Virus record (IMG/VR): IMGVR_UViG_3300002098_000043 | Location: 1 to 55,616 of that record | Reading direction: 5' to 3' (one strand) | Source: a virus | Taxonomy: Duplodnaviria > Caudoviricetes | DNA length: 55,616 nucleotides | Shown: one piece after another, positions 1-55,616 of the stretch | Layout of the letters: the number at the start of each line of letters is the position of its first letter | Position numbering within the stretch: position 1 is the first letter of the stretch | The notes under the pieces: model-generated | The model's database searches: none | Told to the model about the DNA's origin: nothing | Seen by the model: only the letters and a program-made list of their open reading frames with translations | Program-made: the position numbers and the translations under genes

Positions 1-101
1 TGGGAATAATATTAGGACTAACTATTGGATACAATATAGCGAAACGAAAATTTAAACAACCAATTAAATAGAACAACATGGACAATAAGGAAATAGAGAA
101 A
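1..101 (+). repeat. Left copy of perfect 101-bp inverted repeat at window ends
   Basis: 1-101 is the exact reverse complement of 55516-55616; contains the start MDNKEIEK shared by ORFs 78..641 and 55096..55539. Confidence 0.97.
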
Positions 102-641
102 TCGCCCAAAAAAGTTATTAAAGAGCTTTATCACTTTGAAATAACAGACGATAATGAGTCCGATGATTGTGATTTGGATTGGACAGATGTATTGGATTTA
201 ATGAACCAATTTGCTTTCCAATTTTTAAAACAACAAACCCCCGTATCCATCCCCACTAAGTCCCCCTCATTAGTAAGTGAGATTGATTTAGAAGCTATGG
301 CTTTAAAAAAGTATCCTGTCGATATTCAAATGAAAGACGCGGGAGGCGCAACTGAAGATGTCAATCGAAGTGATAGATTTACTTATAAACAAGGACTTCG
401 TGATGCGTTCTCCACTCTTCTAGTAAAGGAAGGAGAGAAGGATTCTGAGGATTGGATTTCTGTTTCTGAAAAATTGCCCGAAAATGAAGGGGAGTATGTT
501 TTGGTTGCAAATAAAAACGGAATACATTATTCTATTCATATTTATAGAAACAAATTATGGTATGGTTATGGAAATGCCTATCATACAAATGAAATAACCC
601 ACTGGATGCCATTACCATCCCCTCCAAAAACTGAAAACTAA
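78..641 (+). CDS. Mosaic phage protein with C-terminal DUF551-like domain
   Basis: WISVSEKLP...VLV...THWMPLPSPP signature typical of DUF551. Confidence 0.75.
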   Translation: MDNKEIEKSPKKVIKELYHFEITDDNESDDCDLDWTDVLDLMNQFAFQFLKQQTPVSIPTKSPSLVSEIDLEAMALKKYPVDIQMKDAGGATEDVNRSDRFTYKQGLRDAFSTLLVKEGEKDSEDWISVSEKLPENEGEYVLVANKNGIHYSIHIYRNKLWYGYGNAYHTNEITHWMPLPSPPKTEN

Positions 642-652
642 AAATCTAAGAA

Positions 653-832
653 ATGATGAGTAAGGAGATAAGAAATGAAATTTTACAATCGAGTTATTGG
701 GAACATTTTAAAGCAGCGAAAGACTTAGCTCTTATATTGCCTTTAAACCATCCAAAGAGGATAAAAATAGAAAACGAAGTAAACAAATTGTCACAATCAC
801 TAACCATCCCTACTAAGGGAGTAAACAAATAA
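653..832 (+). CDS. Small hypothetical protein (59 aa, MMSKEIRNEILQSSYWEHFK...), not in ORF track
   Basis: Open frame ATG 653 to TAA 832 fills the gap between co-oriented genes. Confidence 0.65.
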   Translation: MMSKEIRNEILQSSYWEHFKAAKDLALILPLNHPKRIKIENEVNKLSQSLTIPTKGVNK

Positions 833-837
833 AGGAT

Positions 838-1044
838 ATGAGGATAGAAGAAATAAAAAAACAAATGTCTGAATACAGGGATTTTTACGGAGGTGATTTA
901 CTTGTATTTGATGAAATTGAAAAAGCAAAAACAAAAAAAGAATTGTCAAAAATAATAGATAGGCATTCTAGTAGATTAGAAGATATGCTGTCGGACGCCC
1001 ATTCTCATTTAGATAATTTTAAAAAAAAACTTGGATTAAAATAA
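838..1044 (+). CDS. Hypothetical protein
   Basis: Compact ORF starting at the end of a conserved homology block (aaggatATG). Confidence 0.7.
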   Translation: MRIEEIKKQMSEYRDFYGGDLLVFDEIEKAKTKKELSKIIDRHSSRLEDMLSDAHSHLDNFKKKLGLK

Positions 1045-1062
1045 TTAAAACACCCAAATAAG

Positions 1063-1701
1063 ATGAGCAACAAAAACAAGATATTAACAGAAGAGGACTA
1101 TGTAAAAGAATTTGTTGAACTGAATGGATTAGGCGCAACTGAAACAACGGGCATTATGAGTTTAAAACATTTTGAACAAATGCTCAGAGAATTTTCAGCC
1201 CTCAAAAACAAAGAACTATCTACCTCCCTCCAAGAAAAAGAAAAGGAGATACAGGAATACCACCAAAACAGCGTAACAAAAGGAACATATCTTGAGCTTG
1301 AGAAAGAATATTTTAATTGCTTAAAACTTCTTGAAAAAGAAATTGATAAACGAGTTGATTTGGAGGAGGAAATAGAAGAACTGAAAGGGGACAGAGATAG
1401 GCAGGGTGTGTTGATTTCTGATTTAAAAAATGCCATACCTCCGTTCAGAGTTGGTAAAAAACAAAAGAGAACAATACTTGATTCAACTGGACATGAGCTA
1501 GGTATTTTTACAACAGGACAAGAAAAAATCGCCCAACTGTTCTGCGATTTTTTAAACACAAACAACCAAAAAACATTAACCTCAGAATTGGAAGTAAAGA
1601 AGGGGGAGGGAGAAATACCTATTTGTGAAACGTGTGATGTAAAAGTATTACAAGAGGGCGGTTGTAAATGCGTTAAATGTGGTATGGTTTATCCTTTTTA
1701 A
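1063..1701 (+). CDS. Mosaic coiled-coil protein with C-terminal Cys zinc-finger
   Basis: Shares NKELSTSLQEKEKEI, EIEELK and ELExKKGEGE with 54014..54607; CxxC...CxxC tail. Confidence 0.75.
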   Translation: MSNKNKILTEEDYVKEFVELNGLGATETTGIMSLKHFEQMLREFSALKNKELSTSLQEKEKEIQEYHQNSVTKGTYLELEKEYFNCLKLLEKEIDKRVDLEEEIEELKGDRDRQGVLISDLKNAIPPFRVGKKQKRTILDSTGHELGIFTTGQEKIAQLFCDFLNTNNQKTLTSELEVKKGEGEIPICETCDVKVLQEGGCKCVKCGMVYPF

Positions 1702-1769
1702 AAATTTCAATACAGTAAAAACAAACCCCACTAATTAGTATATTTGAAGTATGGAAGCGGTTTAAAAGT

Positions 1770-2051
1770 TTAACAATCCATTAATGTTTTGGTCTTAGCT
1801 AACAACAACTCAATTTCGGGTTGAATTAAACACACATAATTTGGAGTGATATTAGAATTAGTTGTGGAATCAAAATTCTGAAAATAATATGTTTGTAATA
1901 TCAATGTCCATTGTATTAATAACATAAATTTTTGTTCATCACATTGTATTTCATCCCCGCTATTAAATCTTTGTATTAATTGTTGTGACCAACAACTAAC
2001 CGTACATTTAGCTTTTAAAACTGTATCATATATATCCTGAGCTAATAACAT
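1770..2051 (-). CDS. Putative tail hub/structural protein
   Basis: Last gene of the structural operon, abutting upstream gene; Cys-containing. Confidence 0.5.
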   Translation of the reverse strand: MLLAQDIYDTVLKAKCTVSCWSQQLIQRFNSGDEIQCDEQKFMLLIQWTLILQTYYFQNFDSTTNSNITPNYVCLIQPEIELLLAKTKTLMDC

Positions 2052-2522
2052 TTATTGAAAAATTTGATTAGAAATTGACCAAGATGTAACTATTGGAGTT
2101 GGACTACCCGTACTAGCTAATAACCCTACAGAAATAGCTGCCCCATCCACAACATTAGTTAATTGTCCTATAATACTTATTTGTCCATAAGATGTCCCTG
2201 CTATAGGAGAAGCAATAGTTACTTTACTAATATTATAAGGTAATGTTGATGGAACGCCATTATAATTTAATGTGGCTTTTGCTAAAAAAACATCTGTTGC
2301 CTGAACCTCAGCATTAAATATAATACTAACTGTGTTAGTTGGATTCTTAATTATTCCAGCGGGAATTGTTACAGAAGCCACGGTTATCCCCGATCCTGAA
2401 TTATAAATGTTAGTAGATATAGGAGAACTACCTGAAGTAGCTACTATTACAGAAGAACCACTCCCATCCGCACCTTTTTGTACTGTTATTGAACCGCAAT
2501 TGCAGTTAGAAAATCCACACAT
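2052..2522 (-). CDS. Putative fibre/structural protein
   Basis: N-terminal CGxxxCNC, GADG linker, S/T/G-rich beta C-terminus. Confidence 0.5.
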   Translation of the reverse strand: MCGFSNCNCGSITVQKGADGSGSSVIVATSGSSPISTNIYNSGSGITVASVTIPAGIIKNPTNTVSIIFNAEVQATDVFLAKATLNYNGVPSTLPYNISKVTIASPIAGTSYGQISIIGQLTNVVDGAAISVGLLASTGSPTPIVTSWSISNQIFQ

Positions 2523-2542
2523 AATATTTTTATTTTAAATTA

Positions 2543-3151
2543 TTAATTACACCCACATCCATTAGAACATATATCATTAGCTTTATTTAAAGCCGCTACT
2601 GCATTATCTGAATTACCTACATCCGCCGAAAAATTCGCGGCTAATAGATAACTATAAGCCCTCATTGCATTTAACCAACTTTTTTCAGAGCATCCGCAAT
2701 TGGGATCAATTTTTTGAAACATTTTTGATATGCAGCAACATGTTGAACAATTAACTAATGTTTCAATAGTACCTGTATATGAAAAACCACTTCCGTTTAC
2801 TGTATAAGTTATATCATAAACACCATCATTAATCGTTGGGATTGTTACGTTTGTATAAGTTGCAGCTAAATCAAAACTTGTTAAAGGAAATACTGTTGAA
2901 GATAATTGAGAATAAATATCAACTGCCGTTGCGCCGTTAACCGATACTGCACATGCAGTTATTACATTAGATATGATTGTAAATGTGTATATAACTGTTG
3001 AACTAGTCGTAGCATAATTTATATTTATAATAGCTTGCGTTACTTGTGATGAAGTTATAGCGCTTCCTGTATAGACAGTAGCATCTGTGAATAACAATGT
3101 TGTACAACTATTGTTTGTAACTACTTGTGGTGTAATATTTGGTGCGGACAT
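2543..3151 (-). CDS. Putative crAss-like tail hub protein
   Basis: Beta-rich N-terminus, DGVY motif, Cys-rich helical C-terminus ending GCGCN, as recalled for crAss-like hub proteins. Confidence 0.5.
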   Translation of the reverse strand: MSAPNITPQVVTNNSCTTLLFTDATVYTGSAITSSQVTQAIININYATTSSTVIYTFTIISNVITACAVSVNGATAVDIYSQLSSTVFPLTSFDLAATYTNVTIPTINDGVYDITYTVNGSGFSYTGTIETLVNCSTCCCISKMFQKIDPNCGCSEKSWLNAMRAYSYLLAANFSADVGNSDNAVAALNKANDICSNGCGCN

Positions 3152-3199
3152 TTGTTCTTTAATTTGGAGTAAATATACTAAATATTAAACCTCAGCAAA

Positions 3200-3890
3200 A
3201 TTAGTTTTTTAACATAAACCTCAACAATTCTATGGCGGCCTTATTGCCTCAACACCCAACCGCACAGGTTTCCATATTGTAACATAACATCCAATTATAG
3301 TTGGCGTATCCTAACTGCTAAAATACTGATTTCAAGCGCCGAACTATAATATATCGGGCATATATATACAAAGAGGGACAAGGAAAAACATAGTTATAAC
3401 GACTTAATTAGAAATCCCAAGAACAGCAGAAATTTAACATTGCTTCTTGTCCCATTTGGGATATAGATGCCGCTGGGAATCTTATCAAGTCTACTTATTT
3501 TGATAATAGATAAGACAGCAGAATGTCTATCACGCCAACCGTCAATACCCCAAGAAACATACATTGTACTTCCGTCAGAAAAGATAAATCTCGACACTGA
3601 ATGTAAAAATAATGTAATTTATTTAAAAGATTCTTTAAAAAAGAAATAATCAAAATATATCCGTCAGAGTTTGGAAGGAGATTATACTAACGGTCTCTGG
3701 CTTACTATTTCGATTTCTTTGAAATCGTAGTTCCATCATCCCGATGAAATTTTTGCCCTTCCGCTTCGTGTCTCCTAACGGTCGACACCCAAAGGCTATT
3801 GTAACATAACGTGCAATTATCCTTCGTAAACTTCCGATAATTAACATTATGTGTAAATAACCCCTTCGCAAAAATTTCATATTCTTCATT
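3200..3890 (-). ncRNA. Candidate large structured non-coding RNA
   Basis: Many nested stems, G-U pairs favouring the minus strand, internal repeats, upstream promoter, no convincing ORF. Confidence 0.5.
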
Positions 3891-3898
3891 GTTTTATT

Positions 3899-3930
3899 TA
3901 CTTATACTACAAAGATAAGTAAAAGGTTTC
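3899..3930 (-). promoter_or_regulatory. Promoter: TATCTTTG (-7) overlapping GAAACC-N16-AGTATAA ECF-like motif
   Basis: caaagata at 3910-3917; same layout as 48711-48741. Confidence 0.55.
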
Positions 3931-3931
3931 A

Positions 3932-6900
3932 TTATTCAATAACTTTTTCAATAATATCTATTGATTTCTTGGCTGGTAATAATTTACGAATGTCTTTTAA
4001 CAGATTCTTTTGCTTTTCACCTTCTAAATCTGATATATCCCCCACTATATCCACGAATTTCTCTAAAGTACCCATCGCCGCAACTGGACGCTTAACCATG
4101 AATTTAAGCTGATCTGTATCGAATATAAATAACAAGTTGCCTAAGGCGTTTTCTGCGTCTAAAGCAGTTTTCTTTTTCTTATCGTCGTCGCCTTGATTAG
4201 CCAGTGACCAAAACAATACAACAGTCATAGCCCCTTTAAGGTTACTCATAAAGTTTTTGTTATTGTATAACACCTTTAGTTTTTCAGGAGTTGAATTCGC
4301 TTCTTTAAGTTCAGATTTTAAATCTTTATACGCATCTCCGAACATTTCACGCCACGATCCGCGTTTGGTCTTACCATCACGGGTAATATATTCAGAACCA
4401 TAACGTTCAGCCCACCAATCCAACGCCCATAAGCGAAATTGAAGCCCGACCTTACCAGCTTCATTGTTTTGAATATTACGTTGGTCTTTATCACTATACT
4501 TACCTTGAATATCCGATACTCTATTTTTATAACCAATTAAACGGTTCTTGAGTGCTTTTTCATCCACGCCTTCCTTAACAACTAATTCATCCACGCCGTG
4601 TTCATTCTTTTTATACTCAAAGCTGTTATAATCTTCATCAGTCATTAATCCTAAGAACAGCGACCCTTGAATCTGAAACTCACCATAACGAGTTAAGGCA
4701 TGCCCTAATTCTGAGAATAATTGTCCTGCATAAAGTTTAGGATTAGAACTATAATCAACTGATACTACATCGTATTTACGCAAAATATCCATAGCGTAAG
4801 GATTGATTAATCCGCCACCATAATTACGATCAACTTTATGTTTTCCTAATTCTCCAAACAAACGTTTATGACCTATACCAACTGTTTTGCCATTCTCAGC
4901 ACGCCAGTTATTGTACACTCCGATTGCTAAGTTCATAATACCCGCAGGAACGTTAAATAACATAGTTGTTGAAGATGTCATAAAGCGTAAAAACCTCAAC
5001 ATTAAATCTATTTCAGGTAATATTTGTTTAGGATTTTTAAACAAGTGTAAATCTTTCCATTCTTTAACATATTTAACAACGTTTGGTTTAGCTAAATGTT
5101 CACCATATCCTTTATCGTTTAAATGCTCTATTGCATTAATTATAGGTACAAGTTTGCTATAATGCTTAACGTGTGTCATATCATCTATAAACTCAATTCC
5201 AGCCCTATAAAAATCTTTACTATATCCCCTATCCTTATCGCGTGGTTTATCAAATTTACTTGACAGCACCCCTTTATTATCTACTGAATATTGGCTGTTA
5301 TTTTTAACCAATAATGGGTTTTCCTTTTCATCAACGTTAACACCCTTCTTTAATTGAAGTCTTGCCTGACGATTATATTTAAGTAACAGCGCTAACGATT
5401 TAACTTTACTAACCGCATCTTTTTTGCCATATTCAACAATATTATTCTCAATATCCCCAAATGGCATTACTGATTCAATTTTTGTGTCTGGGTCTTTGAA
5501 TTTAATTCTAACCTGTTTTAAGTTATAATTAGTTCCTAAAAAATTACTAAATGCTTGAGTTATTCCATTTTGTTTATAAGCTTCTCTAAATGAAGGATCA
5601 GTTTTAAGAACTTGTAATGGCATATTGTAAATATCCCCATCCACCAAATTTTTATGTTCTGCGATTAATTCACGATAGAACTTTAAAAAATTAATTTGCG
5701 CTTCACTCAATCCATTATTTTCAGCTTCCTCAACGGTTAACATTTCACCTTTTCCATTATCAATCCAATCAAAATATTTAGCACTGTCTTTAAACGCTAA
5801 TGCCTTTCCTTTTTCTACAATATCCAATCCCTTGTTAAGTTCTTTTATGACAACAGTTCCTAATTTCTCAAAGGTATTTTTCTTTTCTTTTGCATCTGCA
5901 ACTTTATCAAAACTTGCTTCATCAAACATTTTACCAAAAGCCTGTAATTCAGGAACTTTTTCAGTCATGTGACCTAAGTTCTTTACCCAAACATCTTTTG
6001 CTGAAATATCTGCCTTATTAGCTATTTCTTCAATAAATTTCTCGTTCTTGCTCAATTCTCCTTTTTGATTTCTAAATATAGCATAACCAAGTTTACTCAT
6101 AATATTAGACTCAACTGTTTTACGCGCCGCTTCTTGAAAAGCATTTACAACATTATACAATTCAATCATACCATCAATATACTCTTGTTCGGTTATTTTA
6201 CCATTAGTAGCTTTATTTTCTAATTCGCGGATGTCTTCATCTAAAGTAGCTGCCCACTTCATATCTTCTCTATATTCAAACCAAGCTCTTAAATCCTGTT
6301 TCTTTTTATTTTCTAAAACCTGTTTAAGTTTTTCAATTTCATTAATTTCTTCTTCCGTTAAATCAGTATTTTCTAATGCTTGATTTACCCTATTTAAATT
6401 TTCAGCTTCTGCTACAATATCACGTTTTAAAACTTCTCTTGCGTATTGCTCAAAATTCAAAGTCAGTTTTTTAATCTGTTGTTCTTTAGATAATTCTTCA
6501 AATTTCTTATGTAATTGTTCATCCTGAATATTAAATTCATCAGTTTTTAAATTAATTCCCCACACTATTTGCTTCGCTAAGCTCTTAGCAATATTTTCAT
6601 CTATCCCAAATAATTGTTTTAGTCTGTTGAAAATATATTCAAGATATTTCATAAAGACATTTTTTTCACTCTCTTTATCAAATATCCCTTCGCCTTCTCT
6701 ACCAATAGCCTCAGCCAATACTTCATATCCTAAATTTTGTTCATTTAATTCAGGATAACGCTCTTTAGTAATGCTCCATAATTCAGTTCCTTTTAACTGC
6801 TTAATGGCATTAGCAATCACTTTATTATTCATTCCTCCCAACACATCAATAAGAATATGTCCTGCTTCATGTATAGGAGTATCAATTCCCGCAAAATAAG

Positions 6901-9900
6901 GGTTTATAGAGAGTGTTTTATTGGAAGGCGACCATTTACCAGCTGCGTCTAATTTTTTATCATATATGACTTTTATATTAGGTAATACGGATTGTATATG
7001 TTGAGTAACTTTTAATATAGCTTCGTGTTTATCAAGTTCTAAAGTTGGAGTTGACTCCTTTTGTTTCTGAAACACATCTTCATCCCCTTCTTTTCTGCGA
7101 ATAATATCAATTATTTTATTACCCCAAATATAAAATTCATTCTGATTTTCGGAAAGTTTAGTTATTTCATCATTGCCTAATTTTTCAATCTCATCAACAA
7201 TGTCATTAAATGTATTTTCAATCCCTTCATTTTCTGCTTTAGTAAATTTCTCAGAAATAGCTTTTTCCATTGGATTTATTTTTTCTTTCCAACGATCAGC
7301 TAAATTTTGTGCCATATCGGTTCTGTTATCAAAACCAGATAATACTTCTTCAACAGCGTTTAAATAATCACTTGTATCGTATTTTAAATCAGAATTAGCT
7401 TCCCATAATTCATGGGCTATTTCTTGCCTTGTAAGTCCGTGTTTATAAGACCATAAAGTCCATCGACTCTTTTTTTCATTTACATCTCCCTTAAAATATT
7501 TAAGCAAATCATTTCCTTCAACAAGACCATTCTTAATAAAGAATTGAAGCGCTAAATCATAAGGAGTGTTGGCTTCAATTTCCAAAGCCTTTAAACGAAT
7601 AGGTTCTTTTATTTTTCTTTTGTGTCTTGGCTTGCCTTTTGTTTTAAGGCGAGTTTGCGACACTTCTCCAGAAATTTCTTCATTGTTTCTGGTGGTAGAT
7701 TCCGTTCGTGTAACGGCATCCCCTTCTGTTGTGTGTTGTCCTTCATTGATTGCTTCTACGATTTTTTCTGTTTCAGGTTGCGTATTCTCATTTTTATTGC
7801 TAATAGTCTCAACGCTAGGTTGATTTTCTCCAGACGGTCTGTTAATTGCTTCGATTTCATTTTTAGTTAATTTAACTGTTTTTAAATGTTGAAGTTCCTC
7901 ATTTTCTTTTTCTTCTATTTCTTGGGCTTTTTCTTCACCCATCTTTAAAGCCCTATTCTCAAAATATTTTTCATTAGCCTTCCCCTTATCTTCTTCTCTT
8001 ACATATCCTACATGTTTCCCTGTTTCTGCATTATATACAGGTAAAACAATGCGTCCTGTTGTTAATCTTACTGGTTTAATAACAACTTTATGTCCATCAA
8101 AATCTTTAGGTAAATTCTCTATATGTAAATGTCCGCGAAGCTTACTTTTAGTATCAGTAGCAGATGAGGCAAATATCACATACTTATCATTAGGTAATTT
8201 AATATGAACCGTATCATTTCCCTCCTTCATTAGCTTCATTTCACCAACCTGAACCTCATTAGAAGTATCTAAATGTTCTGATAATATTTTAAATTTATCC
8301 CACGCTCGTTTCTGATTCCAATCACTAGTTGGTATCTCTTCAAATATTCTTGTTTCAACTACTTCAGGTTTCTTTGGTTTATTTTCAACCTCAGCAAGTT
8401 CACCTTTATGTTTTTCAAACAAGTCTTTAATACCAGTAACAAATTCTACTTTCTTTTCCCCTTCTTTTGGTTCAGGAGTTAAATTTTTATCAATTTCTTC
8501 AACCGTCTTTTTTGCGGATGTTGTTTCTTTTTTAAGAACTTGTGATTTAAGTAAAATTTCATCAACTTCTTTTTGAATATCCTTCGCCTCTTTCTTTAAA
8601 GTTTGAATTTTAGCCTGTTCAATAGCATTCAATTTATCTTCTTCGTATTCACTTGGGATTTGATTTTCAAGATTAGCCTTTTCAAATGTTAACTCAAATA
8701 CACGTTTCTTATCTTCATCCTTTAATTTAGTATCACGGGTTTGATTATAATATTCTTTATAAGCATTTACTTTAAATGCAGCTTCATCCGCTTCTTGTTT
8801 TGTAATTTTCCCCTGAGACAATTCATTATTAAGATTCTTGTGAAACGCATATATTTTACCCAAATCTCCCTTAGCAATATCAAAAGCGCTATTATTCTGA
8901 GCTTCCTGTTTTGCCATTGCTTTTGCTTTATTATAAGCAACTACTGTTGGCGTTCCGCCAATAAGTCCAGCCATTCCATTTTGGATATATTCACCAAATG
9001 ATTCAGGGCTAAAAGCATCTGTACCGAATTTCTTCTTTTCGGCTGGCGTTAATTTATCCCATAATTGCTCTCCTGCATTTTGAACGAATTGCTGTAAAGC
9101 TTCTTGTCCGCCTTCTGCTAATACATCCTTTGTAGTTAGCTGTCCGATTTTCTTAGCAACCTGAGTATAGCCAGTAGCAGTTACTTTAAGTAATTCCTGC
9201 ATACCATCTTTAGTAATTTTACCCTCAGCGTCCCGCGGAACACCTTTACCAAGCGCTTTTAAAAATGCGTTCTTTTCTTCTTTAGCTACAGGGCTACCAA
9301 ACATCTTTGTTCCCAGACCCCACTTAACATCAATAGCTGAAACTATTGGCGCTACAACAGAGGTAAATAACGCTCTATCGCGTCCTGTTAAGCCAGCTTC
9401 AGTAGCAGCGTCCCTAACTTCACCTAAGTTAGTTAAAGTCGATCCTACCATATTAGCAACAATTTGGGTCTTTTTACCTAAATCCGCCACTCCTAACGCG
9501 CCTTTAGCTGCTTTTGATGCTGCACTGCCACCTACATAAAATTCACCAACAGAACCAAGTAACCCGTTAACCGTTCCCCATAAAGCTTCAGGACTTACAT
9601 CTATACGTTTAGAGTCTAGTAAATCCGACCACTCATCAATACCTTGTGTATTAAATAAAGACTTTTGTAAATCTTCGTCTTTTGTAGCCTTTAAATAATT
9701 AGCCGAATTTTTTAATGTGTTAAGCCATTCCGATTCTTTATTAGTTACACCTTCATATCCTGTTTGTAATAAATCAATAACATTTTCTGCGGATGAGGGC
9801 AATACATTCCATATTGTTTTAGCTAAGTCCGTAAATGGATTGTCATCATTAGCATCTTTTTGGCTTCCCCAAATACTTGCTATTTCATGTCCTACTGGCG

Positions 9901-10303
9901 GACGCTCATTATTCTTTAATGGACGCGGAATACCCTTGTCATCAAAATAATATTTACTGTTATTAGAAACCTCTGTTCCGAAGATAGTACTCATCCCGTT
10001 TTGTTTTGGATGCTTACCTTGTAATGTTAAAATAGCATTACTTAATTCTTCTCCCTTAACACCTTTTAAAGTTAAATCCTTAATAGTTTCTTTTTTACTG
10101 TCGTCTAAATCTGGGATATTATTTATTGTTTCAATAAATGTAGCCGTTGCATCTTGTTTATTCTGAAGCTTAGTTAAAGGATCAACTGTAATAGTTTCAG
10201 TAGCTTTAAATGGCTTATGTGGATTAAAAGCGGGTTTAGCTGAAATATTTTCAGGAGTAAATGGTTTATTTGGATCAAATACTGGTTTAACGTCTTCAGG
10301 CAT
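3932..10303 (-). CDS. Giant virion cargo/ejection protein with zincin (HExxH) metallopeptidase-like domain
   Basis: 2123 aa; PIHEAGH followed by downstream EVLAEAIG; FDPNKPF repeats at N-terminus; position after muzzle and other cargo genes. Confidence 0.7.
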   Translation of the reverse strand: MPEDVKPVFDPNKPFTPENISAKPAFNPHKPFKATETITVDPLTKLQNKQDATATFIETINNIPDLDDSKKETIKDLTLKGVKGEELSNAILTLQGKHPKQNGMSTIFGTEVSNNSKYYFDDKGIPRPLKNNERPPVGHEIASIWGSQKDANDDNPFTDLAKTIWNVLPSSAENVIDLLQTGYEGVTNKESEWLNTLKNSANYLKATKDEDLQKSLFNTQGIDEWSDLLDSKRIDVSPEALWGTVNGLLGSVGEFYVGGSAASKAAKGALGVADLGKKTQIVANMVGSTLTNLGEVRDAATEAGLTGRDRALFTSVVAPIVSAIDVKWGLGTKMFGSPVAKEEKNAFLKALGKGVPRDAEGKITKDGMQELLKVTATGYTQVAKKIGQLTTKDVLAEGGQEALQQFVQNAGEQLWDKLTPAEKKKFGTDAFSPESFGEYIQNGMAGLIGGTPTVVAYNKAKAMAKQEAQNNSAFDIAKGDLGKIYAFHKNLNNELSQGKITKQEADEAAFKVNAYKEYYNQTRDTKLKDEDKKRVFELTFEKANLENQIPSEYEEDKLNAIEQAKIQTLKKEAKDIQKEVDEILLKSQVLKKETTSAKKTVEEIDKNLTPEPKEGEKKVEFVTGIKDLFEKHKGELAEVENKPKKPEVVETRIFEEIPTSDWNQKRAWDKFKILSEHLDTSNEVQVGEMKLMKEGNDTVHIKLPNDKYVIFASSATDTKSKLRGHLHIENLPKDFDGHKVVIKPVRLTTGRIVLPVYNAETGKHVGYVREEDKGKANEKYFENRALKMGEEKAQEIEEKENEELQHLKTVKLTKNEIEAINRPSGENQPSVETISNKNENTQPETEKIVEAINEGQHTTEGDAVTRTESTTRNNEEISGEVSQTRLKTKGKPRHKRKIKEPIRLKALEIEANTPYDLALQFFIKNGLVEGNDLLKYFKGDVNEKKSRWTLWSYKHGLTRQEIAHELWEANSDLKYDTSDYLNAVEEVLSGFDNRTDMAQNLADRWKEKINPMEKAISEKFTKAENEGIENTFNDIVDEIEKLGNDEITKLSENQNEFYIWGNKIIDIIRRKEGDEDVFQKQKESTPTLELDKHEAILKVTQHIQSVLPNIKVIYDKKLDAAGKWSPSNKTLSINPYFAGIDTPIHEAGHILIDVLGGMNNKVIANAIKQLKGTELWSITKERYPELNEQNLGYEVLAEAIGREGEGIFDKESEKNVFMKYLEYIFNRLKQLFGIDENIAKSLAKQIVWGINLKTDEFNIQDEQLHKKFEELSKEQQIKKLTLNFEQYAREVLKRDIVAEAENLNRVNQALENTDLTEEEINEIEKLKQVLENKKKQDLRAWFEYREDMKWAATLDEDIRELENKATNGKITEQEYIDGMIELYNVVNAFQEAARKTVESNIMSKLGYAIFRNQKGELSKNEKFIEEIANKADISAKDVWVKNLGHMTEKVPELQAFGKMFDEASFDKVADAKEKKNTFEKLGTVVIKELNKGLDIVEKGKALAFKDSAKYFDWIDNGKGEMLTVEEAENNGLSEAQINFLKFYRELIAEHKNLVDGDIYNMPLQVLKTDPSFREAYKQNGITQAFSNFLGTNYNLKQVRIKFKDPDTKIESVMPFGDIENNIVEYGKKDAVSKVKSLALLLKYNRQARLQLKKGVNVDEKENPLLVKNNSQYSVDNKGVLSSKFDKPRDKDRGYSKDFYRAGIEFIDDMTHVKHYSKLVPIINAIEHLNDKGYGEHLAKPNVVKYVKEWKDLHLFKNPKQILPEIDLMLRFLRFMTSSTTMLFNVPAGIMNLAIGVYNNWRAENGKTVGIGHKRLFGELGKHKVDRNYGGGLINPYAMDILRKYDVVSVDYSSNPKLYAGQLFSELGHALTRYGEFQIQGSLFLGLMTDEDYNSFEYKKNEHGVDELVVKEGVDEKALKNRLIGYKNRVSDIQGKYSDKDQRNIQNNEAGKVGLQFRLWALDWWAERYGSEYITRDGKTKRGSWREMFGDAYKDLKSELKEANSTPEKLKVLYNNKNFMSNLKGAMTVVLFWSLANQGDDDKKKKTALDAENALGNLLFIFDTDQLKFMVKRPVAAMGTLEKFVDIVGDISDLEGEKQKNLLKDIRKLLPAKKSIDIIEKVIE

Positions 10304-10305
10304 AA

Positions 10306-11697
10306 TTACTCGTATTTTCCAGTTTGTTGATTGTAATGATATTCAAAACCTCCTTGTAAAACAGTCTCAGGCATATTTTGGGTTGGATTTGGAATATCAA
10401 CTGTTTTATCTGGTTGTGAGAATGTATCAAACAACACCCGCGCTTTTTTATCGTTAGGATCAATAGGCAAAGCATATTTCACTTTTACATAATCTATTGC
10501 CTTACCATCCTTATCAACACCTTGTTCAACACTTGCTTGTCCTTCAAAATCTGAAGTAATACCATCAACGGTAAACCAACCCTGTTTATATATTCCCTGT
10601 TGTTCTGCAATCTCTTTTGGAAGTTTTACAAATCCTGTAACAAATTTATCGCCATTAGCAGAAACAGAGCGTCCATCATAATGAAAATCATGTCCTGTTA
10701 AATCAACTTTTTTACCACTTGTCCCCTGTAAATAAATTGGTGGATTATCCCCCCAAGTTTTACGAGCAGCTTCCTGATTAATATATCCAGCTGGAACTTT
10801 AAATATTTCATCATAAGAACTAAAAGGAATACCTTGACTTTTTCCTGCCGCCTTTTGTCTTGCTAGCCCTAAATGAGCTAATGCAATTTGACGGTTAAAC
10901 AACGCGTTTGGATCGCCAATGCTATAATGCTTTTTAAAGCCAGCCGCGATTTGTGAGCTTACCCAGTCATCCACCGCTTTAGGGTCTGTTATACCCGCTT
11001 TCTGAGCTTCTACGGCTATTTGTCTCGCGTGTTCCTGATACGCTGAATTCTTAATGGCTTTTACATCATTAGGATTAGGGGTTGTCCACCATTCCCCAAT
11101 ATTTTTTCCTTTTTGAACATCGTAATTTTGAATTCCAGCCCCTAAATCCATTAATGCTTTTGGAAGGTTAACAAAGTTCTTTGGCTTGTTGTATACAAAA
11201 GCCATCTTACCATCTTTTTGCGCTGCTTCATAGCCATTCTGATTACCATATTGTAAATAGTTTTTCCATTGTTGTCCAATAGAATTATAAGCATCTGTAT
11301 CGTATGCTTCGGGGTTTTTAGCCACTTCTTGCATATCGGTTACATAAGACTTATAAGCGCCATCAGAAGCCATCCCGCGTAATAAATCAGGATTATCTTT
11401 CAGTTCACGAACCATATTGTTATACTGAGCGCGTTTCTCTACGTTATATGACCAGTCAGGATTTTCGCGTCTGAATTTTCCAATCTTGTAAATTTGATTT
11501 TTAGCATTTTCCTTAACAATACCATAATCGTGTTGGTTCATCACGTTATTATATTGAAGATCATTCGCTAACATAGCACTTTTTGCTTCAGCTTCATTTT
11601 GCGCTGCTTTTAAAGCGTGTTGCCTATAACGTAAATCATTAATTCTTTCAGCGCTCTGGAAGTCCTGAGCTAATCCTAAACTTTCTCCGTACTCCAT
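10306..11697 (-). CDS. Putative virion cargo/ejection protein
   Basis: Between two cargo-type genes; helical, Q/K/A-rich. Confidence 0.55.
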   Translation of the reverse strand: MEYGESLGLAQDFQSAERINDLRYRQHALKAAQNEAEAKSAMLANDLQYNNVMNQHDYGIVKENAKNQIYKIGKFRRENPDWSYNVEKRAQYNNMVRELKDNPDLLRGMASDGAYKSYVTDMQEVAKNPEAYDTDAYNSIGQQWKNYLQYGNQNGYEAAQKDGKMAFVYNKPKNFVNLPKALMDLGAGIQNYDVQKGKNIGEWWTTPNPNDVKAIKNSAYQEHARQIAVEAQKAGITDPKAVDDWVSSQIAAGFKKHYSIGDPNALFNRQIALAHLGLARQKAAGKSQGIPFSSYDEIFKVPAGYINQEAARKTWGDNPPIYLQGTSGKKVDLTGHDFHYDGRSVSANGDKFVTGFVKLPKEIAEQQGIYKQGWFTVDGITSDFEGQASVEQGVDKDGKAIDYVKVKYALPIDPNDKKARVLFDTFSQPDKTVDIPNPTQNMPETVLQGGFEYHYNQQTGKYE

Positions 11698-11699
11698 AA

Positions 11700-14600
11700 T
11701 TAAATATTATAGTATTTATTTTGGTCTTGTTGTGCCGCTAATTCTGAAGCATAACGTCCAGCTCCCACTAAATTAGAAATTCCTTTTCCTAAAAGGACTT
11801 GATTAGCGTATTGATTCTGATTCCATGCGTTTAGTTTGTCTTCAAATAATTGGCGACTCATTCCTGCTTTTTGTAACGACAAATCAGTAGCGTAATTTTG
11901 CTTATCCATCATATAGTTATTACTTGCTACTTTAGCAGCTAATCCTCTACCCCATCCTTCGTTAATAGCGCTACGCTCCATATTAAACGCATTGCCACCA
12001 CTACCACCTGAATAAGCCCTTGCGGATGCCCTTGCTAAATTAGTAGCATTTTGGTTCTCCTGATTTATTTGCGCCCATTGTTCAGGACCAAATCCATAAT
12101 TAGCATTAGCTTGCGCTCTATTTACATTAGCTTGAAAGGTAGGGTCGATTTGACCAACAGGACGTGAACCAGTTTGATTTAAATTCTTTAATCCTAAATT
12201 TATTTGTCCTAACGATGCTGCTGTTTCAACTGCACTTCCGAGCGCTGGTGTCCATGCCGACCATGAGAAATTAGGTTTTTTATTTCCTGTTTCTGCACTT
12301 GTTTCTTCTGCCGCTGGAGAAGTTGTTTTTACATCCGCCATTTTAGTTTGCGGTTTATTTTGTTTGCCGATATAATCAGCCAAAGAATAATCCTGTGGTG
12401 AAACATAGTTTTCGTTTGTTGTTTTATTTTCAGTAGTAGGTTTTGTTTGGTTAACAGTTGTAACTTTTTTAATTCCTGTTGGTGCTTTTGTTATAACTGA
12501 AGCTGTTTTAGGACTAATATTATAATCACGATTTAATTTATCACGTTCAATTCTTATATCCCTTAATCTTGTATCAACTCCTGCTTTTCCTTGATTAGCT
12601 AATAATTGTTTTTCTTCTTTATCAATATCAGCCAAACGTTTCATTGCATTTGGTCTATTGGTTTCTTTACGTTTGTTTTCTTCAATAGCTTTCTTTTCTT
12701 CTGGAGAAATATATCCGCCATCTTTATAGCCAATCATTCCACCATCATATTTACCTGTAAAGTTCTTAGCGAAATTAGCCATCATAATTACATGTTTATC
12801 ATATTTATCTTTATTAGCCATTACATGGTTAGCCGCTTCAGCAACACTCATTTTATGTTCTTTTGCCCATTCTGTAAAACGTCCGCGATGACTCGGTTCA
12901 ATCATTACTGTCCCACCTTCTGCTTTTCCGCCACCTCCAGCGATAAAACCGAAATAATGTTTTTGGGCGGTTGTCAAAGGCTTTCCATTTGCCTGATCAT
13001 CTCTCAACATTGTCTTAGCCTTTTCTGCGGTCAATTCCCCGCCATGCGCCATGTGTAATTTTTCAATCTCATCATATTCGTGTTCTGCAATATCTTCCTT
13101 TCTTTCTGCATTTGGAGCTAATTTTTTAAATACATCTTCTCCTAATTTTTCCTCAACTTTCTCTGCTTCTTTTTTTGAAAATAATACCTCGCCATTACTT
13201 AACTTAACTGGAATTCCGCCACCCTGTTTTAAATTAGCTTTTACACTTGGTGCTTTTTTCAATACAACTTTTCTTATTTCTTTTGCTATATGAGCATTTT
13301 CAACTGGCACAACTTCAGCCCCCTCTTTAATATTAGCATTAATAGAATCGGATTTTCCAGTTCCTTTACCAACAATTTTACCGCCATCTGCGAAACCAAT
13401 TTTATTTTTTATTTTATCTAATGGACTTACTTCTTCTGTTGGGGCTTTTAAATTACTTATATAAGTGCTATTAGTCATTGTTTTACCGATATCCCTATCA
13501 TTGTAAGCATTCTGAAAAGCTTGTTGTCTTTTATCAGCATCCATTTGCATTTGCTGATGATATTTAGCTTGATTAAAGGCATTATCTCTATCTGATTGAC
13601 CATATAAAGCGTTATTAGCAATCCATCCACCACCCGCACCTAAAGGTCCAGCCAATAACCCTAAAACACCTACTCTGCCTAAATCCCTTCCTAAATTGCC
13701 TTGTTTATAAGAATTTAATACATGTTCATGAATTGGGGTTGCAGTTGTATTGATAACATCGCCACTAAAAGTTTTTGGCTTAGAAATCATTTGTCCTGTA
13801 TAAGGATCAACAACTGTGTCTTTATCAACCGCCCCCCTCACTGTTTGTTGTGCTTGATTAGCAATTCCTAACCACCCTAAAGAACCTTGTACTTTTTGAC
13901 CTAAATTCCTTTTATCTGTTGGCGAATCTACATTTTGTTTATTATTTTGTTGTGTCGTTAAAGGATAATCGCCTTGTGCCTGAAATTCAGTGCCATTAAC
14001 TTTTAATTGATTATTAGCAGATATTGGGTTATTAGGGTCATATACATCGCCGCCATTATCATATCCTAATTTTTTAATTCCTTTAGGAGCTTTAGTAATC
14101 TTACCGCCAGCTTTAAAAGTAGGAGAAGTAATTGCTACATTAGCATCTCTTTTTTTTAATTCAGTTGTAGGCAGCTTATTAATATCCATAAGTCCAGTAT
14201 TAATCCCTTGACTTGATTTATCAAATCCTTGAGTGTTTAATCCCTGAGATGTGTTTTCCTGAAATTTATTACCAGTCATTTCAACTGGATTTTGACTATT
14301 ATCTAATTGAGTAGATACAGAATTTTTATTAATATCATTACTCATTATAGCGGTTTGACCCAAATTTTCAGGAGTAAAATCTGCTTGAGTTTTACCTGTA
14401 AATATTGGATTATAGCCTTTATCATTAAAGTGTTTAGTTAAATCATCCGCAGGTCCTAAATCAGCGCCAATAGGTCCTTTAGTCGAGTCATTATTAAACG
14501 CGCGAACTGTTGCTCCCGACATCCCTGATCCGTTTTTTAAATCAGGATAAGAAATAGTGTAATAATTACCATAATCATTTCTCTTTTCTTCTCCCCTTGC

Positions 14601-14972
14601 AGATACATCTGTATTAACACCAACCTTTGGAGGCACTGTAGGAGGGCTTTCTTTTAAATGAACTATTTCTTGATTATAAGTATCCGTTGGTTTAGTTTCT
14701 GTACGTGGTGTAGGGCGCGGCTTTTGAGGCGCTCCTGTACCAGTGCTAACACCTGTTTTTGCAGCCGTCTTATTAAGAGATGGAGGCGTTACTCTTTTTG
14801 GAGCTGAAGCTTCGCTTTCTTTATAATAATAAACCTTACCGTCTTTTACATCTTTTTTGTAACCTTCTGACAAAAGCTGTTCTTCAGTTTTATCAACTTG
14901 TTTGCTTTTTGTATAATCTAACGGTCTTTTTGGTTTGCCACCATCCTGATAGCCAATTCTTGGAGCTTTCAT
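11700..14972 (-). CDS. crAss-like cargo protein (gp45-like)
   Basis: Repeated (Y/F)xxGG motifs, IEPSHRGRFT...ANFAKN motif, low-complexity segments; follows the muzzle gene. Confidence 0.6.
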   Translation of the reverse strand: MKAPRIGYQDGGKPKRPLDYTKSKQVDKTEEQLLSEGYKKDVKDGKVYYYKESEASAPKRVTPPSLNKTAAKTGVSTGTGAPQKPRPTPRTETKPTDTYNQEIVHLKESPPTVPPKVGVNTDVSARGEEKRNDYGNYYTISYPDLKNGSGMSGATVRAFNNDSTKGPIGADLGPADDLTKHFNDKGYNPIFTGKTQADFTPENLGQTAIMSNDINKNSVSTQLDNSQNPVEMTGNKFQENTSQGLNTQGFDKSSQGINTGLMDINKLPTTELKKRDANVAITSPTFKAGGKITKAPKGIKKLGYDNGGDVYDPNNPISANNQLKVNGTEFQAQGDYPLTTQQNNKQNVDSPTDKRNLGQKVQGSLGWLGIANQAQQTVRGAVDKDTVVDPYTGQMISKPKTFSGDVINTTATPIHEHVLNSYKQGNLGRDLGRVGVLGLLAGPLGAGGGWIANNALYGQSDRDNAFNQAKYHQQMQMDADKRQQAFQNAYNDRDIGKTMTNSTYISNLKAPTEEVSPLDKIKNKIGFADGGKIVGKGTGKSDSINANIKEGAEVVPVENAHIAKEIRKVVLKKAPSVKANLKQGGGIPVKLSNGEVLFSKKEAEKVEEKLGEDVFKKLAPNAERKEDIAEHEYDEIEKLHMAHGGELTAEKAKTMLRDDQANGKPLTTAQKHYFGFIAGGGGKAEGGTVMIEPSHRGRFTEWAKEHKMSVAEAANHVMANKDKYDKHVIMMANFAKNFTGKYDGGMIGYKDGGYISPEEKKAIEENKRKETNRPNAMKRLADIDKEEKQLLANQGKAGVDTRLRDIRIERDKLNRDYNISPKTASVITKAPTGIKKVTTVNQTKPTTENKTTNENYVSPQDYSLADYIGKQNKPQTKMADVKTTSPAAEETSAETGNKKPNFSWSAWTPALGSAVETAASLGQINLGLKNLNQTGSRPVGQIDPTFQANVNRAQANANYGFGPEQWAQINQENQNATNLARASARAYSGGSGGNAFNMERSAINEGWGRGLAAKVASNNYMMDKQNYATDLSLQKAGMSRQLFEDKLNAWNQNQYANQVLLGKGISNLVGAGRYASELAAQQDQNKYYNI

Positions 14973-14991
14973 TTGCTATATGATTTTGGTA

Positions 14992-14999
14992 TAAATATA
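14992..14999 (-). promoter_or_regulatory. Bacteroidota-type -7 box (TATATTTA) for cargo operon
   Basis: About 20 nt upstream of start 14972; variant of TAnnTTTG. Confidence 0.45.
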
Positions 15000-15023
15000 G
15001 CAAAAGTTATATTATCATTATGA

Positions 15024-15641
15024 TTAATTTTTCACAATTCTATTCCCACAAAGCTCACTCGTACAATAGCCGCCTTTATAAGAAATATGAACCCCGTGTG
15101 CCCTGTCTAACGGAATCAACATGGCTGCATTATGTAACGGTTCATCTTTTAATAAATTAAAAGCAGTTAAAGAAGCTGTTTCAGACATATTTTCAATGGT
15201 CCCATGTACCCATGCTCCCCATGAACAATTTTCACTTGTGCCAAATGTTTTTGTGTCACAAACGTAATCCATTCTGTCCTTAGTTTCTTCTCCAGTAAAA
15301 TGAGCTGTATTTCTAATTTCAGCGTGCATTAAATGAGTTTTATTATAACTCATCCACATATTATGATTCATTGCCATAATATAAAGTGTATCACTCCATC
15401 TTAACTCACAAATACCTTTAGATTTTCTGTATTCATTAAGCTTTTTATGAAACTTCTTAGCTGTTAATAATTCAAGTCTTGAAACAGAGTCTGTTCGGTT
15501 CATTATAATTGGAATATCCCACACTTTATACACCTGTCCAGTACATTTTGAAGCAATTAATAAAAAAGCTATTGAAAACAATAACACAATTATAATTGTT
15601 CTTCCATCACGCTTAGGGTCTTTTTGCAAGTCTAAATACAT
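15024..15641 (-). CDS. Secreted/membrane-anchored CAP (SCP) domain protein
   Basis: N-terminal hydrophobic helix; LNEYRK..G..L.W..L..A.NH..M...H...R...EN...PLH..AM pattern of CAP domains. Confidence 0.75.
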   Translation of the reverse strand: MYLDLQKDPKRDGRTIIIVLLFSIAFLLIASKCTGQVYKVWDIPIIMNRTDSVSRLELLTAKKFHKKLNEYRKSKGICELRWSDTLYIMAMNHNMWMSYNKTHLMHAEIRNTAHFTGEETKDRMDYVCDTKTFGTSENCSWGAWVHGTIENMSETASLTAFNLLKDEPLHNAAMLIPLDRAHGVHISYKGGYCTSELCGNRIVKN

Positions 15642-15659
15642 AAGTTTTTATTTTTAAAG

Positions 15660-16532
15660 TTAAACATTTATTGATTTATTTAGAATTATTTCAAACAAAT
15701 TATCTGTTTTTCTGTAATTATACCTAAAACAAAATTCATTAATATAATTAGCCAAATATCGTCCTGAAATTTGATGAAACTGTCCATAAATACCTCTTTT
15801 TAATATTGCCCAAAATCCTTCAATACTATTTGTATAGAATCCATTTTTAGAAAATATACCTTGTTGATGATTAACTACTTTGTGTTTATATTCATCCTCT
15901 AAACCTTTATAACCGCCAAATCCATCAGTAACAATTGTAGACCCTTTTAAAATATATCCTTTTATAAACGGGTGTAAAGATTCTTGCGAAGGCGTTTCGC
16001 TCATTATAAAACAAGCCACTTTTCCGCCTTGTTCCAACATTCCTAATATTGGTGTTTTATTTACATATCCCCGTCCTTTTTTATTATGAATATCCCGTTG
16101 CCATTTATGTTGATTAGAAACATCTGGACCATGAAAATATTCATCCATTTGAACAATTCCACTTAAATAATCTATTTTTTCAATAAAAGCTTTACGAATT
16201 CTCATAAGCATAAACCAAGCTGTGTTTTTATTTATTTTAAGTTCTCTTGATAACTGCATAGCGCTAATGCCTTTTTTAGCATTAACCACTGTAGAAATAG
16301 CTAAAAACCACTTTCTAAGATCACATTTAGTATTGTGAAATATGGTATTAATGGTTACACTAAATGTTTTATTACAAGAATTACAATGATGCCGTAATTC
16401 TTTTTTCGCGGATGAAATTTTAACTGATTGACAATAAGGGCATATAGGCTTATTATTCCAACGAATCTTCTCTAAATACTTAATACAGTGTTTTTCTGTT
16501 TTAAAAGTTTCATATATTTGCAGTATATTCAT
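15660..16532 (-). CDS. IS1595-family (ISXO2-like) DDE transposase, intact
   Basis: Zn ribbon CPYC...CNSC, HTH, DEYF, TDGFGGY, NSIEGFW..LKR, YINEFCFRYN motifs. Confidence 0.93.
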   Translation of the reverse strand: MNILQIYETFKTEKHCIKYLEKIRWNNKPICPYCQSVKISSAKKELRHHCNSCNKTFSVTINTIFHNTKCDLRKWFLAISTVVNAKKGISAMQLSRELKINKNTAWFMLMRIRKAFIEKIDYLSGIVQMDEYFHGPDVSNQHKWQRDIHNKKGRGYVNKTPILGMLEQGGKVACFIMSETPSQESLHPFIKGYILKGSTIVTDGFGGYKGLEDEYKHKVVNHQQGIFSKNGFYTNSIEGFWAILKRGIYGQFHQISGRYLANYINEFCFRYNYRKTDNLFEIILNKSINV

Positions 16533-16550
16533 TTGTTATCGGTTTTATAG

Positions 16551-16578
16551 TATAACGAATGAGTATTAAAAAGGTTAC
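16551..16578 (-). promoter_or_regulatory. ECF-sigma-like promoter GTAACC-N15-CGTTATA upstream of transposase
   Basis: Same motif at 48711-48741, 49798-49826 and 3899-3930. Confidence 0.5.
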
Positions 16579-16697
16579 TAAATTTTATAACTTTTAACTA
16601 TTTTAACAAATATGGGAACTTCCCACCTACAGGTAGAGACTGAAGCTAAATTTATTGATTTTGCGGGCTCATGCTTGAAATAGTGGAAGGCTTATGA

Positions 16698-16934
16698 TTG
16701 GAATTTGAGAAAGATTCACTAGGTCGAAAAATAACAACAGGTAAATTTATTTATTCTTTAAGCAAAGAATTAGAGGCTAAGTTAAATGAAGTATTAGAAA
16801 CTCATTATAAATCCTCTCCATTTACCATAAATGAAATTAGATTTAAAGTTCATACTGATGAATCTGGTAAATTAATATCTACTGCAAGTGTTGATGTTGG
16901 ATTAATTGGTTATGATCCAAAGAAAAAAGACTAA
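16698..16934 (+). CDS. Cassette hypothetical protein (start uncertain)
   Basis: TTG start directly preceded by in-frame TGA; in-frame ATG at 16671. Confidence 0.45.
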   Translation: MEFEKDSLGRKITTGKFIYSLSKELEAKLNEVLETHYKSSPFTINEIRFKVHTDESGKLISTASVDVGLIGYDPKKKD

Positions 16935-17161
16935 ACACATTTCTTAAATGAAGACTCAAATACATTTAAAAGCATCTTTTGTTCAAAGCCAAATTCATCA
17001 TCTTCAAATTTTACATATATTTCCAATATACCATCTACAATTTCAGAAACAACATCAATAACATTTCTTTTTTCAAAATGATTACCAATAATATTTTCAT
17101 AACAACCTTTAAGTTCTTGCTTCTTAATAAAAACTGTTTTTATTATTTCTTGATCTTTCAT
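16931..17161 (-). CDS. Cassette hypothetical protein
   Basis: TATATTTA box 4 nt before the ATG; converges on upstream ORF. Confidence 0.6.
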   Translation of the reverse strand: MKDQEIIKTVFIKKQELKGCYENIIGNHFEKRNVIDVVSEIVDGILEIYVKFEDDEFGFEQKMLLNVFESSFKKCV

Positions 17162-17180
17162 ACACTAAATATACTAAACA

Positions 17181-17375
17181 ATGAAAAATAAGCACCTACA
17201 GGTAGAGAATAACCAATTAATTTCTGATAATAAAGAACTTAAAAAGCTTTACAATGAATTTATTTCTAAATGTAAGGAGTTTGATTTAAAATACGGGTCG
17301 GTGGATACAGCAAAGAAAATGATGGAATTTAAAGGTAAATGTGTTCTATTAATAGATAGGTCTATTATTAAATAG
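17181..17375 (+). CDS. Cassette hypothetical protein whose N-terminus (HLQVE) is encoded by the repeat site
   Basis: aaacaATG context; cacctacaggtagaga in codons 5-10. Confidence 0.55.
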   Translation: MKNKHLQVENNQLISDNKELKKLYNEFISKCKEFDLKYGSVDTAKKMMEFKGKCVLLIDRSIIK

Positions 17376-18003
17376 TTTTTTGATACTTTTTGCTAAAATC
17401 CTCCAATGATATAAAATTATAATCATCATCGTCCCTTAATTCTATAAAATATACATTATATTTTAGTGCGGGATGAGACAAAGCGTAACTTTCATAATGG
17501 TCAATCATATCCATGTCAATTGCATTAACTAATCCCATTACTGGTAATACTATAACTCTTTCTATATAAATAGGTTCGTTTTCGTTTAAAAACAAAACCT
17601 CTGTTTCTTCATGTTTTATGTATTTATCAAGTAACTCTAAAGCCTCTATATTTTTCATACCATAAAAATAGGCTTTTTTTTCCTTTTCTAGCTCTTTAAG
17701 TTCCTTACTATACTTTATACTAAGACTTTTTATAAGATTTTCTCGCTCTGCTTTTGTTTTATCCACCACAACTCCTACCATATTCTCCTTCTCATACTTA
17801 TATTCTTCAAATTCTCTTTTTAAAAGCAAATGTTCAATGGATAAATCATGTAATCTGTTTTCTTTTTCTAATAATTCCTTTTGACGATAAGCTTTTCTTT
17901 CAAACACAGCAAAAATTATTTGAATTAACTTATATAATAAAAATCCACCTACTATTAAAACTATCCCTCCTATATTCCCACTTAAAACAAACAACATTGT
18001 CAA
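17368..18003 (-). CDS. Membrane-anchored coiled-coil protein
   Basis: N-terminal TM segment followed by E/K-rich helix. Confidence 0.7.
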   Translation of the reverse strand: MTMLFVLSGNIGGIVLIVGGFLLYKLIQIIFAVFERKAYRQKELLEKENRLHDLSIEHLLLKREFEEYKYEKENMVGVVVDKTKAERENLIKSLSIKYSKELKELEKEKKAYFYGMKNIEALELLDKYIKHEETEVLFLNENEPIYIERVIVLPVMGLVNAIDMDMIDHYESYALSHPALKYNVYFIELRDDDDYNFISLEDFSKKYQKTI

Positions 18004-18013
18004 TGTTTTTAAT

Positions 18014-18604
18014 TTATTTTTCTACTTTTTCGGGATGAGTTATTACATTATTTTTATAAAGTCCATTTAATGCTTTGTTAAAAAATTTAATAGTTAATGG
18101 TCTTGCGCGTTTACTATAAAGCCCATCAGAAAATACTTTTCCATTAATCTTTACAAATGGATTGTCTTTACCTATATCGTATAAAAACATCGTAAAAAAC
18201 ATATTTACCATATTGCCACCGCCTGAAAATATCATTGTATTTCCAATGTTATAAGCGCTAAATGAATTATTAGAAATTGGCGCGTTAACCGACTGAATAT
18301 CTACAACAGCCATCATATCGATTTGCTTCTCTTTTAAGACCTTTTCTATTTCTTCTGAAGAATATTGCCGTATGGCTGGAAATAATGAATTATAACTAAT
18401 GGTATTATATCCCCGATTAGTTAATATTTCAATAATAGCATCATTAACGCGCCCATCCGCATTAGTTTTAAATAAGATATTTTTATAGATTTTTGCCGTA
18501 TGCGTAGGATCAGCTTCCATATAAATATCATTCGCGAGTTTTGTTTGAGAATGGTTAACTAACCAAATAAACATTAGTAATAAAACACAATGTATTTTAT
18601 TCAT
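18014..18604 (-). CDS. Secreted/periplasmic hypothetical protein
   Basis: Signal-peptide-like N-terminus ending ...NHSQ. Confidence 0.7.
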   Translation of the reverse strand: MNKIHCVLLLMFIWLVNHSQTKLANDIYMEADPTHTAKIYKNILFKTNADGRVNDAIIEILTNRGYNTISYNSLFPAIRQYSSEEIEKVLKEKQIDMMAVVDIQSVNAPISNNSFSAYNIGNTMIFSGGGNMVNMFFTMFLYDIGKDNPFVKINGKVFSDGLYSKRARPLTIKFFNKALNGLYKNNVITHPEKVEK

Positions 18605-18850
18605 TTTGACAGGTTTTTATGTCACTAATGTTCCGAATGGACGTTATTAAATAATCAGGCGTGGAACATTTAGAATACTTGTTGCCGAGGTGTTTCGAAT
18701 ACCCACAAATCAAATAAACTAAAGTCCACGCCCTTTTCTGGCGCAAGACGCATAGCTAGTTGTGATCTGTGTGGTTGGAATTTTTCGAAACTTTCGGCAA
18801 CCAAGCAAAACTAACGCTTGCAATTTTATACCAATAACTTAAGTATCAAT
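18605..18850 (-). ncRNA. Structured 5' leader / cis-regulatory RNA
   Basis: Long stem 18678-18699 / 18784-18805; alternative pairing 18658-18667 / 18724-18732; TATATTTG promoter at 18852-18859. Confidence 0.55.
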
Positions 18851-18941
18851 ACAAATATAGTCAAAAAGTTATTGTTTCTTGAAACCTTTTTATAGGGGAA
18901 AACACCCTATTCCTATCTGTTAAATTGGGTATATTTAATGT

Positions 18942-19181
18942 ATGAATGAAACGTTAGCAAATAGACTAGTTGGAATATTGAAAAAGTCCGACTTAATAGG
19001 AAAAAGTTTTTACAATAAATCTCAAATGGATGAAAAAACAATTAGTGACTTTGAAACAAGCCAAAAAGCAAATTCAGAAGAATGGGCTATTTATGTTATT
19101 TGTGGTGAAGAAATTGAATTGGGAAATATTCCAAGAATAGAGTTAAATGTTTTATTTTCTACTTATTCCGAACTTTCGTAG
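18942..19181 (+). CDS. Cassette hypothetical protein
   Basis: TATATTTA box just before ATG. Confidence 0.6.
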   Translation: MNETLANRLVGILKKSDLIGKSFYNKSQMDEKTISDFETSQKANSEEWAIYVICGEEIELGNIPRIELNVLFSTYSELS

Positions 19182-19398
19182 GCTCTATAAGCAAATAACT
19201 TATATCATTTACTATTGTTACTTTAATGTGACGTTCTGATAAAAATCCTGTTTCAACTTTCATATAAATAGCAGGATATTTATATTTAGCTGTTTTATAA
19301 TATTTAGATAAAACCTTGTTAAGGTCTTTTTCAAGTTTATCCTTAATGCTTTTAATCTCTTTAGCTGGAACTCTATTTGGATTTAATTCTTTTGCCAA
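19159..19398 (-). CDS. Cassette basic hypothetical protein
   Basis: TTG start; converges on 18942..19181. Confidence 0.5.
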   Translation of the reverse strand: MAKELNPNRVPAKEIKSIKDKLEKDLNKVLSKYYKTAKYKYPAIYMKVETGFLSERHIKVTIVNDISYLLIEPTKVRNK

Positions 19399-19518
19399 TT
19401 TGAGCGGAACTCTTAACCATTCTTTAAATAATGATTATTTTCACTACCTGTAGCTAAGAAGTTCCCAATTTTCATAAACAAATATAATCAATAAAAATAT
19501 TCATCCGAAAAATTTTTG

Positions 19519-22500
19519 TTAAAACTTCAACTTAAAATAGCTTATTACTCTTTGTAACAATTTGATTCCCTTAACCAAAACAGTTGGATCGGTTGTCCAA
19601 TTTTTCTTAAAATATCTTACAATAGTGTACATCCCCGAAACCTTCCCATTCGTTGCAATAGGTTGATTATGATATAATCCTTCATCAACAATCTGATAAT
19701 TCCTATTCCACGACTTTACATTATTATCCTGCGCATTTTGAGTTTGATTAGAATAATAAAAGTCCGTAAAATTCTCATTATTACCAATATCAACAGAATA
19801 ATCTGTCGCAAATCCTTGTTGAGTTTTAGGATTCACAACAAAAGTTATATCGTTATTAACAATCTTACCATAAAATTTATCATATTGATAACCATTCAAT
19901 GTTAATGAATAAGGCGCTTCTTCATTTTCAATATAAATCTCATTAGGCGCATTGATTTGCTGTAAATTAGGGTCATTCACTAAAGGATAGGCATTTATTG
20001 TTTCATCCGCCAAAAAGATAAACTCTCCCTCTACATTACCTATAACCATTCCTGTTTTAGCAAAAGTCGGACAAACCATATCTGAAGCATAATAAATATC
20101 CGCGTTTTTTGGATTATTAGCTGATAATACCGATTGATTATGATTATGCCACAATGCAGGAGTTTTATCAAAAAACCCTACAAATTTATTTAACACATGA
20201 CTAAAACCTATTGTAAAGTCTTTAGCCAAAACTTGATAATCTAAATAGTTAAACATTACAGAAGGATCAGGACCATTTTGATACCACGATCTAAATTTGA
20301 ATGTCAAATAACTCATTTTATTTTTTGAATCATAAACCCCAACAATACCTGTGCCAATCAAAGGTCTATCAGAGCTTATATCAAAAGTCTGAGAATTTAA
20401 ATACGTCCCTCCAAAATAAAGAGTTAATCTTTCTAAAAATACTTCACTAAAATATGATTTAACGCCTGTGGGAACGGTTATTTCTGCAATACTTCCATTT
20501 AAACTCATTACACACACATCTTTGTTGTGCATATCAAACCAAATCCATCCGTCAGTTGTATCAGTTAAACCGTGTTGGTGTTGATTGCCAAATTTATTAG
20601 TTATCAAATCAAAACGATTAATAACACCGCCAGTACCTAAAGTAGTAACCGACCCAGTTGAACCTGATTCAATAACCCTTTCTAATATTGGAACAGAACC
20701 AACCGCTAATTGCTGCCAATAAAACACATAATCACCTTTAGGACGCACATTATTAATCTCGCCATATTGACCATTAACATCCCTATAATCGTTCGTTAAA
20801 AAGACTCTAAATGAATCTATTGGCTCACCAATTATTTTTTGTCCAGCCCATCTAATTCTAACAGGAAAACGTCCTGCAAAATTTATGTTAACTGGTAGCG
20901 CAGGATATTTAAAAGCATTTCCTTCACTTGAATATCCATTATTATAAGAATAATCTTCTAGTCCTAAATTAGCCCCAGCCCCACCATTATATGTCACTCC
21001 CTGTGTATCATTCTGCATCCCGAAATCAGAAGTTTTACGCCCCCTTCTTAAATTGTAATTACTATTGCATTCACAAGGAAAAAGCACGGCATAACCGCTT
21101 GGCGAATTAGTTGCAGGGGCAAACGTCATCCCTCCTAAATAATTTACATTAAATAAACCATAACCCTGATCTATAATACAAGTAAAACAATCTCCACCGC
21201 CAATTTGAATATTATCAAAAACTAAAAAATTCTTACCACCTATAACCGTTAAATTATCCGCAATAACTGTTGAATCTATTTTTTGATAATGTCCTGTTGA
21301 AATATAAGTAGTAGCCGCCAACGCCGAAGCGCCTGTACCACCATATTGATTAGCATTTGGAATAATATAATTAACAAGTGCTTTATAAGGATTGGTTCCA
21401 TTAGCGCCAGTTAAATCCGAATAACTTTGTGCCTGATTATAATTATTAAAATCAGTCAACGTTCTAACCATTATTTTTTTGCCGCCAACATATCCTACTT
21501 GGCCAACAGAGCTAACACCACCTCCAACACAAGTAAAATCTATGTTATCTGTAACTGCACCTGTATAAGAAAAATCATTATAAACGTCCACGTTAGGCAT
21601 AAAATTTACAACAGAATCAGCTTCATTCATCCGTGCATAATTAGTCACGGTTGATTCATTATTATACGTAATATTAGTAGCATTAACGTGTGTATATAAT
21701 TTACTTGCCCACTCATTAGAAGGATTGCTATATTGTTTATATAAAGCCCCTCCAGAATAAGCCAATCCGTTTAACCATCCGACAACCCTCATAGTATCGC
21801 CAACATTCATAAATTTACTTCTTGTAAATGTTTCTGATACTAAATCATCAGGACACATATAAGAATAAATGTGATTAGCGTTATTGGCGTGTCCATTTCC
21901 AGTAGCTAATTTTAATTGTGGCAACGGCAATACTGCGGTTGGTCCTGCACCAACTTCCTGCGTCTGCCAACATAATCCTTGTGAAATAATAACAGGATCG
22001 CGTTCAGCTCTTACAATACTAAAACCATCTATTTGAGTATAGATTTCTTCAGGTATTTGCAAGCCGCTAATGTTAATTAAATTCGGCTGTAAACAAAACC
22101 AATTACTTGTTGTTCCTTTATCAATTAATAATCCATTTTTAGTATAAATAGAATTAAATGAATGATCGCCAATCCATCTTACATAAAAAGGATTTCTTTT
22201 TTTATCATAAAATAATATTCCAAACCTGTATTTTTCATTGCTCCAATACCCTTTTGCCATTGATGCAACCGCAGGATTTCTATAATCCCATCCGTTATCA
22301 ACGGTCATTTCAACATTATTTTTTCTTTGATTAGTGTTGTTTTGTGGATTATATTGATTTAAAGAAACGCAAGGTCTTATCTGAGCGCCAACTGTATGTT
22401 GCGCCCAATTTTTATAACCAGCTAAAGCATTGTTTCCTATAAAAACATCCCCGACATTATAAAATGTTCCCGAACCAGTAGGATATTCTGCTGTACCAAC

Positions 22501-23979
22501 AGTAACTAACCATCTTGTTGCGTGTTCTATGCCGCCAACGGTTGCAGGATTAGCACCAATAGTTGGATTAATGCCTGTTCCTCCTTGACCAAACTGCATA
22601 ACGTTAGAACAAGAACCAGCGCTTGAATCGTTGTCTGCTGGCATTTGATATATATAATCACTCAAAGCAATTGTTGAAATATCAAAACTTGAAAATTCCT
22701 GTCTTTCAACAATATTTGCAATTACATTATAATTCTTATTAGTAGTAATTGTTTTACACTTCCGTATAGTAGTCGTAAATAACGTTATATCATCAATAGT
22801 AAGTGTTCCTAAATTTACATTTCCAAAATCTTCTAAAGTCATTGTTGTTCCTGTAATAGAAGTAGAAACAACTATTGCTATTGAATAAGGGATTTCTTCT
22901 TGTTGGTCAAATTCAACACAAGCAAGTTCGATTACATCATAAGTAGTATCAATATTATCAATACTTAACTGAACTGATTTACCACTATTCACTATTGTTG
23001 TAAGTGAACCAGCGCCGACATAATTATGCTCTGTGCTTATTAATGGTAATGGACTTTGGTCTTTACCTACATGAACTGGAAACATTCCATAACTCCACGA
23101 TGTTTGAAATCCTCCACTAGAAGATTTTAAACGATAGAAATACATACTATTACCGCAATTCTTACTTCCTGCTCCGAATCCCGTGAATTTAATATTTCCT
23201 AAATTAGAATCTGGAGTCCAAGATAAAAGTGAAATATCATAATATTTAATCACTAACGTATCTGAGGTAAGTGGAGTAAAATTAGCATTAACAGCTGTAA
23301 AAATTGTTCCTGTACCTAGTCCATAACCATAATCAATACCATTATGAGTAGCCGCTCCACTAACAACCATATATTCAACTCCAACTGATAAAGCATTATC
23401 GTCAATATAAGTTGTATAAATTGAATTAGCTGTATCTAAAACTCTCGGTTCATTAAAATCATCTGTCCAATAAACTCTCTGTACATTATCATTCTCAGGA
23501 AAAGCAAATCCTTCAATCTTATACATCTGCGAAAAATTCAAATCTTTATGAGTATATAAAGGAACATACCCATTAAATGTCATTGTGGCGTAATTAGTTG
23601 TAATTGTTTGTGGATCATATTCTATACTTTCACCAATATTAGTCAAAAATAAAACGCCAATTCTGCCATATCCACCACCTGAACTATCAATATAAGTATC
23701 AAATACAATTAATTTATTAGGAAATGAAATAAAAGCTATTGACAAAGGTGGTACGCCATAAACTATCGGTCCAGTTGAATCAATCGGTCTTGGCAATGTG
23801 AAAATCACTCTATTTCCATAAGTATCTTTTAAGGTAAAATTATTACCATCACTATTAATAATTTGAAAATTCCTTGCGTCCCTATAAGTTCCTTGTGGTT
23901 GGTCATAAGGCGAAGTATCTTTAAACATTCCTTCGCCAAATGTATTTATATGGGTAAAAATATTATCGCCTTGTTCCAT
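19519..23979 (-). CDS. Tail muzzle / stabilisation protein (crAss Tstab, P22 gp10-like)
   Basis: 1486 aa; NTFGEGMFKD..P..QP..TYRDARN N-terminus, VYWTD..NEPR, YRFGI.F, DSFRVF motifs; follows ring gene. Confidence 0.75.
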   Translation of the reverse strand: MEQGDNIFTHINTFGEGMFKDTSPYDQPQGTYRDARNFQIINSDGNNFTLKDTYGNRVIFTLPRPIDSTGPIVYGVPPLSIAFISFPNKLIVFDTYIDSSGGGYGRIGVLFLTNIGESIEYDPQTITTNYATMTFNGYVPLYTHKDLNFSQMYKIEGFAFPENDNVQRVYWTDDFNEPRVLDTANSIYTTYIDDNALSVGVEYMVVSGAATHNGIDYGYGLGTGTIFTAVNANFTPLTSDTLVIKYYDISLLSWTPDSNLGNIKFTGFGAGSKNCGNSMYFYRLKSSSGGFQTSWSYGMFPVHVGKDQSPLPLISTEHNYVGAGSLTTIVNSGKSVQLSIDNIDTTYDVIELACVEFDQQEEIPYSIAIVVSTSITGTTMTLEDFGNVNLGTLTIDDITLFTTTIRKCKTITTNKNYNVIANIVERQEFSSFDISTIALSDYIYQMPADNDSSAGSCSNVMQFGQGGTGINPTIGANPATVGGIEHATRWLVTVGTAEYPTGSGTFYNVGDVFIGNNALAGYKNWAQHTVGAQIRPCVSLNQYNPQNNTNQRKNNVEMTVDNGWDYRNPAVASMAKGYWSNEKYRFGILFYDKKRNPFYVRWIGDHSFNSIYTKNGLLIDKGTTSNWFCLQPNLINISGLQIPEEIYTQIDGFSIVRAERDPVIISQGLCWQTQEVGAGPTAVLPLPQLKLATGNGHANNANHIYSYMCPDDLVSETFTRSKFMNVGDTMRVVGWLNGLAYSGGALYKQYSNPSNEWASKLYTHVNATNITYNNESTVTNYARMNEADSVVNFMPNVDVYNDFSYTGAVTDNIDFTCVGGGVSSVGQVGYVGGKKIMVRTLTDFNNYNQAQSYSDLTGANGTNPYKALVNYIIPNANQYGGTGASALAATTYISTGHYQKIDSTVIADNLTVIGGKNFLVFDNIQIGGGDCFTCIIDQGYGLFNVNYLGGMTFAPATNSPSGYAVLFPCECNSNYNLRRGRKTSDFGMQNDTQGVTYNGGAGANLGLEDYSYNNGYSSEGNAFKYPALPVNINFAGRFPVRIRWAGQKIIGEPIDSFRVFLTNDYRDVNGQYGEINNVRPKGDYVFYWQQLAVGSVPILERVIESGSTGSVTTLGTGGVINRFDLITNKFGNQHQHGLTDTTDGWIWFDMHNKDVCVMSLNGSIAEITVPTGVKSYFSEVFLERLTLYFGGTYLNSQTFDISSDRPLIGTGIVGVYDSKNKMSYLTFKFRSWYQNGPDPSVMFNYLDYQVLAKDFTIGFSHVLNKFVGFFDKTPALWHNHNQSVLSANNPKNADIYYASDMVCPTFAKTGMVIGNVEGEFIFLADETINAYPLVNDPNLQQINAPNEIYIENEEAPYSLTLNGYQYDKFYGKIVNNDITFVVNPKTQQGFATDYSVDIGNNENFTDFYYSNQTQNAQDNNVKSWNRNYQIVDEGLYHNQPIATNGKVSGMYTIVRYFKKNWTTDPTVLVKGIKLLQRVISYFKLKF

Positions 23980-23981
23980 AA

Positions 23982-24746
23982 TTAAATAGGATAATAGTTA
24001 TTGCCCCATCCAAGTGTTGTTCTCATACCTACGTGTAATCCGCGTCCTGCATAAGGGTCACTGTTCATAACAGCAATATCATTTCTTTCAGTTGGAGTAA
24101 GCATCCCATCATCAGCCCTTGCGTGTGAACATAATTGATTCCATTGACGTTCCCAATCTCTCATCAATGCTAATGAAGCATTACTTGCTTTTTTACCACT
24201 TTGCCTTTGATAATATTTCCATAAAATAAAAGCTTCTAGTGCCCTTACATGGTTTTCGCCAATTTCAATAAATCCATCACAATCTGTTTTTGCCCCTTGA
24301 TATTGAACTGTAACTTTTTTACCATCATAATTAGAAGTAAACACTATTTTATTATTTTGAATAGTATAATCTACATATCCCCATGGAATTTCACCTGAAG
24401 TAAATACATCCACAATTAAAAATCCTGATAGATTAGGATTAGACTGGTCAACAAATACACTACCGCCTGAACAAAAATACGAGTTCATTAAATCTCCACA
24501 ATCGCATCCGTGGTCGCCGATTAAAGCGCATTCTAATATCCTTGCATCATTGGGCAAACAAGCGGCGCATCCGTGAATGTCCAGCACAACACGCTTGCGT
24601 TCCATAGCTCCTTTAGAACCTATTTCTTCTTCCGCTTGTTCTGCCCATGTAGTAAATATAGGGCGGTCTTTATCGTGATCTAGCCCAAGCATCATTTGGG
24701 CATTCATCACGGGGATTTTTATATTTACTAATTTGTTAATACTCAT
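23982..24746 (-). CDS. Tail ring / tubular protein
   Basis: Size and position directly upstream of muzzle, as in crAss-like phages. Confidence 0.6.
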   Translation of the reverse strand: MSINKLVNIKIPVMNAQMMLGLDHDKDRPIFTTWAEQAEEEIGSKGAMERKRVVLDIHGCAACLPNDARILECALIGDHGCDCGDLMNSYFCSGGSVFVDQSNPNLSGFLIVDVFTSGEIPWGYVDYTIQNNKIVFTSNYDGKKVTVQYQGAKTDCDGFIEIGENHVRALEAFILWKYYQRQSGKKASNASLALMRDWERQWNQLCSHARADDGMLTPTERNDIAVMNSDPYAGRGLHVGMRTTLGWGNNYYPI

Positions 24747-25219
24747 TGTTTAATACTATAATTAACCATTGTGTTTTTTAAAGCCCTATGAATAGTATTG
24801 GATAATTTAGGATTAGAATGAAAATACACATCGTTTCTTGGATTTGCCAAGTGTTCAAAATGTATTTTATACTTTATTCCCATATGCCTTAAACTTATAC
24901 TATTTGCTTTAACTATTTTATCTCCTCTTAAAATTTTACCTTCTTTCATTAACCTAAAAGCTGTTGTTCCTTCTTTTATTACTTCTCCCACCACAAACAA
25001 CCTATTCTTTTTATCTAAATATACTACTTCATTCTTTGCTAATTCATCCGCAACAAAATATTTACAATAATCCCTCCAAACCTTTTTTATCTGCGAGTCT
25101 TTTGGTGTATAACCAAACTTTTTCTTAATTCTTCTTTTCAAAGAATCAATTATTCGCTGTTGGTTATAACGACCTTTGTTCTTGAAGTGTACTCGCGCCT
25201 TTTGCTTGTCGTTCTGCAT
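24743..25219 (-). CDS. Basic IHF/HU-like protein
   Basis: K/R-rich; syntenic with crAss-like IHF genes between ring genes. Confidence 0.45.
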   Translation of the reverse strand: MQNDKQKARVHFKNKGRYNQQRIIDSLKRRIKKKFGYTPKDSQIKKVWRDYCKYFVADELAKNEVVYLDKKNRLFVVGEVIKEGTTAFRLMKEGKILRGDKIVKANSISLRHMGIKYKIHFEHLANPRNDVYFHSNPKLSNTIHRALKNTMVNYSIKQ

Positions 25220-26033
25220 CTATATTATCATTTTTAGTATCAACTATCATATTATCTTGTATTTGGAATTCTTTAGTTAAAATTTCTAAAATAATTTCTC
25301 TTGCCATTTCTCCTCCAACAGGATAATCACTTGTTTCTTCAAATGCTGTTACTTGGTCGTATAAATATACATTACCATTACCTGTAAACGTTGTTGCAAC
25401 ACCGCCTATAAATGTATCGTTAGGATTGTAAGTAATTGTATTATAAACAATATTTCCAAACTTAACAATGTATTTTGTTCCGCTCACAATATTTCCACTT
25501 ACAATTGGCTCGGAGTTTATTATAAATCCGTCCTCTGGATATAAAAGTATTGGAGATAATCTTAATCTTGTTGCCCCCCCTGTTGCATATAAAGTAGTGT
25601 TATATCTTGAATAATATTTAAACTTAGACATTGTACTATCGGAAGGAATATTTTGCAATAGCTGTAATGGTCGCGGATAATATGCATATTTACCACACGC
25701 AGAAAATAACGACCATATACCAACATCCTGATTAGATGCACCTGAATTTGTTAAAGATATTACAGGGGGAATAGTTGTTTTCATCATATCACAATTACAA
25801 AATGTAACTGTTGGATCATCCGCCACTGTAATTTTATAAAAATTAATATAGAAAGGTTGAGTTACCCATGCAAAATCTACTGTCTCATTAATTGCATAAT
25901 TACGAATAATTAATTGAGCGCGAGTCTGGTCTATAAGCTCACTAATGAACCTGTCGGACAGACGCGAATCATCGTTTGGCGCGTTTCTTTGCAAAATTAA
26001 CAAAGCCTCATCTATTAGACTCTTTTTTGTCAT
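25164..26033 (-). CDS. Tail ring protein (start revised to MTKKSLIDE)
   Basis: DDSRLSDR.I...I...RA.LI ring-type N-terminus; upstream extension in ORF track overlaps promoter and terminator. Confidence 0.6.
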   Translation of the reverse strand: MTKKSLIDEALLILQRNAPNDDSRLSDRFISELIDQTRAQLIIRNYAINETVDFAWVTQPFYINFYKITVADDPTVTFCNCDMMKTTIPPVISLTNSGASNQDVGIWSLFSACGKYAYYPRPLQLLQNIPSDSTMSKFKYYSRYNTTLYATGGATRLRLSPILLYPEDGFIINSEPIVSGNIVSGTKYIVKFGNIVYNTITYNPNDTFIGGVATTFTGNGNVYLYDQVTAFEETSDYPVGGEMAREIILEILTKEFQIQDNMIVDTKNDNIDAERQAKGASTLQEQRSL

Positions 26034-26036
26034 GTT

Positions 26037-26044
26037 CAAATATA
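26037..26044 (-). promoter_or_regulatory. TATATTTG -7 promoter box
   Basis: Exact TAnnTTTG, 3 nt before ATG 26033. Confidence 0.6.
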
Positions 26045-26061
26045 ATAAATATAATAAACAA

Positions 26062-26087
26062 AAAAGCCACATTTTATTGTGACTTTT
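26062..26087 (-). terminator. Intrinsic terminator
   Basis: aaaagccaca...tgtgactttt hairpin after spanin-like genes. Confidence 0.55.
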
Positions 26088-26127
26088 AAGCTAAGTAGTG
26101 AATTAAAAAAACAATCCTATGATAGAT

Positions 26128-26547
26128 TTATTTATGTAAATATAGATTTAATCCTTCTACTAATATTAACAAAATATTAACCGAAACCGAGCCTATAATA
26201 ATTTTACCCCTTCGATTAACCTTGTCCTGTGCTTTAGAATATTTATCGGAAAATTGAATTGCAGATGCTTTATAATTATCTGCTAAATTCTTTTGTGACT
26301 TATTTTGCTCTTTTAGGTCATATTCATTAGCTCTATATAGAGCAATACGCGCGTCTTTGTCTCTTATTTGAGACTTATATTCAATCGTATCTTTTAGAAG
26401 CGTCTTATAAGCTAATTCGTGGTAAACAAGAGAATCCAATACAGAAATATCCACACATACTTTATTTCCACACTTTGTTATAGTTTGCGAGAATAGAATC
26501 GTAGGCGCGCAAACGAGAATCAATATCAAGGTTTTTAAGATTTTCAT
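26128..26547 (-). CDS. Spanin-like protein
   Basis: Signal-like N-terminus, coiled coil, C-terminal hydrophobic segment; overlaps upstream gene. Confidence 0.45.
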   Translation of the reverse strand: MKILKTLILILVCAPTILFSQTITKCGNKVCVDISVLDSLVYHELAYKTLLKDTIEYKSQIRDKDARIALYRANEYDLKEQNKSQKNLADNYKASAIQFSDKYSKAQDKVNRRGKIIIGSVSVNILLILVEGLNLYLHK

Positions 26548-26815
26548 AATGTTTACTTAAAATGGTATGGTTTTTGTTAACTATTGAGTCACTAATTGTC
26601 TGTTTTTTAGCAAGTACAACGTCTAAGGAATCTCTAAAATGAATTAGAGCCTCTAAGCTATCCGAGCGTTTTTTTAATCCTTCATTTAATGGATTTTCAA
26701 CATTTACAATCTCTTTTCGGCTATTCCAAATACAAGATGCTGACCATCCAACAATAATTCCTAAAAACAAAGTTATTAGAATTAAAGCTAAATCTCTTTT
26801 ACTAGGGGTTTTCAT
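26462..26815 (-). CDS. Inner-membrane spanin-like protein
   Basis: Single N-terminal TM plus helical periplasmic part; overlapping gene pair near endolysin. Confidence 0.45.
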   Translation of the reverse strand: MKTPSKRDLALILITLFLGIIVGWSASCIWNSRKEIVNVENPLNEGLKKRSDSLEALIHFRDSLDVVLAKKQTISDSIVNKNHTILSKHYENLKNLDIDSRLRAYDSILANYNKVWK

Positions 26816-27009
26816 ATAGGTGAATTTGGATTTTCATTATCCGACAAAAAATTAATAGCTTCGTTAGCCAATCCGCCAACTATTAATATAATAAGGGTTA
26901 ATTCTGCGCTTGCCATTATGTAAGCCGAAGCTGCCGCTGTTGCGGACAATCCTTTAATTGCAGTAGCTATCTTAATAGCTTTTTTAGTATTTGGTTTAAA
27001 ATAACTCAT
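26812..27009 (-). CDS. Small membrane protein (holin/antiholin candidate)
   Basis: Two hydrophobic segments, lysis neighbourhood. Confidence 0.4.
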   Translation of the reverse strand: MSYFKPNTKKAIKIATAIKGLSATAAASAYIMASAELTLIILIVGGLANEAINFLSDNENPNSPI

Positions 27010-27060
27010 ATATTTTATTTTTCAATAGTAAAAATATAACATTTTAATACAATTTCAAAA

Positions 27061-27708
27061 TTAAGTCCAAGAGCCTTGAATAACCGTACTATCTAATCCT
27101 AAAGAATATATCTCTAAAAATGATCCAGCCGAAACAACTGCCGCTGCTCCAACTACTAATGTTATGGATGGTATGATTGTTCCTCCACTACTTATTTCAA
27201 AAGAACCTGAAACTAAAGATGCCATAGAATTAGATGTTGCTCCTGTCTGCATACTTGCTCCAAAAGTATTTGTTATGGCAAATCCACCATTTAAATTAAA
27301 CGGTCCTGTTGTTGGAGCGGTATCAATACCTGAGTTTGTCATTAAAAAATTCGTTGTACTCGCTGTTCCTGTAAAACTAAAAGCCGCATTATTACTGCCA
27401 CTAGTATCCATAGATGTTATTCTAAATAAACATCTAAAAAAATAAGAACCTATCGGAAGTGTTAATGTGCCATTTGTAGAACCGTTAAATAATTTCTGAG
27501 TGCCAGTGGTGTTTGTTAAAGTATATGTTGTGTGCTGTCTTATTAAATAATAAGAAGGAATAACTCCTTGATTATTATTGGTTATCGCGCTATGAAAAAC
27601 AGTCCCGTCATACCCCAATCCGCCAGCGCTATTAGTTGTAGCGCTTGATAAAACAGGCGTTGTTAATGTTGGGGAATTAGCAACTATTATGGGATTTGAT
27701 ATTGGCAT
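27061..27708 (-). CDS. Fibre/receptor-binding-like beta protein
   Basis: S/T/G-rich; C-terminal ...VSAGSFLEI pattern of fibre tip domains. Confidence 0.5.
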   Translation of the reverse strand: MPISNPIIVANSPTLTTPVLSSATTNSAGGLGYDGTVFHSAITNNNQGVIPSYYLIRQHTTYTLTNTTGTQKLFNGSTNGTLTLPIGSYFFRCLFRITSMDTSGSNNAAFSFTGTASTTNFLMTNSGIDTAPTTGPFNLNGGFAITNTFGASMQTGATSNSMASLVSGSFEISSGGTIIPSITLVVGAAAVVSAGSFLEIYSLGLDSTVIQGSWT

Positions 27709-27710
27709 AT

Positions 27711-28043
27711 TTATTCAAATTCTTGTATTGAAACTGTTGTAACTCCTCCTATCCCTATTCCAAATATTTTCTGAGTACTAAATGTATTATAATTCATTTC
27801 CCAACATCCGCCATTATTTACTAAATAAATTCCATTATTTGCTACTGCGGATTGTCCTATTCCAATAAATAAAGGATAAGAGCCTACATTTGTAATAACT
27901 AAACTTTGTCGTTTTTTATTAGCATTTATTATTACACTTGATATAACATCAATAGAAGCAGTAGCGGCAGGATTAGCCTTACTTGGTCGTCCTAAAGAAA
28001 GCAATAATTGTAATAAACTATCTTGTTGAGCTATTTTACCCAT
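27711..28043 (-). CDS. Small structural/decoration-like protein
   Basis: ANKKRQSLVITN.G...LFIG...A..NNGI.L pattern common in phage virion modules. Confidence 0.5.
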   Translation of the reverse strand: MGKIAQQDSLLQLLLSLGRPSKANPAATASIDVISSVIINANKKRQSLVITNVGSYPLFIGIGQSAVANNGIYLVNNGGCWEMNYNTFSTQKIFGIGIGGVTTVSIQEFE

Positions 28044-28045
28044 TA

Positions 28046-28657
28046 TTATTGTTTAGCAATTTCAAACCAAATAAATTCTCCAAAAAAACCATTTGTTCCA
28101 GAGGCTGTACTTGTTTGAAAAGATAACGCAGCCCCCTCATCAATAGTTATTATACCGTCATAATATCTGGCTAAAGTAGAAATTTGAGGAGTTGTAGTAA
28201 TAGCACCAGTCAATCCAACGCCTAAAGTTGATACGGCTACAGGTGCAGCTGGCAATGTAGCTGCTAATAAAGACTGAATTTTATTTCCAGATGCTGATCC
28301 TAAATTAGCGTTTCTGTGCGCTGTTGTTAAAGTCCCAGTAACAGCTGCTGCTGATAAATTAGTATTAGCTCCTAGCCATATAACTGAAGCTGCTGCAAAC
28401 GCTACTGTATTAATACATCCTGCATATACTAAAACTCCTTTAACGCCGCTTCCAACTGGATTATATAATGTTAAAGCTGGCGTTGTTGCTGAAAGCCCAG
28501 CTTGAGTTGTAATTCCAGCCTGATTAGCTACCATATAAACATTTCCAGTGGAAACCGCTTCCTGATAAAGAGAACCATAAGGAGTGTTTAAAATATTACC
28601 ATTTAAATTGGTTTGTATATTTGTTAACGCACTTTTATTATATCCTTGAATATCCAT
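28046..28657 (-). CDS. Putative structural beta-sandwich protein
   Basis: LYNPVGSG motif, ends FIWFE; A/T/G-rich. Confidence 0.5.
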   Translation of the reverse strand: MDIQGYNKSALTNIQTNLNGNILNTPYGSLYQEAVSTGNVYMVANQAGITTQAGLSATTPALTLYNPVGSGVKGVLVYAGCINTVAFAAASVIWLGANTNLSAAAVTGTLTTAHRNANLGSASGNKIQSLLAATLPAAPVAVSTLGVGLTGAITTTPQISTLARYYDGIITIDEGAALSFQTSTASGTNGFFGEFIWFEIAKQ

Positions 28658-28659
28658 AA

Positions 28660-29025
28660 CTAATTAATTTTTAAATATGTTTTTATGTTTTGTAATAATT
28701 CTTTATTTTCAATATCAATACCTTGTTCTATTAATTCAAATGTAAGCAAAGCTACTAAATGTTTTGTGTAAATTATATCCCTAGTATTAACAAGTGTTTG
28801 CTGAGTTAATCCAGTCAATATTGTATTTAATTCAACATTAGTATAAGGACTATTCTGAATATTCTCAAAATTTGGTTGAATTACTGGACTTAAAAGTTGA
28901 TTTATATTTAAAAATCTTACAGGGAATTCTTGATTATTCGTACTCCTAAATGCCTTTACAATATCAAGTAAACTTAATTCATTCGGCTGTGTCGAATTTG
29001 ATTCTGGAACAAAAGTTTCACTCAT
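28660..29025 (-). CDS. Hypothetical protein
   Basis: Overlaps endolysin stop. Confidence 0.6.
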   Translation of the reverse strand: MSETFVPESNSTQPNELSLLDIVKAFRSTNNQEFPVRFLNINQLLSPVIQPNFENIQNSPYTNVELNTILTGLTQQTLVNTRDIIYTKHLVALLTFELIEQGIDIENKELLQNIKTYLKIN

Positions 29026-29618
29026 AAACTTGGTTTTTTGTTTAAATCTACTCTTGTATTTATCCCAAAAATTTTACCTTGATTAGAATATTGCCATAAA
29101 TAAATGCTATTCCATCCAACAGGTAATTTATAAATTGGTGTATAACTAGCTAACCAAAGCCTAATATTGCCAAGTCCATGATTAGATGGCAAATTATCAT
29201 TTAAGAAGGTGGTATAACTATAAAGTACATAATCAGTAATTCCTCTTTTCTCTAATTCCTCAAAGAATGATGTAATCCATAATAAAACTTGATCTTTTGT
29301 CAAATGAGATTTGTTAGTCTCAATATCTAAAACATAAGGTAATTTTGCGGTATGTAGCCCTGAAACTGATTTAATGAAAAAATCAGCTTCTTGTTTAGCG
29401 TCTCCAATAACATCAATAGTATTATTTAAAGTCGCGTAGTGGTAAAACCCATGACCAATACCCGATGCACTGCATTCTAATGTATTTATTCGCAAATTAG
29501 CATCAGTATATCCTACACCTTCACTTGCCTTTAGGTAAACTCCTTCTATCTTTGGATCGTTTGTAAGAACTTGTTTCCAGTCTATTTTTCCCTGATTTGC
29601 ACTTATGTCTATTGTCAT
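29022..29618 (-). CDS. GH25 muramidase endolysin
   Basis: IDIS..QG.IDW, KASEG, YHY, LDIE, LWQYS, VDLN motifs. Confidence 0.92.
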   Translation of the reverse strand: MTIDISANQGKIDWKQVLTNDPKIEGVYLKASEGVGYTDANLRINTLECSASGIGHGFYHYATLNNTIDVIGDAKQEADFFIKSVSGLHTAKLPYVLDIETNKSHLTKDQVLLWITSFFEELEKRGITDYVLYSYTTFLNDNLPSNHGLGNIRLWLASYTPIYKLPVGWNSIYLWQYSNQGKIFGINTRVDLNKKPSL

Positions 29619-29670
29619 TTCTTAATGATTTAAAATAATTAATTCTTCTATTTGACAAATAACCTTCCAA

Positions 29671-29946
29671 TTATTTTTTCTTCTGTAGTTTGTCTTTTAT
29701 ATCTTTTTTAATTTGTCTACTATTATCGGTAATTTTATCCCAATAAATTACAACAGATAAAATAATTGAAATTATGGAAAATAACTTCAATAATATCGCT
29801 AACATTAAATTTATATCATTCAATGATTGTTCAAATCCTAATGAAATAAAAGCAGAAATTGATCCTAACCAAAATAAAATAAATCCTAAAATCGGATGAG
29901 AAACTGATACATGCTCTATGCTTTCTTTATGTGTATGTAAATCCAT
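29671..29946 (-). CDS. Holin candidate
   Basis: Two TM helices, basic C-tail, immediately upstream of endolysin. Confidence 0.6.
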   Translation of the reverse strand: MDLHTHKESIEHVSVSHPILGFILFWLGSISAFISLGFEQSLNDINLMLAILLKLFSIISIILSVVIYWDKITDNSRQIKKDIKDKLQKKK

Positions 29947-29954
29947 AATATGTT

Positions 29955-31169
29955 TTATGCAAAAATCTGACTCATTTTTGCAAGTATAAGTTGTTTAAGT
30001 TTAATTATTCCAAGTCCACTTAAATGTATTCCGTCCGAACTATATTGAGCTAGCAACCTGTTGTCTTGATCTAAAAAAGGAGTATAGGCATCAATAATTC
30101 TGCTTGCGGGATATGTTGCATTAATCCATGTATTAAGAGGTGTTACGTCTAATACATCTTCTGGTGGGCTTAAAACGTGCCATACTGTAGCTCCTGCTGC
30201 TTGAGCATTACTTACTATGCTAGCGTAATTAGCTTGCCATGTGGCAGATGGTACACTATTTCTTAAATCATTACACCCTATCCACATTAAAACATTTTTA
30301 GGAGCTAAATTTGTTACTTCTTGATTGCATAAAACAGCTTCAACTGTTCTGTCTGCTACTCCAGATAAATTAACAACATTATCAACATCATAAGAAAGAG
30401 TTACACATAAAGTATCTTGCATTTCTCCATTATAATATCCTTGTGTTTTACTATCTCCTATAACTGCCAAATCCGCTCCTTTTAATGAATAAATATCTAG
30501 CCAAATGCCTTGAACTTCTTGCGAACCTCCAAAAGCATATAAAGCTAATTTAAAACGATTATTAAGTTCGCCTGTTGAAGATAATTGTGGATAAGTGTAT
30601 ATATTAGAAATATAATTAACTGATGTTCTTGCTGTATTTGTTGTTACGTTTTTTACAAAAAAAGTGTATTGGTCATCCCGTCTTTGTAACGCAACTTCCA
30701 TTATATCATTAACTGAATAAGGAACAAGTCCTGTTCCTCCAACAACAACAGTTGCATCTCCGCCAGATTTAGTCAAATAAATTTGAGGAGTATCGGAGGC
30801 TGTTCCTACTTGAGAATAATAAGCATAAGCATTAGCTTGTTGGACAACGTTAACAGAATGTACTCCAATTCCAAGTCCATAATCAGTAGCGCCTGTATTT
30901 AAAATTTTATACCTCATTCGACAAGAAAAATTTTCAGCGGCGCTTATATACTGATCGTAAGTTAAATATTTAGTAAGTGTGCCTGTACCTCCGCTAACAG
31001 TAATTTTACCAGACCCAAAAGTAAATGTAGCCCCTCCAACACTAGTATAGTTCCCTGATGTAAAATCATTAGACATAACGTTTCCATAAACATTAAATGG
31101 AGTTTTATTATTATCTCTTATCTGCTGAAGTAACGTTTCTATTGTTTGAAGCTGTTTAGTATTGTCCAT
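29955..31169 (-). CDS. SGNH/GDSL esterase with N-terminal lectin-like beta domain (virion-associated)
   Basis: IGDS, WIGCND and DGIH blocks. Confidence 0.85.
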   Translation of the reverse strand: MDNTKQLQTIETLLQQIRDNNKTPFNVYGNVMSNDFTSGNYTSVGGATFTFGSGKITVSGGTGTLTKYLTYDQYISAAENFSCRMRYKILNTGATDYGLGIGVHSVNVVQQANAYAYYSQVGTASDTPQIYLTKSGGDATVVVGGTGLVPYSVNDIMEVALQRRDDQYTFFVKNVTTNTARTSVNYISNIYTYPQLSSTGELNNRFKLALYAFGGSQEVQGIWLDIYSLKGADLAVIGDSKTQGYYNGEMQDTLCVTLSYDVDNVVNLSGVADRTVEAVLCNQEVTNLAPKNVLMWIGCNDLRNSVPSATWQANYASIVSNAQAAGATVWHVLSPPEDVLDVTPLNTWINATYPASRIIDAYTPFLDQDNRLLAQYSSDGIHLSGLGIIKLKQLILAKMSQIFA

Positions 31170-31170
31170 T

Positions 31171-31308
31171 TTAATCTAAATTTCTTATTGATAAAAATTG
31201 TATTAACACTTGATTCCATAAAATACCAGATGTTGATTGTAAATCATGGTTGGCTACAATTTGTGAAAGCAAAGCCGCTATAGTATTAAGTTGTTTTGTA
31301 TTATCCAT
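31171..31308 (-). CDS. 45-aa protein paralogous to the SGNH N-terminus (not in ORF track)
   Basis: MDNTKQLNTIAALLSQI vs MDNTKQLQTIETLLQQI. Confidence 0.65.
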   Translation of the reverse strand: MDNTKQLNTIAALLSQIVANHDLQSTSGILWNQVLIQFLSIRNLD

Positions 31309-31337
31309 TATACATAATATTTGTATAAAAATAATAA

Positions 31338-31366
31338 AAAAAGCGATGCTTGTAACACCGCTTTTT
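31338..31366 (-). terminator. Intrinsic terminator
   Basis: aaaaagcgatg...caccgcttttt hairpin. Confidence 0.6.
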
Positions 31367-31386
31367 AAAAATAAAATGAAAAGTTT

Positions 31387-33060
31387 TTAGTTAATTATTT
31401 CAAACCCTATTTTCATAGAAGTTGATAATGCATTTGTTGCATGAGCATTGTAAATAATAATATCAAAACTGTTTGCTGTTTGATTCTTTACAAATACATA
31501 AGGTAAACCATTTGTAATAACAGTTCCACCATATTCGGTTATATAAGCACGAATATTGCTTGTCGCAGTTGTTTTATTACAAGTTACCGTAAAAGTAGTT
31601 GCCGATAGTGCAGCAGTAGACGGTGTAAAAGTTGTAATAATACCTTTTCGTGAATTAACTGTTACGCCAGTTGTAATAGAAGTTCCTTGTGTAACCGAGG
31701 AAATTGTCCCTAAAGATGTTCCTTGAATTGTTACCCAATTTCCCGCAACTTTAGCCTCAAAAATTACTTCCTGACCGGGTTGTAAAGCAAATGCAGCATT
31801 AGCGACAGCGCCATCAATAGCGTCTCCCGTTTGACCAAAAACATTCATTGATTTAGCCGCATCATTTCTGATAGTAAATCTTTGACCAACTACAATTACT
31901 GGCAACTGTGCAGAATCTCCTGCCGTAGCAACTGTTGTAAAAATATTGATCTCAGAAGCAATAGCCGTTCCTGCTTGAGCGCCGCCAGCTAAAGCGGTCA
32001 TTCCTGAAGTTAATTTGTAAATATTATAATTTCCAAATGTTTGAATTCCATTAAAAGTTTGGTTTCCTTGAGTCATTGCAAAATTAGCATCTGCGCCAGC
32101 ATCAGGAATTGTATAAATTCTTGCTGCTGCTTGAGAAGCGTTAGTAACTCTTGTTACTGTATTTCCAGCTGAATCAGACACCAAAATTTCTAATTGACCC
32201 TTAGCAGAAGATGGTGAATTAAATGTTAATCCAGCCCCACCAATTGTTGTTTGCCATCCAGTAGTGGTATTAACTACAAAACGCGCTGAAGATAATGGCT
32301 GAATACGAACCGCTAAATTAACTGCTAAAGCATTAATTGAAGCTGAAGTATTAGGGAAAATATCTAATGCAGCCGCACCTAAATTTTTCACAACTATTTC
32401 TTGTCCTAAAAATGCAATTGCTGGTAAAACAACCGAATCTCCTGCTGTTGCACAAGTTCCAATAACGTTAGTCCCTTCTGATAATACAGTCGCAGAACCT
32501 TGTCCGCCACCAGCATGAGCTGTAATTCCATTATTAGTACCCATACCACATCTTGAAACCCTCCAAGAAGTTGTGCTTGTGGCTTCAAACATAAGATGTG
32601 AGCCAGCTGACAATAAAATTGAAGCATTTGCTGATAAAAGTCCAATAGTTGCTCCTGTTGCAGGAAAAACAGCACAAGGAGCGGAAACACCACTTGCTAC
32701 TAATACTAAAATCTTCATCCCAACGATAGCCGTTGGTAATTTAACCGAATCTCCTGCGGTAGCACAAGTTGAAATATTATTAATTTGACTTGTTAACTGA
32801 GTCGCAGAACCTTGTCCGCCACCAGCAAAAGCCGTAACTGCTGCGCTGGTTTTTAAATTTTCAATATTTAAAAATGTAATACCAGCACCACTTGTTTTTT
32901 CAGCAATTTTATCAACATCAATTTGGTCAAATCCTGTTTGACCATCTTCAATGTCTAATAATTGACCAACCGTAGCAACATCTCCTCTTTCGATTCCAGC
33001 CGCCACATTTGATATTCTTTTTCCGTGGGCATCAAACCCAGTTATATTTTCTGTAATCAT
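31387..33060 (-). CDS. Fibre/decoration protein with three internal repeats
   Basis: TAxAGGxQ...TxATAGDSxxLP module x3; 28-bp exact DNA repeat 32488-32515 / 32800-32827. Confidence 0.65.
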   Translation of the reverse strand: MITENITGFDAHGKRISNVAAGIERGDVATVGQLLDIEDGQTGFDQIDVDKIAEKTSGAGITFLNIENLKTSAAVTAFAGGGQGSATQLTSQINNISTCATAGDSVKLPTAIVGMKILVLVASGVSAPCAVFPATGATIGLLSANASILLSAGSHLMFEATSTTSWRVSRCGMGTNNGITAHAGGGQGSATVLSEGTNVIGTCATAGDSVVLPAIAFLGQEIVVKNLGAAALDIFPNTSASINALAVNLAVRIQPLSSARFVVNTTTGWQTTIGGAGLTFNSPSSAKGQLEILVSDSAGNTVTRVTNASQAAARIYTIPDAGADANFAMTQGNQTFNGIQTFGNYNIYKLTSGMTALAGGAQAGTAIASEINIFTTVATAGDSAQLPVIVVGQRFTIRNDAAKSMNVFGQTGDAIDGAVANAAFALQPGQEVIFEAKVAGNWVTIQGTSLGTISSVTQGTSITTGVTVNSRKGIITTFTPSTAALSATTFTVTCNKTTATSNIRAYITEYGGTVITNGLPYVFVKNQTANSFDIIIYNAHATNALSTSMKIGFEIIN

Positions 33061-33076
33061 AATTTTTTGTTTTATA

Positions 33077-33113
33077 AAAATGGCGGACGTTTTTTATTTT
33101 CATCCGCCATTTT
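33077..33113 (-). terminator. Intrinsic terminator
   Basis: aaaatggcggacg...catccgccatttt. Confidence 0.65.
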
Positions 33114-33135
33114 AAAATTATTAATAATTTAATTA

Positions 33136-34779
33136 TTACATTCTCCAAGTGTTATCACCTAATACTAAAATAGTATTTGATGTGTTTGTTGGAACGCCGC
33201 TACCTGTCCCAATTGCACGAACAAATGGAATTACAGTAGTTCCAGCAGGGAAAACATAAGCTGTTGCTTGAACTGAAGTTACATCAACGCCATCTACATA
33301 AAACCATGCTTTACCAGCAATATCCACCTTTATTTCAAATACGTGAGTTGCTGTATCTGCCCAAGTTTTAGTAGAAGATGTAGAAACTTCACCAGCACTA
33401 TTCAAGTTAGTCATAACGTTAATAGTTTGAGTTGCGGCTGAAGCATTAAATCCAAGTGCTGCATAGTTAGCGTAACCAGAAATAGCTGTGTTAAACGCTA
33501 CTTTAGTTCTAAACCCTACATAGAATGGATTCGCCTGAGAAACGTCTGTAATTGTTCCTTTATAATAGAAAGAAAATGTTTGCTTTCCAACTACAAAATT
33601 TTGGTGAGGTGTGCCTAATGGCTGACCAGCCCACTCAAGACCTTCAGCGGCGTTGTCTAAATCCCAAATCAAACCACTACCATTAGTAGCGTCCCAAAGA
33701 GGGAAAATTTGAGTAGATGCTCCTTTGATATAATAAGGAGCTTGACTAGTTTTCGTTAACAACGTGTTAATATCGCCATCAGAACCAGTTGGAATACCAG
33801 CAGTACCAATACCAGAGAATGAAGGGCGATTATCCCAAAATTCAACGATTGAATTCCAGTCATTTTTATATAAATCAGAAATATGACGGAACATTACCTT
33901 TTCAAATGCAGTAAATCCACTTGCGTTTGTTGTATCTGAACCCGTTCCATTATCAACCCATATAGTTTGAATTTTATTAACTAGCGCATATTGTCCTGTT
34001 TGATTATGTGCAGAAGCTAAATCATAAGATAAGATAACGAATGCGTTATATTTTTGACCAGATACGGCTGAAAGACCATCTGCGGTTAAAGGAGGTGCGA
34101 TTAATGTACCAGAAATTAAATTTCCATACATAAAATCCATCACTGGAGCGCCTTTAGCTAAATTAGCGCCAACACCTACTGCATAAACAGCTTGAGTTGT
34201 AACCGCAATATTATTAGACACATAACCATACCCTGTGCTATCAGACCAAATACCAACAGTACTTTTGCCTTGACGACCACTTTGACCTTGTTGATAAAGA
34301 ATGTTCCAATCACTTAATAAATTAGGATTGTAACCAGCATCATCAGTAATAGTATAAGTGCCGTTAGATGTTGTTGCGGCTAACACATTGTTAGATGTGT
34401 CCGCGTTAATTTTTGCAACAATTTGTGTAGCGATATACTCTCTACGTAACTGAGCAGTTGCTCCCTCAGCCGCCAAAGATACTGTAGTTGTATAAGTATA
34501 TGGCTTCATTAAATTTTGTGAACCATTCACGTTTTTACGTGGGTCGCCAATATAAACTCCATATACAGTACTTCCAGTTGGTGTCCATGTTGTGTCCACG
34601 CCAGCTATTGTTACTACTTGTGATACTTCAGCTTTATAGAGAACTTCTTTAATCGAGTAAATGTTACTTGTCTTTGTAGAAGTTTTCAATCCAGCTATGG
34701 CGAGTACCCCGCCACTGCATATTGCATCACTCGCTGCGGATGTGCGCAATAATACTGCTTCATTGATTTTTGTACTCAT
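33136..34779 (-). CDS. Putative auxiliary capsid protein
   Basis: Syntenic with crAss-like auxiliary capsid gene; shares 15-bp translation-initiation region with MCP. Confidence 0.5.
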   Translation of the reverse strand: MSTKINEAVLLRTSAASDAICSGGVLAIAGLKTSTKTSNIYSIKEVLYKAEVSQVVTIAGVDTTWTPTGSTVYGVYIGDPRKNVNGSQNLMKPYTYTTTVSLAAEGATAQLRREYIATQIVAKINADTSNNVLAATTSNGTYTITDDAGYNPNLLSDWNILYQQGQSGRQGKSTVGIWSDSTGYGYVSNNIAVTTQAVYAVGVGANLAKGAPVMDFMYGNLISGTLIAPPLTADGLSAVSGQKYNAFVILSYDLASAHNQTGQYALVNKIQTIWVDNGTGSDTTNASGFTAFEKVMFRHISDLYKNDWNSIVEFWDNRPSFSGIGTAGIPTGSDGDINTLLTKTSQAPYYIKGASTQIFPLWDATNGSGLIWDLDNAAEGLEWAGQPLGTPHQNFVVGKQTFSFYYKGTITDVSQANPFYVGFRTKVAFNTAISGYANYAALGFNASAATQTINVMTNLNSAGEVSTSSTKTWADTATHVFEIKVDIAGKAWFYVDGVDVTSVQATAYVFPAGTTVIPFVRAIGTGSGVPTNTSNTILVLGDNTWRM

Positions 34780-34866
34780 TTTTTTTAGTTTTTGAGATTA
34801 ATAATAGTGTAAATGTACTGTTTGTTACATTCTGACAATCAAGTGTTAAGAACTGTTGAAAACTTT

Positions 34867-35643
34867 TTAAGCTTCAATTTTATTTACTTCTTTTTCAACA
34901 AACATTTCCTTGTTAAAATCGCTGATATTTCCACTTAAAATCTCAGCCACTATCCAGCACATTTTTTCCTGTATTTGTTCCGGTAAATTAGAATCTACTA
35001 ATATAGATGTAGGAATTACTTGTCCGCTAGTTAATACAGTTCCAACTGCTACAAATTGATCTCCTGCGTTATAAGTAACAGAATTTTGTACCGATTGTTC
35101 AACAGCTGTATAGTTAATGCCATTAGTTAATGTCCCTGTATCATCAATTAAATCAGATTCATTTCCTATGTAAAAATCAGAAGGGTTTTTTAAATATGTC
35201 AATTCACAAGTAACTGTTCCGCCTAATCCGCGATAAACTTTCCAACCAGTTGCATCTTCTCTTTGAAATATATATTTGTTAGTGGGTGTAGTCCATGTAT
35301 TTTGTAATGTTCTGTTTAAAGAATCATCATCAACAGGAGTAACTTGAGCAAGCACACTGTCAACAAAAATATTCATTACTTGAAAATAATAATAATCAGA
35401 AGGATAATTTACGTGACTAATTGTATAAGTTGGTGTAGGAGACAATGTAGAAACGGCTGGTGTTAAATCTGTTTTTAAAGTATAAAGATATTTACGAACT
35501 TCATCAACATCATCTTTAAAAAATTCAACTATGCGCTTTTGCACTGTTTGAAATGTAAGATTATATTGTTGAAATGGGAAACGGGACGTTCTTGCCCTGT
35601 CCATATAGGAATCAACTCGTTCCTTCATTTTTATTGCATTCAT
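34867..35643 (-). CDS. Head-tail ring/connector protein
   Basis: YPSDYYY, YLKNP, LPEQIQEK..WIVA pattern; synteny. Confidence 0.6.
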   Translation of the reverse strand: MNAIKMKERVDSYMDRARTSRFPFQQYNLTFQTVQKRIVEFFKDDVDEVRKYLYTLKTDLTPAVSTLSPTPTYTISHVNYPSDYYYFQVMNIFVDSVLAQVTPVDDDSLNRTLQNTWTTPTNKYIFQREDATGWKVYRGLGGTVTCELTYLKNPSDFYIGNESDLIDDTGTLTNGINYTAVEQSVQNSVTYNAGDQFVAVGTVLTSGQVIPTSILVDSNLPEQIQEKMCWIVAEILSGNISDFNKEMFVEKEVNKIEA

Positions 35644-35659
35644 CCTGAATATTTTGAAT

Positions 35660-35696
35660 CAAATATAAATAAAAAAGGCGGTTGTTTAGACCGCCT
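35660..35696 (-). promoter_or_regulatory. Terminator hairpin followed by TATATTTG promoter
   Basis: aggcggt...accgcct 35676-35696 with A tract; caaatata 35660-35667. Confidence 0.6.
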
Positions 35697-35716
35697 ATTA
35701 ATAAAAGTTATTCAAA

Positions 35717-36817
35717 TTACACTGTTTCAACAGAAGCCTTTTCCGCTTCTCTTACTTTAACTAGTAATGTTTCGTACTTTGTTTTTGGAGCTTGCCATCC
35801 GCGAATTTTTAGTTCTTCTGCGCGTTTTTTAAGCTTTGCCATATCCCCGCCAAATTCATCATCAATCGGTGTTGAATTTTGAATCTTTTCATTTGGAACA
35901 TCTTTTAACTTAGCTTCCATTTCAGCTAATCTTCTCTCAAGTTCTAATTCCCTTGCGCTTTTTTCAATTACAGGGGCTTTATACGACTGAATAGAATGAG
36001 TGCTTTGCTCTCTCTTTTGTAGCGTTAAAGCTGCAATAGATTGCGCCATATCGGGTTTTTTACTAAGTTCTGTAACAGCTAATTCTTTAGTTTTACCTAA
36101 AATTAATCCGCCGTACTTATATCCTTCCATTGGATTAAACTCAATAATACCCATCGACTGAGCATTTGTAAGAATAGTTAAGAACGGTCTTGTAGGACTA
36201 TTGTACATTTCCAAAAATTCTTTTGGTTTCGCCTCTACTGCTGTTGCTAACTTGTCCGCCAAAACTAATGGAGAAAAAATAGTTGGATCAATGCCAAAAT
36301 TACGAGCAATATCCTTCAATTCTTCACCATAAGGAATTCCCTCAATAATTTCAATTGCTTTTTTCTTCCATGATCTTAAATCAATATTAGCTCTTGCGTC
36401 TTTTTCTTTGTCGCGCAACTTAAAACGAGGCTTACCTTGAGTGTCCTTAATTTTGTTCATCTCAATTGCCTTCGTAATAATAGCACATTTTTTAGCATGG
36501 TCAGGAATTGACCTATCATAAAAAACGTTATTAGATAATTTGATTTTTTGATGCTGAATATGCTTACCTGTATTGTGAATGCCAACAGGAATTTTCCAGA
36601 TTATACCTGTTGAAAGGTCTGTAAATCCACTAAATAAAGCATCGTTTGATAAATTCCTTTCAGAATCTTTTTTCTTCATTGATTCAATTTCAATGACGCC
36701 CTCTTTTGGACAAATGTTAGGATTGTCTAAGTTAATATACTTATGTTTCATCCCGTTTCCATCTTCTACCCAAATAAATGTAGAAGTGGTGTCTACTTGA
36801 TTTCCTTGTTGTTCCAT
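35717..36817 (-). CDS. Conserved crAss-like protein downstream of MCP
   Basis: Synteny; A...GII......Y.YGG..LG......A...L motif. Confidence 0.55.
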   Translation of the reverse strand: MEQQGNQVDTTSTFIWVEDGNGMKHKYINLDNPNICPKEGVIEIESMKKKDSERNLSNDALFSGFTDLSTGIIWKIPVGIHNTGKHIQHQKIKLSNNVFYDRSIPDHAKKCAIITKAIEMNKIKDTQGKPRFKLRDKEKDARANIDLRSWKKKAIEIIEGIPYGEELKDIARNFGIDPTIFSPLVLADKLATAVEAKPKEFLEMYNSPTRPFLTILTNAQSMGIIEFNPMEGYKYGGLILGKTKELAVTELSKKPDMAQSIAALTLQKREQSTHSIQSYKAPVIEKSARELELERRLAEMEAKLKDVPNEKIQNSTPIDDEFGGDMAKLKKRAEELKIRGWQAPKTKYETLLVKVREAEKASVETV

Positions 36818-36861
36818 TTTTTTATATGAGCCTCTCGCTCGTTTTAAATTAATTATTTAAA

Positions 36862-36886
36862 AGTGGCGGACAATATATCCGCCACT
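36862..36886 (-). terminator. Terminator after MCP
   Basis: agtggcgga...tccgccact perfect 9-bp stem. Confidence 0.7.
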
Positions 36887-36894
36887 CTATTTTT

Positions 36895-38388
36895 TTATCC
36901 TTTGTAGATAATGCCGCAAAGTTGAGTATTATAAACAACTAACATATCTTGCTGTAAGCAAGCGTATTTGTTAGCGTCTTGTTCTGATTGAACAAAACCA
37001 GATCTACCAGTTAAACCAATATAATCCGCGTCTACTTTCTTACGGCTGATTCCATTTGCCTGTTTGTACAAAATATCCATTGTAGGACCATCGCCATTAG
37101 TATTTTTTGACATACCAATGAAGAAAATTGTACTTGACATATCTGGAACTCCATTGCTATCTAAATTAGTGAACATGCGAGAATCATCAAACATTGTATG
37201 CTTAATGAATGTTACGCTGTTACCATTTAAATTTAAACGCATAAAGTTTAGACCAGTAGCTGTTTTAGCGCTTCCAGCATTATCAGTTTGAACAACTGTT
37301 TGGAACAATTGTGTGCCTTGATTTCCGCTGATTGTTGGAGCAACACGTTGAACGTTTGCATACGCAGCGGTTCCGCACATTCCATACCATTCGATTTCAT
37401 CTACTTGGTTAGAGCCTAACTGCATTGTTTGCATAATTTCTTCAAAGTCATCCGCAGTCGGTTGTCCGTCTACGCCTGATCCGTAAAGAATATTATTGCC
37501 GTTAACTTGTTGTTCAAAACCATCACCTTGAGTAATAGGCATTCCAGTTTCAGGGTCGTTACCTAAAGAAGAAATTGTACGTAATGAACCGTCTGAATTC
37601 TTCATAGAAGAAATACCAAACCATTTGTTACGCTCATCTTCCATTGCTAACTGAGCTTGTAATTGTTGTACTTTAGCGTACATCCAACCAACACGTCCGC
37701 CCATTCCTTCAGCGTTTGTGTATTCATACCATAAAATATCAGACGCGGCATCACCAGTAATGGTAGCTGTTTTACGCTGAATAGTCATGTGGTTAACGAA
37801 TACATCAGGTTTTTTATCGCGACTATAACCACGAAGTGAACCTTCGCCATAAGATGAATACATTGGCATACAAGTATAAGAACCTGCTTGTCCAGCAACA
37901 TCATTAGTCCAGTTGAATGTCGACCCGTCAACTGTTTGGAATGTATAAACAAATCCAGAAGATGAACTTCCGTTTCCGTTATCCATTACGCGTGCTTGTA
38001 AACGAGAATTGAATGTTACAATCCAGCCTTGATAAAGGTAATCGTCTTGCATTAAAAGTTGGAATGAACCAGTTGAACCTGAAGCGCCAATTTGTGATAA
38101 AATCACTGCATTGGTTTCGATACGTCCGATTACATCAAAACGATATGCTTTGTTTCCGATGCCTTTAGTTTCGTCAATAAAACGAGGTGTTTTAGTTGTT
38201 GAAGGATTAATACCATAAGGAGTGACAGCGCCATCAACTAGCATTGTCATCATATAACGTCTGTTCTTGTATTCTAAGAACTTGCGGACTTCTGGTTTGA
38301 GAGCCTGATTTCTAATTAAATCGTTCTCATCAGTACAGGTCGGTCCGAATGTACCTTGTACTATGTTAATTTGCCCTTGAGCTGCCAT
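36895..38388 (-). CDS. Major capsid protein (crAss-like HK97 fold)
   Basis: 497 aa; NHMTIQRK...ITGDA, GDG..QQ, NGNSVTF..H.MFDD motifs; after portal and scaffold; followed by terminator. Confidence 0.8.
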   Translation of the reverse strand: MAAQGQINIVQGTFGPTCTDENDLIRNQALKPEVRKFLEYKNRRYMMTMLVDGAVTPYGINPSTTKTPRFIDETKGIGNKAYRFDVIGRIETNAVILSQIGASGSTGSFQLLMQDDYLYQGWIVTFNSRLQARVMDNGNGSSSSGFVYTFQTVDGSTFNWTNDVAGQAGSYTCMPMYSSYGEGSLRGYSRDKKPDVFVNHMTIQRKTATITGDAASDILWYEYTNAEGMGGRVGWMYAKVQQLQAQLAMEDERNKWFGISSMKNSDGSLRTISSLGNDPETGMPITQGDGFEQQVNGNNILYGSGVDGQPTADDFEEIMQTMQLGSNQVDEIEWYGMCGTAAYANVQRVAPTISGNQGTQLFQTVVQTDNAGSAKTATGLNFMRLNLNGNSVTFIKHTMFDDSRMFTNLDSNGVPDMSSTIFFIGMSKNTNGDGPTMDILYKQANGISRKKVDADYIGLTGRSGFVQSEQDANKYACLQQDMLVVYNTQLCGIIYKG

Positions 38389-38425
38389 TTTGTTTTTAGT
38401 TTTTGAGTAATAAAAAGTTTAATTT

Positions 38426-39718
38426 TTACCCAAAATCTTCTTTCAAAATGTCATTGATTTCATTATTCGGTTTTCTTGGTACTACTGTACTATTTATTGA
38501 TCCCTTGTCAGTATTAGGGATTGCGTGCAATTGCTTCTTATGGTCTAACAATACTTTTTCTCGAACCCTGTTCTCGTAGCCTTTAATGCCTTTCTCGTAA
38601 AACTCATCCATCATTATTGCACGCGCTAATTTCTCAGGATTACTTAGGAGTTGGTCGATAGCACCTTCGCTTATTCTTTTACGAAGGAACTGGCGGTCAA
38701 TGTCCGATACTTTCTTGTCCAAGAACGTTAAATCCCTGTCTAACGCTTTACTTACTTGGTCAATTTTCTCTTTATCAGCCGCGACTTTTGAGTCCTGTAT
38801 CTTACCCTGATACTCTTGTATTTTTTGTTTATGAAATTCTTGTTGTTGCAAACGCTGTTTATTAAGTTCCATTCGGATCATTCCATCTACAGCATCTTCT
38901 CGATTAGCGTCTTTAATTTGCTGATATTTTATGTCAACCATTTCTTCTGTAAAATCAGGATTCCCCGCTTTAATATCTGCACGAATTAAAGTTTCTTTAT
39001 CCATCTTTAAATAGTTATCTATTTTAATTGTAGGATTTAATACCTGTTCAATAGATAAATCTGGTATTTGATTGGCAAGCTCTAAAGCTGCTCTGATTTC
39101 AGGTTTTAAATTAGCCCATGCTGATTCTTTGCCTTTATTCTCGGCTTCCTGTCTAATCTTTTCAATATTCTGGTTCTCAACCGCTAAATAAGACTCGAAA
39201 TCTTCCTTAAAATCAGCTGGCACTTCAATTCCTTTTGATAATAAAAGAGCTTTAAATGTTCCATCTTCAGCGTCTAATAAACCAGTATTTAATTCGCTTT
39301 CAGTAACAAATCCTTCGTTCTTAGTTGTTTCGGATATTTTAGCTTCAATTTCTTGTGGTGTTGCTGTTTCTGGTAAACCTAATTCAATAGCCTTTGCCTT
39401 AAAATCATCCGCGATTTTTTGTTCCGCAGCTTGAACCTGTTCTTTAGTTGCGTTTTCTTCTAACCCAAGTAATTTTGCTTTTTCAACAAATAACTTAGTT
39501 TCTTCTGCTTTAACCGAGTCCTGAGTTTCTTTTGCGGCTGCAATTTCTTCAGGAGTTTGTGTAACTGTTTCTGTATTAGTAACTGGTGTTTCTTTTTTCT
39601 CTGATGCAAATTCGGGGATTGTTGATAAAAAATCAATTCCAACCTCTTTAACACCATCATTACTAGCGTTCGCCTCTCGCGAAGTATCTGTAACGTTTGT
39701 ATTTATTGTGGTTTCCAT
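38426..39718 (-). CDS. Acidic scaffold-like protein
   Basis: E/K-rich helical protein between portal and MCP. Confidence 0.6.
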   Translation of the reverse strand: METTINTNVTDTSREANASNDGVKEVGIDFLSTIPEFASEKKETPVTNTETVTQTPEEIAAAKETQDSVKAEETKLFVEKAKLLGLEENATKEQVQAAEQKIADDFKAKAIELGLPETATPQEIEAKISETTKNEGFVTESELNTGLLDAEDGTFKALLLSKGIEVPADFKEDFESYLAVENQNIEKIRQEAENKGKESAWANLKPEIRAALELANQIPDLSIEQVLNPTIKIDNYLKMDKETLIRADIKAGNPDFTEEMVDIKYQQIKDANREDAVDGMIRMELNKQRLQQQEFHKQKIQEYQGKIQDSKVAADKEKIDQVSKALDRDLTFLDKKVSDIDRQFLRKRISEGAIDQLLSNPEKLARAIMMDEFYEKGIKGYENRVREKVLLDHKKQLHAIPNTDKGSINSTVVPRKPNNEINDILKEDFG

Positions 39719-39734
39719 TTCAACTATTTGGTTT

Positions 39735-39742
39735 CAAATATA
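39735..39742 (-). promoter_or_regulatory. TATATTTG -7 box for scaffold-MCP
   Basis: Exact TAnnTTTG 16 nt upstream of start. Confidence 0.6.
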
Positions 39743-39752
39743 TTACTTTTAT

Positions 39753-41957
39753 TTATTCTTGCAAAAATTTGTTCTCAGCCTGATGCTGGTCATTAATCAG
39801 TTTATTCTTTGATTTATTATCGTCAATAGCTATTTGTCCCTGAGTTTTAGCTCCTATTGTATCAATATTTACTTTTTCAGCTCTCATTGCGGCTTCATCC
39901 GCCATTTGTTTTTGCATTTGTAATTGTTGTTGCTGAAGCGCTTGTTGGTTTTGTGCTTCCTCGGCTCTTTGTTGTGCTGCAACCGTTTGAACTCTTACAT
40001 AAGCATCTTCAAAAATCTGTTTAGCCTCTACAAAAGTTTCTGACATTTCAAATTTCAATACATCGAGCGGTTCAACCATCTTAGAATTCATTCCAAACTC
40101 CATTAGCTGGCGCATACGCTGTTTAATTTCGTTATACCTACCTCCGCTCTGCAAATACACTCCGTAGTCTCTAAAACCTATTTCTGTGGTCATTTGCATA
40201 TACTTAAACTTCTCGCTACCTAATATCTGTTCGCCCTTGTCGTGTTTATAAAAAGCATAACTAACTTTTGTTGCTTCAACAATTCTTAATAATACCTTTT
40301 CAGTAAACAATTCCATTGCGTAATAAATCGGCGCTGTTTGTGTCCGCGAATTTTCAATAGCTTGTTGTGAATTAGTTACGGTGGCTGATGCTGCAATATA
40401 CCCTTCTCTTGTTTCGTTAATACCAGTTAGTCTATCCATTGTCTGGAGTATCTGGTCTTTTAATACAAGTAATTGTTGGACTGATTGGCTTAATCCAAGA
40501 TCGAACTCTTTAAATAATTCCATCCCAGATAAATTACGACCAGAAAAATTTCCTGATGCTGAACTATCAACATCAATAAAACTATCATTAGTCATATCGT
40601 AAGCAATCTGTTTTAAATCGCGTTTTTTTGGTAAAGCCGCCCTATCATACATCATTACCTTGCCTTTCATCTTGGCAAGTTCTTTCAATATCTGATACAT
40701 AATAATATCAAATATGTTATCGAAATTCTCAATAACTTTTTGAACCGATATACTTAATCCATCTACTCTGCCAACATTAATTCCGATATAAGAACTATCT
40801 AAAATATAAGACGGTGTATTGTGTCGGCGCATTTGAAAAGGTTTGCGGCGCATATTTTTATAAAACACCCCGCCAATTAACCAACCTTCCCATAAATCTT
40901 CCTCCCATCTGATTTCAATTTCATATTTACCACTTTCTACGTCTTTATCAAATGAAGCTTTATTTTCTTCATACTGTTTAGGAGAAACTTCAAACGTTAC
41001 ATTAGGATCAACAGAGTCCCACTCTAATTTACCTTTGCTCTTTGGTGCAACTTTATAATAACGCGGTTTCATTGCTTTCCATTCACAATGAATTACATCT
41101 AATAACAATTGCTTACCAACAAAAGAACCCATCCAGTTATTAACGCGCCACATACCAACCCAATTACTTTGCATTTCCTGTAAAGTATTTTTCTCGGCTT
41201 CAGTGAAATCAAACCGCTTTAAAACTTCGTGTAAAGGCATCCGCTGACGCACTCCCTTAATTGTACTCTTTTCTAAGAAAAAGTCATTTTCAATTTCCTG
41301 ATAAATAGAATCCCGCGGGTCAATCTTTAAATAATCAACATCTCCGTCTTCGTTAATTTCAATTTTACCAAAACATGAACTTGTAATACAAACATCTAAG
41401 AATTGCTCCCCAAATTTATGTATCATGTTTAAATTCTTAACTTGTTCATTAAGAATTAGTTGCATTATATCTTCACACTTATCTTTTGGTGAATATTTAT
41501 CCCATATTGGGTCTTCTTCTGAGGATGGGATTTGCGCCCCTTCCATTATATCAACTCCTGCCTTATCCTTTAAATCTTCTAAAGCCCCCTTAGCCATCAT
41601 TGCACCCGTCATAAAATCCATCTGACGCATTTTTTCACTCATTGCCTCTATATTGATTGTTTCAACAGTCGCGGCTAATGGGCGTTTGATCCATTCGCCA
41701 TGCAATAAGTTTAACTTGGTCCGCCCCGCTCTATACGCTATGTATTTAGCTTTATTAGAGCGTCCGTAAGTTTTTTGCCAAAGGTCGTTGTGCTTTTGAT
41801 TCTTTACGCCATTATATGACTGATATAAAGCAGTCATTTCTTGTTTTCTCCAATCGTAAGTTTGTAATAAATATCTGCCGTATTGTAAGAATTTCTTTGC
41901 CCACTCTGGGGTTTTTTCTTTTTCTGAAATCGCTATAGGAGGTAATGAAAAGGACAT
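39753..41957 (-). CDS. Portal protein
   Basis: 734 aa after TerL; EK..EW N-terminus, L.GE..KRP, G+...R.G.....TV motifs, Q-rich barrel C-terminus. Confidence 0.85.
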   Translation of the reverse strand: MSFSLPPIAISEKEKTPEWAKKFLQYGRYLLQTYDWRKQEMTALYQSYNGVKNQKHNDLWQKTYGRSNKAKYIAYRAGRTKLNLLHGEWIKRPLAATVETINIEAMSEKMRQMDFMTGAMMAKGALEDLKDKAGVDIMEGAQIPSSEEDPIWDKYSPKDKCEDIMQLILNEQVKNLNMIHKFGEQFLDVCITSSCFGKIEINEDGDVDYLKIDPRDSIYQEIENDFFLEKSTIKGVRQRMPLHEVLKRFDFTEAEKNTLQEMQSNWVGMWRVNNWMGSFVGKQLLLDVIHCEWKAMKPRYYKVAPKSKGKLEWDSVDPNVTFEVSPKQYEENKASFDKDVESGKYEIEIRWEEDLWEGWLIGGVFYKNMRRKPFQMRRHNTPSYILDSSYIGINVGRVDGLSISVQKVIENFDNIFDIIMYQILKELAKMKGKVMMYDRAALPKKRDLKQIAYDMTNDSFIDVDSSASGNFSGRNLSGMELFKEFDLGLSQSVQQLLVLKDQILQTMDRLTGINETREGYIAASATVTNSQQAIENSRTQTAPIYYAMELFTEKVLLRIVEATKVSYAFYKHDKGEQILGSEKFKYMQMTTEIGFRDYGVYLQSGGRYNEIKQRMRQLMEFGMNSKMVEPLDVLKFEMSETFVEAKQIFEDAYVRVQTVAAQQRAEEAQNQQALQQQQLQMQKQMADEAAMRAEKVNIDTIGAKTQGQIAIDDNKSKNKLINDQHQAENKFLQE

Positions 41958-41999
41958 ATTATTTACTGATTTGTTGTAAATATAATAACTTTCAATTAA

Positions 42000-44039
42000 T
42001 TACAAGCCCCATTCTTCGTAATCTTGTTCATCGGTTTTCAACGAGCGTCTTTCTGTACCGTGATGATATTCCCCGTTTGCGTCAAATGTTCCTGCGTGTA
42101 AATTGAATAGTTCGTCTGGATTAACTTCATCTTCATTAGTAGGACGTAATTCTTGGCTTACATCTTGACATAAAGCAATTCCATACGCATCAGCCAAGTC
42201 ATTATCAGAACCAATTTCTTGTTCATCAAAATTCCCCAACTGATTAATTAAATCCGCCTGAATTTTTGAACCATTCGATAATTCTTCAACGTGATTAAAC
42301 CATATATCTTTTGAATTATAATAAACCGCAGCTTCCATTAACCCTATCATTAATGGTCTGCTATAAGTATTAAGGTGCAGCCAATATGTATGCGTTTGGT
42401 CTGACTTTTCAGATTCAAATTTTTTCGGACGATAAGCTAAATACATTTGTCCGCCTCTATCCTCAAAATATTTTATGATTTGTGACTTTGCAACATCCCC
42501 CAATACATTTCCTCTTAAATTATAATATACAGACAATTTAAGGCACATTTCGTAGAATATCTCTTTACGTTTAGGACGCGTACATATAACAGCAACAGGC
42601 GCTTTTTTTAATGCGCCTTCAATATTGTTCTCACGAATTAAAACACACATTGCTCCTAATGATTTAGAAGTTTTAGCAATGTCCTGATCGTAGCTGTCAA
42701 TTCCTGCCGAATATAAATTAGAATGATTTTTTCGCGGATGCTCTGTATCTAAAATATAAAAACATAATTCCGCATCGTCTTCAGGTTTAGCTGCCGTTGC
42801 TACAACTTGCAAAGGCGTTTTAATCATGTTGGTTTTTTCGTCCTTAACCCAATCTAATTTCCATCGGGAATATTTTTTTGGATTAGTTGCAATTCTATAT
42901 TCAGCTTCGTTTAATTTCTCAGTATCAAAATTATTTACAGTGGTCTTTCTAAAAATATCTTTTTCTTCTAAGGGATAATTTTGTAAACTGTCCAAATATC
43001 CTTTCTTGTCTCCTGTTTTTAATAAAATTTCTCTTTCTTTTTTAATTGCATCAATAGCGGCTTGTGTATCTTCTTTTCCCAACATTTCAAAATCTTTTCG
43101 TCCTAATTTATCCAAATTAGGGGTTATAGATTTTGCTGTTCCGCATCCCATATAATACGGTTTGTGAAATCTTCCTGCTAATATTAAAAACTTAATTGCG
43201 TTAAAAGAATCTGGCTCATACCACATCTCTTTAAAGTCTTTGGAGCCTTTATTTATATTTCCCCCAGTTCCATACCCAAAGAAAGTTCCTATTTGCTTAC
43301 TACCATCCATTAAACAAGCTAAAGACGCTCCGTAAAACTCTTTTGCTTTTTCAAATTCCCCTAACTCTTCTGCTATTATATCATTAAAAAAATTTCCTTT
43401 AAATAAGTTGGGATTCTTATACATTGTCCTTACAACAAATCTATTCTTTGTTCCCTCCTCGTTTTCGCCGTCTTTATTTTTTATAGAATATCCCGCAATT
43501 ACTTCATCATCGTTATTAGTAAGTTTTTTAATTCTAAATTCTGGTATCATTAGCGAATCTGTTGACCGCCATTTTTTCATTAAATCTTGTGCGTATATTT
43601 CTTGCCCAGCCGCAATTCCGCATTGATACCCTTCGCCAAATCTAAATCCATAATCCATTACCATGCTCTGAGTTGCTTCAGAAATACCCGCCCGTCTTTT
43701 TTTTGCGCATAAAATATTTTTACCAACCTCCTTTGCGTGTTCTATCAATAAGGCAAGTTCTAAATGCACATCAACAAAGTCTGGATTTATTACGCCGTTA
43801 ATAGTTGCCATCTTAACGTAATTCTGATAAAAATAAAATCTGCCAGGCAAATCAATTCCGCCAGTACGGTATCCGTTTTTTATTCTGTATAATTCATTTG
43901 TCCAAAATTCATCATGCGCAGGAGTACCAAGAACTTTTGGATTTAATTTTGAATCTGCGTATTTAGGAATTCCGAATTTTATTATTGGGTTTGGCACAAA
44001 TCCCTTTCCCTTGAACGGTATGTCTCTAAGAAAAATCAT
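42000..44039 (-). CDS. terL: Terminase large subunit
   Basis: KKRRAGIS Walker A variant, AEELG Walker B, GTGG, AGIDSYD and DLADA nuclease motifs. Confidence 0.92.
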   Translation of the reverse strand: MIFLRDIPFKGKGFVPNPIIKFGIPKYADSKLNPKVLGTPAHDEFWTNELYRIKNGYRTGGIDLPGRFYFYQNYVKMATINGVINPDFVDVHLELALLIEHAKEVGKNILCAKKRRAGISEATQSMVMDYGFRFGEGYQCGIAAGQEIYAQDLMKKWRSTDSLMIPEFRIKKLTNNDDEVIAGYSIKNKDGENEEGTKNRFVVRTMYKNPNLFKGNFFNDIIAEELGEFEKAKEFYGASLACLMDGSKQIGTFFGYGTGGNINKGSKDFKEMWYEPDSFNAIKFLILAGRFHKPYYMGCGTAKSITPNLDKLGRKDFEMLGKEDTQAAIDAIKKEREILLKTGDKKGYLDSLQNYPLEEKDIFRKTTVNNFDTEKLNEAEYRIATNPKKYSRWKLDWVKDEKTNMIKTPLQVVATAAKPEDDAELCFYILDTEHPRKNHSNLYSAGIDSYDQDIAKTSKSLGAMCVLIRENNIEGALKKAPVAVICTRPKRKEIFYEMCLKLSVYYNLRGNVLGDVAKSQIIKYFEDRGGQMYLAYRPKKFESEKSDQTHTYWLHLNTYSRPLMIGLMEAAVYYNSKDIWFNHVEELSNGSKIQADLINQLGNFDEQEIGSDNDLADAYGIALCQDVSQELRPTNEDEVNPDELFNLHAGTFDANGEYHHGTERRSLKTDEQDYEEWGL

Positions 44040-44566
44040 TTTTTTGCGGTCTTAGCTAAATATAATTGTCTATTTTTTACCAACACCTCAAGCCAACTTA
44101 AATCAGCTCCCCCGACAAGTTGCCCTTCCTGAAGATAAGAATCTAAAATATCATTTTCTAAATCCGATATGCTTTTACGAAGTTCCTTTATTATATTCAA
44201 ACACGACTTAATTTTACTTTCAGCCGTTTCAACTTCAATAAGCTCCTGCATCGCCGAAATTTTATTCTCATACGTTTTTATTAGCTCTAATTTAGGATTA
44301 TACTGCAATGATAAATACGCATTAACGGCATTTATCCAAATAGAAGACGAAAATAGTTTAGGATTATTGTCGCCCCAAACTTGCATCGAGGCTCTGTAAA
44401 TTCGTTCTTTTTCTGGTAATTGTCTAAACGGAGAATGATTATCGTAAGTCAGAACAAGGCATAAAACCTGTTCTTGATCTAAAACGCTTAACTCTGGACA
44501 AAGCTTAACGCAATCAGGATGGATGATACAGGAATTTGTTGTATCAATGTAAAATAAATAGCTCAT
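44036..44566 (-). CDS. Terminase-adjacent protein (possible small subunit)
   Basis: Overlaps terL start; helical; D..SPF motif. Confidence 0.45.
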   Translation of the reverse strand: MSYLFYIDTTNSCIIHPDCVKLCPELSVLDQEQVLCLVLTYDNHSPFRQLPEKERIYRASMQVWGDNNPKLFSSSIWINAVNAYLSLQYNPKLELIKTYENKISAMQELIEVETAESKIKSCLNIIKELRKSISDLENDILDSYLQEGQLVGGADLSWLEVLVKNRQLYLAKTAKK

Positions 44567-44599
44567 ATATTTGTATTTCAGCCTCTCGCTGTGTTACAA

Positions 44600-44653
44600 C
44601 AAATATAGGAAAATAATAGAAACGAAAAAGGGGCTTCATCCGCCCCCCCCCTT
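44600..44653 (-). promoter_or_regulatory. Terminator of early operon plus TATATTTG promoter of packaging operon
   Basis: aaaaaggggc...gccccccccctt hairpin 44625-44653; caaatata 44600-44607. Confidence 0.6.
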
Positions 44654-44658
44654 AATCT

Positions 44659-44823
44659 TTACTTGCCATTTTTAATATAATCCTCTATTAATTTGGCTTC
44701 TTTTATAATGTATTTAACATCACAAGAATAACCTAATGCTTGTTGTGCTTTTTCAAAACAAGACTGACGCAACATTGCATCTTTTTCTTTTTCCATTTTT
44801 TGACTTGGTGTTTCTGTTTTCAT
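44659..44823 (-). CDS. Small hypothetical protein (54 aa, MKTETPSQK...)
   Basis: A-rich initiation context; fills gap before terminator. Confidence 0.55.
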   Translation of the reverse strand: MKTETPSQKMEKEKDAMLRQSCFEKAQQALGYSCDVKYIIKEAKLIEDYIKNGK

Positions 44824-44851
44824 TTTTGTTTTTTTTGGTTAATAATTATTT

Positions 44852-45598
44852 TTAAAACGCTTCATCCGCGAAATTTTTTGCAGTCATTAACTCTTGTATT
44901 TTCGGCTTTAAATGCGATAATAATAGCTTTATATCATTTTTGAGGTACGGGCAATACACCTTATGATGTTCTTTTGAAATAGGGTTTATAATGTGTATAA
45001 ATAACTCATTACACTTCTTTCCTGTCAGTTTTTCAAAGTGATAAGCATAAAGCGACAACTGGAATGAAATTTTTACAAACTTAGTTGCTGGTAAATGATT
45101 AAATGGTTCTAAAAGCCATCCTCGCCTTATATATAAATCATCTTTTTCAAACACTTTAAAATCACTAAGTCCAAACGCCGAATCTTTACGATGTGTAAAT
45201 AAAAATAATCTATCTAATGTCCCCGCTGTTTTGCTGTCCTCATCAAAAACAATCATCTGCGAAATGTTTTTAGCGTATTTCTTATACTCATCCGAAACAC
45301 TCAATATGATATCCTTTATATCTGCATTCTCATCACTAACAAGTCCCGTTTCATTAAACAACGTAATAGCATCGTCAATTCTTGTTCCGTTATCGCGTTT
45401 ATCCTCCCATTCGTTTAGAACATCTAAAGTTTCACATCCGCGGGATTTTGCTGTCTGCTTTGCTATAAATTCTTTATCAAATGGTTTACTTATTAATTCA
45501 AACAATTTAGTAAACCCCATATACTCATTACCAGACTTATCAAAATAACGATGCTCATCAGTAATGCTTACTTTTTCTTCGAATATCCCGTGTGGCAT
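44852..45598 (-). CDS. PD-(D/E)XK exonuclease (Cas4/RecB-like)
   Basis: GT.ID, AGTLD, SDFK and QLSLY motifs. Confidence 0.8.
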   Translation of the reverse strand: MPHGIFEEKVSITDEHRYFDKSGNEYMGFTKLFELISKPFDKEFIAKQTAKSRGCETLDVLNEWEDKRDNGTRIDDAITLFNETGLVSDENADIKDIILSVSDEYKKYAKNISQMIVFDEDSKTAGTLDRLFLFTHRKDSAFGLSDFKVFEKDDLYIRRGWLLEPFNHLPATKFVKISFQLSLYAYHFEKLTGKKCNELFIHIINPISKEHHKVYCPYLKNDIKLLLSHLKPKIQELMTAKNFADEAF

Positions 45599-45603
45599 AG
45601 GCT

Positions 45604-46026
45604 TTAAGAAATTATTTTTTTATCAATTAAAATTTCTCTAACAGAATTCCAACAAACATACGGACGAGAGTGATTGCCGTAAACAAGTGGCGTTCCTAAA
45701 GCCGCGTCATCAATATAAAGCTGTCCGTAAGCCTTTGGGCTTTTTGTCCATTCGGTTTGTTGTGGATTAATATTTACTCCATACAGCGGAATGTCATTTT
45801 CTTTAAACCAATTTACAGCGTCCGTCAAAAAATTACCATTGTGTATTTCGGGAATTTCAACTGAATAACCTACATTATCGTGTTTATCAGAACGCATTGT
45901 GAACAGAATTAAATTATGCCCGTTATCAACCAATTCTTTTAAAACTGGCACTCCCCCAATATCTTTACCTACTTTTGGAAATTCGTGTGTTACACAGGTT
46001 CCGTCAAAATCAATACAAATTTCCAT
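45604..46026 (-). CDS. HAD-superfamily phosphatase (BT0820-like)
   Basis: CIDFDGT, LILFT.R, K.Y...YIDD. Confidence 0.85.
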   Translation of the reverse strand: MEICIDFDGTCVTHEFPKVGKDIGGVPVLKELVDNGHNLILFTMRSDKHDNVGYSVEIPEIHNGNFLTDAVNWFKENDIPLYGVNINPQQTEWTKSPKAYGQLYIDDAALGTPLVYGNHSRPYVCWNSVREILIDKKIIS

Positions 46027-46029
46027 AAA

Positions 46030-46761
46030 TTATTTTTTAAGCATTATTACTTCCTTTTCAGGCTCGATTGTAAAGGTTTCTTCTTTAAATTCATCCGCGC
46101 CATTTTCGCTAATTTCTTCATCGTTTTGAGCTATATCAGACACATTAATAACAACGCTTCCCATCGCCTCTAAAATCTTGGTTAATTCGGATTTCTGGTC
46201 TTCCTGAGACATTTGTTTAATGCGCTCTATCTGGTCTTCATCCACATCTTTTTTACGTTCATACCAGCGGATTAAAGCTTCCTCATCGGACACCATACAA
46301 TTTCCAGAAAGATACACCATAACTTCCGCTACAAGTTCTTTAATGATTAACTGCACTGCATCAAAGTCGTCGTATCCGTCCTCCGACTCGATTTTAGGAG
46401 TCTTTAGCTTAACTTCCTTATTCCCGCTTAAAATCGTACTTGATCCTTCCAAAATAAAACCACTTCCTTCCTGTCCTTCGCTTGTGGTATCAATTACAAT
46501 CTGTAAAACACTCATTTCTGTTTCGGATATCAAAAAATCTTTCATTGCTTTATCCTCATCCCCGCGTAAAACTTTACAAAGGCTAAGCATAAAGGGTCTT
46601 AGTTCCTTAAACTTCTTTTCTAATGCTAAGTGAATTGGATTTTTCTTCTTTTCTGTTACTTCTACATTAAAGAGTCTTCCTTTTTTTTCTTCTTGCTTTA
46701 AATACGTGATTTGACATCCGCCAAATCCATTCGCGACTAATTTTACTTTTTTCAGTTTCAT
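46030..46761 (-). CDS. Hypothetical protein with acidic tail
   Basis: Long ORF in operon. Confidence 0.7.
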   Translation of the reverse strand: MKLKKVKLVANGFGGCQITYLKQEEKKGRLFNVEVTEKKKNPIHLALEKKFKELRPFMLSLCKVLRGDEDKAMKDFLISETEMSVLQIVIDTTSEGQEGSGFILEGSSTILSGNKEVKLKTPKIESEDGYDDFDAVQLIIKELVAEVMVYLSGNCMVSDEEALIRWYERKKDVDEDQIERIKQMSQEDQKSELTKILEAMGSVVINVSDIAQNDEEISENGADEFKEETFTIEPEKEVIMLKK

Positions 46762-47039
46762 TAGAATAATTTATTGAGTTTATAAAAGTTCTTATCATGT
46801 AAATCATTCGCCTGTCTTAGTTTTTCAATAACGACATAAAACCTACCAATCAAATCTTCATTTTGCTTTATATCAACGCTTTTGTCGTCTTTTTCTGGAC
46901 CATTCCATTTTATATTATGTAAAACGTTATTTATTTCTAATCCAACAGACATTGATCGGTTTACCTCAGCCTCTAAGTTAATTAAGTGCATTACAAATTC
47001 AGAAGGGTCTTTTTCTACTAATTGTTTTTCTGTTTCCAT
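46761..47039 (-). CDS. Hypothetical protein
   Basis: Coupled to downstream gene. Confidence 0.65.
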   Translation of the reverse strand: METEKQLVEKDPSEFVMHLINLEAEVNRSMSVGLEINNVLHNIKWNGPEKDDKSVDIKQNEDLIGRFYVVIEKLRQANDLHDKNFYKLNKLF

Positions 47040-47391
47040 TTTTATATTTTATTTATTGGTTTTAAATTGAAATCCTTTAATTGTAACTCCTACCTGAAGC
47101 CAGTATTGGCTGCCGATTGGAGTTAAACTCTGTCTTGCCTGTTCCGCGCAAAAGTTCACAGCGCCCGAAATATATCCGCAACATTGCATAACTTCTAATG
47201 CCTTTGTATTATATCCTGTGAAATTCATGGTTTTATTATCTGTTTTTTATTTTTAACTCTAAGTTGTTTTAATTCTATCAATTCTTCGCTAGTCAAATCC
47301 TGAAAATAACTTTTATGTATAAGTTTAATCAATCTCATTTCTTCTTTTAAACTTAATTCACTCATTATCAATATCTTATTCTCGGATGGAG

Positions 47392-47571
47392 TTACTTAAA
47401 TCTCCCCTCTAATTCTATTACTTCTGTCCATACATTTGTCCAGAATTTTTTACCCCAATCAGTATAAGCTATATCTGACATCCTTATACAATAATTCTTT
47501 ACAAATGAATAATCATATCCATTATCACTTAATTCTATTAAAGCTATTCTTTTAGGGGTTATTAAACTCAT
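47392..47571 (-). CDS. Small hypothetical protein (59 aa, MSLITPKRIAL...)
   Basis: ATGA overlap with 47568..47978. Confidence 0.55.
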   Translation of the reverse strand: MSLITPKRIALIELSDNGYDYSFVKNYCIRMSDIAYTDWGKKFWTNVWTEVIELEGRFK

Positions 47572-47978
47572 TTCATTTGTTTTAATCCTTCGTTAGCTAA
47601 TGTTTTAAAACTAAATATATTTAATTCAGCATCAGTAGAAGCGTCCTTTAATTTACCTATACAATCATCCGCCAATAAAATATTTCTTATTAAATCTTGA
47701 TAAAAAATTTTCCATTTATTATTAAGATATGATCCAAACATTGTCATATCCATTCCTGAATAATTCCAAGTCCTAACAACGATCGGCGTTTTTTTATCGC
47801 CTTCTATAAAATAAACCCCTATTTTTCCCACAATCTCTGGCTCATATTCCAACACGAATCCATCCGAAGGATTTAATCTCGTGCCGTCCTGTTTAAATTT
47901 ATGTGGAAACATAAATGGGTCAAAACAAACTGCATTTATTGTATATAAAAAATCATTCACTCTTTCTCTTGTAGTCAT
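47568..47978 (-). CDS. Hypothetical protein
   Basis: ATGA-coupled ORF. Confidence 0.7.
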   Translation of the reverse strand: MTTRERVNDFLYTINAVCFDPFMFPHKFKQDGTRLNPSDGFVLEYEPEIVGKIGVYFIEGDKKTPIVVRTWNYSGMDMTMFGSYLNNKWKIFYQDLIRNILLADDCIGKLKDASTDAELNIFSFKTLANEGLKQMK

Positions 47979-48283
47979 AAGCGGCTTACTTTAAATTTTT
48001 TTTGACTTTCGTAATTTTTAATCGGTCCGTCAAACATAGGGTTATGAACCACTGTCACTGTCCAATTATTACTTGAAGTGTCTTGCCAACTGATTAAAAC
48101 AGCACCTTTAGAGCCATCTTCTGAAGCGGGGTCTATGCCAGCATAATACTTTTTATCGTTTAAAACAGGGGTAGAATCAGTTATATGGGTAATATTTGAG
48201 GTATCGTCCGAAAAAATTTTCCCGCCGATGAAAAAACCACCCACCACCAAACCAATCTTCTTAATAAAACTCCTTCTTTCCAT
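47975..48283 (-). CDS. Small protein with twin-arginine-like N-terminus and TerL-/MCP-like peptide segments
   Basis: MERRSFIKK + hydrophobic stretch; YYAGIDP; VTVVHNPMFD. Confidence 0.6.
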   Translation of the reverse strand: MERRSFIKKIGLVVGGFFIGGKIFSDDTSNITHITDSTPVLNDKKYYAGIDPASEDGSKGAVLISWQDTSSNNWTVTVVHNPMFDGPIKNYESQKKFKVSRL

Positions 48284-48285
48284 AT

Positions 48286-48459
48286 CTATTTTTTAATCTT
48301 TTCATCTTCAGGAGTATTACTTGAATACGTCCAAACGCCATCTTTATATTCCACCCAAATAATTCCAACTTCATTTTTACTAAAATCAGTAGTAATATCC
48401 TTTTCGGTCATTTCCTTACCATTAATTAAAATACGCCCCTGTTTTTTATTAGATTCCAT
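48286..48459 (-). CDS. Small hypothetical protein (57 aa, MESNKKQGR...)
   Basis: TATATTTG at 48475-48482 upstream. Confidence 0.55.
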   Translation of the reverse strand: MESNKKQGRILINGKEMTEKDITTDFSKNEVGIIWVEYKDGVWTYSSNTPEDEKIKK

Positions 48460-48538
48460 TTATTATCAGATTTACAAATATAACAATTTTCCCGTCCGCC
48501 GACAAATTCAATACGTATTCTCACTTATTCATATCATA

Positions 48539-48697
48539 TTAACCTAAAAAAGTAACTCTAATTTGTTCAGAAACCCTTTCAATAAATTCTTCTATACCCT
48601 CATACTCATCATACTCCCCTAATTCCAAACAAACCTTAACCGTAGATTTATTAGAATCCTTTTCAATCTCAACTCTAAATTCCCTTAATATTTCCAT
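48539..48697 (-). CDS. Small acidic protein (52 aa, MEILREFRV...)
   Basis: First ORF after promoter at 48711-48741. Confidence 0.55.
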   Translation of the reverse strand: MEILREFRVEIEKDSNKSTVKVCLELGEYDEYEGIEEFIERVSEQIRVTFLG

Positions 48698-48710
48698 AAT
48701 CTCTTTTTCT

Positions 48711-48741
48711 ACTTATACGCAAATATACAAACAAAGGTTAC
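48711..48741 (-). promoter_or_regulatory. Dual promoter: GTAACC-N16-CGTATAA plus TATATTTG
   Basis: Head of leftward early operon. Confidence 0.6.
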
Positions 48742-49114
48742 AAAAAACAATAACTGTTTAAAAAATTTTATATAGATCGTGGGGAGGGATTATGTACCCA
48801 TTTTACGGACACATGCTTGCCCCGCCTTAGGGGGGAGGCAAAATAATAGGCTGAGTATTTTAAAAAGGAATCTCTTAATTTTTTGTTTTTATGTACTGTT
48901 TTGAACAATGCGTTAACAAATGAGTGTTAATAGTGAACCATCAAATTTGATAGATTTAATGCGAGGCTTTGAGAATAAACAAATTTGTTGGGCAGACTGG
49001 TGGTATGTTTGGGGCTAATCCCCGCCATCTATTGTGTTAATACCCTGTTTACTATATTATGGCTAAATGTAGTTACAAAATGCTTATATTTGCCATTATA
49101 TAATCACATAAAAC

Positions 49115-49309
49115 ATGGAAATTCATATTATTTACAAGAACAAAGAGCTTTTAAACGAGTGTTTTACCACAAAAAAGGGCTGCATGGACTATCTTAACAT
49201 CAAATACAACAATTCAAGCAGGGTAAAATCAGCCTTTATAATTGGTTCAGATCATTACGAACTAACCACGTTAACGCTAAACAAAAAGAACAGCGGGAGA
49301 TTTATTTAG
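49115..49309 (+). CDS. Hypothetical protein
   Basis: TATATTTG upstream (~49086) and aaaacATG context. Confidence 0.55.
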   Translation: MEIHIIYKNKELLNECFTTKKGCMDYLNIKYNNSSRVKSAFIIGSDHYELTTLTLNKKNSGRFI

Positions 49310-49797
49310 GCTTTATTTACCCTGTGCTGCATTATATTTTATCATTAGTGTTAGGGGTTCGTCCGCGCAAAAAGTGCGTCTAATGGCTTTATTTTGCGTT
49401 TAAATGCGTTTTGTGTATTATTTAATATTTAATATAATACCCCTATCCCTGTTTTTTGTGTGTTTTGTGATGTGTTCGCTGTGTTTCTTGTTAGTGGGTG
49501 TTTAGCTATTTGTTTAAAAGCTTGGGTGTTTGGTGTTACTGTTTGAGTATGTTTGTTATGGTGTATAGGAAATAGCTTGTTGTTGATTTATCCGCGATTT
49601 ATTTTTTTCAGATGGTATTTATATTGCTATTATACGCTTAACATGGCTTTATTGCGTTTGATCTCCTGTCTTATAATGTATGGTATTACTCTGTTTTTAG
49701 TATGCTGTATTCAATTATATTTATTCGTCCGCGCAATTTTATTTTAGCTCATTTACAGTATATTATAAAGATATTTAAAAATAAGTTATTATTTTCC

Positions 49798-49826
49798 GTA
49801 ACCTTTTACCTGCTCATTACGTTAAA
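49798..49826 (+). promoter_or_regulatory. ECF-like promoter GTAACC-N16-CGTTAAA
   Basis: Head of rightward early gene cluster. Confidence 0.55.
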
Positions 49827-49868
49827 GGTAGTATATAACAATTATTAACCACTTAAAAACTCGCTAAA

Positions 49869-50048
49869 ATGAAAATCCGAATCGACAAAGAAAACAAACC
49901 CCAAGTTAAGTTTATAGTACGTAAATTTGACGGTCACTCTGTAATTGGTGAAATGTGGGGTAATTTGGGAGTATTCCCAACCGAACAAGAAGCTATTGAT
50001 TTTTGCGCTTCTAAATACCCTCAATTACCAGTAAAGATAAACTATTAA
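49869..50048 (+). CDS. Small early protein (59 aa, MKIRIDKENK...)
   Basis: First ORF after promoter. Confidence 0.6.
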   Translation: MKIRIDKENKPQVKFIVRKFDGHSVIGEMWGNLGVFPTEQEAIDFCASKYPQLPVKINY

Positions 50049-50138
50049 AACTAACTTTAGCGAGTGCGGGAAAGGCAACGAGTACCGCAACGCTTTAAAA
50101 ATTAACTAAACGTATAACACTTATAAACCCTGTCAATT

Positions 50139-50531
50139 ATGAAAACCACAACCAAACAAACTAAAATTGAAAAGTTGTTAGAACCCCACTACTTCGACCT
50201 TGATAATGATTTAGTGGTAGATTTTAACGCTATTATTGAGAATAAAGTACAAAATTACGGTAAAGATAAAGCCGCCCTAAAGAGCTTTTTTGAAGACTTA
50301 CAACGTGGCGGTTGCATTAGCGGTATGATTGGTGAATTTATCTACCATAACGACTGTAAAGAGTTCTATGTTCGCCATATTGATGCCTTAGAAAGCTTTA
50401 AATCTGAGCTTGAGGAAGAAATGGGTGAGCCTATCCAAAACCACCACAACAGCCCTCATTACACCTTTATGTGCTGGCTATGTTTTGAGGAATACTGCCA
50501 TAAATTGTATAACGCAATATTTGAACAGTAG
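50139..50531 (+). CDS. Conserved acidic early phage protein
   Basis: DL..GGC.SG...FIY..D...FY pattern. Confidence 0.7.
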   Translation: MKTTTKQTKIEKLLEPHYFDLDNDLVVDFNAIIENKVQNYGKDKAALKSFFEDLQRGGCISGMIGEFIYHNDCKEFYVRHIDALESFKSELEEEMGEPIQNHHNSPHYTFMCWLCFEEYCHKLYNAIFEQ

Positions 50532-50657
50532 CCCATGCAAACTAACCTATTAACAATTGATGAGTTAATTGTATTAGCTGTCAGTTACTTACCAAATTAA
50601 TGGTAAATTCATCCGCGAGTAAATTATTGAATATCAAACAATTAAAAATTACATACA

Positions 50658-50873
50658 ATGAAAAAGATAACAGCAAGATTTAACAGCCAATGCACTGAAA
50701 CTGGCAAGAAAATAAAAAAAGGAGAGCAAATGTATTACGATTATGCAACTAAAAAATGCTACTGTCTTGAAAGCAATAAAGCAAGCAAACCAGCCGATCA
50801 GGAGTTAGCTAACTTTATACAAGCTAATGAAGACGCGTATTTTGATAACTTTTGCCAACAAAATAACATTTAA
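50658..50873 (+). CDS. Small Zn-finger-like protein
   Basis: ARF.S.C.E.G..IKKG....Y......YC. Confidence 0.65.
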   Translation: MKKITARFNSQCTETGKKIKKGEQMYYDYATKKCYCLESNKASKPADQELANFIQANEDAYFDNFCQQNNI

Positions 50874-50907
50874 ACTCACTGAATAACTAACCTTAATACC
50901 TGAAATT

Positions 50908-51051
50908 ATGAAAAAGTTTAAAAAAGGCTCTAAAGTCCTAACAAAAGATGGTAATATTGAAACTGTGTTACGCGTAAATAGTAACGGCAATATCGAAACT
51001 ATTGAAAACGACTATAGCCACAACCCTAATACATTAACTTTAATTGTTTAA
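50908..51051 (+). CDS. Small hypothetical protein (47 aa, MKKFKKGSKV...)
   Basis: Co-oriented ORF with F..G..V SH3-like start. Confidence 0.55.
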   Translation: MKKFKKGSKVLTKDGNIETVLRVNSNGNIETIENDYSHNPNTLTLIV

Positions 51052-51296
51052 TCTTTAAAAACCTGTCAGCCATGAATCAAAGAGAAAATCAAACACCACA
51101 ACAGCCAGTAGGAACAAGGGCGCCACATGAAAACCCTTTACCACTTGTAATAATTCCACAAGGATAGGGCTTTTTTCATCAGCGAGTTTAATTGTAACTC
51201 AGGACAAATAAAGCCATCTAAAACACTCAAAAATCAATTTTAACGCGTTGTTTTTATTAATCAATATCATTATTAAACAATTAAAAATTAGAAAAC

Positions 51297-51764
51297 ATGG
51301 GAACAAGACACCATCAAACGGTAATCGACAAAGAAGGTAATTTAAAAATCGCTCAATACGGTCAATGGGATGGCTATCCGTCAGGACAAGGCGCATCAAT
51401 TTTAGAATATCTGCGTAATGGTAATTTAGATAAATACCAAAAACAACTTGCTAAAATACCTCAAATAACAGAGGAGGAAATAAACAAGGTAAACGAGTCT
51501 AAAGACTGGAAAAGCGAATATCCATATTTAAGCCGTGACTGTGGTAGCGATATTCATAAATTAATTGAAGACGGTAAGGTTAAGTTTGTGCAGCATACCA
51601 GCATGGAAGAAGCGCAAAAATGGTGTGAGGGATTTTATACTATTGATTTTCAAAAGAATGAATTTGTAACTGAATTTAACGGTATTAGTAAATCATATTC
51701 TATTGATAAGCTACCAACTGAAAAGAAATATTTAAAGGACTGTGAGCCAACTGACGAAGATTAA
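51297..51764 (+). CDS. Conserved early phage protein (MGTR...WDGYP family)
   Basis: MGTR, QY.QWDGYPSG.G, Y.IDF motifs. Confidence 0.75.
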   Translation: MGTRHHQTVIDKEGNLKIAQYGQWDGYPSGQGASILEYLRNGNLDKYQKQLAKIPQITEEEINKVNESKDWKSEYPYLSRDCGSDIHKLIEDGKVKFVQHTSMEEAQKWCEGFYTIDFQKNEFVTEFNGISKSYSIDKLPTEKKYLKDCEPTDED

Positions 51765-51935
51765 CTCCGCCACCCAAAGAAAGTGCAACCTCAACAGGCT
51801 CCTACGGATCGCCTGACCCAACAAGATACCCAATCATCGGAACAGTATGAAAACAAGTATAAGAAATAAACTAATAAGAATAATGAGGCAAGAAAGGGCG
51901 ATATTTGCCCCTAGCCCTCCTAATACTAGAATGTT

Positions 51936-52088
51936 ATGAAAAGCATTAAACTAAATGAAGAAGAGGTTAAAATACTTTCAAAACTCGTATTTAAAGCCAT
52001 TGAAGACAACGCTTCAAAACAAGACGCAGAAGAAACAAGAAAACGAGCTAAAATACTACACGATTTATTTGATGTGCTAAATAAATAA
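51936..52088 (+). CDS. Small hypothetical protein (50 aa, MKSIKLNEEE...)
   Basis: Co-oriented ORF. Confidence 0.55.
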   Translation: MKSIKLNEEEVKILSKLVFKAIEDNASKQDAEETRKRAKILHDLFDVLNK

Positions 52089-52162
52089 TTCAACCAATAA
52101 CGCCCAACAATCCCAAATAAACCATAATCCCAAACAAAATAAATCCAAAGTTTAAGGTAATT

Positions 52163-52387
52163 ATGGTAAGTAAAAATAAATATTGGAAAGTAATGGAGAG
52201 TATAAAATACTTGTTCTTTGTGGATTATTCATCCGCGAATGAGAATACTAAAGCCCTCGTATATTGCTCTATTACGCATACAATTCAATTATCAGGCGTT
52301 ATTGCCCTCGATACCCTACTCAGCTACCTTGATGAAGAGCGCTATCTTAAAATCAGTCCTACGCTTAAAAAACACGTAACAATATAA
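52163..52387 (+). CDS. Hypothetical protein
   Basis: Operon member. Confidence 0.55.
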   Translation: MVSKNKYWKVMESIKYLFFVDYSSANENTKALVYCSITHTIQLSGVIALDTLLSYLDEERYLKISPTLKKHVTI

Positions 52388-52389
52388 TC

Positions 52390-52644
52390 ATGCCAAACGT
52401 TAAACAAATAGGATTAAAAGTTGCTATACTAACAGTAGGGGATAGAGTGAAGCACAGAACCGCTAACTATACTGCTGTTATTATAACGCTTACTAAAGGT
52501 GGCTCAGGACGAATAAGGGTCGAACCGTCCGCAGAAAATTTAGCGATCTGGGGAGGAAAAATACCCGCTGAATTTTTAGCCAAAAACCTCTTTAAACATT
52601 TTACCAAAATATATTTACCTAACAATCAAACTACAGTACTATGA
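52390..52644 (+). CDS. Hypothetical protein
   Basis: ATGA-coupled to next gene. Confidence 0.6.
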   Translation: MPNVKQIGLKVAILTVGDRVKHRTANYTAVIITLTKGGSGRIRVEPSAENLAIWGGKIPAEFLAKNLFKHFTKIYLPNNQTTVL

Positions 52645-53009
52645 GCCAAATATTCAATATTAATCCGCGGAGATTTTTAGAAATTTATGCAGAAATCCTA
52701 GCCGAAGTAGGCGGACAAGAAGTTGTTAACAACTGGATATTACAACAAAAATGTATATTTATAGAAGACCTATTCAGAGTTAAGAAGGTATTAGGGTCGT
52801 TTAACAAAGCGCATTTATTGGATATAGGTAATAATGCGGTAAGCACATTTGATGAGTACTATGAGCTTGATTTAGACCAATTAGAGCTAAAATTAGCCTA
52901 TTTGTCTGCAAAATTGTCGCGGATGATGAGAGATAAAGTTGATGCTCACAACCGCGCGTCTTGGAACCCTAAACCAAGTGATGAAGATGATTGGGGTAGA
53001 GCAAGATAA
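52641..53009 (+). CDS. Hypothetical protein
   Basis: Operon member. Confidence 0.65.
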   Translation: MSQIFNINPRRFLEIYAEILAEVGGQEVVNNWILQQKCIFIEDLFRVKKVLGSFNKAHLLDIGNNAVSTFDEYYELDLDQLELKLAYLSAKLSRMMRDKVDAHNRASWNPKPSDEDDWGRAR

Positions 53010-53039
53010 TCTTAACTAAGGACAAATAACGCAAAATCT

Positions 53040-53183
53040 ATGGACACGAATTCTAAACTTATACAGGCATTAAAACAAAAGAACGCCGATCTGATTAAAA
53101 TTGCCGCTGCAATTAAATCAGATAAAGATACCCCTGATTGGATTAAATGGTACATCGAAAAAGAATTGAAGGATATTAAATAA
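53040..53183 (+). CDS. Small hypothetical protein (47 aa, MDTNSKLIQ...)
   Basis: Converges on methyltransferase. Confidence 0.5.
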   Translation: MDTNSKLIQALKQKNADLIKIAAAIKSDKDTPDWIKWYIEKELKDIK

Positions 53184-53670
53184 TACTTAACTGATTTGTT
53201 TTTTCTTTTTCAATTCTTATGTAAACTGTATCCTTATTTACATGATGCCCTTCGAATACAACAATCATTGAATCGTGCATTGGATTATCATCAGCTTGCT
53301 CTCCTTTTGTATTTATGCCCTCAAACCTTACGCGCCCTTTAATATATCTTATTTCTCTTGCATGAGGTAAAATTATGTTATGAAACATAGCAGTACTTGT
53401 GCTGGACGGCAATAATAAAACGCAAATTTTTCCTTTTTTAGATTCCTCTAGCGCTTTTTTAACAAAAGCCTCTTTTAGTTTTCGTGAATATGGGGGATTA
53501 ACAAAATTAGACATTCCCCACTCTTTTAACAATCCATTATTTTTGGTAGTAATTGGTCCGATATTTAAAGGACACGGGTCTAAATCAAAATTAAACTCAG
53601 CATTTAACTTATCATATAACCATTTTGGGGTGGACCAGTTATCGTGATGTTCTATATTTCTATTTTTCAT
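53176..53670 (-). CDS. Phage DNA N6-adenine methyltransferase (Dam-like)
   Basis: W.TP..L...L..EF.F.LDPC, FVNPPYS, GR.RF motifs. Confidence 0.88.
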   Translation of the reverse strand: MKNRNIEHHDNWSTPKWLYDKLNAEFNFDLDPCPLNIGPITTKNNGLLKEWGMSNFVNPPYSRKLKEAFVKKALEESKKGKICVLLLPSSTSTAMFHNIILPHAREIRYIKGRVRFEGINTKGEQADDNPMHDSMIVVFEGHHVNKDTVYIRIEKEKTNQLSII

Positions 53671-54017
53671 CTTTGTATCTTAAAACAAACTTGTCCCACA
53701 TTCTCCCAATTACAGATAGAAGGGTGAAAGGTTATGGTTTGTGAGTTTCTTGTTATTATTCCTCCTTTTTCTAATCTTCCTAAGGCCATGCTAATACTAC
53801 CAGTAGGGATACTGGTTTGTTTCTCTATCCATCCACGAGTATGATAATCTAAGGTGATAGAATTAGCCCCGTCCGCTAGCATAAGAAGTGAATTAAGAAG
53901 ATTTGCTTCAGTGGGAGAGGTAATGTTATGGTTGATGTATAGAATAGCTCTTAAAGCTTCTAATGGCTTTATTTCAAAAGACCTGCGGATTAATTTATTT
54001 TCGGTTATTTCCATCAT
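53667..54017 (-). CDS. Winged-helix DNA-binding protein
   Basis: T.TEA.LL, SIS.AL.RLEK.G.I pattern. Confidence 0.55.
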   Translation of the reverse strand: MMEITENKLIRRSFEIKPLEALRAILYINHNITSPTEANLLNSLLMLADGANSITLDYHTRGWIEKQTSIPTGSISMALGRLEKGGIITRNSQTITFHPSICNWENVGQVCFKIQR

Positions 54018-54607
54018 TCTCCCTCCCCCTTCTTTCCTTCCAATTCTGCTGATGTTTCTGTGGTTTGGTTTAAAAGATTATTACTGATATCAACAGAACC
54101 AGTTATAGCTTCTTTCATTTGATTATAAGAACTTAAATTTACTGTTCCGCATAATTCATTGATTTGTTTTATCCCATCCTCTAATTCTTTTATTCTATCG
54201 CAAGATTTTTTAGCAACATCAAGCAAAGATTCTTGAAGCCTATCTCTCTCCTCTTTCAGTTCTTCTATTTCCTGCTCAAGCTTTGAAATTTTAAGTTGTT
54301 GAACCGCAATTAACCTACCATCAGAAGTAGATAATTCATTAAGCTTTATAATTTCCTTTATTGCAGAGGCGAGGTCGGATTGTAGTTGTTCATTTCTTTC
54401 TGTCCATCGTTTTACGTGCAATCTGTCAATAACTTTACATTGTTCAATTTCCTTTTCTTTTTCTTGGAGGGAGGTAGATAGTTCTTTGTTTTGGAGAATT
54501 AAATCTTCAATTACTGATTCAACAGTTTTATAAAGCAAGGTGTTTTCTTTGATTCCGTACTTTTCAAAAAGTTCTTTTACTTCTGATATCTTGTTTTCGT
54601 TGGTCAT
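54014..54607 (-). CDS. Mosaic coiled-coil protein paralogous to 1063..1701
   Basis: Three shared peptide/DNA blocks. Confidence 0.75.
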   Translation of the reverse strand: MTNENKISEVKELFEKYGIKENTLLYKTVESVIEDLILQNKELSTSLQEKEKEIEQCKVIDRLHVKRWTERNEQLQSDLASAIKEIIKLNELSTSDGRLIAVQQLKISKLEQEIEELKEERDRLQESLLDVAKKSCDRIKELEDGIKQINELCGTVNLSSYNQMKEAITGSVDISNNLLNQTTETSAELEGKKGEGE

Positions 54608-54661
54608 GGTATTATGATAAAATAATTGTGAATAATGCCGTTAATGTCTTGTTTTCGTTTG

Positions 54662-54907
54662 TCATCTTATTTGGGGTTTTAATTTATCAAAACTTTGCAC
54701 ATAATAATTATCGGGCAAAAACATCATAGTGTGTTCCTTTTTACTTTTTTCTTCAATGGAACTTAGTTCTCCGGTTTTTATACAGATAATGTCTCTGCGC
54801 CTCCTTTTTCCTTTCCAAAAATTGTTGCGAAACTTTTCGCCAATTTTTAAAGAATTGAACAAAATAGCTTCATACTTACTTTCCGAAAAATGATTCCAAT
54901 ATGCCAT
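54662..54907 (-). CDS. Hypothetical protein
   Basis: Starts at end of homology block 3. Confidence 0.65.
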   Translation of the reverse strand: MAYWNHFSESKYEAILFNSLKIGEKFRNNFWKGKRRRRDIICIKTGELSSIEEKSKKEHTMMFLPDNYYVQSFDKLKPQIR

Positions 54908-54941
54908 ATCCTTTATTTGTTTACTCCCTTAGTAGGGGTGG

Positions 54942-55103
54942 TTAATTAATTAGATTGCGTTTAAGTTCTCTAGCCATTTCTAAAGATACATAGTGTTGCA
55001 TTTCTTTTTTCTTGTTGCCTATTTTTCGCATTTTCTTAATTTCACTTTTATTAAATCGGATTATTTTATCTAAATGCTTTTCTTCATTATATTTCTTACT
55101 CAT
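54942..55103 (-). CDS. Small basic protein (53 aa, MSKKYNEEKH...), not in ORF track
   Basis: Mirror position to 653..832. Confidence 0.6.
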   Translation of the reverse strand: MSKKYNEEKHLDKIIRFNKSEIKKMRKIGNKKKEMQHYVSLEMARELKRNLIN

Positions 55104-55539
55104 CTTTCTTAGATTTTTGGTTTTCAGTTTTAAAAATTATTCCTGCTTTTTTTATGTTATTGTAATAACTTTTCATCCAACTCTCCGAATTAGGGTATTT
55201 GTATGTATTATCTCGTATAACTTCTAATTTTTTAACCAAATCAAAAAAATCATCAGAACCCTCAGAGGATACTTTAGAGCGCATCCATTTAGCTCCTGAT
55301 CTAAACGAATTAGAAGGGCCACAATGTTTATTAATGCCTTCAGATTTCCATCTAAACGCTTCTTTGTTTATCTCCTCATCACTAATTGCTCCTTCTGATA
55401 TTGGGAGGGATTCGTCGAATAGCCTCACAATTTCGCTTGATGCGTTTTTTATAGCGTTTTCTTTTTCGTGAGGCGTTTGTGATTTTTGAAATCCGCTAAT
55501 AGCTCTCTTTATTATTTTCTCTATTTCCTTATTGTCCAT
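55096..55539 (-). CDS. Mosaic protein sharing N-terminus with 78..641
   Basis: MDNKEIEK start; KTEN near C-terminus. Confidence 0.75.
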   Translation of the reverse strand: MDNKEIEKIIKRAISGFQKSQTPHEKENAIKNASSEIVRLFDESLPISEGAISDEEINKEAFRWKSEGINKHCGPSNSFRSGAKWMRSKVSSEGSDDFFDLVKKLEVIRDNTYKYPNSESWMKSYYNNIKKAGIIFKTENQKSKKDE

Positions 55540-55616
55540 GTTGTTCTATTTAATTGGTTGTTTAAATTTTCGTTTCGCTATATTGTATCCAATAGTTAGT
55601 CCTAATATTATTCCCA
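55516..55616 (-). repeat. Right copy of perfect 101-bp inverted repeat
   Basis: Reverse complement of 1-101. Confidence 0.97.

Follow-up and report, generated by a model that had tools for sequence, protein, structure and literature searches.

Opposed accessory-gene arrays in the record of a crAss-like phage: probable exchange of gene cassettes at conserved junctions

Introduction

Why should the two ends of one phage record carry mirror-image arrays of small genes that are nearly identical in short blocks and dissimilar in between? The window (the whole stretch of 55,616 nt analysed here) comes from a freshwater, crAss-like phage, and IMG/VR classes its record as "ITR". An earlier, sequence-only reading placed the two arms at both ends and proposed a shufflon-like diversifier, in which crossover at the blocks would invert the interior and create new combinations of genes and domains. 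The account judged probable here is that of an incomplete crAss-like phage with opposed accessory-gene arrays, the cassettes of which have been exchanged by homologous recombination at conserved junctions.

Results and discussion

Two arms joined by seven inverted blocks

A repeat search, and a blastn-short comparison of the first 3 kb with the reverse complement of the last 3 kb, recovered all seven of the block pairs proposed earlier. They are collinear and inverted, and join window positions 1-1614 to 54017-55616 with identities of 89-100% (E 3e-54 to 5e-7):

Block 1 (repeat S): 1-101 (+) and 55516-55616 (-); 101/101, E 3.4e-54
Block 2: 627-664 (+) and 55095-55131; 94.7% over 38 columns (one indel), E 1.9e-9; reaches from the end of gene 1, through its stop, to the gene 2 start
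Block 3: 801-840 (+) and 54905-54944; 39/40, E 2.1e-15; its last bases are the start codon of gene 3
Block 4: 1043-1088 (+) and 54640-54684; 89.1% over 46, E 4.7e-7; takes in the gene 3 stop and codons 1-9 of gene 4
Block 5: 1201-1247 (+) and 54450-54496; 46/47, exact core 1205-1247, E 1.4e-19; in frame in gene 4 (NKELSTSLQEKEKEI)
Block 6: 1363-1402 (+) and 54238-54277; 37/40, E 1.2e-10 over 1367-1402; in frame in gene 4
Block 7: 1583-1614 (+) and 54017-54048; 31/32, E 1.2e-10; within left gene 4, and the C-terminus and stop of right gene 4

The arms have 173 12-mers in common, against at most 8 in 200 shuffles, which excludes chance. When the whole window was scanned with up to 25% mismatches, every block was restricted to its two arm sites, the partner of block 2 being missed in this substitution-only scan because of its indel. 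Between the blocks, the lack of nucleotide similarity described earlier was confirmed by MAFFT alignment. The genes concerned are the following:

ORF X, incoming: 3-71 (+); last 22 codons and stop (ending in GIILGLTIGYNIAKRKFKQPIK), inside the left copy of repeat S
Left gene 1: 78-641 (+); 187 aa, C-terminal DUF551 domain (Pfam PF04448, 1.5e-14; PHROG 924)
Left gene 2: 653-832 (+); 59 aa, without known family
Left gene 3: 838-1044 (+); 68 aa, without known family
Left gene 4: 1063-1701 (+); 212 aa, coiled coil with a C-terminal CxxC...CxxC tail; holds blocks 5-7 in frame
Right gene 1: 55096-55539 (-); 147 aa, with only the first 8 residues and a C-terminal KTEN in common with left gene 1
Right gene 2: 54942-55103 (-); 53 aa, no kinship with left gene 2
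Right gene 3: 54662-54907 (-); 81 aa, no kinship with left gene 3
Stub ORF: 54612-54665 (-); 17 codons (MTNENKTLT...), product of a tandem second copy of block 4
Right gene 4: 54014-54607 (-); 197 aa, coiled coil, homologous to left gene 4, with its end in block 7
Winged-helix-like gene: 53667-54017 (-); 116 aa, directly downstream of the right arm, weak MarR_2 match
Dam-type N6-adenine DNA methyltransferase: 53176-53670 (-); PF05869, 2.6e-24

In the left copy of repeat S, 6 nt separate ORF X from left gene 1, of which the copy takes in the first 8 codons; a low-stringency tblastn search with ORF X against the loci of the relatives gave no significant match. By BLASTP, gene pairs 1-3 are unrelated between left and right, and the gene-4 pair is homologous, with 46% identity over 65 aa at the N-terminus. 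Residues ~125-150 of left gene 4 are also found in P0002, an unrelated protein of 128 aa. The tandem duplicate of block 4 in the right arm (54640-54687 and 54573-54613) gives rise to the stub ORF, which is read as a recombination scar. The winged-helix-like gene has homologs in the leftward early operon of the relatives and serves as a synteny anchor, while the leftward operon of the right arm has the methyltransferase as its last recognised gene.

That blocks 1-4 span stop/start junctions is correct with one qualification, given that block 3 comprises the last 10 codons of left gene 2 and is intergenic in the right arm, where right gene 2 stops at the first three bases of the block. Selection on protein cannot account for a block that codes in the left arm but lies between genes in the right one. 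Blocks 5-7 lie in frame inside ORFs as a rule, but block 7 forms the very end of right gene 4, the stop codon of which overlaps there with the start of the next gene.

Completeness of the window

Profile searches of the window found the crAss-type virion module, with TerL (4.3e-66), portal (1e-50) and major head protein (1.1e-16) matched by PHROG, and the muzzle (crAss_MUZ, 2.5e-74) and tail ring proteins (CrAss_Ring_1, 1.2e-6; CrAss_Ring_2, 2.9e-9) by Pfam, which places the phage among the crAss-like phages. The kinship is distant, because the top tblastn matches of TerL, to crAss-like and Flavobacterium phages, are only 23-27% identical. IMG/VR rates the record 73% complete, which for 55,616 nt implies a full genome of about 76 kb, and the complete relatives measure 76-78 kb (G006, 76,304 nt; G007, 77,625 nt; both rated 100% complete). 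The terminal repeats of these two genomes are direct, not inverted (99 and 121 nt, respectively), and G008 (97% complete) has a direct end overlap of 179 nt.

In G006, the homolog of window 53667-54017 is separated by about 26 kb from the end of a rightward module, which abuts a leftward tail-gene block with the homolog of window 2543-3151. In this stretch are found small-gene arrays, two helicases (SF2 and DnaB-like), a tyrosine recombinase, Cpn10 and a divergent early region, and no homologs of these helicases, of the tyrosine recombinase or of Cpn10 were found in the window. The helicase module is present in four of the six long relatives (G006-G009); it is not universal, since G010 (91% complete) has no helicase homologs and G011 (83% complete) has neither helicase.

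Re-assembly was followed in Logan contigs (k=31) from four public runs (X1-X4), bearing in mind that such contigs drop rare variants. In all four, a contig of 188 nt covers window 1-101 and reaches 87 nt upstream of base 1. The molecule therefore goes on beyond the ends of the window, and the 101-nt "ITR" represents only the inward portion of a longer inverted repeat, which is exact and measures at least 188 nt. This extension, together with the completeness of 73% and with the direct terminal repeats and large intervening module of the relatives, does not support the placement of the arms at the genome ends.

The depth of the 188-nt S node relative to the summed arms is 1.04 in the deepest run (X2) and 0.71, 0.67 and 0.59 in the other three. 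An internal repeat of two copies should give about 1.0, and the values below the summed arms in three of the four runs therefore speak against the explanation preferred here; this shortfall would fit coverage fading toward a physical end 87 nt outside the window.

Those lower values, the same length of the 188-nt contig in all four runs and the ITR class of the record would agree with a genome that is truly linear, about 55.8 kb long and bounded by inverted terminal repeats of 188 bp, in which early genes run inward from both ends and the arrays resemble the gene families found in mirror image at the termini of large linear DNA viruses. Such a genome is nonetheless unlikely. The ORF at 3-71 enters from outside, and fewer than 160 nt would have to accommodate its remainder along with any promoter. 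Neither a polymerase nor a terminal-protein family was matched by Pfam or PHROG among the ORFs scanned (one or two libraries each), which include all 11 ORFs of at least 400 aa (one library each) and part of the small ones. Moreover, a genome of this size would lack the helicase module found in four of the six long relatives, it would differ from the two complete relatives and G008 in the orientation of the terminal repeats and from the complete relatives in length, it disagrees with the 73% rating, and the deepest run puts the S node at the value of an internal repeat. As for the ITR class, the CheckV authors give a completeness above 90% for just 33.2% of ITR contigs (PMC8116208), and no account of crAss-like phages with inverted terminal repeats or with such arrays turned up in the literature searches.

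For the incomplete genome that is preferred here, the window would amount to about three quarters of the total, in an unfinished assembly. Repeat S would be internal, and the assembler would have stopped there because the repeat exceeded its word size. The segment left unassembled between the two S copies may measure roughly 2-22 kb and, judging from the matching stretch of the relatives, would contain the region of divergent early control together with a helicase/replication module that reads rightward. The arms would then be two arrays of small accessory genes (X, 1, 2, 3 and 4) that face in opposite directions and belong to two transcription units of one molecule. We infer two kinds of event behind them. 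One is that such an array was duplicated in inverted orientation, or transferred, from one side of the early region to the other. The other is that single cassettes and parts of gene 4 were replaced via homologous recombination at conserved gene junctions, each made up of a stop, a short A-rich leader, a start and the first codons, by host RecA or by the exonuclease pathway of the phage itself.

Origin of the blocks

The arms form a mosaic in which near-identity shifts sharply to no similarity at the gene borders, with unrelated genes in between. This looks like cassette mosaicism, a view that draws on the sequence features described above: the unrelated genes 1-3 with their 89-100% identical junctions, block 3, the block-4 scar and the piece found in P0002. 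The gene and domain swapping proposed in the sequence-only reading is thus retained in part, given that the blocks flank unrelated genes and are best read as recombination joints, where entire genes and segments of gene 4 have been swapped.

The same plasticity is observed in close relatives. G006 carries one junction motif eight times, each directly before an ATG and seven of them within 45.7-48.8 kb, and its paralogous small genes are alike only at their termini. G006 and G008 are ~92% identical, and a 3.4-kb array of the former is missing from the latter; a gene of 59 aa that belongs to a leftward operon in G006 is the inverted first gene of a rightward array in G008. No collinear inverted two-arm set was found when the six long relatives (G006-G011) were compared with themselves. 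A search for a junction motif shared by the whole clade was negative: the G006 leader is absent from the window, apart from an 11-nt core that occurs only in block 3.

The expectation that related phages reuse the linkers was not realised: no linker was found outside this phage, in searches of low power, which may leave out records very close to the window and in which the closest relative has 57% TerL identity. Exact words from S (32 nt), block 3 (32 nt) and block 5 (20 nt) gave no matches in IMG/VR, nor did the S word in JGI metagenome contigs or a 26-nt S word in GTDB genomes. The segment presumed to be missing from the window was thus not recovered from these collections, which counts against the preferred explanation. 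With the left gene 4 protein as query, IMG/VR returned 22 pattern matches, none confirmed, and an alignment of both gene-4 copies returned 593 from the JGI metagenome contigs, again with none confirmed. Among 5.8 billion proteins, left gene 4 matched itself and, partially, P0002. Right gene 4 was found in none of five relatives' records, and left-arm DNA gave only chance-level matches in G011-G015 (14-39 nt, best E 0.0037). DNA and protein of both arms, compared with 178 loci of relatives (2.3 Mb), yielded no block match at E <=0.01, the only matches in these loci being the DUF551 domain (one locus) and the winged-helix gene (four loci). As no relative has the same blocks, conservation of the junctions in the wider phage population is an assumption of the cassette account.

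An alternative origin of the identity is selection at the nucleotide level, in which the blocks are kept alike as translation-initiation or coupling regions, or as protein-binding sites, and not through recent exchange. The region just before the start codon and the first codons set the efficiency of initiation in hosts that do not use Shine-Dalgarno sequences. Blocks 1-4 cover precisely this region (10-35 nt before the start codon and the first codons), and the reuse of one leader before eight genes in G006 points in the same direction. However, blocks 5-7 are internal coding sequence and are identical at synonymous sites too, and the four junction blocks differ in sequence among themselves. 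There is no excess of promoters in the arms, where a sigma-70-like scan, a model that does not extend to the Bacteroidota-type promoters of the likely host, found 7 sites against 7.2 expected on the left and 7 against 10.8 on the right. Likewise, no stable structure was found in the seven blocks, with fold z-scores of -1.03 to +0.28 against shuffles; the best fold, a 5-bp hairpin in block 3, has -6.3 kcal/mol, which equals the shuffle mean. Common descent is required for 97-100% identity across 40-188 nt, whatever maintains the blocks. We regard selection as quite an unlikely substitute for exchange.

Inversion and shuffling

Recombination between inverted blocks could in principle flip the segment between them, and S would be the likeliest site; frequent or selected flipping is unsupported. 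One form of it would be a standing mixture of isomers, arising from homology-driven flips of the early/replication segment, mostly at the 188-nt repeat and less often at the six short blocks. These would proceed through the exonuclease pathway or host RecA, without a site-specific recombinase, and would deal cassettes and gene-4 domains anew between the leftward and rightward units, and with them the times or levels of expression. Such a mixture is considered quite improbable. If isomers did coexist, they would offer a simple and testable example of a genome flipped through its repeats, in a phage that is abundant in the environment, and the mixture would make a flip-flop diversifier that needs no recombinase in a crAss-like phage.

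An active two-arm shuffler goes further: the molecule would be inverted again and again at the blocks, through a Red-like pathway or a recombinase not yet seen, and the resulting redistribution of genes and gene-4 domains between the arms would be maintained as a selected diversifier. With 32-188 nt, the inverted blocks should have the length needed for homologous recombination of the phage type. Blocks 5-7 are in frame, and the assembly broke precisely at the longest repeat, as if both orientations coexisted. The window also encodes functions that may serve such a process:

Exonuclease: 44852-45598 (-); PHROG 298, candidate part of a recombination pathway, conserved beside TerL across the clade
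Conserved 243-aa neighbour of the exonuclease: 46030-46761 (-)

The pathway that had been suggested as Red-like has the one PHROG exonuclease match in its favour. An annealing function is possible for the neighbour; it has no Pfam or PHROG match, and a profile search against PDB sequences gave nothing below E 0.079. The best PDB fold match of its AlphaFold model (pLDDT 79.2) was to Whirly-like nucleic-acid binders (E 0.028, TM 0.15-0.21) and not significant, so that no function is assigned; this counts against the shuffler. No dedicated invertase is visible among the scanned ORFs of the window, in agreement with the earlier statement, and the only transposase or recombinase seen there is an IS1595-type DDE transposase (15660-16532). 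That statement covers an incomplete genome, however, and three relatives (G006, G009 and G011) carry a tyrosine recombinase, encoded in G006 within the module that the window lacks. A recombinase of this kind, and the cassette that crossed the early region in inverted orientation between G006 and G008, would suit a shuffler.

Several results oppose it. No word of 7 nt or longer is common to all seven blocks, which have only pairwise A-rich matches of up to 10 nt, and without a common core a site-specific recombinase has no target. No arm-switching contig was found in the four runs, a comparison at contig level in which rare forms would not show. The loose ends of the contigs at 590/626 are unrelated high-depth contigs, those at 840 and 1614 are the parental right arm, and those at 848 and 1475 occur in X1 only. 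Crossover at blocks 1-4 would only move genes between the arms and leave the gene content unchanged, contrary to the new gene combinations that had been expected, so that only gene 4 could give new proteins. The IMG/VR contig passes unbroken through every block of up to 47 nt, which means that one phase dominates, and the arrangement is absent from the six long relatives examined. A shuffler is very unlikely, and the idea of a shufflon-like diversifier is left unsupported by a common core, by recombinant contigs or by reuse of the linkers.

An assembly chimera, in which the arms are alleles of one locus from two co-occurring strains folded onto one contig, would explain why both begin from the same S sequence, as alleles would, and why the left/right depth ratio is 1.0-1.56 across runs, but is hardly credible: the independent k=31 re-assembly has a contig of 53,262 nt (window 1218-54479, runs X1 and X2) with the inner parts of both arms, contigs cover the junctions of left gene 4 with the tail module and of right gene 4 with the winged-helix gene in all four runs, shared nodes have about double depth (the 43-nt node of block 5 reaches 1.02-1.22x the summed arm depth in X1-X3), and the window has no repeat at 1701-1770 able to cause a misjoin. 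The two arms lie on one molecule, and an origin from two co-assembled genomes, the circumstance that would have undone the earlier reading, is contradicted by the long contig and by the arm depths, which track the main contig in all four runs (0.6-1.2x in X1-X3, with a drop to ~0.35x over one stretch of the left arm in X4, the shallowest run).

Implications and comparison with known systems

If the genome is indeed incomplete, as is probable, the catalogue label "ITR, therefore complete" misleads here, since the inverted repeat would be internal and about a quarter of the genome missing. Use of the record as a complete genome would then give the wrong size, gene content and mode of replication. 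The same record offers an unusually clean view of the turnover of accessory genes in crAss-like phages: whole small genes appear to be replaced between near-identical junctions, and in the close relatives the same region has gained or lost 3.4 kb, while one gene has changed sides of the divergent early region with its orientation reversed. Overall, the arms resemble the usual cassette mosaicism of phage genes, albeit with an unusual geometry, and not a dedicated shuffling machine.

In the R64 shufflon, the tyrosine recombinase Rci acts on one short shared core site and swaps in-frame 3' segments, which diversifies the C-terminus of one gene. The window resembles it in its several inverted repeats and in-frame segments, but its blocks share no core, four different genes are concerned and no such recombinase is found among the scanned ORFs of the window. 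In flip-flop isomerisation, as known from plastid genomes, the yeast 2-micron plasmid and herpesvirus segments, uniform inverted repeats of kilobase length leave the gene content unchanged. Here too there are two inverted copies in one molecule, at which assemblies typically break; the exact repeat, however, has 188 nt, and the rest is a mosaic of islands of 32-47 nt. Short stretches of high identity at gene borders also flank non-homologous genes in lambdoid phages (comparisons of the HK97/HK022 type), where they are read as sites of exchange between phages. The window blocks lie in the same way at gene borders around unrelated genes, but the lambdoid linkers are seen between different phages, whereas both copies here are in one genome, inverted, and no second phage with these linkers was found.

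True inverted terminal repeats are borne by protein-primed phages of the PRD1 and phi29 types (PMC9610469). As in these, the same sequence is found inverted at both ends of the record, with genes running inward; in contrast to them, the repeat extends past the ends of the record, one ORF runs across the end, the scanned ORFs of the window gave no match to a protein-primed polymerase and the terminal repeats of the complete relatives are direct.

The PeSLs of T4-type phages, as described by Arbiol et al. (2010, PMC2839356), are short conserved sequences between small ORFan genes of hyperplastic regions, which extend from the upstream stop to the downstream start. They were proposed there as preferred sites of homologous recombination, by which whole genes are shuffled and dead chimeras avoided, and they form one motif class with ~50 members per genome, containing a sigma-70 early promoter and a stem-loop terminator (PMC2839356). 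Blocks 1-4 are similar in their position at stop/start junctions of genes without known family and in a hyperplastic region, as indicated by the 3.4-kb indel of the relatives. They differ in that each of the window blocks is a sequence of its own, present exactly twice, once per arm and inverted, with neither promoter excess nor stable hairpin, and three of the seven lie inside coding sequence. The leader that occurs eight times in G006 comes nearer to the PeSL pattern than do the blocks of the window.

Seven inverted blocks join the two arms

Comparison of the first 3 kb of the window with its last 3 kb by blastn-short reveals seven blocks, collinear and inverted, that the first 1.7 kb shares with the last 1.7 kb when the latter is reverse-complemented.

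Inverted blocks common to the left (+) and right (-) arms
1-101 (+) and 55516-55616 (-): block 1, the repeat S at both window ends; 101/101, E 3.4e-54
627-664 (+) and 55095-55131 (-): block 2; 94.7% of 38 columns, E 1.9e-9
801-840 (+) and 54905-54944 (-): block 3; 39/40, E 2.1e-15
1043-1088 (+) and 54640-54684 (-): block 4; 89.1% of 46 columns, E 4.7e-7
1201-1247 (+) and 54450-54496 (-): block 5; exact core 1205-1247, E 1.4e-19
1363-1402 (+) and 54238-54277 (-): block 6; 94.4% over 1367-1402, E 1.2e-10
1583-1614 (+) and 54017-54048 (-): block 7; 31/32, E 1.2e-10

The two arms have 173 12-mers in common, against at most 8 in 200 shuffles, and alignment of the DNA between the blocks gives only noise. 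These comparisons bear out the seven collinear inverted blocks reported by the sequence-only reading. A scan of the whole window found no further copies of any block. Words from S, block 3 and block 5 had no hits in IMG/VR, a word from S had none in JGI metagenome contigs or GTDB genomes, and no block matched in the relatives' loci.

Four small genes, all reading inward, make up each arm.

Genes of the arms
1-1701 (+): left arm, genes 1-4 of 187, 59, 68 and 212 aa, gene 1 with a C-terminal DUF551
about 54014-55616 (-): right arm, genes 1-4 of 147, 53, 81 and 197 aa

Downstream of the right arm, and on its strand, lie a winged-helix-like gene and a Dam methyltransferase. Pairwise protein comparison showed no relatedness between the left and right members of gene pairs 1, 2 and 3; the gene-4 pair encodes homologous coiled-coil proteins with 46% identity across the first 65 residues. 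Most likely, the genome is unfinished and contains an inverted repeat in its interior plus two arrays of accessory genes, whose cassettes homologous recombination at conserved junctions would have exchanged.

The record is probably an unfinished genome

The virion genes of the window are crAss-like (TerL, portal and major head protein by PHROG; crAss muzzle and tail ring proteins 1 and 2 by Pfam), with a TerL distant from those of crAss-like and Flavobacterium phages (23-27% identity). IMG/VR places the whole-record window in the class "inverted terminal repeats" with a completeness rating of 73%, which gives an expected genome size of 55,616 nt / 0.73 = 76 kb. Published work likewise finds that contigs of this class frequently fall short of a complete genome: by the figures given in PMC8116208, just 33.2% of them in IMG/VR are more than 90% complete, and a passage of PMC9610469 flags metagenomic calls of this class as potential artefacts. 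Bases 1-71 of the window contain the tail of an ORF entering from outside (ending in GIILGLTIGYNIAKRKFKQPIK and a stop), indicating that the window's ends cut a gene. The IMG/VR contig carries 101 nt of S at each end, as expected when a word-based assembler halts at a repeat that exceeds its word size. The feature thus exists in the sequence, while its label is in part an artefact of assembly.

All four sequencing runs with the window's sequence (X1-X4) contain a 188-nt contig whose bases 88-188 are window 1-101, which means that the exact repeat S reaches 87 nt past the window and then meets a branch or a dead end. Divided by the summed depth of the arm contigs, the depth of this node gives 0.71, 1.04, 0.67 and 0.59 in X1-X4, a shortfall in three of the four runs. 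This shortfall leaves room for a physical end near the outer side of S, as in a genuinely linear genome whose terminal repeats are 188 bp long, a reading that seems rather unlikely beside the maps of the relatives.

These maps come from 80 related IMG/VR loci (identity at most 57%) fetched with a TerL profile, which include two complete records with direct terminal repeats, G006 (76,304 nt) and G007 (77,625 nt), and three further relatives that are 91-97% complete. Both complete maps show a leftward structural and recombination block, followed by a short rightward small-gene block, a leftward early operon with a homolog of window 53667-54017, a divergent intergenic region and a rightward module of about 22 kb. 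At its end this module meets, head-to-head, the last tail genes, which include homologs of window 2543-3151. This module opens with a small-gene array and encodes an SF2 helicase, a DnaB-like helicase, a tyrosine recombinase and Cpn10; no homologs of the array or of these four genes are present in the window. The window's two ends match the two sides of exactly this early-region and rightward-module stretch. A missing segment, presumably with content of this kind, would lie between the two copies of S. G007, G008 and G009 have the helicases, which were not found in G010 and G011, and the size of the missing segment is therefore uncertain, roughly 2 to 22 kb.

The blocks as probable recombination joints

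Blocks 1-4 each run from the end of a gene through its stop codon and a short A-rich spacer to the start and first few codons of the following gene, while blocks 5-7 lie in frame within gene 4. Block 3 codes for the last ten residues of left gene 2 and is intergenic in the right arm; block 4 has a second, partial tandem copy in the right arm, giving a 17-codon stub ORF; and a 25-residue piece of left gene 4 also opens a 128-aa protein of a different assembly to which it is not otherwise related. These observations speak for recombination joints rather than conserved protein segments.

Selection on the junctions for a function at the nucleotide level would also account for short conserved stretches, and is considered distinctly unlikely; the blocks show no excess of sigma-70-type promoters and no stable hairpins. 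The same two results rule out PeSL-type cassettes, which, as outlined in PMC2839356, carry a promoter and a terminator, whereas the blocks show neither in excess or in stable form.

The two arms lie on one molecule

Four freshwater runs hold the window's sequence, three of which may be the source of the record, and the read evidence consists of Logan contigs re-assembled from them (k = 31). The assembly graph breaks exactly at the exact runs common to both arms, leaving left-arm pieces 72-837 and 811-1234, right-arm counterparts of 638 nt and similar length, and block 5 as a separate 43-nt node. In X2 the depths are 37.2 and 32.5 for the left pieces, 35.8 and 35.8 for the right, 39.4 for the main contig and 69.6 for the block-5 node; those in X1, X3 and X4 are noisier but similar. 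The block-5 node has 1.22, 1.02 and 1.15 times the summed depth of the arms in X1-X3. One copy of each arm per genome fits these depths.

The sequence-only reading proposed a shufflon-like system in which the arms recombine at the blocks. Active flip-flop or shuffling could use such inverted pairs, but it is very doubtful: the seven blocks have no common core, leaving a site-specific recombinase without an evident target, and no arm-switching contig is listed in X1-X4, where contigs cannot show minority forms. The Red-like pathway suggested by the same reading is a candidate on the strength of one PHROG match for the exonuclease. The conserved 243-aa neighbour of the exonuclease has a confident predicted fold (pLDDT 79.2) but no significant structural match. 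Between these two genes, window 45604-46026 contains a 140-aa ORF (PHROG 1238 'phosphoheptose isomerase', 8.4e-30), an auxiliary gene within the recombination cluster.

An assembly chimera, with arms from different co-assembled genomes, is hardly credible, since X1 and X2, assembled separately from the IMG/VR contig, each have a single 53,262-nt contig (window 1218-54479) that joins the inner half of the left arm to that of the right.

Small-gene turnover in the relatives

Turnover of cassettes finds support in the relatives. In G006 (locus L094), the ATG of 8 genes is immediately preceded by the leader consensus AACTAAAAACAAATAAAA with at most 2 mismatches; 7 of these genes lie within 45.7-48.8 kb. 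About 15 small genes, 7 with this leader, form a rightward array at 45291-48770. The array contains paralog pairs that have only their N-termini and last codons in common (MTPKEK..., MET...). The repeated junction is PeSL-like, here in a phage of the crAss-like type.

G006 and G008 are collinear and about 92% identical, yet G008 lacks the small-gene array of 3.4 kb that G006 carries at 45.3-48.7 kb. One gene of 59 aa belongs to the leftward early operon in G006 (44082-44318) and, inverted, heads the rightward array in G008 (reverse strand 23550-23785). This shows that the clade acquires and loses small genes and moves them, in inverted orientation, to the other side of the divergent early region. 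Such inverted transfer would create two mirror-image arrays, and those of the window may have originated by inverted duplication. No collinear inverted set like that of the window was found in the six long relatives compared with themselves (G006-G011). The feature belongs to a known kind, mosaic joints where genes meet within hyperplastic phage regions; its geometry, two inverted copies inside one crAss-like genome, is uncommon. The interest is modest unless reads reveal coexisting isomers.

Other features of the relatives and the window

Around the early operons of G006, a motif of about 26 nt (core TTCAAsTTTGAGTTAA) is present in either orientation (40813-40838, 43594-43619 and about 45100-45140), with one exact inverted pair bracketing the leftward operon of 2.8 kb; the motif is a possible promoter or operator. 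The 44-kb relatives G001 and G002 (L013-L018) have TerL on the strand opposite to the portal, as a 1,053-aa ORF matching only residues 253-656 of the window TerL, which suggests an insertion, possibly an intein or intron, plus a rearranged module order. G010 (L116), a 69-kb record, starts with a tandem repeat array (1-523; units offset by about 60 nt, 91-93% identity).

In the window, about 4.5 kb of low-GC DNA (15024-19500, 27-30%) between two tail genes looks like an inserted island within the structural module, with a CAP-domain protein (15024-15641) and an IS1595-type DDE transposase (15660-16532, Pfam 2.2e-35); the corresponding site in G006 and G007 contains no more than one or two small ORFs. 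A 557-aa ORF (31387-33060) includes direct repeats of 51-104 nt (31900-32837), spaced by 312 and 522 nt, which point to a repeated domain in a virion protein. Three AAAGGTTTCAAGAAACAATAACTTTTTGAC-like motifs of about 33-45 nt (3921-3953, 18845-18890 and 48733-48777) border leftward gene blocks and are candidate phage promoters or terminators.

Follow-up and report, generated by a model that had tools for sequence, protein, structure and literature searches.

The window analyzed here, which is the whole stretch of 55,616 nt from a 55.6-kb IMG/VR virus record carrying inverted terminal repeats, contains what appears to be a small module (positions 3152 to 3931) inserted between two co-directional late genes, and the explanation that we favor, albeit tentatively, is that folded, dif-like recombination hairpins bound an exchangeable module. 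The edges of this module are two same-strand copies of an imperfect inverted repeat that folds into a hairpin, the upstream copy being intact and elaborated into a predicted 137-nt three-way junction, and the downstream copy being partial and followed by a conserved tail. The hairpin belongs to a family that is also present on Bacteroidota chromosomes, where the 3′ arm of many copies reads as a canonical dif-like site: the end of a XerC arm, six nucleotides of spacer, and then a XerD arm without mismatch. Mapped onto the folded hairpin, the XerD arm falls in the base and middle stems, the dif central region in the internal loop, and the end of the XerC arm in the distal stem. The hairpins might thus be substrates of host Xer-type tyrosine recombinases, or of a related recombinase; binding by such an enzyme and mobility via the Xer route, which we infer, would allow phage genomes and host DNA to acquire, lose, and trade small cargo modules, much as happens with Acinetobacter dif modules and the folded attachment site of CTX-phi.

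Pfam models detect crAss-type muzzle, ring 1, ring 2, and major capsid proteins in the window, which therefore belongs to a crAss-like phage. Its DNA is present in four freshwater metagenome runs, two of which are possibly the source of the window DNA; the contigs of these four DNA runs are identical over positions 2900 to 4200 and show no joint, variant, excised, or empty-site form. ARAGORN found no tRNA or tmRNA in the window or in locus L015. The module fills a 780-nt gap on the minus strand, from the stop of a 2123-amino-acid (aa) gene (3932 to 10303), which flanks it upstream, to the start of a 202-aa gene with a Cys-rich C terminus (2543 to 3151), which flanks it downstream. An alternative genetic code was considered for 3152 to 3931 and rejected, given that all three types of stop break every frame. 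The gap had no DNA match among annotated phages, and the 202-aa protein, used as a query against viral contigs, returned no close relatives. With the C-terminal part of the 2123-aa protein, however, 13 related viral loci were recovered. In all eight that extend beyond the big gene (L003 to L006, L008, and L010 to L012), a homolog of the 202-aa protein (223 to 227 aa, 30 to 34% identical, E values down to 2e-34) begins about 30 nt past the big-gene stop. The gap in the window is therefore an insertion. Locus L027 has a 1,325-nt gap at the same site, which likewise begins with the upstream element.

The original prediction placed one structured noncoding RNA of about 700 nt over 3200 to 3890. 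The stems and direct repeats that it listed are real: the perfect 13-bp stem I4 (3744 to 3756/3868 to 3880), stem I10 (3294 to 3302/3342 to 3350), the GGGACAAG/CTTGTCCC pairing, which lies within a 26-nt imperfect inverted repeat (I1, 3357 to 3382/3446 to 3471), and the direct repeats D1 (3552 to 3579/3641 to 3668), D2 (24 nt, 92% identical, 3275 to 3298/3797 to 3820), and D10 (3687 to 3695/3775 to 3783). Gapped alignment of the gap with itself reached a score of 50 (shuffles: mean 36.6, standard deviation 5.5, maximum 54), so the 24-nt repeat alone stands on its own. As a whole, the 691 nt from 3200 to 3890 fold beyond shuffled sequences (z of −2.79 on the minus strand and −3.97 on the plus strand, 20 shuffles per strand). 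The signal is local: with 200 shuffles, 3744 to 3880 reached a z of −6.88 (−45.8 kcal/mol) on the minus strand and −5.78 (−32.3 kcal/mol) on the plus strand, making the minus-strand fold the more stable one by 13.5 kcal/mol, whereas the minus strand of 3152 to 3360 folded no better than its shuffles (z of +0.48) and that of 3361 to 3700 not significantly so (z of −1.27). What survives of the predicted RNA is therefore a conserved, strand-asymmetric, and strongly folding element, but one only about 140 to 180 nt long.

Read along the minus strand, the type A element is the 137-nt three-way junction at 3744 to 3880, composed of P1 (3868 to 3880/3744 to 3756, the perfect 13-bp stem), the long hairpin P2 (3791 to 3865), and P3 (3768 to 3788). 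Within it lies the hairpin core common to all family members (3782 to 3866), which is the single strong match in the window (89 bits, E value of 7e-17) to R1, a covariance model of the P2 core built from seven sequences. Downstream of the junction follows a small hairpin, CGAUUUC/GAAAUCG (3711 to 3727). When the window, L015, and L027 were compared with RNAalifold, 53 pairs were predicted and nine of these had changed on both sides; such changes fall in P1, distal P2, P3, and the small hairpin (two of its seven pairs), part of the P2 base of L027 appearing misaligned in this three-sequence alignment. The next segment, some 340 nt long (3361 to 3700), is unconserved, holds only open reading frames (ORFs) of 52 to 67 aa, and has no homolog in the relative G001 or in the cargo of other cassettes; it is possibly decayed cargo, and no remnant of the cargo proteins of other cassettes was found in the window.

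The partial second copy, termed type B, occupies 3249 to 3350 on the minus strand and contains the 24-nt repeat that is 92% identical to 3797 to 3820. This repeat forms its 3′ arm (3275 to 3298), the distal stem is extended (3294 to 3306/3337 to 3350), and the 5′ arm is degenerate, which is why R1 does not see this copy. The conserved tail (3152 to 3266, alignment A5) carries, on the same strand, the motifs UGUGCGGUUGGG (3255 to 3266), CCGCCAUA (3231 to 3238, also found in L015 and L027), and GYUGAGGUUU, twice (3216 to 3225 and 3187 to 3196). With up to one mismatch, GCTGAGGTTT occurs eight times in the window versus 2.8 times expected.

The closest relative of the phage, G001 (62% protein identity), is a record cut inside the big gene and is colinear with the window at 64 to 74% nucleotide identity over long matches. 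Against this background, window positions 3710 to 3880 match G001:18813-18983 at 87% identity over 171 nt, and a 141-nt core does so at 90.8%. The G001 copy is out of synteny: the homologs of window genes 26128 to 26547 and 25164 to 26072, which in the window are only 55 nt apart, are separated in G001 by about 1.2 kb, and the copy is found in this gap. The insert thus occupies different sites in related phages. Locus L023 is near-identical to the G001 record and contributes no independent evidence.

Beyond the window, R1 found one strong match each in G001 and G002 and no strong match in G003 to G005, and it found two same-strand copies in L033 as well as in L029, where they surround a 208-aa membrane-like ORF. 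By eye and in alignment A5, the inserts of L027, G001, and the window each end in a type B copy with the shared tail, which gives the layout type A, cargo, and then type B with tail. The window copy aligns with its type B counterparts in L015, L027, L029, and L033; the distal part of such copies is extended or interrupted, and what follows them in L027, G001, and the window is UGUGCGGUKGGG plus two or three occurrences of GYUGAGGUU, just ahead of the next gene. The cargo differs from insert to insert: L027 has a 125-aa ORF on the reverse strand, G001 has a tRNA-like stretch together with an RHH-like ORF, and the window has nothing recognizable. The hairpin also occurs on L031, a 2.7-kb contig with an ORF that we judged by eye to be Rep-like. 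A metagenome scan by protein patterns matched 136 stretches, none of which was confirmed, and a short-loop pattern search of genome contigs returned none. Literature searches turned up no description of the hairpin, although the MITE tables of PMC11602168 might list it.

The same hairpin occurs on the chromosomes of many Bacteroidota. A 19-base pattern for the 5′ arm matched at least 120 stretches in species-representative genomes, and among the 80 loci listed, 69 are Bacteroidota by record title, 55 have both arms (the full hairpin by regular expression), and 16 gave R1 matches with default filters (21 matches in total). The bacterial genomes have a few clustered R1 matches. In the Bacteroidales genome G006, three same-strand R1 hairpins stand among AAA-ATPase, YefM-YoeB, MNT-HEPN, and PIN cassettes that adjoin restriction and CBASS-like genes in a defense island; outside G006, the neighbors are diverse and include housekeeping genes (97 of 102 flanking ORFs were taken into the neighbor scan, and five ORFs of L098 were scanned separately). 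An R1 match was obtained in 4 of 61 Flavobacteriaceae genomes, but this fraction gives no usable prevalence, since 74 candidates were scored per genome and the known carrier G009 was missed.

In many bacterial loci, the hairpin terminates a conserved noncoding element of about 450 to 680 nt, which falls into four sequence groups whose upstream parts cross-match. Two copies of this roughly 650-nt element occur on one contig in the case of L067/L113 and likewise of L047/L097. The element has no match in Rfam, and its profiles match the phage copies in the hairpin only. In the bacterial hairpins, the core stems are nearly invariant (93% of the cells are paired, and 7 of the 20 pairs are the same in every copy), while the loops range from 8 to more than 100 nt.

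The likeness to dif is clearest on these chromosomes. The XerD arm of Escherichia coli dif is TTATGTTAAAT (PMC3025954), and exactly this arm, preceded by ATAA and 6 nt (ATAA-N6-TTATGTTAAAT), occurs in 28 of the 52 bacterial copies listed. The 6-nt spacing between ATAA and TTATGT holds in 32 of the 52; the remaining copies listed have spacings of 0 to 12 nt, three of the 52 lacking ATAA within 16 nt. Two bacterial copies were compared with the dif 28-mer and reached a best identity of 19 to 21 of 28. In phage copies, the best identity to E. coli dif is 13 to 18 of 28, with no canonical linear 28-mer. For the element in the window the figure is 18 of 28, which 1% of 137-nt pieces drawn at random from the window also attain; the 3′ arm of this element, TTATGTTACAA, agrees by eye with 9 of the 11 positions of the XerD arm. 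When the hairpin is folded, the internal loop takes the place of the dif central region. That phages share the hairpin with Bacteroidota chromosomes, and that it is dif-like there, argues no less for a recombination site in DNA than for an RNA.

Whether the chromosomal copies act as dif was considered in the complete genome G009, where the dif-like pattern occurs once, at 399,900 (reversed control, 0). Judged from dnaA (25 to 1416), the site lies 0.40 Mb from this gene on a 3.8-Mb chromosome and not opposite it, and it therefore cannot be taken as the chromosomal dif. XerC/D-like tyrosine recombinases are encoded in five of five host genomes and also in 14 of 14 control genomes. According to PMC3091885, chromosome dimer resolution in Bacteroidetes had not been studied as of that paper, which proposes that Bacteroidetes microviruses integrate Xer dependently via dif-like sites, some of them having another, inverted site that the paper calls “reminiscent of CTX-phi.”

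Taken together, the insertion itself, the paired copies around variable cargo, the dif-like motif of the chromosomal copies, the microvirus precedent, the 87% conservation out of synteny, the host distribution, the invariant stems with variable loops, the defense-island array of G006, and L031 all speak for dif-like recombination hairpins. Against this reading stand the 13 to 18 of 28 identities of the phage copies, the position in G009, the absence of recombinant forms from the contigs of the four DNA runs, and the fact that no recombinase was found adjoining the cassette within the window; moreover, the G-U pairs, the 13-kcal/mol advantage of the minus strand, and the promoter box described below would suit an RNA equally well. 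Because the genomes of crAss-like phages are double-stranded DNA, a substrate in the form of a folded single strand would call for a special explanation; only for L031 is a single-stranded stage plausible, and for the double-stranded phage of the window none is expected.

Among known systems, the folded attachment site of CTX-phi and of other elements that exploit Xer (IMEX) is similar in that two imperfect inverted dif-like half-regions with a variable spacer form a forked hairpin, no integrase is needed, and the present family likewise occurs in phages of the relevant hosts, including L031. It differs in that the hairpins described here sit in double-stranded crAss-like genomes, where they enclose small cargo as pairs instead of occurring singly in each genome, with phage copies diverged from the linear dif consensus and no integration junction seen. 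The pdif modules of Acinetobacter plasmids are also reported to be small, often toxin-antitoxin modules that are bounded by Xer sites and shuffled among replicons, and the toxin-antitoxin cassette array of G006 looks similar; however, pdif sites are single 28-bp sites in alternating orientation, in contrast to the long two-orientation hairpins on one strand found here, and the hosts here are Bacteroidota and their phages.

Integron attC sites resemble the hairpin in being imperfect two-stem structures that contain an internal loop, vary strongly toward the tip, and are located between cassettes on one strand, among toxin-antitoxin and defense cassettes. The attC core consensus is RYYYAAC/GTTRRRY, and the middle stem of the hairpin, ACATAAC/GTTATGT, fits this core by eye at six of seven positions; unlike attC, the hairpin has an extra outer stem. 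The integron integrase model TIGR02249 found nothing over its cutoff in five genomes (0/5), which speaks against assigning the hairpins to attC. IntegronFinder is reported to find few integrons in Bacteroidetes (PMC9024848), and attC clusters are reported in phages (PMC9892861).

The alternative that survives best, although we rate it as somewhat unlikely, is that the element is a promoter-proximal structured RNA of about 140 to 180 nt, transcribed from the minus strand starting at the base of P1 or nearby, and acting either as a cis-acting leader (in stabilization, processing, or antitermination) or as a small RNA, in which case the cassette layout would be secondary. The fold of 3744 to 3880, its strand asymmetry, and the nine pairs changed on both sides would all be expected of such an RNA, as would the restriction of G-U pairs to the sense strand (11 cells among seven sequences; 31 of 404 cells in the bacterial core). 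Yet the stems are nearly invariant while the loops vary widely in length, and the bacterial core shows only weak covariation, as both sides have changed in 3 of its 20 pairs, a number that 137 of 500 shuffles reach. No terminator was found in a scan of 2400 to 4400, and Rfam (GOLLD, ROOL, HEARO, group II introns, tRNA, and other families) gave no match at the gathering score in the window, a single match at an E value of up to 10 against 3100 to 4000 (a chance miRNA), and no relevant match in L015, L046, L047, L075, L098, L104, L105, L107, L113, or L117. In the bacterial loci listed, the hairpin ends the roughly 650-nt noncoding element, and 32 of 40 hairpins are followed, in their own direction, by a convergent ORF as the nearest one of at least 80 aa, an arrangement that would also fit an RNA.

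The original prediction had put a promoter at 3899 to 3930. A scan for sigma-70 promoters found none there. The consensus of the Bacteroidetes −7 box is TAnnTTTG, and TATCTTTG at 3917 to 3910 on the minus strand, 29 nt upstream of the junction, fits it by eye, so we take it to be a candidate −7 box. Among 10 phage and metagenome copies, 4 have such a box within the 45 nt that precede the hairpin, against a background of 2.5%, but among the 58 bacterial copies listed just 1 does, against the same background, and type B copies have no upstream −7 box. These counts, like those of boxes at the 3′ end given below, exclude one extra L029 row of the regular-expression search, a chance pair, and they are not all independent since L029 and L033 are near-identical. 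Lastly, a structured RNA leaves unexplained why paired copies enclose variable cargo and why the exact XerD-arm motif is present.

Still less probable is that the element is a mobile regulatory cassette of a generic kind, or a repeat resembling a MITE, that spreads without Xer, in which the hairpin and the promoter box would form a portable terminator-promoter unit and the cargo would be shuffled by homologous or illegitimate recombination. Copies flanking variable ORFs, at differing sites in related phages, are what this explanation predicts, and 6 of 10 phage and metagenome copies, as well as 7 of the 58 bacterial copies listed (background 1.2%), have a −7 box, TAGCTTTG, that overlaps the hairpin at its 3′ end. 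Correia elements of Neisseria are comparable mobile repeat units. Like MITEs, the hairpins have inverted arms; they occur in one to three copies per locus and a few per genome, however, and this low copy number (one strong R1 match per genome in the window, G001, and G002) counts against a MITE, as does the lack of a target-site duplication at the hairpin ends, judged by eye. The IS1595 transposase gene of the window was considered as a parent of the hairpin and rejected, as it has no matching inverted repeats. The exact XerD-arm motif with its 6-nt spacing is again left unexplained. Precedents do exist: PMC11602168 reports MITEs that Bacteroidota and their viruses have in common, and PMC2839356 and PMC4122927 describe the PeSL promoter-stem-loop units of T4-type phages, which mediate modular shuffling and which, like the present element, place a conserved intergenic stem-loop and a promoter beside variable ORFs, in plastic regions of related phages. 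PeSL units are unrelated in sequence and in the phage and host groups concerned, the hairpin here being 65 to 140 nt long, present on host chromosomes, and equipped with a dif-like motif.

A protein reading was weighed as well, namely that the 79-aa ORF at 3650 to 3889 on the minus strand is a small gene for a basic peptide whose translation the RNA structure merely modulates. The original prediction had seen no credible protein in the region; an ORF does cross the junction, yet its frame is broken or shifted in other members of the family, and it is probably no conserved gene. In favor of a gene, the same frame is open in the window (79 aa), L015/G001 (109 aa), and L027 (94 aa), where indels preserve it; 6 of the 18 codons that differ between the window and G001 do so synonymously and 12 nonsynonymously, weak codon-level conservation of the kind that was to count against a noncoding RNA; and the −7 box lies 4 to 7 nt ahead of a conserved AUG in L015, copy 1 of L029/L033, and L032, as a leaderless mRNA would show. 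Several of the synonymous changes are also structure preserving, though, and the start codon lies inside the perfect 13-bp stem. In the window, L015, and L027, the ORF extends beyond the conserved part, and elsewhere it shrinks to 37 aa (L028/L033), 15 aa (L031), or 5 aa (L032), with the hairpin intact in all of them.

Protein searches point the same way. Neither Pfam nor PHROG has a family that matches the 79-aa ORF, only its two known forms came out of 5.8 billion proteins in a word-indexed search, and a full HMMER scan of 1.84 billion representative proteins added just three relatives. One of these, P0003 (94 aa), resembles the ORF of L027. The other two, P0006 and P0007, match frame −3 of the window over residues 1 to 26 and frame −2 over residues of about 29 to 49 (E values of 0.044 and 0.007), P0006 having an additional weak match in frame −1 (E value of 1.8). 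These frame switches imply that the nucleotides are conserved and the reading frame is not. Because the frame is thus lost or shifted in L028/L033, L031, L032, P0006, and P0007 while the hairpin persists, we regard a small protein gene as highly improbable.

Finally, one structured RNA of about 700 nt over 3200 to 3890, GOLLD- or ROOL-like or of a new class, is almost certainly not what the region encodes: its overall fold (z of −2.8 and −4.0) and the roughly 650-nt noncoding element ended by the hairpin in bacteria would fit it, as would being noncoding and phage-borne and, in G001, adjoining tRNA-like sequence, but outside 3700 to 3880 the region folds no better than shuffles, the middle 340 nt have neither a homolog nor a significant fold, the 3′ 200 nt are the partial copy and its tail, what lies between copies elsewhere is a protein gene (L029) or a reverse-strand ORF (L027), the bacterial profiles reach phage copies in the hairpin alone, and the conserved structured part, at 140 to 180 nt, is far from the 600 to 800 nt of GOLLD and ROOL and has no Rfam match that would sustain the comparison.

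Returning to the dif-like recombination hairpins, it is tempting to speculate that Bacteroidota and their phages share a previously undescribed system of module exchange, in which hairpins mimicking dif would be recombined by Xer around toxin-antitoxin and defense genes, morons, and the roughly 650-nt element; put this broadly, we consider the idea rather unlikely. A bolder corollary still would be that some crAss-like phages that lack an integrase use the hairpin to integrate at, or recombine with, a dif-like site of the host. The bacterial noncoding element is of interest independently, being present in more than one copy per genome, ended by the hairpin, and without an Rfam family. If the hairpin element is an RNA instead, it would represent a new structured motif that is widespread among Bacteroidota and the phages that infect them. 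If the hairpins are indeed Xer substrates, crAss-like phages and Bacteroidota would have a route of cassette exchange comparable to dif modules and integrons, which would help to explain the traffic of small accessory genes in otherwise colinear phage genomes, and the shared hairpin sequence would tie these uncultured freshwater phages to Bacteroidota hosts.

The gene that follows each insert is immediately preceded by two to three copies of the motif GYTGAGGTT(T), both in the window (3187-3196 and 3216-3225) and in the related loci L015 (560-640; from G001, the closest relative phage genome), L027 (4100-4140) and L029 (2740-2780). In the window as a whole this motif is enriched, with 8 matches (at most one mismatch) versus 2.8 expected. 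The G001 insert contains a tRNA-like stretch (L015:1240-1320, minus strand) that scored 21.7 bits with the Rfam tRNA model, below the gathering score, and in which ARAGORN found no tRNA; a small RHH/CopG-like ORF (L015:878-1078) adjoins it. In L027, a 28-nt direct repeat (3143-3170 and 3363-3390), which takes in the small hairpin located after the three-way junction, lies on both sides of about 220 nt that look like a secondary insertion within the element.

Elsewhere in the window, the phage virion module contains a gene for a DDE transposase of the IS1595 family (ISXO2-like; 15660-16532, minus strand), which includes a zinc ribbon; its surroundings showed no clear terminal inverted repeats. 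The gene at 3932-10303 (minus strand) encodes a 2123-aa protein without a Pfam or PHROG family match, in which an HExxH-like motif (HEAGH) was seen by eye; its relatives measure 1660 to 1820 aa, counted over the fetched stretch.

The conserved hairpin core also occurs on L031, a 2,746-nt metagenome contig, where it is enclosed by an A-run/T-run stem. A 343-aa ORF of this contig has both an HUH-like and a Tyr motif and is, by visual inspection, a possible rolling-circle Rep; GC-rich tandem repeats are found at one end of the contig. L032, a contig that looks bacterial and includes a MerTP-like gene, has three same-strand copies of the hairpin within 3 kb of each other (950-1090, 2013-2100 and 2950-3064), along with an unrelated 142-nt direct repeat (118-259 and 1675-1816, 96% identical). 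In a Bacteroidales genome, a defence island (L168, G006:C43:74600-94507) combines restriction systems of the BglII and TdeIII types with paired SMODS and NUDIX genes, a LexA-like gene and a GHKL ATPase, followed by toxin-antitoxin cassettes (YefM-YoeB, MNT-HEPN and PIN) with the hairpin between cassettes.

In other bacteria, the hairpin forms the end of a non-coding element of about 450 to 680 nt that is conserved among Cytophagales, Flavobacteriales and Chitinophagaceae genomes (L113:1299-1935, plus strand; also L046, L052, L067, L115, L075, L088, L105 and others). Some genomes hold at least two copies, and in some cases a lone 3'-arm-like motif, ATTATGTTAAGTAA, lies upstream. This bacterial element has no matching Rfam family. 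It may represent either a large RNA or a non-coding element that has integrated.

Follow-up and report, generated by a model that had tools for sequence, protein, structure and literature searches.

The window, i.e. the whole stretch of phage DNA analysed here (55,616 nt), contains at positions 15642-19518 a block of about 3.9 kb of the IS1595 family, which is a lineage-specific insertion in a freshwater crAss-like phage, a distant member of that group, whose host probably belongs to the Bacteroidota. Its position is a variable junction with a structural phage gene on either side; the G+C content is 0.25-0.30 within it, whereas that outside is 0.33-0.38. The genes and sites in and around the block are listed in Table 1. 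The same junctions were found without differences in contigs from four runs, two of which may be the source of the DNA, and the block is therefore not an assembly artefact.

Table 1. Genes and sites of the IS1595-family block and its flanks (positions in the window)
Feature	Position	Strand	Remark
CAP-domain protein gene, native, left flank	15024-15641	-	PF00188
IS1595-family transposase, 290 aa, intact	15660-16532	-	outside the cassette bounded by inverted repeats
Transposase leader, 80 nt	16533-16612	-	phage-type -7 box CATATTTG
Direct repeat, left copy	16600-16613	+	ATTTT-AACAAATAT; abuts tip of A
Palindrome TGGGAACTTCCCA	16613-16625		first 13 nt of A, its tip
Site A	16613-16639 (tip 16614, interior to right)	+	TGGGAACTTCCCACCTACAGGTAGAGA; left terminal inverted repeat of cassette
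Cargo ORF, 78 aa	16698-16934	+	no known family
Cargo ORF, 76 aa	16931-17161	-	no known family
Cargo ORF, 64 aa	17181-17375	+	codons 5-9 are site B
Site B	17193-17208	+	matches the inner 16 nt of A exactly (AGGTAG half and 3 further nt)
Cargo ORF, 211 aa	17368-18003	-	hydrophobic N-terminal stretch
Cargo ORF, 196 aa	18014-18604	-	hydrophobic N-terminus, signal-peptide-like (by eye)
ORF-free spacer, 337 nt, more GC-rich	18605-18941	-	upstream of 196-aa gene
Cargo ORF, 79 aa	18942-19181	+	no known family
Cargo ORF, 79 aa	19159-19398	-	start 69 nt inside site C
Site C	19441-19467 (tip 19466, interior to left)	-	reads TGGGAACTTCTTAGCTACAGGTAGTGA; right terminal inverted repeat
Direct repeat, right copy	19468-19485	+	ATTTTCATAAACAAATAT; abuts tip of C
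'Muzzle'-like virion protein, 1486 aa, native, right flank	19519-23979	-	PHROG virion structural protein; 157 relatives

The block is of foreign origin. Among 25 related-phage loci, the 13 with enough downstream flank were all ordered p254, muzzle-like gene, (CAP gene), p1090, and the transposase and the seven cargo ORFs were present in none of the 25; the motif of sites A, B and C was absent in the 15 relatives checked. A preliminary description of this DNA had envisaged relatives with invariant cassettes and no transposase; the transposase is indeed absent from them, but the cassettes are absent as well. At locus L172 the CAP gene follows about 60 bp after the muzzle-like gene, at locus L168 a single unrelated ORF of 119 aa lies between the two, and the CAP homologues of both loci have the same N-terminus as the gene in the window. 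An empty site at matching sequence was not found among the relatives without the block, which are at most 60% identical at the protein level, a distance at which they cannot stand in for exact empty sites.

Regarding the transposase, the early placement of an intact gene outside the A-C interval, about 80 nt from A and pointing away from it, was confirmed. The product matched PF12762 (2.2e-35), PF12760 (6.8e-11) and NF033547 (1.6e-55, 188 bits vs a cut-off of 75), and the columns of D130, D203 and E238 and of the zinc-ribbon residues C31, C34, C50 and C53 were invariant across 28 homologues. The closest relatives (P0002-P0004) were 75% identical and every other one at most 53%. Between the ATG (16532) and the outer tip of A the distance is 80 nt, and the gene reads away from A. 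No end was present to the left of the gene, as had been noticed earlier; the end profile, scored at every window position, yielded there only a 4.2-bit half-match at 15511, which falls in the part of a native phage gene that encodes the conserved N-terminus, and canonical inverted repeats with a target duplication around the transposase, also sought, were not found. The leader (16533-16612) lacks the AGGTAG half of a normally oriented end and gave no minus-strand match to the end profile; its motif TTCCnATATTTGTT recurs in the promoter region that precedes the gene at 44566. A P63C gene was absent from the window (best tblastn match E = 0.19).

Sites A, B and C proved to be as first described. 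A and C are imperfect inverted repeats, identical at 23 of 27 positions (hand count) and with 10 identical nt in common at their tips, and B, which repeats 16 nt of A exactly, is a solo half-end from which the cleaved tip is absent; all six differences between B and A fall within the first 11 nt (p ~0.002 for a random spread over 27 positions, hand count). Exact copies of CTACAGGTAG occur in the 55.6-kb window at A, B and C only, and with at most one mismatch there were 6 matches in the window vs 1.47 expected, a number reached by none of 100 shuffles. The motif TGGGAACTTC alone was not over-represented in the window (4 matches vs 2.27 expected; 20 of 100 shuffles reached 4). The 4-2-4 palindrome CTAC-AG-GTAG, pointed out at the outset, is real in the window but unconserved in the family, where the conserved part of the ends is AGGTAG and most ends read TTTAAGGTAG. 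Inside the palindrome at the tip of A lies a minus-strand match with one mismatch (16616-16625); read toward the transposase, this palindrome is 91 nt from the ATG, within the usual family distance of 66-109 nt. The same palindrome was also flagged as a weak terminator-like hairpin.

A and C are ends of the IS1595 type. Over 24 columns they align free of gaps and in register with the ends of 16 bacterial elements, the tips of which were fixed by target duplications, and they have nearly all conserved columns (GG.AA..TC..A..TA.AGGTAG) together with the same two lineage-specific changes. With a profile made from the 16 bacterial ends only, site A was the top match of the window (7.7 bits, E 0.43) and site C the fourth (5.7 bits, E 1.9), scores that are low in absolute terms, as the model is a short one and the ends in the window differ at two otherwise conserved columns. 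In the same alignment A and C both have their cleaved tips directed outward from the 2.85 kb, which is therefore the interior of the element.

The norm of the clade was taken from 80 independent metagenome loci, in which end matches of at least 15 bits were counted (n = 81). Of these ends, 47 lay upstream of the transposase gene, 66-109 nt from its start and with the tip pointing away from the gene, 33 lay downstream in inverted orientation, and one was of another kind. Both ends were present at 25 loci, 1911-3979 bp apart, and copies inside one genome confirmed the element boundaries. The normal element is a 'transporter IS' of 1.9-4.0 kb with the order inverted repeat, about 90 nt, transposase, P63C-domain gene, variable cargo, inverted repeat. 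The P63C gene directly followed the transposase in 25 of 27 complete elements (PF10546 confirmed in 5 of the 5 scanned); the cargo was variable (71 ORFs in 37 clusters). A transposase outside the ends was not seen at any of the 47 loci with an end upstream of the gene. Of 25 rows compared for a target duplication, 16 had one of 8 bp, one had one of 7 bp and eight had none.

The A-C element measures 2853 bp, inside the family size range, and has both ends and seven passenger ORFs, none of which encodes a transposase domain or is a P63C gene. The seven small genes reported initially, mostly as convergent pairs, were found to be three convergent pairs and one further ORF, with both strands used. 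The 211-aa ORF found only itself among 1.84 billion representatives. The 196-aa ORF is rare, with four homologues at 60-63%; the clusters closest to it hold unnamed proteins of Bacteroidota (score 0.91), which is a lead only. For the spacer that precedes the 196-aa gene, unusually good folding is predicted (minus strand, z = -4.89; plus strand, z = -2.55), and an Rfam match was not found.

With the termini set in family style at 16614 and 19466, the flanks of A-C read ACAAATAT and AATTTTCA, and hence an 8-bp target duplication is absent, as had been noted from the start; given that eight of the 25 family rows have none either, this absence is weak evidence. Directly next to each end of A-C is a displaced copy, of 14 and 18 nt respectively, of the imperfect direct repeat ATTTT(CATA)AACAAATAT, and ATATTTGTT occurs six times in the window vs 3.05 expected. 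The repeat is either an insertion footprint or a repeated phage -7 promoter box, for which we take the consensus to be TAnnTTTG; such boxes abut both A and C. No second copy of the A-C cassette was found in the window or in IMG/VR. Joints indicative of excision or inversion, which the preliminary description had proposed to look for, were not seen in the contigs of the four runs, contigs being unable to reveal rare forms.

The block is a rearranged transposon and not an integron-like system, and it probably consists of two parts, a transposase-less IS1595 cassette and, stranded beside it, an intact transposase of the same clade. The first part (16614-19466) is, judged by its sequence, a complete transposase-less element, by definition a mobile insertion cassette and apparently derived from a 'transporter IS'. 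The second part is the intact transposase gene, which has lost its P63C partner and its own two ends. We infer an active cassette, an enzyme that serves it in trans, and a path of rearrangement leading to the present order. That the enzyme and A/C are a cognate pair is suggested by clade-level comparison, in which the enzymes are about 50% identical, and by adjacency. Of the models first put forward, that of a non-autonomous mobile insertion cassette fits, with A and C as canonical ends of the clade and no transposase between them; the adjacent enzyme may mobilise it in trans.

An account that we hold to be improbable, if still worth weighing, is that one or two transporter elements of the IS1595 family inserted at the junction and were later scrambled through deletion or recombination, the ends, site B and the transposase being immobile leftovers. 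This would agree with the lack of a target duplication when 16 of 25 family rows have one of 8 bp, with a transposase that has neither ends of its own nor its constant partner P63C, with the truncated end at B, and with a structure identical in four runs and free of variant joints; the outside geometry, seen in 0 of 47 comparison loci, is what an accident would predict. However, the transposase ORF is of full length and has kept every catalytic and zinc-binding residue, both cassette ends retain the conserved columns and the 10-nt identical tip, and the eight family rows without a duplication (plus one with 7 bp) weaken the first of these points.

In an integron, a tyrosine recombinase (intI) acts with attI and attC and cassettes are captured in one orientation; the enzyme gene is placed outside a row of small repeat-delimited genes, from which it diverges. 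The window resembles this layout in that its enzyme gene is outside and divergent from small genes delimited by repeats, and the preliminary description had accordingly offered as one model a domesticated DDE enzyme that captures, excises or inverts cassettes at A, B and C. In its favour, the enzyme is intact, a two-gene unit lies between the direct repeats A and B, the cargo genes are orphans, and the enzyme clade is associated with variable cargo. Nevertheless, we regard this model as very unlikely. The 'recombination sites' are ordinary IS1595 ends of inward polarity, i.e. inverted transposon ends, which removes the case for an integron based on a DDE enzyme; there is one full site pair and one half-site only, and the palindromic core is unconserved in the family. 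Further, cassettes are in both directions, the layout is unconserved, and the variable cargo of the family always has the enzyme with it inside the ends (47 upstream ends, 0 flipped). Enzyme, sites and cassettes are all absent at the junction in related phages, rearranged forms were not found in the four runs, and a tyrosine recombinase and attC-like folded sites are absent.

Still less credible, and in our judgement extremely so, is that A, B and C are regulatory sites of the phage (operators or promoter elements) and resemble IS ends by coincidence: B and the tip of A do overlap ATG-initiated frames at the same offset, and phage-type -7 boxes adjoin A and C, but the rest of the 55.6 kb has no further exact copy, a presumably cognate transposase adjoins, and the match to family ends extends over 24 columns. 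The earlier suggestion that the whole phage is the transposon, with A and C as outward-facing ends and the 2.85 kb as junction DNA, may draw on a transposase beyond the A-C interval and the missing target duplication around it, but is practically impossible, being contradicted by the polarity of the tips, by record termini formed of imperfect inverted repeats of about 1.6 kb that have no relation to A and C, and by the absence of A, C and the enzyme in the 13 related phages of the same gene order; unlike in a Mu-like transposable phage, where transposon ends stand at the genome termini and their interiors face the phage genes, the ends here enclose 2.85 kb and are not at the termini.

If the block is a cassette with a stranded enzyme of its clade, as preferred here, the enzyme, produced from the adjacent gene, would bind A and C at their AGGTAG halves and cut both at their GGGAAC tips; the 2.85-kb cassette would then move by cut-and-paste with an 8-bp duplication, and the transposase gene would stay behind. 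The half-end at B keeps the presumed binding half without the cut site, and may be either a recombination scar or a retained, putative binding site. The outside position might even be a functional geometry, a 'launch pad' on which a resident IS1595 transposase loads in cis on the near end and exports or exchanges transposase-less cassettes without ever being lost, with B retained as a guiding or regulating site; we think this decidedly unlikely. Were it true, the phage would be a source of enzyme-less IS1595-type cassettes for other environmental phages.

Insertion sequences of the IS1595 family with passenger genes are known as 'transporter IS' (Siguier, Gagnevin & Chandler 2009, as far as cited in PMC3129680 and PMC8496243). 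The element in the window is like these in transposase family, 24-nt ends, size range and variable passenger genes, but differs in that the transposase is outside the ends and that P63C and the 8-bp duplication are absent. Mobile insertion cassettes (MICs), such as MIC231 of Bacillus cereus, were described by De Palmenaer et al. 2004 (as cited in PMC3129680 and PMC3281130). As far as MICs are characterised in those citations, A-C resembles them in being bounded by IS ends, in carrying passenger genes and no transposase, and in having an enzyme of the same clade elsewhere in the same genome; unlike MIC231 (IS4/IS231), it belongs to the IS1595 family and is phage-borne, its enzyme gene is 80 nt from one end, and its mobilisation is putative.

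The locus clearly exemplifies an IS1595 cassette that has no transposase of its own while the phage carrying it encodes an intact enzyme of the matching clade, and it bears on the spread of such cassettes, with their orphan genes, among environmental phages. The mechanism of IS1595 transposition has, to our knowledge, been little studied, and the enzyme and the A/C ends form a simple pair for testing it. For a large IS1595 clade, the comparison set in addition provides a record of end sequence, spacing and 8-bp duplication, and of P63C as the constant partner.

The transposase is an IS1595-family enzyme (PF12762, PF12760, NF033547), and its catalytic residues (D130, D203 and E238) and four zinc-ribbon cysteines fall in invariant columns across 28 homologues. 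Relatives numbered 2252 at E <= 0.001, three of them 75% identical and the rest at most 53%; a metagenome scan for transposases yielded none above 52% identity, and a search for close relatives recovered only two fragments, of 35% identity. The gene starts 80 nt from site A and reads away from it. All the features listed in the preliminary description were found at their positions, including seven ORFs of 64-211 aa between sites A and C, arranged as three convergent pairs and one more.

Features in and around the insertion, with their positions in the window
Feature	Position	Strand	Remarks
Inverted terminal repeat, left	1-1614		
CAP/SCP-domain protein gene	15024-15641	-	PF00188, secreted
End-profile half-match	15511		4.2 bits
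Foreign block	15642-19518		transposase and A-C
Transposase ORF	15660-16532	-	290 aa
Reading frame at A	16611-16682		23 codons
Site A	16613-16639	+	
A-C element	16614-19466		2853 bp
Reading frame at B	17181-17375		
Site B	17193-17208	+	
Structured spacer	18605-18941	-	337 nt, ORF-free
Site C	19441-19467	-	
Inverted terminal repeat, right	54017-55616		

For comparison of the transposase, 80 bacterial loci were fetched. In multi-copy genomes a repeated unit starts about 96 nt before the transposase ATG and continues to 1-1.5 kb past the stop (2373 bp in L039/L041, 1957 bp in L043/L046); one sequence, in inverted orientation, bounds it on either side, and 8-bp duplications flank these ends. In 52 homologous loci, inverted repeats sought no farther than 350 bp from the transposase turned up at chance level only; the right ends are located 1-3 kb farther away. 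An end profile was then run on 80 independent metagenome loci, with 81 matches of 15 bits or more: 47 were upstream, at 66-109 nt from the transposase start and with the tip away from the gene, 33 were inverted and downstream of the gene, and one (L112, 241-263) was 750 nt upstream of the transposase, where an insertion may separate left end and gene. A flipped end, with the tip facing the gene, was found at no locus, the 47 with an end upstream of the transposase included. Both ends were present at 25 loci, at a spacing of 1911-3979 bp; an 8-bp duplication was seen in 16 of 25 rows and one of 7 bp in one more, with three pairs of rows representing the same element on two contigs. In 25 of 27 complete elements (including L088, L090, L095, L137 and L106) the transposase is immediately followed by a gene of a single family, approximately 300 aa long, and all five members scanned contain a P63C domain. 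The P63C protein appears to be a constant partner rather than random cargo. The other cargo genes vary (71 ORFs, 37 clusters) and are frequently antisense. Literature searches for the P63C domain together with a transposase, and for IS1595 together with phage or crAss, returned nothing relevant. The layout is that of a 'transporter IS', for which passages of PMC3129680 and PMC8496243 credit Siguier et al. 2009.

Sites A and C match as inverted repeats at 23 of 27 positions (hand count), and B is an exact repeat of the inner 16 nt of A. The 10-mer CTACAGGTAG has three exact copies in the 55.6 kb, at A, B and C only; with one mismatch allowed there were six matches against 1.47 expected, a number reached by 0 of 100 shuffles. 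Sixteen bacterial left ends were aligned to A and C free of gaps (consensus GG.AA..TC..A..TA.AGGTAG), and the two departures from otherwise conserved columns are the same in A and C. A palindrome that the preliminary description does not list is made up by the first 13 nt of A, TGGGAACTTCCCA. The palindromic core given there, CTAC-AG-GTAG, is a local accident; the part conserved in the family ends is AGGTAG (majority read TTTAAGGTAG). A sequence-only profile was made from none but the 16 bacterial ends and run along the whole window, position by position; the top match was A (7.7 bits, E 0.43) and the fourth was C (5.7 bits, E 1.9), scores that are weak in absolute terms for a 24-nt model. What matters is that the best match in 111 kb of strand adjoins the transposase. 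No end copies were found in the window outside A, B and C, and IMG/VR gave no match to the exact pattern of the ends. Site B retains exactly the AGGTAG half and 3 nt, with six differences from A within the first 11 nt. Under random decay, differences of this kind would be scattered, so their clustering points to B as either a recombination scar or a putative binding half kept by selection. A and B also coincide with codons 5-9 (H-L-Q-V-E) of reading frames whose ATG is 12 nt upstream of the common 16-mer; the frame at A is short.

With its termini placed as in the family, the A-C element has a length that falls within the family range, and the seven ORFs are on the interior side of its ends. 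The transposase of IS1595 transporter ISs is inside the ends, whereas that of the window is outside the tip of A and none is present inside A-C. Neither does A-C contain a P63C gene, the best tblastn match anywhere in the window having an E-value of 0.19. The lack of an 8-bp duplication noted previously was confirmed, the flanks of A-C reading ACAAATAT and AATTTTCA. Directly outside each end of A-C stands a copy of an imperfect direct repeat, ATTTT(CATA)AACAAATAT, which may be a footprint of insertion. A reading of the 9-nt AACAAATAT as a target duplication was dropped, with some ambiguity: at the right end it stands 11 nt off the terminus, and AACAAATAT coincides with a phage -7 box that recurs. 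This promoter box, ATATTTGTT, has 6 occurrences against 3.05 expected, and the motif TTCCnATATTTGTT is found also in the promoter region at 44598.

The earlier observation that the transposase has no matching end to its left also stood, the end profile giving there only a half-match. As a right end of the transposase this half-match was rejected: it sits without a duplication in the N-terminus of the native CAP gene and, given that this N-terminus is conserved, is a chance event. The palindromic tip of A can equally be read, in the orientation of the gene, as an end's first half, 91 nt from the ATG, which is the usual distance in the IS1595 family. By the end profile, the AGGTAG half is missing on the transposase side of the tip of A, and the transposase gene thus lacks any end that it could use. 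The insertion's left border is at most 18 nt from the transposase stop codon, exactly the place where the P63C gene would begin in family elements. The leaders of five comparison loci (L008, L010, L013, L118 and L150) hold a second copy of (A)GGTAG 20-35 nt upstream of the transposase ATG, which may be a subterminal binding or autoregulation site; no such copy was found in the leader of the window's transposase.

Relatives of the 1486-aa virion protein were aligned, and an alignment-based scan of IMG/VR retrieved 25 related-phage loci; pattern scans of IMG/VR with one protein at a time, the 1486-aa or the 1090-aa one, gave no close relatives, and a DNA search of GenBank phages with positions 14000-21000 gave no match. 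The 25 loci were compared with 14 window proteins by tblastn. The gene order p254, muzzle-like protein, (CAP-domain protein), p1090 is kept in the 13 loci with enough downstream flank, nine of which also reach p463 and p2123, and the transposase and each of the seven ORFs are absent from all 25. The G+C content is 0.25-0.30 across 15250-20000 versus 0.33-0.38 outside. Judged by these comparisons, the block is foreign to the phage. The CAP gene is conserved between the muzzle-like and 1090-aa genes, also in two related phages: in L172 it follows about 60 bp after the muzzle-like gene (14509-14571), and in L168, whose muzzle-like protein is 60% identical, it follows one unrelated 119-aa ORF (6993-7352). 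The end profile gave no match in 15 related phages under default filters. The junction between the muzzle-like and CAP genes is variable among related phages, and several other relatives have 0.3-1 kb of DNA without assignment before the p1090 homologue. The CAP flank gave one weak, sub-threshold PADLOC match (REase_II, E 0.0038). The window also encodes portal, major head and virion protein genes, and its terminase shares 23-27% identity with the terminases of crAss-like and Flavobacterium phages.

The best reading takes A-C for a mobile insertion cassette that arose from a transporter IS; beside it stands an intact enzyme of the matching clade, on this reading stranded outside by rearrangement. 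This agrees with one of three models put forward in the preliminary description, a non-autonomous cassette mobilised in trans; the enzyme could act on A and C in trans, aided by its short distance to A. A dead relic is a serious rival. Regarding the origin of the layout, simple inversions do not yield it, and a circle junction or tandem dimer was rejected: with another end abutted there, the transposase side would have a second AGGTAG half, and it has none. The second model, an integron-like platform in which a domesticated recombinase captures, excises or inverts cassettes, fails on the type of enzyme, on the identity and polarity of the sites, on a layout absent elsewhere in the family (0 flipped among 47) and on related phages that are without any part of the system. 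The third, in which the whole phage is the transposon, is contradicted by the polarity of A and C and fails also on the record's own inverted terminal repeats of about 1.6 kb.

As to the cargo of the cassette, Pfam, PHROG (above noise) and PADLOC gave no family for any of the seven ORFs, and no homologues were found in the 160 fetched transposon loci. The 196-aa protein has a hydrophobic N-terminus, signal-peptide-like by eye, and four homologues at 60-63% identity; its resemblance to unnamed Bacteroidota proteins is a lead only, and a tblastn search against phages gave no match. For the 211-aa protein there was no relative among 1.84 billion representatives. The spacer upstream of the 196-aa gene is more GC-rich and without a match in Rfam; for its minus strand, the predicted folding far exceeds that of shuffles (z = -4.89). 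A search for Rfam families and tRNAs found none.

Contigs from four freshwater metagenome runs, two of which may be the source of the window DNA, were compared over 13500-21500. They bridge the transposase-A junction, B and C with zero differences from the window, which rules out an assembly artefact. Excision or inversion joints were not found in the contigs of the four runs, in which rare variants are dropped. The same phage measures 53,262 bp in independent contigs versus 55,616 bp here. The ends of the window form imperfect inverted terminal repeats, with blocks 83-98% complementary, which suggests either that the genome is linear and its inverted ends genuine, or that the assembly folded back on itself.
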